A DNA stretch of 57,187 nucleotides, filler included, from Asterionella formosa (taxonomy: Eukaryota), in assembly GCA_002256025.1 (NCBI GenBank). It is 7 parts of 7 records of this genome, joined end to end, with 100 filler letters (N's around TTAATTAATTAA, not from the genome) between each part and the next. Parts side by side here need not be neighbours in the genome. Positions count along the whole stretch, not along the records: positions 40,956 to 49,022 come from NKIB01012326.1; 6 more parts are not named here. One strand, 5' to 3'. Numbering within the stretch: the stretch's first letter is position 1; every line of letters starts with the position of its first letter. A program made the translations under genes and the position numbers. Below, one piece after another: positions 1 through 57,187 of this stretch. The notes under the pieces were generated by a model, which was not told the DNA's origin, made no database searches, and saw nothing but the letters and a program-made list of their open reading frames with translations.

Positions 1-997
1 GCACCAAGTGACATCCAAGTGGGTCTGGATGTGGGATCATTTGGGAGAAAAATTATGCTCCTCTGTGTTGTTTGCCCCCGCCCGTTTTTCATTCTACCAT
101 TGCTTCCTCTCAATCAATACTTGTAAAATGAAAACCGTACTAATTAAATGAAAAGAGACTTCCGGCTCCAAATGTTTTACATTGTTGCACTACTGAAACT
201 TGAATCCATAAATGGGCATTCAACTTGTGCTTCTTGCATTTTTGCAGTATAGACTGGCTGGTGGGCGATAGGCCAAAGTGTCTTGCTTTTCATGAACATC
301 TACAAAGTAGTGCTTTTGTCAAGTTTTGTGTATAAGCCCAAGTGCTGCCTGCCATCCATTGAACCATTCCAGATACATCAAAGAATACGCTCCTGTCTTA
401 AAGGTAAGGAACTAGTACGATGACAAAGGAAATCTAATGAGACATGAAAATTACGAAACCAGAATCACTCTGTTACTATAAATAGACAGTCTCATCCTTT
501 TTTGTTCATATCGCCTGCAATGCTGCGTTTCAATTCTAAATGTATTATGTTCTCGTTAGAGATACAATTTTACAGAGAAGTGTATTGTGCTGTTCTATAA
601 CGGATGTTGTTTAGCTGTGATTGAGGTTCTTGTAACACTGATCGATGCTCTGGTGGTGACAGACCTGAAATATTTGTCTTGTGTGATGAGCCATTTCGTT
701 TTCATTGGATTTCTTGCTTTTCAAGCTCTTAATGTATTGATTACGAACATACTGTGCAATGTAGATGATGATTCATCGAAGACATATGATGACTTGAACA
801 ATAAATGAAGATTTTATCACAAACACTCATTCCTCTCGACATGGCTGCTTTGTCGTTGTTGCAAGAATCAGAGTGAGGACTGGAGAGGATGATGAGCCAA
901 ATCACATTACTTTAGCTGGCACGACATTATCCTACCAAGAAATTTAAATAAAGGAACCTAGCTAAAAGAAACTATACATAAAATAATTATAATTTAC

Positions 998-1024
998 AAG
1001 TGGCATATTTCGCGGCTTTGATGT
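998..1024. repeat. 27-bp dispersed repeat shared with 32883-32909, probable transposon terminus
   Basis: AAGTGGCATATTTCGCGGCTT(T/A)GATGT occurs in two unrelated contigs with 1 mismatch. Confidence 0.55.
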
Positions 1025-1650
1025 AGTTTGCTGGTTTAATGAAAGCAATTGTGTTTGCAGCTTAGCATGTTTCTCAAGCATCGTTGCTGCCAGCATTTTC
1101 GCTTTGCAATCCAGTCATGATAGTGGTGGCTTACAACATCTTGTTGAGTAGTACTTTACTGTGTAGTAACATATTTCTTTGGGTTTGATATCAATGTGAA
1201 TGAGGTTTACAATATTATTGGGTTGCCCATGGTGTTGAATATACAAAAATGATGCTCTGTGATGATGATGTATTTAATGTGTAGACTCAAAAATTGGTGG
1301 AAAGCAATCTTTGTCCACTCAAATATCAAGCTTTACTTGCCAGGAGCAGTAAAATTTGTATTATTCACTGATCTTGAATTTTCATGGTTGGAATTCTGGC
1401 AAGCTTTTAAGGATAGCTATGTTCATGACAAATTTTAGTTCACTGATTATTGTCTTGCTCAGCCAACTCAAAATCAGATTTCAAACATTGAATTGAAAAC
1501 ATTTTCCAAAATGAACTTAAGTGCCTGGTATCATTTTTTCGTTTTCATCAATATGGCAGCCACTCTTGCCCACCAAACCCATGTTCTGTAAAAGCACACT
1601 CTGAGATCAAGAGGTTAATATGAGTTACCATCATACCATCATTCCGTCTG

Positions 1651-2283
1651 CTGTAAACATAATTGTCCTGGACCCACCAATGAACACTGCAATGACTGAA
1701 TTTGACTGATTTTACTTGTGGGGTCAGGACAATGAACAGATTTCCCTAATACTAGAACTAAGTAAATTTTATAAGGAAGTTCTACAGGATAGCGCACATT
1801 TTTCTAATATGGATTAGTAAAACAACTATTTCCGTAAGGTAAAAAATGAGAGAGTTCTTCACCTCGCAAGAAAAGCGCGACTTCATGTCGGCAATCTCAA
1901 TTTTAATCGTCATTATTAGAGTGATTACTTTACTTCTTTTATGATTGTATTTTCTATGTCATGTTTAATATACTAGGTAGCAACTAGGAAAGCGTCGTTC
2001 TCAATTTTCGCAGAAATTCGTATTTTCGTCATGGTCAAGATTGTGACAACATGATGCAAGATTCGCTCTTCAGCTGCTTACAACCACTACCTGGTGTCTA
2101 CTCTATGTAGTGTTAATATTTGCAAAAGAATTGGAACATCATAGCTATATAATTACATACCAACAGCTATAATCACCAAAAGAATTGTAGCACATTAAAT
2201 TGACTGACTAGAATATAATTGGGTGTTTGGTTCCACCTCGAGAAAAATGTACAGGGGGGTGCAGGACAATGAAGTTTATGGGG
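1651..2283 (+). mobile_element. Internally deleted non-autonomous (MITE-like) derivative of the pogo-like element at 39918
   Basis: 1662-1887 aligns by eye to 39930-40154, including the first ~14 transposase codons. A right TIR-like GGGGGGTGCAGGACAATGAAGTTTATGGGG ends at 2283 and is followed by TA. Confidence 0.8.
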
Positions 2284-3038
2284 TACCGGAGTCAGACTAA
2301 ATTTTCAGTACCAGGTACAGTATTTCATGCTACACGCAACATTGAGATTGCTGGGAAATCCCAATCCAATACCCGTACATATATCAATTGATTGGCAATC
2401 TAATCTGTGGCAATGTTCTATCTGGAATATATATCTCATACATTTTAGTAGGGCAGTCATCATATCCCACACAACGCTTTTCCAAGTAAAAATACTCCAC
2501 CTTTCTTACTCTATCCTGTTCAACACTTGTAACATTTTTAGCCACCTTACAAACCTAATTCCAACTTTGCATTCCCACCACAGAACAAATAGTTTTTGGT
2601 GTAACAGAAAGGCTACAATACTGACAGAGTTGCTTCCTCCCTCCTACCTCTTTGATGCACATCCTGCATCATTTCCATTGGTTCATCAACTTGTTAATTG
2701 TTGAAAACTTCTTCAAACACCATTTGAGGAATTTCTGGACTCTCAATCATCATTCTGCATACTTGTCACTCCTGCTACCACCAATAATACTAGTAGTCAC
2801 GAGTCAAAACTCCTTCAAGATGAGAGTCGACTGGCTGATGTCATCCACCTTAGTTTCAAAACTAGTTGACATTGCATCTTGATCTTCTGGGAGGCAGTGC
2901 AACCCAAGTATATAGTTTCAAAAGCAAACTGGAAGCTCAGACTTCCCTCCTTCATCTGCTGTTGGTGTCCCATCACTCACACCTTCCCCTCCTTAAAAGC
3001 AGGTAAGAAGTAGTCTACTGCCGCTGCTGCATACCGAG

Positions 3039-4400
3039 TACCTGGTACCAGGCACCGCCCAACAATGGTACATGAATGAAGATGGGGTATAATTTTTGTG
3101 TGCCGGTACTGGTATCAGGTACCAGGTACCAGGACCAGCACAGTGTAATGGCTAATATGTATGCATACATTTTATACCGGGTATTCCTACGATGATCGTG
3201 CGCGTACAGTCATGGTTTAATTAAACCACAAAAAATTTAACCCGCAGTGAAACCGGGTTTAATTTTTCGAATATCACATACTGGTACTGTTGTAACACGG
3301 TCTTTCCACTTGTATTTTCAGATCAATACCGTGCCAGCATTAAAATGACCAAGTAGACACGTACCAGAGGGCCTGCAGGAAAATACAACTTTGGTTTAAT
3401 TTACCAATTTTGGTATTGAACCTGGTAGCAAGATTTAGGAAACTTTTTTCAGAAAATCATTCAACCTTGATTTCGATTTACCGTTAAACTTATCATTGGT
3501 CCAGCAAGAAACCGTTAGACAATTTATACACGTAGATGTAATGTTACCGTTGGAGTTGACTTTACTGTCTGTCCGGCGCACCTGGTTCCAAGTATAGGGT
3601 ATCCTGGTACCACCAGGTACCTGCTACTCAATATACCAAACATAGTTTACGGTACATCCAGTGCCGGTGCCAGTGCCAGGTACCAGTCGTACCAGGTACC
3701 ACGTCCGAAGATCGTGTGTCAGTCAATGTTCGTATAATTCTACATATAGAAGTTATACTGGGGTATCCAATAAATGTACGTATCTTCTGTGTAGAAAGCT
3801 GGCACATGTTAATCATTTTATTTTCTACTGATCACACATGAAGGTTTGCGATGCATGCCGTCATTTGATCAGTTCTAAATTTGCATGCTCATATAAGTGA
3901 TATATATATAAAAGGAAAAGGATCGTTTTTGGTTTGCCATCTTAACTTCAAGTGTCTGCCAGCCAACCCCATTCATTGCAGTCGATTCAAGCAAAATGCT
4001 TTAGCACGATGCACAGTACCTGGTACCAGTACAGGTAGGAGTACAAATTACCAAAAGTCGGTCAGTTGAGCAGAATGTCAAACTCAACGCAAGCGGGCGA
4101 GTCGTCTCAATATTCAATTTCAGTTTGCTTTAGTCGACCGGTGACGCACCGCCCGCCGCTATTGTTGGCCCGGCAAGCAGGAAAAAACGACTACACCACC
4201 AAAAAGGAAAGTACCGGTAACCCCCCATCCAAAAATCCGAATGATTTATTTTTCATCTTATGTAACCTATGTTACGGTATGTACTGGGTTGGAATGTACA
4301 ATTCATGTACCTGGTACTAGGTAATCAAATGGTAATGGTAGTGGTACTGAATCGTACAGACTTTTATGTACGTATTTTTAGACTAGCAGACTACCGGTAA
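3039..4400. repeat. Cluster of TACC(A/T)GGTA / TACCGGTA motifs upstream of the GT4 gene
   Basis: Motifs at 3039-3052, 3104-3133, 3600-3700, 4014-4045, 4308-4323 and 4392-4399. Confidence 0.8.
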
Positions 4401-4512
4401 TAAATACCACTGTGTCCTGTGCAGCTATGAGACGATGCGGTGCCCTTTTTACATGATTCATTATCATTCGTTCATATTCAATCAAGTCTTGGGTTCTCTT
4501 CCGTTCGAAAAC

Positions 4513-6904
4513 ATGCGAGAAGGTCTCCATAATACGGAAGCTGCAACCATTACGATTGCTGCCTCAGAACATACGCCAGCAAGACGAGTTAGAATGGCGT
4601 CGCATAGTCATCGAATTTTGATCTATACAACTTGTTACAATGTTTTGGATGGGTGAGTGTTATTGTGATCCTTGCTGATGGATGGCGTGACTTCCTCCTC
4701 CGTGTTTTCCTTCGTGCTTGCTCTTTTGGAGTCGTTTCCAGTTCCAGGGAGCGACGCGTTGCCTCGGGTGAACCCTGATCGCTTGTCAACGGTAACGCGT
4801 TGCCTGGCCGCATTGGCTTCCGCCTTGCCGTGGAGAATACGACCAGGTGGAATAGCTCAGCTCTGAACGGATTTGATTCACTCGAGCGACGAACATTTCA
4901 GCTGTCATCTCCTGTGATGGCAGTCTTTTCGAGGAAACGAAGCTACCTACCACAGGCGACCGTCCCGAAGAGACGACGACTATCGCCAATGGTCATTTTG
5001 ATTTGTGTGCAAGCTCCCATCGCGTCCGTTGCCACAGCCCACGGCACCCACGCTACACTACGCTTCATCCCTTGCTGACCTTCTTGCTTCCTTTTCCACC
5101 CAGCGTTACCTTAACCATTCGAAAGATCGAGCAAGAAATCCTTGCCGCCGGCCATTGTGTTTGCATTCTCACCACCACATCCGGCGACCCGAACAACACT
5201 CACATTGACGGCCAGCACCCCAACCGCTCCGTTCTCTTTCTCGACAATAGTGTTGAGATTCCATTCATTAATGATCCCAACAATCCGGCCCATTCTTATC
5301 ATGTTGGCTTTTCCTTGTCCGCTAAAGTCAAGAGCGCAATTGATTTGTTTGAACCCTCGCTTGTTCACATCACCTGCCCTGACGTCACATGTCTCCACTT
5401 GATTCAATATGCCCGTGACAAGGAACTTCCCTTGATGGGAACCTACCATTCTAATATCCCGGAATACATGGAGCACTATCCGGGGATTGGCTGGGTGAAG
5501 TTTGCTCTCGGTGCGTTCTTTCGACACGAGTACAACTTCCTGCAACACTTGTACGTGCCAACTCCCTATATTCGACAGCATTTGGTGGAGGCTTGGAACA
5601 TGGATCAAGTTACTGAACTGGGCATCTGGGGGCGAGGGATAGATTTGGAGCGGTTTTCGCCTGTGCATCGCTCGCTCAAGTGGAGACGAGCTCTTGGAAT
5701 CAAGGATAGTACGGTGGTTGTGTGTTGGGCTGGAAGGCTGGTGGCGGAAAAGCGACCTGACATCTTTGCCCACGTGGTGAAGGAGCTATATGCTCGGCGT
5801 GTCGACTTTTGCGCTGTCGTGATCGGAGCTGGTCCTGGCGAAGATGAAATCCTGGCATTGCCCAACACGAAGTTTTTGGGCTGGCTGAATGGCGATGACC
5901 TGAAAGTGGCGTACGCATCAAGTGATGTTTTCTTGTTTCCAAGTGCCGTCGAAACCTTTGGAAATGTGACACTTGAAGCTGCCGCTAGTGGACTTCCTCT
6001 TGTAGTAGAGGCTGGATGCTCCGGTCATTTGGTCAATCATGGCGTCAATGGATATGCATGCTCGGGAGCCGACAAGCAAGGCTGGTTAACGGGAACACTG
6101 GCGCTCGTGCAAGACGCCGAATTGCGAAAGCGCTATTCGGAAGCGTCACGGAAGCACTCGTTGAAGTTCGAAAAAGGAGCTGTCGTCCGAAAAATGCTGA
6201 ATATATACTCGACCGTGACAGATGAATTCTACTGCGACTTCGGCGGTCGCCATGCCAACCGAGACCAGATTTTCCAGAAGAAAGAAGGTTCATTTGTTGG
6301 AGGTAACCATCCAAGACCATTTCTTTTGATGCTTGTGGAGTACTTCTTCATGGTCCTCTTTCAGGTATTATGGTACTTCGCAGGGGGGTTTACTAGGTTC
6401 CAAAACCTGATGGCGAGTCGCCTGCCCCCTGCCCCGTTGCGTGTTGTGCCGCGAAAGGTTGCCACACTGAAAGGCACGCAACTAGAAGTCCCACTACTGC
6501 TGGACACAGATGGTCAATTGTCAACGCAAGCTGCAAATGCTGCAGCCGCGACATTTCTATCAGCAACCACCGCGACTAGCATCACTAAATCTCGGAAAGC
6601 GTCGTCCGCAGCTGTTGTTTCATCGTCAATTTTTTGCTGGTCTTGCACTGTTTCGCACGTGCTTTCCAAGTGTATTACAAGGATGTTTGTTTACCAATTT
6701 CGATTGGAATCTAACGTTCGAAATGCAGTTCGTGTGTGTTGCTCACCGAGCCAATGGTCAGTAGCTCTGTCGACTCGAAAGCGAAAAGACTCGAGCCTTC
6801 CAGTAGATTCTTTCGCGAGTGTGGATTCGGAAGAATTTGTTGGCTTGGTTCAATCCGGAGATTTTTGTCATCGAGTGCGGCGGTCACCTGTTTCTTCAGT
6901 GTAG
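4513..6904 (+). CDS. GT4-family (GT-B) glycosyltransferase, SQD2/MgtA-like; join(4513 or 4594..4652,5104..6904)
   Basis: Splicing GT 4653..AG 5103 restores RILIYTTCYNVLDG-VTLTIRK. Motifs GTYHSN, WGRGID, GRLVAEKR and FPSAVETFGNVTLEAAASGLP. Hydrophobic, low-complexity C-terminal extension. Confidence 0.88.
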
Positions 6905-7453
6905 TAATCGATAAACCGAATATTGATCAGCATTATATGTGCCCAATTATGCCCACTTTTTCGAGGTTGATCTACTCAGGATTTGTGGTTTAATTCATTG
7001 CCTGTGATGCTCTTTTGCCATGTGATTACTTTGGAGCCTTGCCATTCAGGCAGTTGATACCCGTAGTCGAGGGGCGACAAAGAAAACCAAGATACTCAGG
7101 AGCAGCAAATGGTTACTACTTAAGCAATAATTTTCGTCGTGGTTGCAGCTCCCTTCATGGCGATTGTTGTAGTGCATGTCAATGACTGCCAATGAGACTC
7201 GGGACCAGCTCGCCCTTTAGAACACTTGCTGATTTGAAGATGGTCAGAAAGGGTTGATTTACTGTTATCGAAAGCAGTGATTGTCATCGCTCAAGGTGTA
7301 CCATGTATCACAATAATGTGAATAAAGTAGAACACAAGTTTCATACTAGTCCTCAAGGCTATAAGCATGGAAGGGTATTGCTACCAAAGAAAGCAACTGC
7401 TATGATTAGTTGTTAGTTACTATCCACATCTCCAAAAAATCCACTAGTCAGTT

Positions 7454-8107
7454 CTACAGGGGGGCATGCCCCGCTAAAGCTGCTTCGTACGCTTGTTGAA
7501 GCTCTTCATTCCATTCAAAGTTGGAATCGGGCGTTTCTCCTTCCATACAAAAACGACCTCGTCGGAAGCACCATACGCGACTGTCATTAAAGGCTCTTCC
7601 TCCGCTGGGTTCCGTCGGGACGCAGAAACGACGTCCAGTTCGAGCGTCAGTCAGCAAAAATGTTCTGACAGTACATTGATCTTCAGTTTCAACAAGACCC
7701 GTGGCAACTCCCACAGGCGGTGCTGGAACTTGGTGGTAGTACGTTAATGCGCTGAAGATGTCTTCTCCCATGACAGTGTCCAACCCACAACAGTGCGACG
7801 CCAAAGATGTTAAGTCCGCCATGTCAACTTCTTGTCCTTCCAGAAGAATACACCCTTTGACATGAACGTTTTGTCCTCCCTGTATCCGCAGTATTGCATC
7901 CGTCGACAAATTCCTTGTGGCGTCGGTAATGTCAGCTTGCGGGCAAGATTCAAAGGCTTTCAGTGCCACTAAGAGCCGATCTTCCATGACTTGACCAAAG
8001 GGCAAAGCAGACGAACCCACAATAGGAATTAAATGACCAGTCAAGGAAGCAAGAGCTCGGACAGCTAAAGTTGCGCTAAGAGTATCGTCACGTCCACCTC
8101 CTACAAT
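7454..8107 (-). CDS. Hypothetical protein, C-terminal part (5' end lost at contig edge)
   Basis: Frame is open from the contig edge (IVGGGRDDTLSAT...) to the stop at 7454; coding-like composition; family not recognised. Confidence 0.6.
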   Translation of the reverse strand: MVGGGRDDTLSATLAVRALASLTGHLIPIVGSSALPFGQVMEDRLLVALKAFESCPQADITDATRNLSTDAILRIQGGQNVHVKGCILLEGQEVDMADLTSLASHCCGLDTVMGEDIFSALTYYHQVPAPPVGVATGLVETEDQCTVRTFLLTDARTGRRFCVPTEPSGGRAFNDSRVWCFRRGRFCMEGETPDSNFEWNEELQQAYEAALAGHAPL

Positions 8108-8207
8108 NNNNNNNNNNNNNNNNNNNNNNNNNNNNNNNNNNNNNNNNNNNNTTAATTAATTAANNNNNNNNNNNNNNNNNNNNNNNNNNNNNNNNNNNNN
8201 NNNNNNN
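8108..8207. other. Artificial contig spacer
   Basis: N44-TTAATTAATTAA-N44 (stops in all six frames). Confidence 0.99.
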
Positions 8208-8498
8208 TTTACTAGGCCAAATAAACGAGTTAGCCCGGTAAAATCCACTATTTTCAGCATACCGGTAGTTTAAAAAACCGAAGTTCCTTTCTGCAGTTTC
8301 TCGCCAGATCCTATATCCTGACGATATATAGCGTTGACCTATACCCCTACTTTGATAAATGACTGTATTTAAGCATGTGGAAAGGGTGTGTATTGGTGAA
8401 AGCTCCGTTTAGCGATATACATTTACGTTTTACTCGTAAGAAGTCTATGTTTGACTACTCTGACTTAATATTATTTTTTTAACCCTACCTCGAGCTAG

Positions 8499-8521
8499 GG
8501 GTTCAAATGCAGGAACCTTAA
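8499..8521 (-). mobile_element. Probable DNA-transposon terminus at TTAA (Kolobok-like); counterpart at 46589-46611
   Basis: Reverse complement TTAA-GGTTCCTGCATTTGAACCC vs TTAA-GGTTCCTGCTTTTCAACCC at 46589 (17/19 after TTAA). Confidence 0.5.
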
Positions 8522-8625
8522 AGGAATTCACGGTGGACAAACGGCAATACAGGCAGAACATGCAAAGGTGTTACCAGCACGAGGTTGACGTATTGTGCGA
8601 ACTAGGCCCTCCGTACTTTTTATCA

Positions 8626-9010
8626 GTACCTGGTACTGTAGACATCCGCCACAGGAACACTAACGGTACCAATGAAGCTCCGGTGCTTGAGATATTTAGC
8701 TTAACCTTTCGGTAAGTAAAGAATGTGTTTTACCTGACCTTCTGGTACCTGGTACCGGTACCAGTGCAAGTTGCGGCCATTTTGTTCAAATAAACAATTT
8801 AATCTCAATTTCCGCAACTTGCAGGTAGACGACAAGCAAGGTGATGATGCGATTTCCCCGAGGATACCAAGTCTTGTACCTGCTATTGGTATCTGGTACC
8901 GGTACTGTACAGTAAATTGTACAGTACCTAGTACTGTATCGTACATAAGAATGCCCCGAGTACAGTCGTAGCTATAAGCAAAATGCGGGATAGAATTGGT
9001 ACTGCCGGTA
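8626..9010. repeat. Cluster of TACCWGGTA/TACCGGTA/TACWGTA motifs upstream of the kinase
   Basis: e.g. GGTACCTGGTACCGGTACCAG at 8744-8764 and GGTACCGGTACTGTACAGTA at 8895-8914. Confidence 0.8.
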
Positions 9011-9507
9011 TTAACACCAGTGGTTGTTTCCGTGCTTAATTTCTTGTTGACTTTGGTCGTCCTTTGGTTGCATCTTCTCAACTCCAGAGTCCATTGTTGT
9101 TTGTTTCTATTTTTCCTACCCCTTAGTAGGTCCGAACATTCAGCAAGTGTTTTCGGTAGCAAAAGGAACCGACACAGATATAGATTAGACGCACGAAGGC
9201 TTCTGTTGATTCAACGGATTTGCACTGTGCTGGAGTGATTCGGCTCGTCCTGGCACATCCTTGTGGATTTCTGATTCTACATTACTTCGCTCCTGCTTTG
9301 ATCCAATACCTAGCTCCTATTTGAAAGATAAAATTGAACATAGCGCAGTTGACTGATTTTCAGTGTCTGTCAGTGTGAAGTGATTCAGTTGAATCTTGTA
9401 ACGAAGCCTGTAAAAACCAGAACCGTTTCCTCTCGTGTGTCGAGCAAGCAACGACTGTGTTATCGTAAAGGACTCTGATCGTCGCCGCCCGTTCAAGCCA
9501 GATCACC

Positions 9508-11735
9508 ATGGGTAACGAAGCGTCCACACCGCAGCATAATGGAACCCATGATGAAGGCCTTGAGCCCCCATCGCAAATTCCACCTAGCGAGGCCACTGAA
9601 CCCTCCCATCATCGGTCCATCAAGGCCATTTTTCAACGCGGTGGGAAAGTCGAGGATGGGCACGACTCTGCGAGAGCAGTGGCGGAGAATGGTCATATGC
9701 CGTTCGGTTCAACATCAGCGGCTTCTCTATCATTATCCGCTCAACAGTTGCAGGCACATCAATATCAGGCCAACAACGTACGGTCACCAGAAATGCAATA
9801 CATCAACTCGCAGATACCTCCTCAACACCAAGCTTATGATCCTCGACAGCTATCGAATCAGCAGCAGCTGATGTACCAGAATAGCCAAGCTGCAGGAGGG
9901 CTTTCATCTTCTTTTTCCTCAACATCGGGACCAGTGGACGTAAATAAACAGCCGCACCCAATTGTCGGAGTCATGTATTCATCGGAGGGTGGCAGTTCCA
10001 CCAACAGATCTGCAGGGAGCTCATTTAGAAATGGAGGAAAGGTTGTGCGTGAGGGTGGAAGGAAAGTAATCAATTCCTTGAAGAACCTTTCCATAGGCCA
10101 ACGAGGCTCCAACAAAAAGGGCTCCCAGAAGGAAGAAAACGAATGGGAAACTCGGTGGGACGAAGATGACGATGAATCCGATGAAGAAGATGAAAATTTC
10201 AAGATTGGTCCAGTTAGCGATGGTGCGACTCTACGAGCAGTCATGGAGGGAGGACAGTCGAATCTGTCACCAATGACGACAGTGGAACCAGTGCTGCCAG
10301 TATCATCGTCCGGGACTATTTCAAATGCCATCCTACTATCATCTCCGCCACGAACGCACGCTGAGATGCCGATCATAGAAGGGGATGGCCTGGTATGGGA
10401 CACAAGCACTGGTATGGACAACAAGCCGATGCCAATAGAACTCACTTATGAACCCCCAAATATACAAATGTTCCTTCCCCTCCTACGAGTGCTCGGGAAG
10501 GGATCGTTTGGAAAGGTACGCATACTATGTATTATGCCTTAATTTGCCTCAATTTTTTCTGATTCATATTCGTTTACGCAAATCAGGTGGTGTTGTGCCA
10601 AAAACGAATGGGAAAAGAGCGCGGCGCATTATTTGCCATGAAAATTCTGAACAAGCAACATTTAGTGAAGAGGAGGCAGATAGAACGAACCAGAACTGAG
10701 AGAAAGGTCCTTTCGGTTGTAGATCATCCATTCATTATGAAACTACATTATGCATTTCAGACTGAGGAAAAATTGTATTTGGTCCTTGATTACTGCCCAG
10801 GTGGGGAACTTTTCTTTCACCTATCTCGATTCCGGCGCTTTCCGGAACGCGTTTCTCGATTTTACGCCGCAGAGCTGTTGCTAGCCATTGGACACCTTCA
10901 CAAGCGAGGTATTATTTACCGCGATTTGAAACCTGAAAATGTACTACTGGATGCTGATGGCCATGTGAAGCTCGGGGATTTCGGATTAGCAAAGGCGGGT
11001 ATTCGGCACCCTTGTGAAGGTGCTATATCCATGTGTGGAACACCAGAGTATATGGCACCAGAAGTATTGAATCAATCAGGTCACGGTTTTTGTGTTGACT
11101 ACTGGGGTCTTGGAATGCTTGTTTATGAAATGATGACAGGACTCCCTCCATGGTACACTACTGATCGTGCAAAACTCTTTCGACGACTTAAGAGTGCTCC
11201 ACTGGATATTCCGACATATTTTAGCTCTCACTCTGCTAACTGCGTGACCCAATTATTGGAACGAGACCCTAGAAGGCGTCTCGGTTTCTCGGGAATCAGG
11301 ATGGCGATGGAAAACGAATTTTTCAGAAGTATTAACTGGAGAGCATTATATGCACGGCGTGTCGAAGCACCAATTCGACCTTGTGAAGGTTGGGTAGCTC
11401 CTGAAGGTGAAAGTGGTACAGGTTTAGTGGTCGATCCGCTTATGGGAGGGACCTCATCGTGCATAGCGGAACAGATGGGTGACAAGGACTTGGATGCCGC
11501 AACTGCTAATTTTGATAATACATTCACTCGAATGCCTGTTGATACAGAAGACAACTCCAACGATGCAGCACATGACGAAGCAGCTATGGAGGAACTACAC
11601 GCAAACACTTTCGTTGGTTTCACGTTCGATGAAGAAGATAAAGATGGTGGAGAATCGTCTGGATTGCGCCCCAAAACTCAAGCAACTCAGTCTACAAATC
11701 AGACCGCTCCAAACCTCCCACCACCGATAATCTAG
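9508..11735 (+). CDS. AGC-family Ser/Thr protein kinase (Akt/S6K/SGK-like); join(9508..10515,10587..11735), ~718 aa
   Basis: 71-bp GT-AG intron joins LGKGSFGK|VVLC. Motifs AMK, YRDLKPEN, DFG, CGTPEYMAPE and hydrophobic motif FVGFTF. N-terminus MGNEAS is a possible myristoylation site. Confidence 0.93.
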
Positions 11736-12100
11736 GGCTTATTGGGCTTACATCACTGTTTTATAATCTTCACTACCTAGCTAAAATATTTGGCCACCAA
11801 TCGATGTTCGGTTTAGTTTCAATGCTCAGAATTGATTAACAAACAGAGTAAAATTGATCATTAGGTGCATCTATTAGCCAATTAATAAATGTTGAGAGCG
11901 TTTGCTTCTATGGCCGGTTTTTTTTGGATTATGTAGAGATTTACATTTATACCGTACTTTTCCCAAGGGACATGGAGAACTTGCATGACATATCAACTCA
12001 ACATTCCTTAACATACTTAAGTATTTACCGGCATGTGGTGTACCCAGTTCATGTGTAGGCTCATTCATACCAGCTGTCAACTATCGGCATGTGAAAAGGC

Positions 12101-12137
12101 GTACCAGGTACCAGGGTGGTACCAGGTACCAGGTACC
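12101..12137. repeat. (TACCAGG)n-type array upstream of the channel gene
   Basis: GTACCAGGTACCAGGGTGGTACCAGGTACCAGGTACC. Confidence 0.85.
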
Positions 12138-12503
12138 TTTGTCATTCAACGACCACAGACGATCATGACGATCGATCATCGCGCGTGAATGATTCTGTTC
12201 AAAACAGGAATATAAAAAGCATGTTGTTGAATACATAATATAAAAATGATAACCGGTACTCTACATGTCACACATCTTATGCACGTTTGATGGATAGTAT
12301 TCCCCGTTTGTATTTATTTGTACATGAATACTTTGGCATCGCTCGCCTTCCCTTGCTATCATCGTTTTTTCAGCATTTCTATCAATTGCACGTATGCGTC
12401 TGTACTTGCATGATTTGTGGCTACTCCGTCGACGACTTCTCGGTAAAACTAATTGGTGAGCAAAAAATCAATTCCAGGTGTTCTTGTTTCTCAGTTTCCC
12501 AGC

Positions 12504-13445
12504 ATGTCCCCAAATGGCGATGGCCAATATGTATTGGCTCAAGAAGAAATGGCGCAACGCTACTCGATTTTTCGAGATTTTGCAGGAAGAATTGTCAATG
12601 ACACCCGATTTCAGGTCGTTATGATCGCGTTGATTGTGATCAATAGCATCCTCATGGGCATTGCTACCTTTGACTTTGTCACCGAAGACCCAAAAGTCAA
12701 CAAAATGTTTGACACGCTTGATTTACTTTTTTTGATTGCATTCACTATTGAGTTATCCATTTATTTCGCTTGTTACGGGGTAGGCCTCTTTGCAGATGCA
12801 TGGATGACATTTGATTTTACAGTGATTCTTTTTTCCTGGGTCTTTTTTGGTTCACCTTTTCAAGTGATTCGAGCCTTTCGCATTGTTAGAGCCTTCAGGC
12901 TTATAACCAGAATCAAGGAACTCAAGCAGCTGGTTGAAGCGCTCTTAAGTGTCATTCCCCGAATGTTTGCTATTGGCACCCTTTTGTTGTTGGTCCTCTA
13001 TGTATACGCCGTCATGTTTACCCAGCTTTTTAAAGAACTTTATGAAGAAGGGTACACGTCCGCAGATTACTTTAGCCGAATGGATAAAACCATGTTCACT
13101 TTGTTTCGGATTATGACACTGGATAGCTGGGCGGATATCACACTGGAGGTCATGCAAAAATACAAGTGGGCGTGGATTCCATTCATGACCTTTGTTGGCA
13201 TGTCCTCTTTCATCGTCATCAACTTGATCATTGCTGTCATTTGCGACGCCGTGTCATCCATCCAGACCAACGAATTGTCAGAGCAACTTGATAATATACA
13301 GAAGAAAGCGTCAGGGGATCGATATGACGAACAATCCCAGCTAGCCCAACTGAAACTCCAGATGGACGAGGTGACAACGACTTTGCGGTGGTTAGCGGAC
13401 AATCAACGACAACAGTACTCCGCCGATCATACCAAGCTGGTTTAG
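12504..13445 (+). CDS. EUKCATA: Single-domain 6-TM voltage-gated Na+/Ca2+ channel (EukCatA / BacNav-like)
   Basis: S4 IRAFRIVRAFRLITRIK, pore TLFRIMTLDSWAD, S6 INLIIAVICDAV, C-terminal coiled coil. First in-frame ATG is at 12504 (ORF track begins at a non-ATG codon at 12453). Confidence 0.88.
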   Translation: MSPNGDGQYVLAQEEMAQRYSIFRDFAGRIVNDTRFQVVMIALIVINSILMGIATFDFVTEDPKVNKMFDTLDLLFLIAFTIELSIYFACYGVGLFADAWMTFDFTVILFSWVFFGSPFQVIRAFRIVRAFRLITRIKELKQLVEALLSVIPRMFAIGTLLLLVLYVYAVMFTQLFKELYEEGYTSADYFSRMDKTMFTLFRIMTLDSWADITLEVMQKYKWAWIPFMTFVGMSSFIVINLIIAVICDAVSSIQTNELSEQLDNIQKKASGDRYDEQSQLAQLKLQMDEVTTTLRWLADNQRQQYSADHTKLV

Positions 13446-13558
13446 ATCGGAGAGCCCGTTCTCGCTGCTGGATTGTTCGTTCACAACTATCAATATGCTG
13501 TCACGCACAAAACAGTTCAGACATTAGTAAATGCTTTACATAAGGTGAAACAACGGTT

Positions 13559-15320
13559 CTAGTTCGTTTTCTTACTGTTTTCGGCCCTGCTTGCTTTTTC
13601 CATTTCGGTTTGAGCCTTGAATAATCCACTAAGGGTGTTTGCAGAGGAAAGCCACCACATCAACACAGCATAGTATATCACCCCAACAACAGGTGCTGCA
13701 CTGATGATATTTCCAAACATAAATACAAGCCCCTGTTGAATTAGGGAGCCTCCACTTTTTCCAATGCGTGATCCAAGAACATCAATGGCCGCCTTGCCTT
13801 TCACCTTTGATTCTTCGTCAAGTGGGATATATGCCATTTGTGTGGTGGGATCAAAGAGTGCGTACTTGGCTGTCTTACTCACGAGGCTCTGAAGGGTTCC
13901 AAAAATGACAGCAGTCTTCAGCAAACTTGGGCTATCTACTCCGGCCAAGATACATGCGAAGAATGGTATGGCGAGAGCAGCCATAATACTTGGGGTCGCC
14001 ATGGCACCTACTCTCCAGCCCAACAATCGAATGACATGGACCCCGAAGAAGATCACAACGCAAGTACTGGCCCCGACTGCCGAAGAAAAGTTACCCATGA
14101 ATCTCTGGTACTCCAGTGGATCTGGGTATTGCTTCTTGACCAAGGACTTCCACATAATCTCAGTAAAGTTAATGCTCAAACCATAACCCAGCACCAATGC
14201 AGCTACCAATCGAAGGTATTTTGACGATGCCAAAAACTGAGCAGACTCCATCATCGACATTTTTGGCTTCTTTTTTTTCGGGGGAAGAGATTCGCCGGTT
14301 GCGGCTCTAGTTTTTGCTTCCGTCTTTTCGATGAAATTTCGGCTCCAACTGTAAAAGACACAAATCATAACTCCGGCAAAGGTAATAGCAGCGGTCAAGC
14401 GATGAAGCGATGTGGCCATGTCTTTGGACGTACTTGTGAATTGAACCATATATTGCCCTGCAAGGACAGGAGCCAAGCCACTCATTTGAGCAAAAAGAGG
14501 ATAGAAACGCTTCGCTTGATCCACTGGTACGACATCGTTGGCGTATTGCCAAAAGAGCAGTCCCACCGAGACAGAGGAGTATATTTCTGCCACGACGTAA
14601 AACAGAGCCGAGGTCCAATTAGACAAGATTTTGGCCAAAACAGCTAGGCCTCCTGTTGGTGCTCCACCAAGCAGCTTTGCGACAGTTTCAATGGACGGGT
14701 GCAGTATTGCTATATTAGGAAAGATAACAACGTCGAAGATGACAAAAAAGATAAAGAAAGGGATACACGTTGAGAAGAAGAGTGTTCGCTTTTCTAACAC
14801 CGACGCCATCTTTGAGTACAAGGCAATGTATGCAGTAGCTGCTGGTAGGACTCCATATATCTGCGAATATCGTAAGTAGTTAGTGGTTTTGAAATCGAAC
14901 GAGCATGAATTGCAGCATTTAAGCAAGTACCTTCAGAAAAGCAATAGCTTCAGCCCCACATTGTGTAACGACCAAGGTATCCTTGGTGTCTCGAGTCAAA
15001 GTGAGAGCCAGGATAATGAAGAACTTGATCGACCCAAGCAAGAGAAACTTTTTGACTTCTTCTTTTCCGTATATTGGAAAAATTGTGTTGCGTAACTTGA
15101 CGAGAGCACTTTCCTGCTGCACGACGACGCTTCCCGGACCCATCTCAGAATTGAACACCAACGGGGCGCTGTCCTCTGTTTGGCGATTCTTCATGACCGA
15201 AGATACCTGTGGTAGCCTCAATAAATCCTGAGCTCTTGTGCTCGAAGTTGATGAAACAGAGACTAGCGACGAGAACAGCAATGCAATGATAATTAGTATA
15301 GCGAAATGATTTCGTTGCAT
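13559..15320 (-). CDS. NTT2: Plastid nucleotide transporter (TLC/AAA family), NTT2 orthologue; join(complement(14931..15320),complement(13559..14860)), ~563 aa
   Basis: 70-bp intron joins AIAFLK|IYGVLP. FPIYGKEEVKKFLLLGSIKFFIILALTLTRDTKD, KYALFDPTTQMAYIPLD and GKAAIDVLGSRIGKSGG closely match my recollection of Phaeodactylum NTT2. Signal peptide followed by TSS. Confidence 0.9.
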
Positions 15321-15545
15321 CAAGAAAGGCAATTTCGATGGAATCTATTTTCAATACGGCGGTAAATTTCTCGAATCGAAGGATGCGTATAATGGAGTTA
15401 CGGGAGCAGGTTCCCTGGTGAAGCGTGACCAGTTCAGCTTGATGAGGGCTGAAGCGATATGTAGCCGGCAGCAGGAGTGAATGATGGCGAACAAGCCAAC
15501 AGATCGGGATGTGTGGATGATCTGCCACTGATTCAGGAATAGGAC

Positions 15546-16070
15546 AGTACCAGGTAGACTACCTGGTACCTGGTCCTGGTACCTGGTACATATAATACAG
15601 TTCAGTTTGCATACAGTACACCGGCGGTTGGTACCGGTACCTGGTAGGTACTACCAGGTACCGGTAGACGATTAATTAACAACAACAAAAACTCACATGC
15701 GCATCACTCGACCTCTTCAGCTCTATTTCTTATGCCGGTTTTATTTTATGTACATAGCCTGACATAATCACAGACACATACCGATAGTTGCACATGCGTT
15801 TTGTGTGTCTGTCGTGCATCAAATTTCATTTTGTGTCCGTCATCATCATAGCCGATTCAAAACACGACAGCACAAAGCAACAACCAATTTTCTTGTGTGT
15901 GGCCGTCACACAAGAATCAAATAGAATATATTCGATTTCACTTTTGGACTACCAGGTACCATTTAGGAGTACCTGGTACCAGTACCAAGTACTACGACTA
16001 TATAACGGTAGTAAGAATACCGGTAGACATGTTGTGTTCCCGCCTGATGCATTACTACGTATACCGGTAC
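15546..16070. repeat. Dense TACCWGGTA/TACCGGTA cluster upstream of NTT2
   Basis: 15546-15590, 15630-15666, 15949-15995 and 16062-16069. Confidence 0.85.
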
Positions 16071-16311
16071 TCCCTCTGCTCCAGCAATTCCCGCTCCAGC
16101 TATCGTCTTGCCATTCGGGTACTTTTTAAGTAATTTTTAGTCTCTAAGTAATTACTTAAGTAATTTTTATTTAAGGGCAATATGGGGCACATCGAATTTT
16201 TCGGCAATAAAATTGCCGATTTTAGCATGACAACCAAAATAACGGTAATATGCATGGAGATGGTACAACAAGCGTAAAACACACGAGAATGATTGTAACA
16301 TGCAACATCAA

Positions 16312-16411
16312 NNNNNNNNNNNNNNNNNNNNNNNNNNNNNNNNNNNNNNNNNNNNTTAATTAATTAANNNNNNNNNNNNNNNNNNNNNNNNNNNNNNNNN
16401 NNNNNNNNNNN
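16312..16411. other. Artificial contig spacer
   Basis: N44-TTAATTAATTAA-N44. Confidence 0.99.
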
Positions 16412-16939
16412 CGACTCAGCCAAATATGAACATCAATTACAAACAACAACAATCAACAATATACCTATGGAAGCGACCCACTGCCACATCAAAACATCAT
16501 GTCAGACAATGAAGGAATAGTTTGTGCATCTCAAGAGAAAGGCATGGTGAAGGAGCTTCCAAGGTCAACTGCACATAAGCCCTGGATGTGGGTATACTAG
16601 CATTCATGCTCTTTGCAGTCATTTGCATGAAGAAGCAGATATTCAGTTCAAAACAACATGCTTCCATTCTTCCTATGAAAATGTTGGTCGCGTCCTGATG
16701 GATCCAGATGATGCAACTGCATTGCAACAACTACAACAAGATGAAGAGAGGAGACATGATTCCAACCAAGAACAAGAGGAGGGCATAGTAGTATTTGTGA
16801 AAGTAAATATCATGGATAGCATTTTACCACCAAAGATTGACAAACAAGGCAGCACTATTAGAGAATGTGATACATGAAAAGCGAAGAAGGAAGCAAATAA
16901 AATGAAGTCCTTGCAGCTCATGAATCTAGCAAATATCAA

Positions 16940-18620
16940 CCCAGTATATCACTTCCTACCTGCTACTGGTACTCTTTATATATATATGATAAAATGTTTT
17001 TGTCGTATGATGTACCGGTACACATGAAGAACTCCTGCCCAAAAAAGGAGCTTAAACAATTTGCTACCAAAATCCTTGCATGTAAATAATGATACAAATG
17101 GGGTATGACTTAGTACACCAATTGAATGGTCTAAATAATTAGTTCCAACGGACGTAGAAAATATTGATGCAAACGAATTTCAAAAAAACAGTACCGGTAC
17201 ACGAAGTCGTGGAAAACAATGGACATATAGTGCATTGAATCTTTTCGAATAATCTATATGCAAATATGATCATCTCAGCAATACTAGATGTTCCATATTG
17301 AGAGTACCTTGATTTCTATAAATGTACAACACTTGATATATTTATGTATTTACAAATTTTATAACTATATGAATGGCAAATATATTTGAAATCGTTCTGT
17401 CATGTTAACAAACAATGCCTGCTTCATGAAAAGAAATACCGTAAAGCACATGACAAGAAACGCAATAACGAAAAACACTGCGGCTTCGACACATTGCGCC
17501 TTCAAAGGATGGAGTATGTTTAAGGTAATGAAGCCATCAATGTGGTACTTGGATGACAATTGTTGGGAAGCAGGACAACAACAAATTGTAAACGCACATT
17601 TCCTTTTTTCTCAGTTGAATCAACAGCTCGTTTCGCTTGTTGGGGAGCACCAATGTAAAACAAAACAAAATTGGTAAGTGCTCTTGTCATTGGACTTATT
17701 CACTTCTGATGGAACATAACTGACTGACACGCCACAACATTCACCTTCTCTCAAAGTTAAGCTAACGAAAATGAATTGGCAAGTTTTATTTGGTAACATT
17801 GGAAAGCAACCTGAAACTTACTTATTCAAGAATTTACTAACAATTTACTATTACAGACTTATACATCACTTGCTTTGATTTGGCTGTGGTAAGTGAAGCA
17901 AGCAAGAGGATAAAACCACGATGGAATGGCGTGATGTTGTGTCAGTGTAACATGTCTAGCTAACAAGTCGTTCCTTCTCATTGTTACTGTAACTGCATAG
18001 GACAATAAAACCGATCAAACATCAGAATAGTCGGCGAGTTCAGAATGACATTAACAGCAGGGAGAGAGACGCAAAAGTAATAAGGCATTGATTTTTTTGG
18101 CACAAGATTCAGAAAAGAGGACGAAAAGGGCGAGACAGGAACAATATACATTGAGCCGAGTAGAGAGAGAAACATTGGGTTGCTGGCATGTAGAATAATA
18201 GATAGTATTGCTAAATTTGATAGTTAAATTACGATCCATTTCAATCTCTTTTGAACAATGCTTGTGATTAGAATTATGATCATGTTTACGATAGATTAAC
18301 GATGAAACAATTTAAATGATAGCATAGAGTTGAGCTGATTTTAGGATGCGTTGTAGTAATAATTTACATCAGGCAATCACGAAAATAGAAAATAATATGA
18401 GAAGGTTTATGATGTTGATGAGTTGATATACATTGTGTGATGATAATGTTCTTATTATCATTATACTTTAAGGTCGGTAAAATATTAATAAATCATCATA
18501 GTTATAGGATACCTTGATCATAGTTTTGATCCAAAAATTATCATATATACGAAAATCCTGTGCCACTTAGCATACAATACTCTTGATCCTATATGCATGG
18601 TCCTTTTTTATTTGCAGACG
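16940..18620. mobile_element. Unclassified long-TIR DNA transposon ('family X'), end A
   Basis: ~1.7 kb co-linear with 49687-51360 and reverse-complementary to 40956-41785. Ends in TTTATTTGCAGACG, directly abutting the LINE RT region. Confidence 0.8.
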
Positions 18621-21600
18621 TATGTTAATGGAGGTTGAGGAAAGCCAAGGTGAAGTTGCAAAGTGTCAATAGTGATGCGGAGGAGAAGTCCCACATCGTC
18701 TGTGGCGCACAAATGCCCTAGGAGATATGGAAGGTGATGGGTGCCTTGCATTACCCACAGTTCTGGGATTTGAAAGCCACTGTGGAAAGAAGAACCAAAG
18801 ATTATGGTGCGGGCAGTGGTTTGAGCAATGCCCATTTCAGAGAGAAATGCACTGACATAGGCTGTCTGGATTTGCGTACACTGAAGTTGTGTGAAGGATG
18901 TAACAGAGAGAGGATATGAGATAGCAGGACTCCACATTGCATTGAATGCGGTGTAGCCTTCTGTTCTTGTGTGTGGTGCAAGGGAGATATTTGATACCCA
19001 TCTTTTTGCTTGGGTGAGACAAAAATGAAATTCTTGATTAAACGAGCCATCAGGGGCTGCTCTGACGCCGTGAGAGCATTTTCCAGTGTGACATTCTATT
19101 AGCGGGATAGGGAAGGAAAGACAAGAAGATCTTCCGGAAGTCATATTGATAGTCAAATGGGGGGAGGCCGAGTTTGGTTGAAGGGAGTGGCACCCGTGGC
19201 AATCCCAGGTCCAGTCCATTAAGTAGAAGAAACATTTTTGCAGGGCTAGAGCGCCCCCACTAGCACAAAGAAGGCGGTCCCATTGTTGTGCAACTTCTGC
19301 CGTTGAGGCAACTAGCTCTGAACCAGTAAGGATGTCAGAGGATCGCCTCAGGTCAGTGTCATCCACAAATGCTTCGCGTGGGCGTTGAGAGATAAGTAAG
19401 CCACAGGGGCAACATGCGTAGAAGCCATCTGTTAAGGAGCTGAGGGCATGTAGCAGGACATTGCTAAGAAACATCCAGATGCAAGGTGCCGCAGCATTCC
19501 CCTGGAGGGGCCAAGGATAAGGAGGGTGGTAGTGGTAGTGAATGATGTGGTAGAGATACCATATGCTGTGCGGACATAGAAGGCCACCATGGCAAGAATT
19601 ATTGCTAACATGCATTTTGTTGCGGATTTTGGGATCCTAAATCATTCTGTGGCCATGAGACCTAGGGAGGGTACTATCCGGTCACAGCAGGCTTTGGCAT
19701 TGTTATTGAAGATCACTGCGGTGGTGCAACGAAGGCGGATGTAGTCGTAGGAAAGTACTTTTAGTAACAAGGCACTTAGGCATAGGCAGCTGGCACCTGG
19801 GAGATTCCCAAAATTCCATTTATTAAGAGCATTGTGATCAAGAGCATGATATACCAACTGTAGGCAAAACGCCAAATTCATGTCTGCCTCTAATAATTGT
19901 ATGACATGGAGACATGTAAGGAGAGGGTTTCCCACATCTTGATCCACCGAACTGGAGCAAAAGCTAGTTGAAAGGGAAGAGTTATCATATAGGCCAAAAG
20001 AGCAGAGATATTGTCATCCTGTGCTAGGACCTTGTAATGTGTGACATGGCGACCGGAAGGACTGGATGCTGTGTTTTCTGGGAGGAGATGGAAGCTTTCC
20101 TAAAAATCTTCCGGAGTGATCATGATTTCAATCGGATCAATCCCAAGAAGAGATTCAGGGATAGCCATGGACTAGAGAAAGAGTGAGACCTCGTCTGAAA
20201 TGGGGTCGATGGATGTAGTGTCAAATGCTCCTTGGAGAATAGCCATGCTGGGTGCAAAGGACTGCAGATTTCTTTTGGGTGTCATTAAGAGCACGGCGGG
20301 CGTGCGGCTAAGGGACAGTTTTGGTTATATTGTAGGTTATATCTGTTGGTTAGAATGGCAGCAGAGTCCGGATGATTTAGTTTGAGAGGAGTAGGATGGC
20401 TAGCTAGCAAGGGAACCGCCATAGGTGCGGCAGTTGGAGCAGCCGCGTTTCCAAAATATGAAGTCTTGACCCAGAGCCAGGGGTTGGGGACCATGGGTAG
20501 CCATAGTTGGACTTAGATGTCCGTTTTTCTGCAGTGAGTAGAGCTGCAGTGATATCGTGGTCCAGAGATTCATATGCCGCAATGAGCTCTAAGAGAGGGA
20601 CTTTGGCGGAAACCATGTTTGTGAGATTAACTAGGCGGGGGAAGACATTATGAGATGTTAAGTATCCTTTTACCAGTAAAAGGTATTTAGCACATTGGGA
20701 AGGGTTCCGAAGACAGAGTTGACGCTGGGTAGGGGCAGTGGGATCTGTGGAGGAGTCCTGAAAGAGAGTAGCTTCATCTAGGTCAACATAAATAGCGCGA
20801 AGATCACTGAATGGGCTGTGTTGGAAACTAAGTATCCCCTCTTTCCCAACAGAGGAGCGGAGCAAGTAGGTCCCAAAGATGAAGTCAATTTGGCAGCCTT
20901 TTGATGATGTGTTGGCTGCAGTTGGAAAATTGCATGCAAATCAAAAAGAGAGCATTGATTCATAAAGAAGAGTATTTCAGGGTCGGAAAGAATAGAATTG
21001 GCATCCCACATTAAAAGTATTTCATGTTGTTTGCATATAATAGACTTGATAAAGGTAGTGAGTGAGCTCAGCATTGCCTGCCAAGGATGAGGAGAGAGAT
21101 CATTGCATTGTAGAATGAGGTTTGATCGCTGCTGTTCATAGGCTGTAAGGGGTCCAGTGCAATGATTTTGGCAAACTCAGTATGCTGTGATGATGGTGAT
21201 GCGGCGGTCTTCAAAAGAGCGGAGAGTTTGGTAGCTCCACCTGCCAACTGGATCACTGCCAGACTCCATCACCCAACCATTGGTGCATCCAGTGACGAAT
21301 TGTAGTGTACCGCCAGCCTGTGAGACACAGCTGTTAGGCACTGCATTGGGAGTGTGGGCAGTGGTGAAGCGGCGGTGGGGCCATCGGGTTTGAATAGATC
21401 AGGAAATGGATGAACGGATTGGGTGATTGGACCAGTTTATGTTGGTCTCCGAGAGGCCAACAAATGTTGGTTACAGTGAGGCGAGTTGATTCAAATAAGT
21501 AAATCGTTCAAAGTGATCATGGTGAAAGGTATTGCAGTTTTGGAAAACAACTCGGAGAGTCATTGGGGAAGGATCAGTGAGAGGGTGGCCCCAGAACGCG

Positions 21601-24050
21601 TTGGGAAGCACTTTGGAGCAGAGTATGTCGAAGTCAGTAGTGATTTGGAAGTGGGAAGAGAAATTGTTTTGGTCGTGTTGTGCGCTGTGGTGGCTCCATC
21701 TGACCCTGGCAAGGGGCAGAATTGCCAAGCAAACTAATTGAGCCCGTCGTCTCCCCCATCAATCATTGGAGTGGGGTGAGATGACTCTTGGGGGAAATTG
21801 TGGGGGAGTGGATATGTTGAAGATCTAGTAGTTGCTTCTTTATGGCGTTAGAGATCATGGCAGTTTCAAAATCGGGAGGAGAGAGAGTGGAGGCTACCTG
21901 GGCCGCAATAAGATGAGACAGTTGGGGGAGGAGGTCAATGGTGAAGGCATTGTTCAGATTTGAGGTCACTTTAGCCAGAATATCTGCCTCGTTTGGAGTG
22001 GAGGCAGATAGCTCGAGTGCAAATGCACTTAATTTGGAGTCCATGAGGGCGGAGACTGTAACGGTATCCAATGGGGGAGGATCACAAGAAGTCGAGCAGA
22101 GGTATTGAGCCTGGAAGATAGGTCGTCGACTTGGGTTTTGAGAAGGGCGATATTGGAGGTCAATTCAAGGAGATGTGGTGCATCGGAGGAGACGTGAGTG
22201 GATAGTGTAGTCCCAGATACTGAGGGAGGACCTGAGTTCCGTGGTGAGGGTGAGGATGGGAGCTGGGAATGTGTAGGAGACTGAAATGTGGTGGAACGAG
22301 ATCGATTGTTGGTACCACGGCCGCCTCTGCTGGATTTGGAAGTGGGGCGAGATCGAAGAGAGTTTGTTATTTGAGCTGGGAGATCGCGCAAACTGAGTTG
22401 GCTGAAAGGAGAGTAGCAAAGGAGGGAATCGAGCTCAGTGGTGGAGCTGGAGACCAATTCATCCAGAGTAACTGTGGTTGTGTGTAAACCAGGGTTGTGC
22501 CATACATCGGCAGAGGTAAGGGCTGGGTAATGTTGAAGTAGGGGGGTGGGATAGAGAGTTTCAACCAATGATTCTATGTAGCTTTTGTTCGCAAAGTGTG
22601 TACAAAAGTAGAATATTACTGACAGATCAAATTTGTCAGTTTCTATACTTCTGATTAGGTAGTTCTGACCGGGAGAGGGTTCTGGGAGACTGAGTAGTGC
22701 GTTCCCAAGAGTATCAAATGAGTCCAGAAGAACATGATCGAGGGAGAGCAGGCCGCTAATGCGAACAGCATCTTCGGCAGTCTGGAATTGTTGTTGCTCT
22801 TGGAGTTTGTGGGCATAGGCATAGTCAGTGAGGCCGATAAAGGTGAGAGACAAAAATACCATAGTGCGTTGGCATGGATAGCGGGATGGGAAACAGTTCC
22901 GTTCCTTTGGGGAGATGATTTCCTGAAGGAGGCGGCGTACTTGGACTTGAAAAGGAGGAGAGGATGCGACAACAATGGCGGATGCTGATATAGTAGGCAG
23001 GATATTGCCCTGGGCCATGGAGCTTTTGTCAAAACGATATGATTGGGAGTTCCACTCCTAGAACCTCTAAGGAGAGAGCCTTAAGTTGAGCCTGGAGGAC
23101 AGAGCGATTCATCCTGGCAGATGAATACAAGAACCAGCCGCAATCAGTGGGGAGGCCGCCGTTGAATTGGTCTAACCGTAAATTCCAAGTGGGATGAGAC
23201 AGAGTGATTGAGTTGAGAAGAATGGATGCAGCCTTGCATGTGCGAAGGTGAGTCTGGCCTTTTACTATTCGATCATCGAGGTTCCGGCCACCTCGAAGTA
23301 AGTACTATGTAAAGTTGTTAAGGTGAATCAGATGTTGGAGAGGAGATTGGGCGGAGGTGGCGGGGTTGGGGTGATCCATGGTGTGATGCTTGGCGGGGTC
23401 TCCTGAAACTGGAAGAATCGAGGCATGACAATCATGAAAGAATATCGATGAGAAAAATGGAAGAAGAGCCGCAGCAATCTCCGCAGACAAATAATTATTG
23501 GGCAGGGGAGGAGTGACGAGAGGCATCGGAAGTTGGAAGAAAAACCAGACTTGGTGAAAGCCCACCTCAAAGGGGCGAACGGGTTTAATGGACAGAGGAT
23601 CGGAAACATACTGAGGAGCAAGAGAGCCATGAGAAAGAGAAGAAGACAGAGAGAGAGGGGTGGATCAGGAGGCTGGCTGTTTTTTGGTTGCTGGAGTGAC
23701 GAACAAGGGCATCATTGGAGTGTCTACGGAGGTTGCGGGGTTGGAGGGACGCTTCTTGGTGTTGTGTTAGGAGTCGGGAATGGATGCAGAGTGGGGAAAA
23801 ATGGGAGGCAAGTGGATGGGAGACGGTGCGGAAGGCGGTAATGGGAAGGATATGGCGTGTCGCTTAAAATAGTCGCCTAGTAGGCGCGGTTGTCCAGCGC
23901 CAACCGATTTTTCGAGCTTTGACGGCATCCATAGGATCGTCAATAGGGGTGGTCGGCATTGCGGCTGCCGAAAGCGCCATGTGGGGGGATGATCGGAGCA
24001 GCAACAGCAGCGTAGGGGTGGCCGTATTACGTGTACCAGAGCAAAAGAAG
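18621..24050 (-). mobile_element. Degenerate non-LTR retrotransposon (APE+RT, Ambal-like); 3' end interrupted by family X
   Basis: ORF1-like region ~21760-23980. APE motifs LRVVFQNCN, GLSETNINW, WDANS, SDLRAIYVD. RT motifs SSPSGRH, IQLLEADMN, NAKACCDRI, QGNAAAP..W, AFVDDT, LLCASGGALALQKC. Many stops and frameshifts; 5' boundary approximate. Confidence 0.82.
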
Positions 24051-24494
24051 TAATGACCGGGATGTAACCCGGAAAGTTAAAGTTACGTTGGAAAAAAGTA
24101 AATTGTGTAGAAACGTATTTCCTAGCAACTTATACTACGGATTCGTTGCTCTACCAACTTCTTGTAGTACCGGTACCAGGTACCAAGTCTAGAGCTAGTA
24201 AGTATACCGATAGACGAATACCCTACCTGTTCCTGGTTGCGGGCAGAGTTGATGCGAAGATTTGGTCGACTTCGAAATAGCCACTTTTCTTACTCTATCC
24301 TGTTTGCCAGTTAACCTCAGAAACTGTTCGCTACTATACGTATGTATTTTAGCATATAAAATAATGTGGATATCTAGCGAGAAGGGCGAGAGACGAAAAG
24401 AATGCTGCTTGTTCAGTAACTTTATTTAGTCCACTATATCCCAAGTTTCTAATTCTACCATTGGAGTTTTCGTTACCATAAAAGCTTGTACAAT

Positions 24495-24594
24495 NNNNNN
24501 NNNNNNNNNNNNNNNNNNNNNNNNNNNNNNNNNNNNNNTTAATTAATTAANNNNNNNNNNNNNNNNNNNNNNNNNNNNNNNNNNNNNNNNNNNN
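24495..24594. other. Artificial contig spacer
   Basis: N44-TTAATTAATTAA-N44. Confidence 0.99.
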
Positions 24595-25872
24595 AGCAAT
24601 CTGCTGTTGTGTAGTAGGGACAAAAGTCACTACCGGTAGCTGACCACCAGGAGGGTTCATGACCACTGAAATTTCCTGGGCAGATGTATTCTCGCTAGGA
24701 TTGGCACATGGCACGGTACCCCGACCGGATGGATGAGTATTATGACCCCATGCATTTTACATACAAGCATGTGGAACAGGCACAAGTTAGCAGTTAGCAG
24801 TGTCAATATGGTAGCTTTCCAAAGGATTGCTGTGTGAGCCGCCTCCACAACCACCAAAATGTCCTCGTCCACCGAAACTGGACCAGCCATGCGACCTGCT
24901 CGACCACCTTGAGTACGAGGATTCTTAAAACAATTGCCCCAAGTATGTGTACCTTCAGGATGTACCGGGCAAGGGCCACAAAAATCATGGTATGTACGAC
25001 TGGCTTGTAGAGCTTGATGACGAACAGTCGCCTGACAATCCCATGCACGACCGGCTGCGTTGACAATAGCACGCGCTCTTCCACGACCACTTGGAGTAAA
25101 ATTATCGTTGTTAAATTGACGACTGACACGCTCGTTTTCTTGACACATCGCATGATTGCCTTCAGCAATACGAAGACGATTTTGCGTGATTGTTTGAAAA
25201 CTGTTCTTGGGAAGGTGTTTGTTTTGGTCCTTAACGACTGTTGACTCTCGAAGTAAGCGAGAACCGAGAAAATTGATTGGTCTGAAGTTTTAGCATGATT
25301 CAATTTAAACTCTTGTTGTCACTCATTGGGCATAAAACGGATGATGATAATCCGCATATCTTCTTTTGACAATCCGTTTTGATCTTCTGGATGAGGCATT
25401 AGTTGAAGTAGTCTGTTCAAAGCTTTAATACAAGCTCCGAAATCCATTACCAACATAGAAAAGGGTTTCGATAAGTAGTGTAGCATCCATTGTCATTGAC
25501 GTTGAAAACTCTCATATGGTAAACGATCACCTAACCATAAAACCATCGCTTCATCAACACTATCGTAGGATTGATCTTCTGGGTGTACTTCCACATTAAA
25601 CCAGCCAATCTGATAAGGCAATGTCGGTCAAACACCTTTTAAAGTAGGAAAGGGTATCTGCAGGGCTAAAGGCACACGTGTTAGCCATGTCACGAAATTG
25701 ACTCAATCCAATCAAAAATGCTTCGCTCCACAGAGCTTCCATTGATCATATCTTGATCAAATGATTCAAACCGTCCACTGGTTAAAGCAACTCTGAATGT
25801 TTTAGTCTTGATAGTCAAATCATTGTAATCTTTGATCAAAGGAATGACAGGAACCCTTGAATACATTGCCAT
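24595..25872 (-). mobile_element. Ty3/Gypsy-type gag remnant
   Basis: Fragments YLSKPFSMLVMDF..IKALNRLL, IIIRFMPNE*QQEF and knuckle CPVHPEGTHTWGNCFKNP; disrupted by stops and frameshifts. Confidence 0.6.
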
Positions 25873-26103
25873 GTTTGTTTTTTTCTAATTGGACTCTTTT
25901 TGAATTCAAAGTGAAGTATCTAACTAGAAGTAGTAGTATTTGTTGAGTACATGAGCTTATTAATTAATTCTTATGTACAACTCGTTTCCTAAGTTGACAT
26001 CAAAGTATACATTAGGTGTAAGTCGAGTTCTTTCATTTTTGAGTTCTGATGTATTTGATATAACCCTAACCCTATCTACATCTGTATCGATGTGCAGGAT
26101 CGG

Positions 26104-27013
26104 TCACCTGGTACCTGGTACCGTCTACCAGATACTAGTAGTCAATCTACACATATCTTTGGTGTTTACCGGTTCCAGGAACCTGCATCCATATTCATGT
26201 TGAAACCCTGCGCACTACGTATGTATCCACTTAGGCACCTGGTACCAGGTACCTGGTACCAACAATACAAAGCATAACACATGTACCCAGTACACAATAT
26301 CATAAAACAAAATTAACTTCGCGTATACTCCTATATACTGTATTTATTTTATGTACAGTTATATTGTTTGATTACCGGTATATACCATACCCGGTCTGCA
26401 TGTTCGGACAAGTATTCGCAATATTCGGACTTTCCCAGAACTCCCAGAAAAACAGGAAAGATCGGCAAACAGCACAAGCAGACTGGGGAAAAATTGAGCA
26501 ACCATGGCAGCAAATTTAAAATCCAGCAAAAAAATGAAGATGAACTTCGAAGGCAAGAAAGAAACATGTAAACCTCGCAAGAAGGTCATGGAAGAGTCTA
26601 TCTGCCAGAGAACAACCATGCAGAGGGTTCAAAGCAGAAAACTCACAATACTCTGAATAAGCTTTTGACAAAAGCAAATTGTTGATCACCAAGCCTTGCA
26701 AATTTACAGTCTTTAGATTAAAAATTACCAACCCAAACTCCCACCCATGGCTAATGTGCAAAACTCGACTGCAGCTACTATGGGAAACCCGGAGGAAAGG
26801 AACTAACCAAGCTACTTATAACCAAATTCAAAAACCAACTACAAGTCTAGATTAGTTGGCGCAACAAATCAACCTCAACAAAGAATCAAAATAGAAACAA
26901 AGGAACATTTGAATAAAAGGCAGTCGAATGAGTAGGTAATCGAGTCGAAGCAAGTAACTTTGTGATATTTGAGTACCAGTACCAGTACCAGTACCAGTAC
27001 CTGGTACCTGGTA
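26104..27013. repeat. TACCWGGTA cluster plus (TACCAG)n microsatellite
   Basis: 26107-26122, 26237-26260 and (GTACCA)4-GTACCTGGTACCTGGTA at ~26973-27013. Confidence 0.8.
26388..26436 (+). repeat. Probable Tc1/mariner-type element end (TA-CCCG...), second copy at 35029-35083
   Basis: TACCCGGTCTGCATGTTCGGACAAGTATTCGCAATATTCGGACTTTCCC vs TACCCGTTCAGCATCTTTGGACATGTA[CCGGTA]TTCGCAATGTTCGGACTTTCCC. Confidence 0.6.
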
Positions 27014-27469
27014 TAACTTCAGTTGATGAGGGAGAAGACACTTCTTACTGGCTGCTCGGCTCGCTCTGATAATAATGAAATATTATATCATGTGTGTGTG
27101 TGTTATAGCACTAATTATTTTTGTGATTTGATACATAATATCGTTGTTGCGCTCTAATAATAGAAATATTTTAGATTACACTTATCTGACATTAAAAAAA
27201 TGTTTATCTACAATTTGCTTATAGCAGTTAAATTTTCATATCAATGCATCCTCTTGTGTGTTATGCCTCCGCTCTCCTCTTAATATTGAGGGAGTACCAG
27301 TGTATGAGTTCCATAATTTCACCATCGTCGGCCACTGACTGTGTCGGCTTTCCGCTCATCTCGTGATGATGAGCATGATGATATATGATCATCACATTGC
27401 CACTGCTAGGAGCAGCCTGCGATCTAGCAAACAAGACGCCATCGTTCAGTGACAGTTTGACTGTTGCTC

Positions 27470-27552
27470 ATGCTGATTCTGATGTTGATTATGATTCTGA
27501 TTCTGATGCTGATTCTGATTCTGATTCTGATGCTGATGCTGATGCTGATGCT
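27470..27552. repeat. Hexamer microsatellite (GATTCT/GATGCT)n
   Basis: Direct reading. Confidence 0.9.
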
Positions 27553-27934
27553 GTTATTTCTCTTGTTCTTATTGGTGGAAAACAGCTCTCTCTTATATTT
27601 TGCTGTTATTGCTGTGGTTATATACCTTTTCTGCTTGTTCTTCGCCCTGTGTTTGAACTTGAATATGCATTGTTTGATATGAAATGGAAAAGGTGTTGTG
27701 TGTTCAATTCCAGCCATGATCTAGCTCTGACAATCTTGTTCTTCGCTGCCAGATAAAAAATACTCTTTCATGGGCCAGTTATGGGAAAAAACAGGCAGGA
27801 GACACAAGAAAAATTTTCACATGACAAAATTCTAATGAAAAGCATTTCCCTTGTTCTTGATTTAGCATTTTCGATTCTCTTTGCAGTCCTTGTTGCACTT
27901 GTTGTTCCGCTTTCCGTATTTGGACTTGTTCCTT

Positions 27935-28190
27935 CTACTACTGTTGCCTTTTCATTCATTGATTTCGTTGGTCTTTGTTGATTGTTCTTCCTGCTACTGT
28001 CACCTTTTCATTCCTTTTTGCAGTCGTGGCTCCGGGTTCCGCATTGACTGAATTTTTCCCTGCTGCTACTGTCGCCTTTTCATTCCTTTTTTTGCATTTG
28101 TTGCTCCGGTTTCCACATTTTTAGTTGTGCCTGTGGCCGCCTTTTCATTCCTTATTGCAGTCATGGCTCCGGTTTCTGTATTGACTGGAG
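27935..28190. repeat. Imperfect ~60-75 bp tandem repeat (CTACTGTCRCCTTTTCATTCC core, ~4 copies)
   Basis: Core at ~27938, 27994, 28066 and 28131. Confidence 0.6.
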
Positions 28191-28803
28191 TTGTGCACTC
28201 ACCACATACTCTGTTTCACGACTATCTTCATTGTGATTCTTCTTCTTTGAAGAACTCACATCAAATCAGAGGAGCTTTCCCAGTATACAAGTACAAGACA
28301 TTTGGTTGTGCATTTACTTCTGTGGAAGATTCACTGCAAGTAGGTACATGTGGCTATAGGTAAGCATTTGAAAGAACAGATTTCTATCACTCACTCACTC
28401 ACTCAGCCACTCATCCTACTGCTATCTAAATTAATATTAGCTTTGATAGAGAAATGGGGTTCTGGATGAAATAAAATCTACACAAAAATTACATACGTTT
28501 AATAATGAGGCCTGCATCAGAAATATGTATACTTACTGCTAATTTAAAAAAAGAACATAATTATTCACCAGATTTACAATGTTCATATCATTTCAGCTGA
28601 ATAAAATGATTCAGCTGAAATTAATGAACACCTCGACCCCTCATTTCGCTTCCGTCGATTGGCATCATGACAACAATATTTATTTAGCTACATGTAAATT
28701 CAGGACTGATTAGGATTCTTTTTACTATGACTTTCAATTGCCCATTTTATCAACACAAATAAAACAAATAGAATTATCACATCAATTGGAGGGCAGTGCA
28801 ACA

Positions 28804-30837
28804 ATGATTATGTTGCGCCTAGTTACCTCAACCCTTTCTCGGAAGGCCTCCGCTATCAAACCTTCACTCGCATTGCTTCGGATTGGCCATCGACGCGGTA
28901 TACATAGTGATGCTACGAATAGTATACAAGGAATTAGCGGTACATCGGATGCGCATTCTAGTGCTAACGTAAAATCTGCTGGCAAGGACACCAGCAGCAG
29001 CACCACCACCAGCAATCAGGACGATCTGAATTTCGTTCGCACAACGGAATCCATAGGAGAATCTCAACGACAGTCATATTCCGCAGGAGGGTCCGAGAAA
29101 GAAAAACTGTTGCAAGAAACGAATGACCTCCTTCGGTCCGATTTGGGATCGTTCAGTCCGACCGATTGGGAGCGAGCGCTAAGTATCCTGAACAACTGGA
29201 CGCTATCAGATCATGACACAGAAATGGCCTGGAAAATGTTTGATAGACTAGCCGAAGAGGAAGGCACTCGAAGCAATAAAGCAGATCCCATGTTGACGAA
29301 GGATCAATTGAGGCATGTTCTAGGGAGCTGGAATCACCTCCCAATGGGGATCACTGCACAGGACGTTGTTTGCAAATTAGCCAAATATAGAACCCAAATC
29401 CCAAAGCTATATCCTGACAATATCACCTACAATTTGCTCATAAGTGGAGCTGTAAAGCAGGGAGAATCACCTGAGTTCGCAGAGAAAATATTGCGAACCA
29501 TGCAGGAAATTCGAGCTGCTGATCCACTGGCTTGCCTTCCCTCGACAGTGACATACAATGCTGTCATGGATGCGTGGTCCAAGAGTCAATCCCGGGACGC
29601 TCCTGAGCATGCCGAAGCTCTCTTAATGGAAATGGAGGAACTTTCCAATGACGAATCCCTAGCGCTATCAATGCTAAACTCTGACAAAACATCATATAGT
29701 ACGGCCATAACCGCGTGGGCTAAAAGTGGTCGAATCGTGGCCGTGGACCGAGCTAAGGCACTGTTGGCGAGACTCCAGGACAAAGTTAAGAAAGGCAAAG
29801 AAAACTTACACCCCGATACGAATGTTTATAATACTCTGTTCCAAGCGTTGGTGGTTAACAATAGAGTGGAAGAAGCAGACGCAATGCTCAAGGAATTCTG
29901 TGATAAATCTATCTCGTTGAAGACATTAGCCACGCCTGACAACTTTTCGTTTAGTATTGTCATCTCAGGTTGGGCCAAGAGTGGAAATCCAAATGCAGCA
30001 ATAAAAGCCGAAGAATTATTTCAAAGAATGCAGGAGTTACAGGCGGATATTGCGCTCAAGCCAAATACTGTTACATTGAATGCATTGATTAGTGTCTGGG
30101 CCAACATTCGACTCGAAGGAGCAGCAGAAAAAGCAGAATTATACCTCGAAATGATGAAAGTATCCAGCGAATGCCAACCAAATGCTACAAGCTACAATGC
30201 AGTGATATCTGCATGGGCCAACAGTCGCCAAGTTGGTGCCCCAGATAAGGCAGAAAATCTACTTAGGGAAATGCAAGCTTCAGCGGATGAGTCATGCAAA
30301 CCTAATCAATGGACATACAATGCGGTAATTAATGCATGGGCCATGAGTAAGCACCGTGATTCCACAAGAAGAGCTTTTTCTCTCTTTCACGAGATGAAGG
30401 AATCTATTGGCGTCAATGTGATTACGTACAGTACTCTACTGAAATGTATCTCATCTTCGAGTTCGAAACACAAGGCGCAAGAAGCATTGAACTTGCATGA
30501 AGAAATGGAGGCCTCATCAATTGAACCCACAGTTCGTACCATGAACGAAGTTATGGCAGCCTGTGCTTTTTCCAATCGAAAACCCTATGACATGGAGACC
30601 CGAGATAGAGCATTTCACATTGCTACAAAAATGTTTCGACGCATTGTCAAGGAAGTGAAGCCAACACCGCATACATTTTCCTTTTTCTTTCTGTCGGCGC
30701 CCGAGTCAGGCAAGAAAAAGGATATTGAAATTGTCTATGCTATCTGCAAGAATCTAGGGATGCACCAAGACCCACAAGTACTGCGGGGGTTGGAAAGAGT
30801 GGCCCCGCATTTGATTGCTAAGGCTAGAAGGAGCTAG
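28804..30837 (+). CDS. Pentatricopeptide repeat (PPR) protein, probably mitochondrial
   Basis: Repeated motifs PSTVTYNAVMDAWSKS, PNATSYNAVISAWANS, PNQWTYNAVINAWAMS. R/S/L-rich N-terminus MIMLRLVTSTLSRKAS..RRGIHS. First in-frame ATG at 28804. Confidence 0.92.
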   Translation: MIMLRLVTSTLSRKASAIKPSLALLRIGHRRGIHSDATNSIQGISGTSDAHSSANVKSAGKDTSSSTTTSNQDDLNFVRTTESIGESQRQSYSAGGSEKEKLLQETNDLLRSDLGSFSPTDWERALSILNNWTLSDHDTEMAWKMFDRLAEEEGTRSNKADPMLTKDQLRHVLGSWNHLPMGITAQDVVCKLAKYRTQIPKLYPDNITYNLLISGAVKQGESPEFAEKILRTMQEIRAADPLACLPSTVTYNAVMDAWSKSQSRDAPEHAEALLMEMEELSNDESLALSMLNSDKTSYSTAITAWAKSGRIVAVDRAKALLARLQDKVKKGKENLHPDTNVYNTLFQALVVNNRVEEADAMLKEFCDKSISLKTLATPDNFSFSIVISGWAKSGNPNAAIKAEELFQRMQELQADIALKPNTVTLNALISVWANIRLEGAAEKAELYLEMMKVSSECQPNATSYNAVISAWANSRQVGAPDKAENLLREMQASADESCKPNQWTYNAVINAWAMSKHRDSTRRAFSLFHEMKESIGVNVITYSTLLKCISSSSSKHKAQEALNLHEEMEASSIEPTVRTMNEVMAACAFSNRKPYDMETRDRAFHIATKMFRRIVKEVKPTPHTFSFFFLSAPESGKKKDIEIVYAICKNLGMHQDPQVLRGLERVAPHLIAKARRS

Positions 30838-31247
30838 ATAAAATAGGTATTTGTAAAGCTTTGAATATGTGATCTGACGGATGAGGACGTGATTATGAGG
30901 ACATCTCGTCTTTTTTTTTCACTCCTCATGTGATCGCTCCAGGTTCATCCTAAAAATTGCTCAGTTTCCTTCTTTATTAAACCCGTTACTTTACATTTCC
31001 ATTGCCTTGCTTCATGTAACAAAGACTACAAAGGATCACATACAGCTCTTGGAAGTAATTAGTTGGTACTGGCGTAACATGGATGTACCAGGGGAATACC
31101 TGTCGAAGTCATCATATACCCACGTTTACCAGAGGAAATCGAAGTTTTAGCAATCTAATAAAATAAAGAACAATAATGTTCTATAATTGCACCGGTAAAA
31201 TCCTTTTATTTATATATTACTTGAACTTGCAACAACAATCTTTGTTC

Positions 31248-32620
31248 TTAATTACTTCGATGGCTCGGTTGTTGTTGCTGCTGTTGTTGCCGCTGCTCCA
31301 GCTGAATATAATGCTGAATTCGTAGTGCGACCATGGTATCACTAGAGCCATGATTTCTTGGGATTGCTCTAGCAGCTTGAAGGGCTTGTAACAGATCAAT
31401 TGTATTCGAAGGTGTTCCTTTAAAGTTGGGAAGCCCAAGTGGCCTCTGACGACATTGTTGTTGGTGATGTGATGGTGGTTGCATGGCGTCTGTTTGATTG
31501 GATTGTAGCAAAACCTTGACAGCCGCAGAGACTGTTGAATCTTTTGTCAGATCGGAAACTACAGTCTGTACTCCTGGTGGTACGGTTCTGGTTGTTTGTG
31601 ACTGCTGCAATTGTGGTTGTAGATGGCATGGTATTGCCATATTATGTTGCTGTTGCTGTTACTGTGTCCTTCATTGATTTTCCATAGGTCCCACATGACT
31701 AGTAGCCTTTCTTCAACGGCAAAGACCTGCTAGGATAATCCATTTCTCGTTTCATTGGTTTCTTTCGCTTTGCACACTTCATTAGTATCATACCTGATAG
31801 ATCAGCTCTTACAAAGTTCTTTTGAGTTCAGGAAAGATAATAAAAAATGAATATTAGATTCGTGATGGTGGTTTTGCATGTGACCATGACATACTATCAT
31901 ACTGCATCTATTGAATTTGCCCTACGGTTGTCAGGATTCAACAAGTAGGTTCTGGGTAATTATAAGCTTAATGATTAGTGTATCTATATTGGCTCCTAGT
32001 CCAAGGGGACTCACAAGGGTCTTGATGAGAAGGGCATGTACTAGGTGTCAAGAGTCCATGCTAGGTGTCATGTTTTGGCCTAGCATTGGTACGTCTATTC
32101 TACAGATACATCTGTACCAATAGTTATCACGTAACATATAGCTGCGGGTACATAATGCAATATGTACTACGAGCTACATACTAGTAACCATGGGTACTGG
32201 TACACCTTTCACTTATGGTTGACGTGGTATACATACACAGTGTGTATTGTGTAAATCTCTACAGTGAGAGTAAACAAGCATATGGTCTGCATAGAAGAGC
32301 ATATAAGGTCAACGTTATTTATATAGGACTTATACCATCTAATGATATAGTAGATCTAGCGTGGTACATACTGTACCATAGGTCAGAATTGCTGTTCATA
32401 CCCCATGAATCCATGCCCCTTCTTCTGGTCCATCTTGAATGCGTTGAAATTTCCATTGGCTTAGCTTTCGAGTAAATGATGCAAACTTGGTAGATTTGCC
32501 CAAATAATTGGGCAAAATGTCTGTGACAAACAACTGTTGATCCAAAATCATGAATGGTTTGCCATGTGGTAACTATGTAATGGACCTTTTATTCCTAGGC
32601 ATGGATAGTATCTCTGAAAG
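31248..32620 (-). pseudogene. Heat-shock transcription factor (HSF) pseudogene; exons 32402-32620 and ~31248-31818; first exon beyond contig edge
   Basis: LSEILS..SIT*LPHGKPFMILD..ILPNYLGKSTKFASFTRKLSQWKFQRIQDGPEEGAWIHG|NFVRADL..MKC. Conserved Trp is TAG at 32573-32575; further stops downstream; Gln-rich tail. Confidence 0.8.
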
Positions 32621-32634
32621 CTGTGTAGATAAAA

Positions 32635-32637
<3 letters not shown>

Positions 32638-32667
<30 letters not shown>

Positions 32668-32675
32668 TGTATGTA
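32638..32675. repeat. (TATG)n microsatellite at contig end
   Basis: Direct reading; probably the cause of the assembly break. Confidence 0.95.
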
Positions 32676-32775
32676 NNNNNNNNNNNNNNNNNNNNNNNNN
32701 NNNNNNNNNNNNNNNNNNNTTAATTAATTAANNNNNNNNNNNNNNNNNNNNNNNNNNNNNNNNNNNNNNNNNNNN
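32676..32775. other. Artificial contig spacer
   Basis: N44-TTAATTAATTAA-N44. Confidence 0.99.
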
Positions 32776-33589
32776 AAAACTTCACATGAAACCGTTAAAA
32801 GTAATCTTTTTTACGTGAAGAGTGGCATTAATGCATGTGAAGTACCACATAATTAACACTCATACGTAGACGAAATTTCGAAAAGTGGCATATTTCGCGG
32901 CTTAGATGTGGTATATAAATGATCATCCTTTTACTAATTCACATATGAATAGATAGATAAATTAATATATATATATATATATATCCTTGAGAAAATTTCA
33001 ACAAACCAGATAATAGGGAAAAATATACTTCATGGTTGGAGCAAGCTTTGACTGCCAGATTTCCTATTTTGGAGCTAAAATCAATTTTGAACAGGTTTTA
33101 GAAAACACAAACAAAAACAAGCTTATGTACGACTGCGAACTGTAGAAAATGATAGAATAGAGTGATACCAGGTAGAGTACCAGTTCCAGTAACAATAAAA
33201 ATAAAGAACTGCATTGACCCATAGTTTCCTTGCTATGCACAAGGGTGATAAGAATAACAGAATAAGGGAGATTAGACAGTTAACAAACCTGACAATCTAA
33301 ATAGTTTGTTTGTAAGGGAATGTGGTAAAAAGTGAGTTATATATTAAAGAGTTATTAATTCAGAATGTATAGAATGCTTAAAACAGACACAGAACCATGT
33401 GGACACTCAGGAGTTTAGTCACAGTTTGTATAATAGTACTAATCTTGATCAATTCATAACAAAACTGGCCCCTATCTCATACATTTATGAGATAAGGATC
33501 GAACCTTAATTGTTGTGACATGGCAGGATCCTTCAACTGAATCCATAAAAGACGATGCATAGCTTGTATGGTGCTGATGAACATTGTCA

Positions 33590-33960
33590 TTAAGTGCATC
33601 ATTGTTTTGCAATGAGTTTGAAGCTCTGCATATGGCAGTGCCTTAGTAAAATGATCACTATGATTCATAGTTGAAGATACTCTTGGAAATGTAATTTTCT
33701 GTGATGTACATGTTCTTGCAGTGCATGTGTCTTGGTAGCCACAGATGCACACATTGAAAGTCTATTTCATTGCATGTGCAATATTTTGTGCTGCAGTTTT
33801 ATATTCCTCAATAGCAATTGCTTCCAGAAAAGGAATAGACATATTATTAATGCACACATGTAGCCATAGGATTAATTTCGTCTATGTAGCTGTAGCATCC
33901 AACTTGCCTCTTTAGTATTAGCTATGAGCTGTTGGGACGATTGCTTAGTTGGTTAGCATG
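33590..33960 (-). mobile_element. Ty1/Copia RNase H remnant
   Basis: Frameshifted fragments KLILWL...AIAIEEYKTAAQNIAH, VATKTHALQEHV and RVSSTMNHSDHFTKALP. Confidence 0.65.
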
Positions 33961-34695
33961 CCTCCATAGTAGGTGACGTATTCTTCACCTGCCTCTTTTT
34001 CATATAGTTCCTAGGTTTCCGGGGGTGGGGCTAATGAACTAAAAAGGCAGGTCCCCATTCTACCGTATGGACGATTAAAACCGCTACTGGTCGCTCCCTT
34101 CACACCAGCGCCCAAAGTCACCACGTGTATTGTGATGATCCTGAGTTGGTAAGTAAGTACAGCTGTACATTAACATCAGCAAGTTGCAGTAGTTTTGCTA
34201 TTTCTAGTTCCACGTGCGACTTAGCCTTAAGAACTACATTGAATCGATCACAAGACATGCGGTGATTTAGCCGAAATGAGGAATTGCCGAAAATATTGGT
34301 ATGTGAAACTGACCAACATCATGCCGTTTTGCTCCCTGCGTTGTTGCCATTAAAAAATATATTCTAATTTTGCTAATGATTGTGTCCCACTACTGATTTT
34401 CATATAACTTTGTTTATCAATATACCACATATAGTAGCCACTTGAGGTTGAAAATAATGTATAACAAATCTTCCTTGATTTCGTACTTTTACAACCATGG
34501 GAAGGTTCTTGGGATGCTCTCACTCATTCACATGGCTGGCTCACTCATTAACTACATTGCATTACTCTTGGTTGTCACCACTGTCAAATATTTTATATGG
34601 TTACATTTATGTTTAACATGTGTACCAGTATATATATACTAATTTTTATTTGGATGGTGTCTTTTGCTATTTATTTTGGTGTCCGATGATGTCAT

Positions 34696-34744
34696 GAAAC
34701 CTATCCCTATCCCCAAATTCGGTTGGATTAGGGTTAGGGTTTCA
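34696..34744. repeat. Short inverted repeat with telomere-like (CCCTAW / TTAGGG) arms
   Basis: TGAAACCTATCCCTATCC ... GGATTAGGGTTAGGGTTTCA. Confidence 0.55.
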
Positions 34745-34912
34745 CAATATCTCCACAACCGGTTTTATTACATCACTAAGCGTGCTCCACAAAACCCAAA
34801 AAGTACGCGGAGATATTAAGAGGTTTACGGTATTATACTATGTAGGAGCACAACTCTATAATGTCGTCGTTTGGAAGAAGATCGCGTTGTGTATCAATTC
34901 ATTCATTTCTTA

Positions 34913-35742
34913 CTACCTGGTACCAGGTACCAGGTACTAAATCATAGTCATCGTGCCTTCACATTCACATAAAATATATGTGTGGCCATCATATGCATAT
35001 ACCAGGTACCTGGTACCATGTTTTACCGTACCCGTTCAGCATCTTTGGACATGTACCGGTATTCGCAATGTTCGGACTTTCCCGGCCCTGGATGAAAAAA
35101 ATTCAATAGCGCACCTACAATTATTTCGCGATGCACGAAGTACATAAAAGCAAACTGTCCAACTCTCTATGACATAAGGACGTTGTGTGTGTGCATCATG
35201 TCCCACAATGAATACTGTTGTCATACATAGATATACACACAGTATAGATGATAGATCAGCCAGCCTCACTGGACCAGTTTTAAGACAAATCCGTTAACCG
35301 GGCATGAAAGAAAATGATGCGACATGGTATCTGGTACGAAAAATGGTACCAGGTTTCATACAACAAGTACATATATACTCCGACGAGCTAAAAATGTCTT
35401 TCGCTACCGGTACCTTATAGCAAAAATGAAAGCGTGTGATCCTATACCTATCTTATGTAGGGATCCAATCCAATTACAAGAATGAGTGGCTGTCGATTAT
35501 GGTGGTACCAGGTACGCAGCAGCTCGGGATCGTGACAGTCGGTTTTCGATTTCGGTAGTTTAGCCAATGTATTCTTACTTCTCTACACATGTTACCAGCT
35601 ACCAGGGTACATCAGCAAAAGCAAATACCGGTATATGGACCCGTATGAATATGAACACCGTCAAGTGTACAAGACGGGGCATTTCATACCTTTTCAATTA
35701 CAGAATTACATGAAAAAGGCTACCTGGTACTCTATCAGGTAC
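34913..35742. repeat. TACCWGGTA/TACCGGTA cluster upstream of the metallopeptidase
   Basis: TACCTGGTACCAGGTACCAGGTAC at 34914-34937; also 35000-35017, 35054-35061, 35405-35414, 35505-35514 and 35721-35742. Confidence 0.8.
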
Positions 35743-36011
35743 ACCATAATGTAAGCAGTGCAGGAACGTACATCTTTTTGTACGATCGTTTTAGCAACCG
35801 TTAAGGATGTTGACTCGTACATACATGATGCTGGTCCTGTTGATTGTAGTTCGTGTTCGTGAACTGCTGTCGTGAGTCTCAACGGTGCGTCACTTATCAG
35901 ATCACATTTTTTCTATAAAATTACTGATAAATTATGTACATATCATTTTCCAGACATAAAAAGCCGAATCACATACAATTTTCGTACTAAGAATCAATCA
36001 CAACCGAAATA

Positions 36012-37074
36012 ATGCCGCCAAGAGACTCCTCATCCGTAGTTTCTGTCATCACCTCAGACGAGGAGGCAGTAGAAACTCGCATTCAACCAAAGGGGGAGAG
36101 AACGGTGAAGTCCGCGCAAGCTGCTGAAGGGCGAAGCCGAGGGGAACAAGACACGAGGCCCCCGTGTTGCACTTGCCATAGAATTACATTCATTTGTTTT
36201 CTCCTTGTTCTCGCTGGGGGACTCACAATTGGCTTGCTGCTGTTTTTCGGACATCCTGACGGTGCTGCTGGTTTCCTAGCTTATGGAGATCCACCTGGCC
36301 TCAGTGCGGCCAATTCATGGCAGACGTCGGGAAATGTCGGCTTGACCCTGACAGTGGAGAACGCCATGGCAACCAAGTATTCTGATGCTTTCAGTGAATA
36401 CGTCAGTAGGTGGGATAACGGAACTCCGGATGCTTTGACTCTCACCGCGATTACAGTGACTCCTGATGTCGACTGTCAGCCTTCAGATGGAAGCCTCAAG
36501 TTGTGCAGCGGCAATTACGGACAGACAGACTGGCGTGGCATCAACTACAACTATATTGTTGGTGGGTACATTCAGAATAGTATCTCAAAGCTGAACGACT
36601 ATCACCTCGACTCCGAGAACGATTATCAACGACGGTATACCGTGTAAGTCTTGTGGTGGCATGTAACTTGACGATCCCTATTGCCATTGTTCTAACGAGA
36701 TTTGTTTGCGAAACCATTGCTTCAGATGCCACGAGATGGGTCATGGCTTTGGTTTGGCGCACACAGACGAAAATTATTTCAACCTCGATCGCGGTGATTG
36801 TTTGGATTATACTGTCCGACCAGAACGAAATCTCGATCCCGGCGCCTACAATTACGGAATTCTCCAAAAGCTTTATGGCGCAGTGGTCACAAGAAATCGA
36901 CATCTTAGAGGAAAGAACGAGAAAAGAAGCCATCGGGAACTTACGGGTGAATTAAAGGAACGTTATGACCAAGCACTCAAGGATATGGAAGGAGAGGCAT
37001 GCCCAGGTCATATTTGTGTCGTTGACTTGGGTGATGATATCCAAGTTGTGACACACAAGCTTCGGGTTATCTAG
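36012..37074 (+). CDS. Type II membrane-anchored metzincin-like zinc metallopeptidase; join(36012..36643,36726..37074), ~326 aa
   Basis: 82-bp GT-AG intron gives YTV-CHEMGHGFGLAH (HExxHxxGxxH); single N-terminal TM helix; NYGQTDWRGIN. Confidence 0.87.
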
Positions 37075-37519
37075 TTTTAACAGATTCCTGTTCAAGGTTT
37101 TGGTTTAATACCTGGCAGAGGGTGATGTAATCCCCTCATCAATAATTTCAGCATTTACCTTGCTGAATTTTGTTGCTCGCTTTTGCTAGACTATTGTAAT
37201 GGACAACAAATAATGCTGTACCTCCTCATGTATGTTTACATATAAAACTTTTTCCATTAGATAAATTGATATAATTTCAACAAACCGCTTCATCTTAAGA
37301 ATAAGAAGAATGTAAACATTTTTTATTCTCCCCAATGCAAATGTGCACGTCAGTCTGGCTGACAATATATTTATGCATACATAGCATATGCAGTTGCACT
37401 GTGATTCTTCATTTTTGTATGTTTGACAAGTGACATTATAGTTCACTTTCTTGCCCATTTTCATCTTTCTTTTTTACATCATTCACCTTATCCTTTGGCA
37501 AGAACAAACACTCCGAATC

Positions 37520-38573
37520 TTCCTCAAAAACAGGAGAAGATTCTCAATGAAATTGACAGTGACCAATGCGTTTTCCTCCCCTGAATCAACAGTCCAATGA
37601 AAGATTCACCAAAGAATACCCATTTCATCTGTCTACAGTTTGACAAGAAACACACCCTCTGCCACAGTTGCAACAGATCCGGCAAAGCTTCCCAACACAA
37701 TGAACAGTTACCACTGATGATTGCCAATTTTTGGCTGGCTGGCTGGCTGGCTAGGATGGTCACAGTAGCACTATACTGCGGTTGCCAGCAAGTCAATATA
37801 TATAGTACAACAGGAAATGGCGATTATGACTATTGTTTAGAGCGCCATGGAGGGCACGATTTTTGCAGCCAGGTGGAGGGTCATTGCACAGGGGACCAAT
37901 GCATATTTACCTTATTGGAACTTTTTGACTTTCTTGGAAGGGTTATTTTGACAAAATTTCCGAAGAATGATATTTACCGATCGTTTCACTTCACCTTATT
38001 GAACGTAGTCGTTTGCGGTTTTGTGGAGGTAGGGTTTTGATTAGTTTAGGTGATTTTTACCTCCAAAAAGGTCCAATGTGTCCCATTCAAGGCTTAATCT
38101 ACCCAATCTTTTCGTTTCGGTTTGCCATGGATACTTGGTTGCCTTTGACGATTCGGATTCTTTGTTTGGTGGTAGAGGTTTGGACATGTATTGTTTCAAT
38201 TGATTCCTCATAAAAGGGGTTGTTGAAGCACTAAAATGTCCTTCCAAGTCATTTTTACGACACTGCAAGAACTCAGCTCAAATTTCTTGAAATTGATTGG
38301 ACAAATCATAAAAACCTTTATAAAGGACGCTTGGCCTAACAGCAGATGCATGTCATCACATGTCATTGCCATCAGGCAGGTATAGAATAATGTATCCCAA
38401 CTTTCGACCAGAAACAACAGTTGTGGTGACTGTCCTATTCCTTCCTGACCATAGATGTAAATTAGACTAGACTTGTTCTCTCCAACCATACGAGCAGGAG
38501 CTTCCTGCGTACTTTGTTGGAGCATAATGCACTTGGCGGTGTCGTGAGCAGATAGTTGCCATTCTTCCACCAT
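37520..38573 (-). mobile_element. Heavily decayed DNA transposase remnant (possibly Transib/Chapaev-like)
   Basis: Fragments MAMTCD..LLLGQ..KVFMIC and LVPCAMTLHL resemble motifs I associate with that class; weak. Confidence 0.25.
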
Positions 38574-38786
38574 GCAACCAGTTTTGTTAGTAATTAATGA
38601 GTTGCAATAATGATAAGTGCTGTTGATCCCTCCTCCAAAAATCGTTTTTCGTTGTTGCCATTAGAGATAAAAATGGTGTCTTTGTTGATTAATTTAATTG
38701 GATGACATAAACTAAACACTGTATCTGCAGCGATACACACAGATACACATTTCGGAGCAACAAAAAATGTGTTGCTGGAAGCAATA

Positions 38787-39206
38787 TGTTAAAGTATTAC
38801 CTTTTGTATAGATCTATATCGTTAGACAAAGAAGACTATAGATAGAGACGTTCGTTTTTCTTTCCGTTTCTATATTCTTATTGTGAGTTTACTAATCTAG
38901 TTTAGGTTGTTCTGTTTGAACAAACAAACGAACTATTCTCCAAATGCTGTTTGCATTTCTAGGAACATACAATCATAGATAGACCCATGTCTATCTCACA
39001 CTTACTGATCATAGGTTTTTAACCATGATCATTCATTTCAAACTATCGGTCTTCCGAAATAGCTTATATTGTCCGGCTCATTATAGTCGGAGTAACAAGG
39101 TATAATGTGTGGTTGATGAGTGCTTGGTACATCAAAGTTGACTCATTCGAATCGTTTGACTCGTTTGACTCCGAGTCCTAACTACGTAGATGAGCTCACT
39201 TTAACA
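38787..39206 (-). repeat. 3' LTR (420 bp) of a Copia element
   Basis: TGTTAAAG...CTTTAACA perfect 8-bp terminal inverted repeat, preceded on the minus strand by purine tract AAGGAGAG. Confidence 0.8.
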
Positions 39207-39917
39207 CTCTCCTTGTTCCAACAATCCATCATCCCGTTTTGGATCGCGTATCCGTGCATGTTCATAATCTTGTCCGTGACATTGTGTTTTGTACGTGCCC
39301 CAACCTGATGATTTTTCGTTAAATAAATCGCGCCGGTATTGTCCTCACCCATTAGACTAGGCATCACGATAGTGGTTATTTCGCCCAGTAGATTCGTTGC
39401 GAAGACAGTTTCCTTTGAGCCGTTACTGAGTGCGACATATTCACACTTGGTGCTTGATTGCGTTACGATATCCTGTCCTTTTGATATCCAGTGAATTAGG
39501 GCGCACCCTCCGATCGTGCCTAAATAACCGCTGACACTTTTTCGTGTATCAGGATTAGAGGCGAAGGCGCTGTCCACGACATCTTGAATACGTAGCTCGT
39601 TGGGCGCACGTAGTTTCATTCTGCATGCAATGTCCCCATGTAGACACAAATACCCGAGTAGGCGTTCCAATGCTTGCCAGTGCGTTTCGCCTGGGTTGTC
39701 GAGGTGCTGTGACAATTCACGACATGCATTGGCGCATACTGGCGATATTTTCCTCACGAAGTAAAGTATCTTTCCAACGAGGGAAAAAAAAAAGTAAAGT
39801 ATCTTTCCAACGAGGGAGCGATATTCCTTATTCTTGATCGTCTCTCCTCGGTTCTTACTTAGGACCGTTCCCGGGAATCCCGGCGTTGAGGCTTTCTTTG
39901 GTTCCTTTCCAAATATA
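38787..39917 (-). mobile_element. Ty1/Copia (CoDi-type) 3' fragment: RT end, RNase H and LTR; interrupted by the pogo element
   Basis: YRSLVGKILY, HWQALERLLGYL, VDSAFASNPDTRKSVSG, SSTKCEYVALS, EDNTGAIYL, RTKH followed by an internal deletion. Confidence 0.88.
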
Positions 39918-40855
39918 CCCATATATTTCATTGTCCTGGACCCCCCAATGTACACTGCCGTGACTGAATTTGACTGATTTTACTTAAGGGGGGTCCAGGA
40001 CAATGAAGAGATTTCCCTTATACTAGTCCTAAGTTAATTTTATTAGTTCTACAGGATGGCGCGCATTTTTCTAATATTTATTAATATGATCACTGTTTCC
40101 GAAAAGTGAAAAATGAGAAAGTTCTTCACCTTGCAAGAAAAGCGCGACATCATGGATGAAGCATGGGAACTCCCCGGCATCATCAAGGTTGTTGCACGTA
40201 AGTATGGCATTGGCGCCAGCAATATTCGGCGCTGGAAAGCTAACTTTCATGATTTCGACAATCGTTATTCTGATGTAGAAGGTTTATTGTCGGATGAGGG
40301 GCGCCTCCTTCTGAAAAAACAAACTTTTCATTCAGGCAAGTTGCGTAGCAATAGTGCAACTGAATTTGCGGCGATTCGTCTCTTGTATGATCAGCTTCGT
40401 GGTGATGATCGCGCTTGTTCGATCATGTTGCTTGCTGCTGAGCTGAAGCGCTTGTCGGGACATGTTGCTAGCTTGAGCGTTATTCAACAGCGTGTAGCTC
40501 GTTGGTGCACATCCCAAAACATTGTGTATCGTGGTATCACCCACAAGGCACAAAACACGCGCTATGTACTGAGTGTCATGCAGGAGTATCTCCATTACAT
40601 AAACGCACAGTTTCTTGAAGGGTCGTATCATCGTGCTAGTATCGTAAATCTAGATGAGACAAACATTTATTTCTATATGGCAGGCGGGCTCACGCTAGCT
40701 GATAAAGGTGCGAAAACCATCAGTTTACACACCAATGGTAGCAGCATGTGTTGCACAGTGTTGTTGGGTGTTACCATGTCTGGAGAGAAGCTTGCTCCTC
40801 TTGTTGTTTTCAAAGGAGTACCTGATGCCAGGATCCAGCGAGAATTCAACAATCA
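39918..40855 (+). mobile_element. pogo/Tigger-like (Tc1/mariner superfamily) DNA transposon, left part
   Basis: Inserted after TA at 39916-39917; TIR CCCATATATTTCATTGTCCTGGACCCCCC; related copy at 1651-2283. Confidence 0.87.
40113..40855 (+). CDS. pogo-like transposase (HTH + CENP-B-type HTH + DDE_1), 3' truncated at contig edge
   Basis: VARKYGIGASNIRRWK, ITHKAQ, IVNLDET, CTVLLGVTMSGEKLAPLVVFKG; open to the contig end. Confidence 0.88.
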
Positions 40856-40955
40856 NNNNNNNNNNNNNNNNNNNNNNNNNNNNNNNNNNNNNNNNNNNNT
40901 TAATTAATTAANNNNNNNNNNNNNNNNNNNNNNNNNNNNNNNNNNNNNNNNNNNN
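40856..40955. other. Artificial contig spacer
   Basis: N44-TTAATTAATTAA-N44. Confidence 0.99.
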
Positions 40956-42774
40956 CTTAACTTTGAGAGAATATAAACATTTTGTTAGTTTTGTTCCAAC
41001 AGAAGTGAATAGGTCCAACGAGCGACAAGAGCACTTACGCAATTTGGTTTGGTTTTGTTTTACATTGGTGCTCCCCAACAAGCGAAACGAGCTGTTGAAT
41101 CAACTGAGAAAAAAGGAAATGTGGCTGCGTTTAGTTTACAATTTGTTGTTGTGCTGCCTGCCTCCCAACGATTGTCATCCAAGTACCACATTGATGGCTT
41201 CATTACCTTTAACATTCTCCATCCTTCGAAGGCGCAATGTGTCGAAGTCACAATGTTTTTCGTTATGCATTGCGAAAACTTTCTTTTCTTGTCATGTGCT
41301 TTACTACGACGTATCTTTTCATGAAGCAGCAGGCATTGTTTGTTAACACGACAGAACGATTTCAAAAATATATATGCCATGTATATAGTAATAAAATTTG
41401 TAAATATATATATTTATATTAAGTGTTATACATTTATAAAATTCAAAGGCGCTCTCGATATGGAACATCTGATATGGTTGGGATGATCATACTCGCATAT
41501 ACATAATTCGAAAATACTCAATGCACTATATGTCCATTGTTTTTCACGACTACGTGTACCGGTATTATTTCTGAAATTTGTTTGCATCGATATTTTCTAC
41601 GTCCGTTGAAACTAATTATTTAGACCGTTCAATTGCCGCAAGGGTTTTGGTAGCAAATTGTTTAAGCCCCTTTTTTGGTTGGGAGCTCTTCATGTGTACC
41701 GGTACATCATACCGGTATGACAATAACAATATATCATATATATATACGGAGCACCAGTAACAGGTAGTAAGTGATATACTGGGGGTAGTCGGAGTAGTAA
41801 ACTAGCAACAGAACACCATATGTTCAGGACTGTTGCTACTGCAGTGGGACAGTAAATCATCATAGTTTTAGGATCCTATGATCGTAAAAAACACCAAAAA
41901 AACACCATATGCTTATGACTGTTGCAATTACAGTGGAACATTAAATCATCATAGTTTTAGGATCAAATGATCGTAAAACTAAAAACAAATCGAAAACTAT
42001 ATGTTCAGAACTGTTGCTACCATAGCACACTGCAGTGGAACAGTAAATCATCATAGTTTTAGGATCATATGATCGTAAAACTAAAAAGCATTAGTCGGAG
42101 TAATAAGCAAGCAATAGAACACCATTGTAAATCATCATAGTTTTATGATTGTATGATCGTGAAACTGAAAAGTGGTACCGGTAGTCGGAGTAATAAGCAA
42201 GCAATAGAACACCATATGTCTATGACTGCTGCTACTACAGCGGGACAGTAAATGAATTTAAGATCATCGAACTTTAAGGAAGACAACGACAACAGCTGGT
42301 CGTGTTGCTGGTCCACTTTTAATGGCCAAAGAAGGAAGCGACAAAAATTGCTTACGACGCGAAGTGAAAGCGGCACCAACAATCATTGCAATGAGAGCAT
42401 TGTAGAACATTCTGTAGCCACTTAAGATATAGAATCATAGCACCATTCTTAGCTAAATATAGTTCTAAATTTCGATCAATTTCATCCTATTTTAGACCCT
42501 GATATCGATGAGAATTACGATCATGCTAAGATAGATGTATGACAAAAGTATACACATCATATGACCATGTTTAACTAATTATATGATGCAATGGTATTTT
42601 AACTATGATAGTCTCATCATACTTCAAGCTCGGTAAAGTTTACTGCATGATCATAATTATATGATACATTGATCATATTTTTGATCGAAAAACTATCATA
42701 TATGTGAAAATCCTGTGCCACTTAGAGTATGATACCCTTGATCATATTTTCATGATATTTTTTATTTACAGACA
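40956..42774. mobile_element. Family X copy: inverted end-A interior, minisatellite, end B
   Basis: 40956-42295 is the reverse complement of 49180-50505. 42364-42774 matches 51817-52234 and ends TTTATTTACAGACA. Confidence 0.82.
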
Positions 42775-43271
42775 GATGTTGCCACTCAGTACTATTTCGG
42801 TAGAGGTAAGCTTTTCAATGACCTTGATTGGTGTGCAAATCCACAAGGGGAGTTTGCAACAAACTCTAATGAACCAACTAGTCCCCTATCCTGTCATGTG
42901 CATAATGATAAAATGATACAACAACAACATTCTCATTATCATGCAGAAGTTTGTTGATAGATATGAGTTTTTGCAAACCTTCCTCTGCTGCTATTGCTGT
43001 TTTAATGTTGTACAGTTGTTATCATCTGCTGTTGCATTTTTAGTGTCCATATCAATGTTGGCTATGTTGTTGTTGACATGTTGCTCATTGTTCTTGGGAA
43101 GAACCCACTAAGTATAAGACCTTGTGAGTAGAATTACTGGTTTTCAACAACTGGATGTTGTCATTCTTGAATGTATCATATTTTATATAAATAGAATCAC
43201 CTGAATATAAATATTTGATGATATCTCTATGCTCAAATGATTGTACAAACAAACTTTTCTTTTTTGCTGTA

Positions 43272-45194
43272 TTAACATTCTCCTGTTTGGTATAAGTTCA
43301 AATCAACGGACTCTTCTGTTCTAACCCTTTCAATGATGGACCTTTTAACATTGCACAAGTCCTTCTTGCATGTGAATTCAGAAAGAAGTATGTCAACCAA
43401 ACCCAACTGAAAATTCTCTTTAGCCACTCTCTCAGAACAAAAATTTCGAACCCAACTCTGAATACGAAGTATTTGATCCCAACATTCAGAACAAATTTTT
43501 TGAACCCGACTCTTAACGTGAAGTATTTGAACCGACCTCTTAGAACGAATTTTTTGAAACCAACTCGATTGACAATTCTCCTCGGTTACTTTGGACAGAT
43601 GATTGGAAGCATTGTGTTGATTGCTCCATAACATGTTGAAAACAGCAACAGCTATGCCAACTGTTGCCAACGGTAAGGCCAAGTTATCCATTTGGTTGTA
43701 TGAAGCAGCCCATCTGGATTGTATCATCACGACAGTCGCTCCAGTAAACGGCAAGACCAGATTATCTATTTGATAAGTTAATGCTTCTAGGACGGTGGAT
43801 ACTATCACAGCAATAGTCCAATCCTCCCTTCCACACGCCCAACAAATCGCAAACATGCTCATCAACATGGCGAAGCTACCTTCAACACTTCGTTTTCTCC
43901 CCCATTTTGTTTTTCCGTAATGTGTTCCCACAATGGCCGCCATGCTATCGCCCACCCCCAAAACGAGAATGCCGAAGAGAGCAAGGCCATTAGTACGGTC
44001 AATCCCCATAATAGCAGACATCCAACATGGTATCGCACACCCAGCAATCAATGTAATGGGTGAAATCACCACTTTGTCTGCTGCATCCTTATCCACGTCG
44101 AGATAACGTATGTATACATGGTTGAAGGATGTAATTTTCCGCACATGCTCTACGACCATGAGCACACACATGGCAATGGCATATACCAGTGACATGAAAA
44201 TTGGGTCATCGTAGGTGGGAGGAAGAAATAGGAGAATAGCTATCCCGTGGAACCACTTGCGAGCAATGACGGGGAACTTGAATTTTGACGGAGATAAGGG
44301 AAGGAGGACCGCCAGCACGAGGGCCCAATAGATGAGAAAATAGTATCGAGGACAGGTCCCTTCGACCTGTAACAGGAAATCCACCAACCAGTAAAGACAG
44401 AGTGGTTTTGGAAGCCGTTGACTGTCCATTTTGTATAAATTTAATTCGACGAGCAATAGTGGCATTCCCATTAGAAACGGTAGCCTAGTGATTAACGAGT
44501 TTGAAAGCAAAGAAGCCACCTTGCATCCCAGTAGAGTCCCTGTCACTCCAGCAACGGCCACGAGTAGATAAACATCCTCTGGGTCAGTTGGAATCCACAG
44601 GAGACCTCGTATTAAGGTAATTCCTCCAATCGTCGACACAAGCTTGAATTCTCCCTTTGTAAAGACGCCTTGCAAACTGGAGCACCCTGCTAGGGGATAG
44701 TAGTTCACAACAATTGAATAAATGGCGTAACACAGTGTCTCGAGTGACTGCATTTCGATGTAGTAGACTGCTGAAACAGCCAAAACTACTACATTGGCGG
44801 GGAAATCTAAGGCTGACGATGCTGCGAAAGGTGCAGGTTCCTGCATGACCAACATGACCAGTGGTGGCAACACAGCACTCATGATGATTCCCTGAGCATC
44901 TCCTTCAGATGCGCTACTTGGGATCCTCCAAGTAACTTTAATTGTTGAGCTCATTTGAAACGTGGACAAAAGCCAGAAGATTCGGAATGAGATGATCCAA
45001 ATTATATTCATCGCCGACGACTGCTTTACCTGCATCGCGTAAAATGATAGCAGAATCAGCCATAGAATGCTTTCAATGTTTGGAATGAGAGGCCTGCGGG
45101 TAGTGGAAGTCATAAATGCATACGAACTCCAACGATAGAGTACTTCGTGAACCGGGTGATATAAACCGAGTATTACCGAATATTTCTCAGACAT
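43272..45194 (-). CDS. DOLK: Dolichol kinase (CTP-dependent, polytopic membrane) with C-terminal extension
   Basis: ARKWFH, GVGDSMAAIVG..YGKTKW..KRSVEGS, LEALTYQIDNLVLP; many TM segments. Confidence 0.85.
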   Translation of the reverse strand: MSEKYSVILGLYHPVHEVLYRWSSYAFMTSTTRRPLIPNIESILWLILLSFYAMQVKQSSAMNIIWIISFRIFWLLSTFQMSSTIKVTWRIPSSASEGDAQGIIMSAVLPPLVMLVMQEPAPFAASSALDFPANVVVLAVSAVYYIEMQSLETLCYAIYSIVVNYYPLAGCSSLQGVFTKGEFKLVSTIGGITLIRGLLWIPTDPEDVYLLVAVAGVTGTLLGCKVASLLSNSLITRLPFLMGMPLLLVELNLYKMDSQRLPKPLCLYWLVDFLLQVEGTCPRYYFLIYWALVLAVLLPLSPSKFKFPVIARKWFHGIAILLFLPPTYDDPIFMSLVYAIAMCVLMVVEHVRKITSFNHVYIRYLDVDKDAADKVVISPITLIAGCAIPCWMSAIMGIDRTNGLALFGILVLGVGDSMAAIVGTHYGKTKWGRKRSVEGSFAMLMSMFAICWACGREDWTIAVIVSTVLEALTYQIDNLVLPFTGATVVMIQSRWAASYNQMDNLALPLATVGIAVAVFNMLWSNQHNASNHLSKVTEENCQSSWFQKIRSKRSVQILHVKSRVQKICSECWDQILRIQSWVRNFCSERVAKENFQLGLVDILLSEFTCKKDLCNVKRSIIERVRTEESVDLNLYQTGEC

Positions 45195-45615
45195 GCTCGG
45201 CTAAAACAGCATGCATCAATCAACAAAGTATGTTCAGATCTCGTAATCCACTGGAATCGATTGTAGAGCTAATAGATAAAGCCAAAGTGCTCTGATAAGA
45301 GGAGTAGACAGAGATTCTTTTACTAAAATATGGAAGACAAACAAAAATTTGTTTGTACCCGTGCTGTTCAAGATGACCCAACATACACTGCACAGGCGCT
45401 TATGACTGCATACGGACCGGTACGGAAAATTTGATTAGGAATAATAACGCATACCGGTATTTGGAATTGAAGTGCATCCAGACGCGCAAGTTCCGACAAG
45501 TTTAAATAATTCAAAAAAGAATCATTCAAATTATCTCATACGTATGCATACCGATATATGTGCCGGTATGTAAAAAACAAATATCAAAACATCTGGGTAC
45601 TACCGGTACATATCG

Positions 45616-46123
45616 GGGGAAATCTAAGGCTGACGATGCTGCAAAAGGTGCTGGTTCCTGCATGACCAGTGGTGGCAACACAGCACTCATGATGATTCCC
45701 TGAGCATCCCCTTCAGATGCGCTGCTTGGGATCCTACAAGTCGCTTTAAATTGTTGAGTTCATTTGAAACGTGGACAAAAGCCAGAAGATTCGGAATGAG
45801 ATGATCCAAAACATATTCATCGCCGACGACTGCTTTACCTCGCGTAAAAGGATAGCGGAATCAGCCATAGGAAGGCTTTCAATGTTTGGAACGGGAGGCC
45901 TTCGGGTAGTGGAAGTCATCAATGCATACGAACTCCTACGATAGAGTACTTCGTGAACCGGGTAATATTAACGGAGTATTACCGAATATTTCTCAGACAT
46001 GCTCGGCGAAAACAGCATGCATCAATCAACAAAGTATGTTCAGATCTCGTAATCCACTGGAATCGATTGTAGAGCTAAAAGATAAAGCCTAAATAATTAG
46101 AGGAGTAGACTGAGATTTTTTAC
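45616..46123 (-). pseudogene. Partial direct duplicate of the DOLK 5' end and leader (44799-45323)
   Basis: Co-linear with the original but carries 9-bp and 4-bp deletions and 1-bp insertions; copy of the start codon at 46000. Confidence 0.88.
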
Positions 46124-46432
46124 AAAGACAAACACGATGCATGATGAAAAAAGTGTTGATCACTTTACCACGTATGTACCATACGTAATGACTCTAACGG
46201 CTTTGTGCAATGGTGATTTGTAGCAAGCCCGCTAGCGCCCGCCGACAACACTGGTTATCAACCTGGTCCCTCAGGTACTATAGTTTTACCTAATAATCGC
46301 ATTTGTTGCGTGAGTCTAAATGGCATAACTCTATATATGGCATTTATTCATAAAATTTATGTGTTCAAAAGTTCAAACTATACATAGCTACCGAAGGGGT
46401 AGCCGTGTAGTTCATGTTTAATCATGACCCAA

Positions 46433-46578
46433 CCATGACTGTTTGGAATGCATCTGTGACTGCATGGAGTGCATCTGTGACTTCATTGAATGCGCCTATG
46501 ACTTCATTGAATTTGTCTATGACTGCATAGAATGCGTCTATGACTGCACGACTTAGAAGGCGCCTATGACTGCATGAG
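46433..46578. repeat. ~21-bp minisatellite (GAATGCRTCTRTGACTKCATD), ~6 copies
   Basis: Direct reading. Confidence 0.8.
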
Positions 46579-46676
46579 ATAAATTTAATTAAGGTTCCTG
46601 CTTTTCAACCCTATGTAAGGCAAAAATTAAAATATAGCTTAGGGTTGCCGAAATTCCCTGCCAACTCACGAAATGC

Positions 46677-46865
46677 ATGAGAGATGACCTCACCCAAAAG
46701 GACAGGCGCCATGCTGCATTTGCTGTCAAAAAGGAAGATATTGTTGACCTGGTGTCGAAAGCATGGGATGAATCCATAGCCCATATCGCTACAAACCAAA
46801 AGGCTGTTGCTGAAAGAGGTTGGGGTCCATTGAACTACAACTTGTTAAACCATCCGGAAATTCAA
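46677..46865 (+). mobile_element. DDE (pogo-like) transposase C-terminal remnant
   Basis: EDIVDLVSKAWDESIA..NQKAVAERGWGPLNYNLLNHPEI. Confidence 0.55.
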
Positions 46866-47481
46866 CTGATAAGTACCTCAAATCTGCAAACAGAAGCAAA
46901 CAACAATCAACCCGCCTCTTCCATTCCCCCATCCAGACTACTCACTGTATTTTACTTTGGCATTTCCTACAAGGTCATGTCGAAGACACCGTGAATGCAG
47001 ACCTTGATAGTTTATTGGACGTCATATTTAGGAGACTGGAGTCAGTGAATTTGTCAACTTTCATTAAAAAGAAGGGTGGAAAGAAGATTGGATGGCATGC
47101 ACTTGTTATTGATCATAGCAATGTCAAGTTTGCTAGAAGCTTTGTTGATGAGGTTTGGCCTGCAAACCAATGTGACTGTATTAAACATCTCAACATTTTC
47201 CTACCAAAAGTTGCAGATGCGATGAAAACTGTTCATTTGATTATTGCTGATGATTTCATGCTACAGATTGAAGGGACTCTATCTTCCAAGATATTTTTGT
47301 TGAATTTGTCTTTCCTCCCTGACCAATTTTTGTCCTTTTCTTCACCTGGTCTTTAAACAAATTTTGGGGCAACTCAGAAATGATGAGGCTACCAATTCAC
47401 TCATCAAGAACACATTTGGTTCTAAAACTATACTCTGTTGTGATTGCTATAGGCAAATGACAGGCAAGGTAATGTCATTGA

Positions 47482-47989
47482 TTGCCTATGGAGCATTCAC
47501 TGACAAGATGGTTATCTCGAATAGAGTCAACAGATGTCAGGAAGAGTATGCCTTCCACCTGTACATTGTTGCACACTGCTGTAAATCACTCTAATTTTCC
47601 TCAGGAGCCACATTTTGACTATCAGCACCATGCAGAACTGGTAGTAAATGACTTCTACAAGTGCCTTCATTGGGGATTGGATATGTCCCTAGGTGCTGGT
47701 GGTTTCTCTATAAATGCCTGGGATGGAAAGTAGTTTGAGTATAACCTCATTTTAGATCGAAAAGGTAAATGTAAAGCGGAATTAACATGCCATGGAACAT
47801 GTAAACCAACATGCGATGCTTCTTCGCATTTCCTTCAAGTACATCTTCTTAATGCGAGGTGATATGGTTCATGCAGGTGCTATGGATAATCACATAACCA
47901 ATGGTGCATTGAGACTTCGCATGTATTTGTCTCCTGGTTTAACTGCAGAGCAAAACTCAGTTGCTATTTGCAAAAGATTCGGAAATTAA
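47482..47989 (+). pseudogene. Decayed 2OG-Fe(II)/DSBH-type dioxygenase-like ORF
   Basis: PQEPHFDY (HxD) ... LMRGDMVHAG (distal H) ... LRLRMY, split by a stop and a frameshift. Confidence 0.42.
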
Positions 47990-48735
47990 CACAAAAATAA
48001 ATGGTATGGAGGGTATCCCTTCATCACTAGTTTCGTTTTTGCTTGATTCCTATGGGGAAAGATGGAAGTAAGAATTTTTATTTACTCATAAATAGTTACT
48101 TACAAAATGGTCATTTGTTTTTAATCAAGTAAAGCCATTTGCAAAAACCGCTGGTGTCGTTTCTTTTGCTCCATTGACCAAGTCGGAAAGAAGTGTCATG
48201 TTTTTGACAAGTCTCTTTGTTCCAACCACTCCTCATATTCGAAACCGTTTGGTTCGTCGTTGTGGTAAGTTTTGTTGCGCAGAAAGTCACAAATTGGCGG
48301 GAGACATCCATCAACCAAGTCGGATAGAAGTGTCATGTCAGTTCTTGTCACATCTCTTCGTTCCAACTCCTCTTATTCGAAAACGTTTGATTAGGCGGGA
48401 TACAACCTTCCTCGCTGTTTCCCAAGTCCAATGGTACCACCAGAATGCAGCAAAGTTTTCTTTCCATTCATGATCCTTGGAACTCGGTCATGTTGTGGCA
48501 TTCTAGCCCCTGCTCCATAACCACTGCCACCCTGTTGCAAGCCGTTGCAATGCACGATAAAATTTTTCCGGTATAATCGATTCCAGCGCTAGCAATCCTG
48601 TCATGAGCTGTATTGGTTCGAAATAATGGATTTTGCGTGGGATGATCATTTTTGAATTGCTATCAATCTTTATTTAATTGATCATCAGTTGACCAGCAGC
48701 TCATGTTGGTGGAAATGAAATATCCATGCGTTTTT

Positions 48736-49014
48736 TCAAAGTCTGGTAGGATGGAGCTTGATACCTGCCTGCCATCTAAATATTTCATTGCTTTTGGCTG
48801 CCTTGAACAGCCATTTCATTAGATGATCAAAGTAAACTGGTGGAAGATAATTCTCGTTGAGGAATAACATGAGTTCTAATTCAATTGGATGCATGTTCAG
48901 AGAATGTTTACTTGGAAGTTGAAATTGAGGAGGAAGGGGCATTTCCATTGCATTATCAGGGAGAAAGCCGGTGCGATCTTGAAAATCTGAATATTGCATG
49001 GTTTCTGAATTCAA
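48736..49014 (-). mobile_element. Possible Plavaka/CACTA-like transposase N-terminal remnant
   Basis: IELELMLFLNENYLPPVYFDHLMKWL..A resembles the N-terminal helix motif I associate with such elements; no catalytic residues seen. Confidence 0.3.
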
Positions 49015-49022
49015 CCCTTGGA

Positions 49023-49122
49023 NNNNNNNNNNNNNNNNNNNNNNNNNNNNNNNNNNNNNNNNNNNNTTAATTAATTAANNNNNNNNNNNNNNNNNNNNNN
49101 NNNNNNNNNNNNNNNNNNNNNN
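49023..49122. other. Artificial contig spacer
   Basis: N44-TTAATTAATTAA-N44. Confidence 0.99.
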
Positions 49123-49179
49123 TCGCTTGTTTCCATGAACCTCTTTATGGTTTCTTGAAGACATTGTACTACTTGATAA

Positions 49180-51360
49180 CTGTTGTCGTTGTCTTCCTTA
49201 AAGTTCGATGATCTTAAATTCATTTACTGTCCCGCTGCAGTAGCAGTAGTCATAGACATATGGTGTTCTATTGCTTGCTTATTACTCCGACTACAGCTTT
49301 TCAGTTTCACGATCATACAATCCTAAAACTATGATGATTTACTATCCCACTGCAGTAGCAACAGTCCTGATCATATGGTGTTCTATTGGTTTTTAGTTTT
49401 ACGATTATACGATCCTAAAACTATGATGATTTACTGTCCCACTGCAGTAGCAACAGTCCTGAACATATGATGTTCTATTGGTTTTTAGTTTTACGATCAT
49501 ACGATCCTAAAATTATGATGATTTACTGTCCCACTGTAATTGCAACAGTCATGAACATATGGTGTTCTTTTGGTTTTTAGTTTTACGATCATACGATCCT
49601 AAAACTATGATGATTTACTGTCCCACTGCAGTAGCAACAGTCCTGAACATATGGTGTTCTGTTGCTAGTTTACTACTCCGACTACCCCCAGTATATCACT
49701 TACTACCTGCTACTGGTACTCTGTATATATATATGATATATTGTTATTGTCATATGATGTACCGGTACACACGAAGAGCTCCCAACCAAAAAAGGGGCTT
49801 AAACAATTTGCTACCAAAACCCTTGCGGCAATTGAACGGTCTAAATAATTAGTTTCAACGGACGTAGAAAATATCGATGCAAACAAATTTCAGAAACAAT
49901 ACCGGTACAGGTAGTCGTGAAAAACAATGGACATACAGTGCATTGAGTATTTTCGAATTATGTACATGCGAGTATGATCATCCCAACCATATCAGATGTT
50001 CCATATCGAGAGCGCCTTTGAATTTTATAAATGTATAACACTTAATATATATATATATATTTACAAATTTTATTACTATATCCATGGCATATATATTTTT
50101 GAAATCCTTCTGTCATGTTAACAAACAATGCCTGCTGCTTCATGAAAAGAGACGTCGTAGTAAAGCACATGACAAGCAAAGAAAGGTTATGCAATACATA
50201 ACGAAAAACATTGTGGCTTCGACACATTGCGCATTCGAAGGATGGAGAATGTTTAAGGTAATGAAGCCACCAATGTGGTACTTGGATGACAATCGTTGGG
50301 AGGCAGGCAGCACAACAACAAAATTGTTAACTAAACGCACATTTCCTTTTTTCTCAGTTGATGCTCATTCAACAGCTCGTTTTGCTTGTTGGGGAGCACC
50401 AATGTAAAACAAAACCAAATTGCGTAAGTGCTCTTGTCGCTCGTTGGACCTATTCACTTCTGTTGGAACAAAACTGACAAAACGTTTACCTTCTCTCAAA
50501 GTTAAGCTGACAAAAATGAACCGGTAAGTTTTATTCGACAACATTGGATACCCGAAACTTACTTATTCAAGAATTTGGCTTACTGACAATTTACTGTAAT
50601 AGACTTATGCATCAGTTGCATTGATTTGTGGTAAGTGAAGCAAGAGGATACGGTGGAATTGTGTGTCGTTGTGTCAATGTAACATGACTAGCTTACAAAT
50701 CATTCCTTCTCATTGTTACTGTTTCTGCATAGGACAATAAAACCAATGAAACAACGGAATAGTCGGTGAGTTCAGAGAGTCACTAATTGCAGGGAGAAAT
50801 GCGAGACATTAAGCACTGCATGGCGCAAGATTCAGAATAGAGGAAGGAAGGGCGAGACAGGATCAATATACATCGAGCCGAGTAGAGAGGGAAACGTTGG
50901 GTCGCTGGCATGTAGATCATTAATAGATAGCATTGCTTAATTTGATAGTTAAATTACGATCCATTTCAATCTATTTTGAACAATGCTTGTGATTAGAATT
51001 ATGATCATGTTTACGATAGATTTACGATGAAACAATTCACATGATAGCATAGAGTTGAGCTGATTTTAGGATGCATTGTAGTAATGATTTTCATCGGGCG
51101 ATCACGAGAAGTGAAAATAATATGAGAAAGTTTATGATATTGACGAGAAATGTTGTTGATCAGTTTATATACATTGTGTGATGATAATGCTCTTATTATC
51201 ATTATACTTCAAGGTCGGTAACATATTAATAAATCATCATAGATACAAGATACCTTGATCATATTTTTGATCCAAAAATTATCATATATACGAAAATCCT
51301 GTGCCACTTAGCGTACGATACCCTTGATCCTATATGCATGATACTTTTTATTTACAGACG
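49180..51360. mobile_element. Family X copy ending in end A
   Basis: Homologous to 16940-18620 and, inverted, to 40956-42295; ends TTTATTTACAGACG. Confidence 0.82.
49222..49680. repeat. 92-bp minisatellite inside family X (~5 units)
   Basis: TCCTAAAA anchor at 49321, 49413, 49505 and 49597. Confidence 0.92.
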
Positions 51361-51816
51361 CAGCCACCTTTGGATCAATCCACAACTGTTAGAAAAACTG
51401 ACACATATGTGTTGCTTCTTTCAGGATAATGGTAGACAAACAGTATTTGTAAGTTACAAACAGCAGTGCTGGAGCCCATTTATTGATCGATACTTTGCTT
51501 CTCATTCAACCTCGACTGACACATTTATCCACAGAAATATGCATCAGTTACTTCCTCAATTTGTGGAAAGTGAAGCAAGATAGAAGCAAAATGAATGTTG
51601 TTGTGTAAGCAAAACATGAGCAGCTAACAATCAATTGCTTCTCTTTGTTACTATGGCTGATTGGAACAACGAAACAGATTCAATAGTAATAGGAAAATGC
51701 GTGAATGCAAACTCAGAACAACCCTCAGGAGTAAATGGAACAAAGCAATCAGGGGAACAACGGCAAGGCAACCAGTACAACAACCTTCAGAATTGGATTG
51801 GGGGGGAAGGTGGAGT

Positions 51817-52234
51817 TGAAAGCGGCACCAAGCAACAATCATTGCGATGAGAGCATTGTAGAACATTCTGTAGCCACTTAAGATATAGAATCATAGAACC
51901 ATTCTTAGCTAAATATACTAGTTCTAAATTTCGATCCATTTCATTCTATTTTAGACAGTGATATTGATGAGAATTACGATCATGCTAAGATAGATGTATG
52001 ACAAAAGTATACACATCATATGACCATGTTTAACTGATTATATGATGCAATGGTATTATAACTGTAATAGTCTCATCATACTTCAAGCTCGGTAAAAGTT
52101 TACTGCATGATCATAATTATATGATACATTGATCATATTTTTGATCGAAAAACTATCTTACATGTGAAAATCCTGTGCCACTTAGCGTACGATACCCTTG
52201 ATCATATTTTCATGATATTTTTTATTTACACACG
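51817..52234. mobile_element. Family X end B of a second copy
   Basis: Matches 42364-42774; ends TTTATTTACACACG. Confidence 0.8.
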
Positions 52235-53135
52235 AACCTCAAGTTGCCTTTCTTCACATAATCAGTGCATGCTTTCTTCTCACTAAGGAACTGACCGTAA
52301 TCCTTCTTAAAGACAGTTTTCCAGCCATTATTGTAACATTCAGTTTTGTTTTTCACAATGACACCCCCAGAGCGGGTCACATTGTCAATCTTGAGCTTAT
52401 CAATAGCATTAGTTTATCAATAGCATTAGTTACAAACCAGCCATAGCGGTTACCACCAACAACAGTAGCAATCAGATCCGAACTATCATTTTGAATCACT
52501 GACCCATGCACATTACCTTTGGCATCAAGGACGCACATGACCACTTAAAGAGTGCCATCGCTTTTCTCATGAAAGTAGTGACAGAAGGTGTACCATCCAG
52601 TGGATGAGACAGTGAATAACGTGTCGAAATTGCTTGGTACATAGCCTGGATCGGCATTGTTGTTGCCACCAATGATGAAATTACCCGATCCATCTGAGAA
52701 AACATGAAAAATGAAGTCGCGAAGGAATCAGAAATAAGTTCCATCATTTTTGTCTGCAGCTATCTGGGCAGTGGTGCACTGTTTCTCAATGGCTGAGCTA
52801 TAATCAAACAACTGAGTATCTGGATCGAAGATGTTCTGCGCTTTATCCAGGTAGATATCGATGCTAGTTGTGTAGCCATCCCTAGGCCATTTGCCACTAT
52901 AGCCACCATACCTAACAAAGCTACCACCATCAACAGGTGCTGTAGCTTAATACTTCCCACTCGAAGCTTTCATTGTTGATGTTCCTTGAACCCTCGTGAC
53001 AATGAAGAAAGCTTCAAGGGGGTTAGAAACATCTGAAGACTTCTCAAAGCTGTTTGTGTAGGGCTTGGGAAACATGTCAGCCCAGACAGAAGCTGCTTGT
53101 AGTAGGAGCAAGGCGGAAACAAACTTGATCTTCAT
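52235..53135 (-). pseudogene. Secreted bacterial-type beta-sandwich protein, pseudogenised
   Basis: Signal peptide MKIKFVSALLLLQAASVWA. One frame reads RYGGYSGKWP..TSIDIYLD..FDYSSAI..LRDFIFHV..GWYTFCH..VVGGNRYGWF with three in-frame stops, then a 17-bp duplication, then KTECYNNGWK..ACTDYVKKG. Confidence 0.75.
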
Positions 53136-53539
53136 GTTGGATATGATGATTTTTTCTTTTTTAGTGTAGCTATAGAACTTGACTGTTACAAGTGAAGGAA
53201 ATTTGTTTTATGAGACAAAACAAAATGAAAATAATAATGGTTTGTTTGCGAATGAGAAGCAAAGAACTCCTAGTACTGTCTCCACGAGGTGTACCTCGTG
53301 GAGGATTGCAACTGATGTCCGCCTTCTCGTAGTGCTGGCTATGTTCTTCTTTGTTGAAGTAATAATGTAAGTTTTCGTCACGTCAATTGAATTGCTCAGC
53401 AGCTCGGCTCGTTTGTGATTGTTCGTTCCTTTCGACTCCTCTGCTTCCCTCACCATGGGAAGGAGAAGTAAACTGCACTTTCAATTCCATTTCACTTGCT
53501 CACACCAGCCATTTCTTCCATTGCCGTTCCATGTCTTTG

Positions 53540-53655
53540 CGTTTCCATTTCCGTTTCCGTTTCAGTTTCAGTTTCAGTTTCAGTTTCAGTTTCCGTTTCC
53601 GTTTCCGTTTCCGTTTCCGTTTCCGTTTCCGTTTCTGTTTCTGTTTCTGTTTCTG
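53540..53655. repeat. Hexamer microsatellite (CNGTTT)n with blocks of CCG/CAG/CTG variants
   Basis: Direct reading. Confidence 0.92.
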
Positions 53656-54303
53656 TGCTCAATGGATATGACTGTTCCTAAGTATTCTCTCACATTCTTC
53701 GATGATGGAGAATGTTTACGTGATGTATTATTACAATTTGATGCAACTATGATTGTGGAATCTTCATATGCGCTGGAAATTAAAGCTGCTGAATATAATT
53801 ATGTGAATATGCATTGATACAGTGGTGAATAAACAGATGCATTTAACAACAAGCAATGCTACGGTCATGTTTGCGAACTATTTTGGTTAAATATCAAACA
53901 TTATTTGATGGAACATTAAAAGTTTATCCGCATAAACAGGTACATTTGGAATTATTATCAAATGCCATGATCCCTCGTCATCAATGAGCATATCCTGTCG
54001 CTCATATTCATTTAGAAGTTTTCAAAACCGAATTAAACCCTAACCCTAATGGTGGAGAGGAGGTACCTCTCAAGGGAGCGCTACGTGAGAAACCAGTACA
54101 CACTTGTACTTATTATGAAATTAATTACTTAGGACGTTCGAGATTAGATTTACAAATTATTCTATGGAATTATGATCATATATTTTGGTATTGGATCTAC
54201 AGGCATGTGTTTCCGAGATGTCCAAATCGTCATTTCGGCAATTTTACCGCAACTTGCTGGTACCTGGTACGGAGTACCAGGTATCGGTCATCATTTGCAC
54301 CCG

Positions 54304-54473
54304 CCTGCCTGCTGAAGAATCATGAGAGAAGCAAGGAGTCATGAATCAGTGTACTTTAATTGTGAAGAATCAAGCAAGTCATGAGGATAACCTGCCTGCT
54401 GAAGAATCATGATTGAAGCAAGGAGTCATGAATCAGTGTACTGTAATAGCGAAGAATCAAGCAAGTCATGAGG
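54304..54473. repeat. 87-bp tandem duplication upstream of the membrane-protein gene
   Basis: CCTGCCTGCTGAAGAATCATGA starts at 54304 and 54391. Confidence 0.9.
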
Positions 54474-54768
54474 TGTACGTAAGCAGAGATCTTGACTTGC
54501 TCCCCAGTAAATGTTTTAATACGCATGCCGGTACCGTTCAAATTTCTTTCAACCTTTTTTGCTTCTATGCACGCTAGTAGGAGCGCTTTTGTATTCTGGC
54601 CACTGTAGAATGGTTGACCCCATATTCGTACGACGGTTTGACGATGACATTGAGAGCTATTGCTTCTGTCGCGCATCAAGAATGAAGATAAAGAAAACAT
54701 TTGAAGTACTTTGCTTATCCTCCATAAATTCTGTGCTCTTGTGTTGTCTTTTTGAGACTGTTCACAAC

Positions 54769-55479
54769 ATGTCGTCAAGCAATAGTAACAATAATAAGAA
54801 GAGTCATTCAAAAGCTCGGTTTGCAGAAGAAGCAAAGGAGGAAGAGATGGAAGCCACTGCATTGGAGGATTTGCTAGAAATCCCGTTTGCAGAGGAGGCG
54901 AAAGTGGAAGACCAAGACCAAGAGAAGAAAGCCGCAGTGGTGACTCCTCAAGATAACAAACATTCGTCTGATATCTTTGTTCCAGCGGTCTCATCAACAA
55001 CAGCAGCAGCTCCACCTCGAGAAGTTGTGGCAGCACCATCACAACAACAAGTCCGTCCTGGCGCAATTGCAGTAGGAGGACAAGGATTCATTCCACATGA
55101 AGATTCCTACTTGCATCTCGACCCTACTCCTGCCGCTAGCGCCAACGAGTTTCAGGATGAATATGCTGACCAGCTGAGACCTGCATCATTATTCAATGCT
55201 GTTCTTGTGGACGATCCTGAAATCGCCAGTGCCTCAATTTTTGACCAAGAAGCAGTTGAAAAAGCCTTTTGTCGACGTCAAGTGTGGATAGTCTTCTTGG
55301 CAGTCTTCTTGGCCTTATTACTTATCACAGTTGGTACTTTCTTTGTTTTTAAGAGTGTGTTTGGTTATGGAGACTGGTTGGTAGTTTTTGTTGTTATTTT
55401 GATTTGTTTTGTTTTTTTTGCTGTTGCTGCTGCTTTTTTTTCATTCATCAAATGTTGCAGCCCAAGCTTAAACATTTAG
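54769..55479 (+). CDS. Small membrane protein (acidic disordered N-terminus, PGAIAVGG motif, two C-terminal TM helices), ~236 aa
   Basis: Open frame from MSSSNSNNN to TAG. N-terminus resembles that of diatom type II membrane receptor-like proteins. Confidence 0.6.
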   Translation: MSSSNSNNNKKSHSKARFAEEAKEEEMEATALEDLLEIPFAEEAKVEDQDQEKKAAVVTPQDNKHSSDIFVPAVSSTTAAAPPREVVAAPSQQQVRPGAIAVGGQGFIPHEDSYLHLDPTPAASANEFQDEYADQLRPASLFNAVLVDDPEIASASIFDQEAVEKAFCRRQVWIVFLAVFLALLLITVGTFFVFKSVFGYGDWLVVFVVILICFVFFAVAAAFFSFIKCCSPSLNI

Positions 55480-55585
55480 GTTATTATGACATAGATGCAT
55501 GATTAAACAATCAATGTATAGCTAATGAAAAACAGTGGACATGATTTCACATGTACTACTATAGTTGCATTACTTTTTCCACTAT

Positions 55586-56163
55586 TTCCACTTTCGTCTC
55601 CTCTGCAAACGGGATTTCTAGCAAATCCTCCAATGCAGTGGCTTCCATCTCTTTCTCCTTTGCTTCTTCTGCAAACCGAGCTTTTGAATGACTCTTCTTA
55701 TTATTGTTACTATTGCTTGACGACATGTTGTGAACAGTCTCAAAAAGACAACACAAGAGCACAGAATTTATGGAGGATAAGCAAAGTACTTCAAATATTT
55801 TCTCTATCTTCATTCTTGATGCACGACAGAAGCAATAGCTCTCAATGTCATCGTCAAACCGTCGTACGAATATGGGGTCAACCATTCTACAGTGGCCAGA
55901 ATACAAAAGCGCTCCTACTAGCGTGCATAGAAGCAAAAAAGGTTGAAAGAAATTTGAACGGTACCGGCATGCGTATTAAAACATTTACTGGGGAGCAAGT
56001 CAAGATCTCTGCTTACGTACACCTCATGACTTGCTTGATTCTTCACTATTACAGTACACTGATTCATGACTCCTTGCTTCAATCATGATTCTTCAGCAGG
56101 CAGGTTATCCTCATGACTTGCTTGATTCTTCACAATTAAAGTACACTGATTCATGACTCCTTG
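55586..56163 (-). repeat. 578-bp inverted duplicate of 54332-54909 (promoter plus first ~47 codons)
   Basis: Near-identical reverse complement (about six substitutions seen); ends exactly at the LTR. Confidence 0.95.
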
Positions 56164-56583
56164 TGTTGAAAAAATTCGAGCTGACTGCCACAGGACAGGA
56201 GTGAAGGGTATAGTAGACATGAGAGAGTACAGTACTACAGTTAAAACTGTACAGCCGCTACCAAGAGTTACCTGGGCTGACGTGGTAAAAGGCACAACGC
56301 AAGGAAAAGCAATCAGAGGTCAGGAAAAAATGTTAAAATGCAATGTGAGTAATGAGAGTGTTTCGAGACCATTATCTCGAAACAATCCAGTTAGTAAAGT
56401 GAAAGTTTAAGTTTGACAACTTCCTCATTGCTATCAATTTCATCAACTGTATTCGATTAACACAGTAATAGGTTCAAGGCCTACGATACGGTCGAATAAA
56501 GTAGTTGTTACAACATTGTTTCGAGATAAAATAAAATAAAACAAAAGGAACAGCCATTCACATGGAAGGCTGGAGTTTCAACA
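56164..56583 (+). repeat. 5' LTR of a Copia (CoDi) element
   Basis: TGTTGAAA...TTTCAACA 8-bp terminal inverted repeat; an alternative end at 56604 is possible. Confidence 0.75.
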
Positions 56584-56667
56584 TTTCAATCGAGTTTTTG
56601 AACACTTTATAGATTGGAGTAGCGCAGCTGAAGGCCGCAGCCACCAATCAAGGAACCAACGAACCCC

Positions 56668-57187
56668 ATGAGCGCCACCCCAGACGCAACGACAAGCGGC
56701 AGCTTAGCGAGTGGACGCGGCAGCACTGGTGGGAGAGGGCGAAGGGACAACCGTCTGCGCGGGAGCCGTGGCGGCCGGGCAAGGACACAAGCGACAAGCA
56801 ACAACCGTGGCATTTTTCAGGGCAGCACAGAGGGCATGAACGGAAACGTATTTGAATGCTATGAAGAACAAAGTGACAGACGCCAGTACGCCAAAACGTT
56901 AGAAGTTCTAGACGGATATGTGAGGAAAACACTGAAGTACTCTGAAGACCTTGCCCCTTTGTTTGCCGACACCATGGCGGTTCCCATGGTAGACATGCCA
57001 GATGACCTAGATGATGATGCAGGACTGACCATGAAAATGATTTTCGCAGAAGAAGTAAAAGCGTATGTCAAGCGCAATCATACCCTGAAGAGCAACCTAG
57101 CAACAGTGTATGCGGTGATTTGGGGCCAGTGTAGTGATGACATGAAGGCAAAGATCAAAACGCACGATGACTACAAGGACAAGACTG
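56668..57187 (+). CDS. CoDi-type Copia Gag, 3' truncated at window end (absent from ORF track because it has no stop)
   Basis: RG-rich start, then FQGSTEGMNGNVFECYEEQ..QYAKTLEVL..YV and NLATVYAVIWGQCSDDMKAKI; no stops. Confidence 0.85.
   Translation, partial: MSATPDATTSGSLASGRGSTGGRGRRDNRLRGSRGGRARTQATSNNRGIFQGSTEGMNGNVFECYEEQSDRRQYAKTLEVLDGYVRKTLKYSEDLAPLFADTMAVPMVDMPDDLDDDAGLTMKMIFAEEVKAYVKRNHTLKSNLATVYAVIWGQCSDDMKAKIKTHDDYKDKT

Follow-up and report, generated by a model that had tools for sequence, protein, structure and literature searches.

Does the genome of the diatom Asterionella formosa repeatedly gain one short palindromic unit at TA dinucleotides, and if it does, is that unit the scar of an excised transposon? 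The initial annotation of this locus reported that paired repeat copies differ by CCGGTA at a TA and compared the extra bases with the footprints of Tc1/mariner elements (TA-CA-TG-TA for Tc1, TA-C(A/T)G-TA for Sleeping Beauty). We addressed the question in a window of 57,187 nucleotides (the whole stretch of DNA analysed, from GenBank assembly GCA_002256025.1) that consists of seven contigs of 8107, 8104, 8083, 8081, 8080, 8067 and 8065 bases. The six spacers between the contigs read N44-TTAATTAATTAA-N44, presumably a stop-codon linker joining size-sorted contigs. Encoded in the window are a TLC ATP/ADP transporter, whose closest named relatives are diatom proteins (69-77% identity), a PPR protein, a kinase, an ion channel and a glycosyltransferase.

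The claim that the motif is spread across non-coding DNA is borne out by its distribution. The eight-base form TACCGGTA occurs at 25 sites in the window against 0.33 expected and the nine-base form TACCWGGTA at 34 against 0.25, counts that none of 100 shuffles matched, and the two words head the enrichment ranking of 8-mers and 9-mers, respectively. Both are found on all seven contigs, with at least four sites on each and CCGG, CCAGG and CCTGG forms mixed, at an overall density of about one unit per kb. Related metagenome contigs (11, totalling 21.8 kb) hold a further 20 and 8 sites, respectively; 12 contigs had been fetched with a 20-mer of a high-copy element, of which L002 (GC 0.56, seemingly unrelated) was not counted. 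None of the 59 sites in the window falls within the five Pfam-backed genes (7692 coding bases), where eight would be expected, and the motif clusters occur upstream of ORFs, at distances of roughly 200-1100 bases. When sites are joined into chains, 28 of the 49 chains, including most TACCGGTA sites, consist of one isolated unit without a near-unit next to it. The enrichment of another word, TTAATTAA (16 sites), is an artefact, 12 of its sites lying inside the contig linkers.

The unit has a restricted anatomy. Apart from AT repeats, the only TA-X-TA words to stand out have CCGG, CCAGG/CCTGG or CCAG/CTGG as X. The bases between the TAs are CCGG in 25 cases, CCWGG in 34, CCAG/CTGG in 13, CCSGG in one and CCATGG in none; the central base of TACCNGGTA is A or T at 34 of 35 sites and TACCATGGTA has no site in the window. 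The CCGG/CCWGG/CCAG set is thereby a range of related junctions of the kind that end joining yields, while the CCAG/CTGG sites may instead reflect CpG decay. There are about 23 more one-mismatch variants of TACCGGTA than expected, next to 25 perfect sites; the CpG transitions TACCAGTA (8) and TACTGGTA (5) are the commonest, and the whole looks like a pattern of steady birth and decay. Decayed variants of the seven-base form are fewer than its perfect sites.

Where units adjoin, single arrays combine CCGG, CCAGG and CCTGG. The perfect hexamer run in Table 1 was probably amplified by slippage. A 20-mer at 12118-12137 recurs in 23-25 other X4 contigs; since the flanks there are unrelated and give no consensus (agreement ~0.4), the arrays are not termini of a high-copy element.

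Table 1. Features of the window that bear on the origin of the unit
Feature	Position	Strand	Remarks
621-base TA-flanked element with imperfect inverted ends AACATAATTGTCC / AACTTCATTGTCC	1654..2278		related to the 5' end of the pogo-like copy
TACCGGTA from CCGGTA gain at TA, inside a high-copy element copy (8208-8521)	8260..8267		
TACCTGGTA, 7-base unit missing in X6 and X7 (CAGTACTG there)	8627..8635		7 bases out at 8626
AACACCAG in window; AACACCGGTACCAG in X7	9013..9020		ACCGGT inserted at 9015
Plain TA in window; TACCGGTA in X6	12082..12083		TACCGG inserted at 12081
CCAGG-unit array	12102..12135		
Mixed-unit cluster (CCAGG, CCTGG, CCGG), TAs shared	15548..15666		upstream of TLC transporter gene
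Repeat copy A	16940-18620		
Array CCAGG-CCTGG	26243..26258		
Perfect (AGTACC)5 hexamer run, then CCTGG-CCTGG	26972..27013		
Two arrays, CCTGG-CCAGG-CCAGG and CCAGG-CCTGG	34914..35015		64 bases between
TACCGGTA, unpolarised	35054..35061		partner 26411-26414 has plain TA
Putative pogo/Tigger-like transposase gene fragment	40110..40855	+	cut by contig end
Repeat copy B	40956-42295	reverse	at contig start
Older TACCGGTA	41697..41704		13 bases upstream of 41710; in all three copies (17013, 49760)
TACCGGTA from CCGGTA gain at TA, copy B, derived	41710..41717		plain TA in A (17005) and C (49754)
TACCGGTA from 6-base gain in copy B	42176..42183		absent from copy C and from paralogous unit in B
Repeat copy C	49180-51360		
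TACTA, against TA at 42460	51916..51920		3-base indel

Three repeat copies, A, B and C, which lie on different contigs since the window is made of seven joined contigs, allow the direction of change to be read. Copies B and C are mutually closest (91% identity, against 82% with A). Where copy C (49750) has TCATATGA / TCATATGAC, copy B has TCATA-CCGGTA-TGAC at 41710-41717, as the initial annotation had noted. Since A as well as C carries the TA without the extra bases, and B is closer to C than either is to A, bases 41712-41717 are a gain in B. Two sites are unbroken across all three copies at 18% divergence, a hint of constraint. The second case put forward, at 42176, is likewise a real six-base gain that makes TACCGGTA, with AAAAGTGGTACCGGTAGTCGG in copy B, AAAAGCTGTAGTCGG in copy C and AAAAGCATTAGTCGG in the paralogous unit of B at 42089, but an insertion at TA does not account for it cleanly, as one or two added substitutions are required. 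The shorter TA-C-TA variant is a genuine three-base indel that has no diagnostic value, because indels of three bases are common between the repeat copies (35 rows). When repeat copies of the window and the metagenome loci are compared, the unit accounts for three of ten distinct six-base events (12 rows, collapsed by eye), for which the author's rough estimate of the probability by chance is below 1e-6. Neither of the two seven-base events is the unit.

A second polarised gain at TA, at 8262-8267, lies within a transposon copy. Contig 2 starts inside the high-copy element, for which summed X1 contig depth exceeds that of the single-copy part about 3000-fold, a ratio of depths and not a copy number. 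The window copy reads CAGCATA-CCGGTA-GTTTAAAAAACC, whilst all five other element copies with differing right flanks read CATAGTT / CAGCATAGTTAAAAAACC, and the loose ends of 53 X1 and 13 X4 contigs have a consensus that finishes ..AGCATAG too. The third case of the initial annotation, at 35054 against 26413, is a six-base indel with one neighbouring substitution, in a repeat of about 55 bases that has two copies, and carries no polarity.

Indels were compared between strains by mapping metagenome contigs from four runs, each of a different study, to contig 2 (positions 8208-16311); X4 covers 14 of 30 bins and adds little. Indel rows at repeat-inflated depth (12115, 15574, 16125 and 16126) were excluded as contigs from other loci, and the eight remaining rows fall into six single-copy loci among the matches listed. 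Three of these six loci, in 8.1 kb, are differences by the unit, two of them at TA: at 8626 the context is CAGTA[CCTGGTA]CTG, with the bracketed part missing in X6 and X7, and at 12081 X6 reads CAACTA[CCGGTA]TCGG. The third, at 9015, where X7 has AACACC[GGTACC]AGTGG, is a six-base unit change away from TA and looks like a change in unit number. There is, by arithmetic, another seven-base loss within 11833-12555 in X6 (record 21), and X7 (record 32) has 12 additional letters within 15680-15936. X6 and the window differ by about 25 substitutions over about 6.7 kb, so that by the author's count unit indels amount to about one tenth of the substitutions. Because strains differ by the unit, the process is recent or ongoing. 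Overall, TA becomes TA-X-TA in five of the six gains or differences scored (41712, 8262, 8629, 12082 and 35056, not 9015), and CCGGTA or CCWGGTA is indeed gained at TA, repeatedly, and still segregates between wild strains.

We give about an even chance to the reading that the units are scars of a TA-inserting cut-and-paste transposon with Tc1/mariner/pogo-type chemistry and ends CC...GG; it is the best explanation available and is compatible with the duplicated TA, the palindromic core and the W-only centre. In the relevant parts of two papers, Sleeping Beauty and mariner are described as nicking 3 nt within the element, leaving donor 3' overhangs that are end-joined into a footprint between duplicated TAs (PMC7827188, PMC4344528). 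By analogy, TA would be duplicated upon insertion, and on excision the non-transferred strand would be cut a few bases within the element to leave TA and CC on each flank. End joining would then yield TA-CC+GG-TA, that is TACCGGTA, whose core would be palindromic because each end of the element is an inverted copy of the other. One A added on either strand, whether untemplated or as a third end base, would give TA-CC(A/T)GG-TA. Each scar would bring two fresh TAs, on which re-insertion and ordinary slippage could build mixed arrays, and scars would decay quickest at the central CpG, as in the two transition variants above. We prefer CC with an optional A to a CCA overhang because the latter would predict TACCATGGTA, the simplest join of non-pairing CCA overhangs, which is absent; the seven-base form therefore requires an extra assumption. 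That an element once occupied the unit sites, what its end sequence and cut offset were and where the central W came from are matters of inference.

No donor was found in about 79 kb (the 57 kb window and the 21.8 kb of related contigs), a result that applies to this sample and not to the genome. A scan of this DNA for TA|CC...GG|TA with 14-base inverted ends returned no element, its output being the arrays themselves and positions within a large inverted repeat (54332-56163). Widening the scan to inverted ends of any kind flanked by TA brought up nothing that ended in CC, and no element resident in the sample had ends matching the residual bases. Short palindromes that might have been long footprints, revealing element ends, were only composites of the units themselves. 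The elements said to start with TA-CC do not stand up: homology of the one at 39916 to its second copy begins at 39930 and its family ends AAC/TAT, whilst 26388 and 35029 are no more than the repeat of about 55 bases present in two copies, which lacks a second end.

A TA-targeting superfamily does appear to be represented, judging from the sequence, by a putative pogo-like ORF and the 621-base TA-flanked relative. The translation of the ORF has a DETN motif, a weak CENP-B_N match (E 0.0054, below the Pfam cut-off) and Tigger/pogo clusters as its neighbours in the protein atlas (score 0.93). This element, whose transposase the initial annotation had singled out, is not a likely source of the unit: it is a gene fragment at a contig end, and the termini of its family, TA|AACATAATTGTCC (AACATA..), TA|AACTTCATTGTCC (AACTTC..) and TA|TATTTCATTGTCC (TATTTC..), differ from CC. 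It is the sole TA-flanked family seen, and its ends are AAC/TAT.

These results leave the idea of frequent cut-and-paste cycling only partly intact. Strains do differ by the unit, but no TA|CC...GG|TA element is found in the 79 kb, and a density of about one unit per kb would need very frequent cycling. The 9015 change away from TA, the added substitutions at 42176, the identical hexamers close to three of five TA gains and the two sites unbroken in all three repeat copies likewise count against excision scars. The further suggestion that scars seed the upstream arrays is plausible, set against the whole-unit change off TA at 9015 and the existence in bacteria of homogeneous arrays that arise without such a process.

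An alternative that dispenses with a donor is that a break at TA is patched from a nearby copy of the motif, by templated insertion of the polymerase-theta type, or that both broken ends receive CC(A) through some end-processing activity, so that the motif multiplies by local copying. The absence of a donor element from the 79 kb would fit, as would the strong clustering of unit sites and the presence of an identical hexamer within about 60 bases in three of the five TA gains (41697-41704 beside 41710, CCGGTA at 8235-8240 beside 8262 and TACCGG at 12026-12031 beside 12082). Clustering, however, makes a nearby copy likelier under every model, and the exact CCGGTA nearest to 42176 and 35054 is about 466 and 350 bases away, respectively, which excludes a local template for these two. 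Templated insertions usually vary in length and sequence rather than supplying one fixed unit with a duplicated TA, and an activity adding CC(A) to DNA ends is not known. We consider this origin unlikely.

Selection offers a different account, in which the palindromes are sites for a dimeric transcription factor favoured in promoters, the arrays homotypic clusters and the indels ordinary turnover. The position of the clusters upstream of ORFs and outside coding sequence, the two sites unbroken in three copies 18% diverged and the paucity of decayed seven-base variants relative to perfect ones are all in keeping with this, and TACCGGTA (M94) and TACATGTA (M93, motif-1) are presented as putative promoter elements of Phytophthora in the available portions of PMC3597505 and PMC3520976. 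It leaves unexplained the one-step, repeated appearance of the exact six- or seven-base unit with a duplicated TA, even inside a transposon copy, as at 8262, where selection for a promoter site is not expected. Half-site spacing of 0 or 1 with a W-only centre would be unusual for a dimer, and M94 is not among the motifs tested in those portions of the two papers. As an account of function, binding is compatible with a mutational origin of the kind discussed above; as an origin story it is weak, and we think it quite improbable.

Growth and shrinkage of hexamer or heptamer tandem repeats by slippage is consistent with the unit-number change without TA at 9015, the perfect (AGTACC)5 run, the further seven-base loss in X6 and the 84 prokaryote loci with at least three TACCWGG units, which are mostly homogeneous. 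Those loci lack isolated sites around their arrays, whereas in the diatom 28 of 49 chains are single units amid unrelated sequence, the gains at 41712, 8262 and 12082 are from zero to one, and CCAGG, CCTGG and CCGG are combined in one array. The isolated units and the zero-to-one gains refute slippage as the sole cause, and as the origin of the unit it is very improbable, although it still contributes to array length. Because the bacterial heptamer arrays lack isolated units, arrays alone are not diagnostic and isolated gains at TA are. Finally, an origin by hairpin opening (P-nucleotides) was rejected, as the pre-insertion sites have no CC.

The phenomenon is real and ongoing, with excision footprints as the best reading of its mechanism, at about even odds, ahead of the rivals just described. 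If the units are scars, a single mobile element would be moulding the promoter landscape of a common freshwater diatom as well as its indel spectrum, and metagenomes would show how active that element is, through a six- or seven-base word that is there or missing. Without any such element, the process would itself be a new one. A broader proposal, which we advance tentatively and think on balance doubtful, is that a TA-specific process writes one palindrome, makes it a leading class of medium-sized indel and fills promoters with arrays, and that stramenopile motifs of the form TA-NN-N'N'-TA, including TACCGGTA and TACATGTA of Phytophthora, were born likewise, with use by transcription factors coming later if at all. 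The simplest form of such a process would be insert-and-excise cycling of an unseen element; possibly it could take a transposon-free form.

Within the literature searched, which does not extend to subscription journals, no report of such units or footprints in diatoms was found. A study of the TACCGGTA motif was not among the matches listed, a search for TACCGGTA together with diatoms returned only the Phytophthora paper, and nothing on diatom elements was among the matches listed for diatom MITEs and transposons.

Of the known systems with which the unit can be compared, Tc1/mariner footprints share with it a duplicated TA flanking a few palindromic bases, several length variants and, in odd-length footprints, a mismatch-type A/T centre. 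They differ in that here no element with matching ends is seen in the 79 kb, the units stand at about one per kb and are chained into arrays, and the unit makes up about one third to one half of the medium-sized indels seen. The accessible text of one study describes taCATGta as a rare Tc1 footprint in C. elegans (PMC3520976).

Bacterial heptanucleotide repeats resemble the diatom arrays in forming TACCWGG tandem arrays in intergenic DNA. Unlike those of the diatom, they are mostly homogeneous and adjoin arrays of other heptamers, with no isolated units and no excess of TACCGGTA in the 10-kb flanks. The 20-mer of the high-copy element has no match in the prokaryote genomes. Viral contigs with a two-unit array were set aside, their 10 loci being coding or chance matches with no link to the diatom. 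Two of these viral loci (L013 and L020) appear, from their matching motif flanks, to be one sequence in reverse complement.

The closest parallel comes from Phytophthora, another stramenopile. In the parts of the work available, P. infestans has TACCGGTA (M94) and TACATGTA (M93, with 4150 promoter hits) as high-confidence promoter motifs, and the word 'transpos' is absent from that paper (PMC3597505); across Phytophthora species TACATGTA (motif-1) lies upstream of 12,070 genes (PMC3520976). The two lineages share the identical 8-mer, and the Phytophthora sister palindrome has the same TA-NN-N'N'-TA form and is abundant upstream of genes. They differ in that TACATGTA, abundant in Phytophthora, occurs once in the diatom window. 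A footprint origin of TACATGTA was weighed in the accessible sections of PMC3520976 and then set aside on the grounds that the motif is abundant and conserved, so that a question settled there by argument only is reopened by the diatom. Insertion polymorphism is not among the results reported in the portions of PMC3597505 and PMC3520976 available, and the Phytophthora palindromes are read there as sites for homodimeric factors, whereas the diatom unit is seen arising by insertion: the birth of a palindrome at TA is observed directly, making its origin (mutation) and its use (binding) separable for testing.

The TA-flanked element (1654-2278) begins with sequence that also makes up the 5' region (39922-40155) of the pogo-like transposase gene fragment, and the hairpin ATTGTCCTGGACCCCCC..GGGGGGTCCAGGACAAT is present in both. 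The palindrome in contig 2 (15630-15668) is composed of mirrored units. Mirrored pairs resembling it were also seen at 15548-15568 and 54261-54283.

Features of the window
Feature	Position	Details
TA-flanked element	1654-2278	621 bases; inverted ends 23-base, imperfect
Perfect palindrome	15630-15668	31-base; CCGGTACCTGGTAG-GTA-CTACCAGGTACCGG; TA on both flanks
High-copy repeats	8208-8521 and 16083-16311	one at each terminus of contig 2
Inverted repeat	54332-54909 and 55586-56163	578-base arms, 99% complementary
Tandem arrays	41799-42283 (copy B) and 49298-49664 (copy C)	84-92-base unit
Hexamer microsatellite	53536-53653	TTTCCG/TTTCAG/TTTCTG, ~20 units
Gap filler	8108-8207, 16312-16411, 24495-24594, 32676-32775, 40856-40955, 49023-49122	N44-TTAATTAATTAA-N44

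In metagenome run X1, summed contig depth reaches ~2-2.6 million at the end repeats of contig 2, as against ~700 in its single-copy part. The left-hand element (8208-8521) contains a perfect 34-base internal inverted repeat and has a terminus reading ..GGAACCTTAA. Other copies of it extend more than 350 bases further left.

The arms of the long inverted repeat are separated by 676 bases, and 87-base tandem repeats flank the whole structure. The tandem arrays of repeat copies B and C differ from each other in both number and order of units. GC skew is strong (0.22-0.38) across the 6 kb at 18001-24000, where long minus-strand ORFs have no Pfam match.

The seven pieces between gaps drop steadily in length from 8107 to 8065; apparently the window was made by stringing seven contigs together, with a linker carrying stops in all six frames between them. 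Enrichment of TTAATTAA in the window is only apparent, because 12 of its 16 sites are gap linker.

Beyond the window, arrays of (TACCWGG)3 or longer occur at 84 loci in prokaryote genome contigs (L023-L106). Their hosts are MAGs of Gemmatimonadaceae, Acidimicrobiia, Chitinophaga-like organisms and others, and the arrays often adjoin arrays of different heptamers. Several genomes carry three to six such loci each, where a rough estimate puts the number due to chance well under 1.
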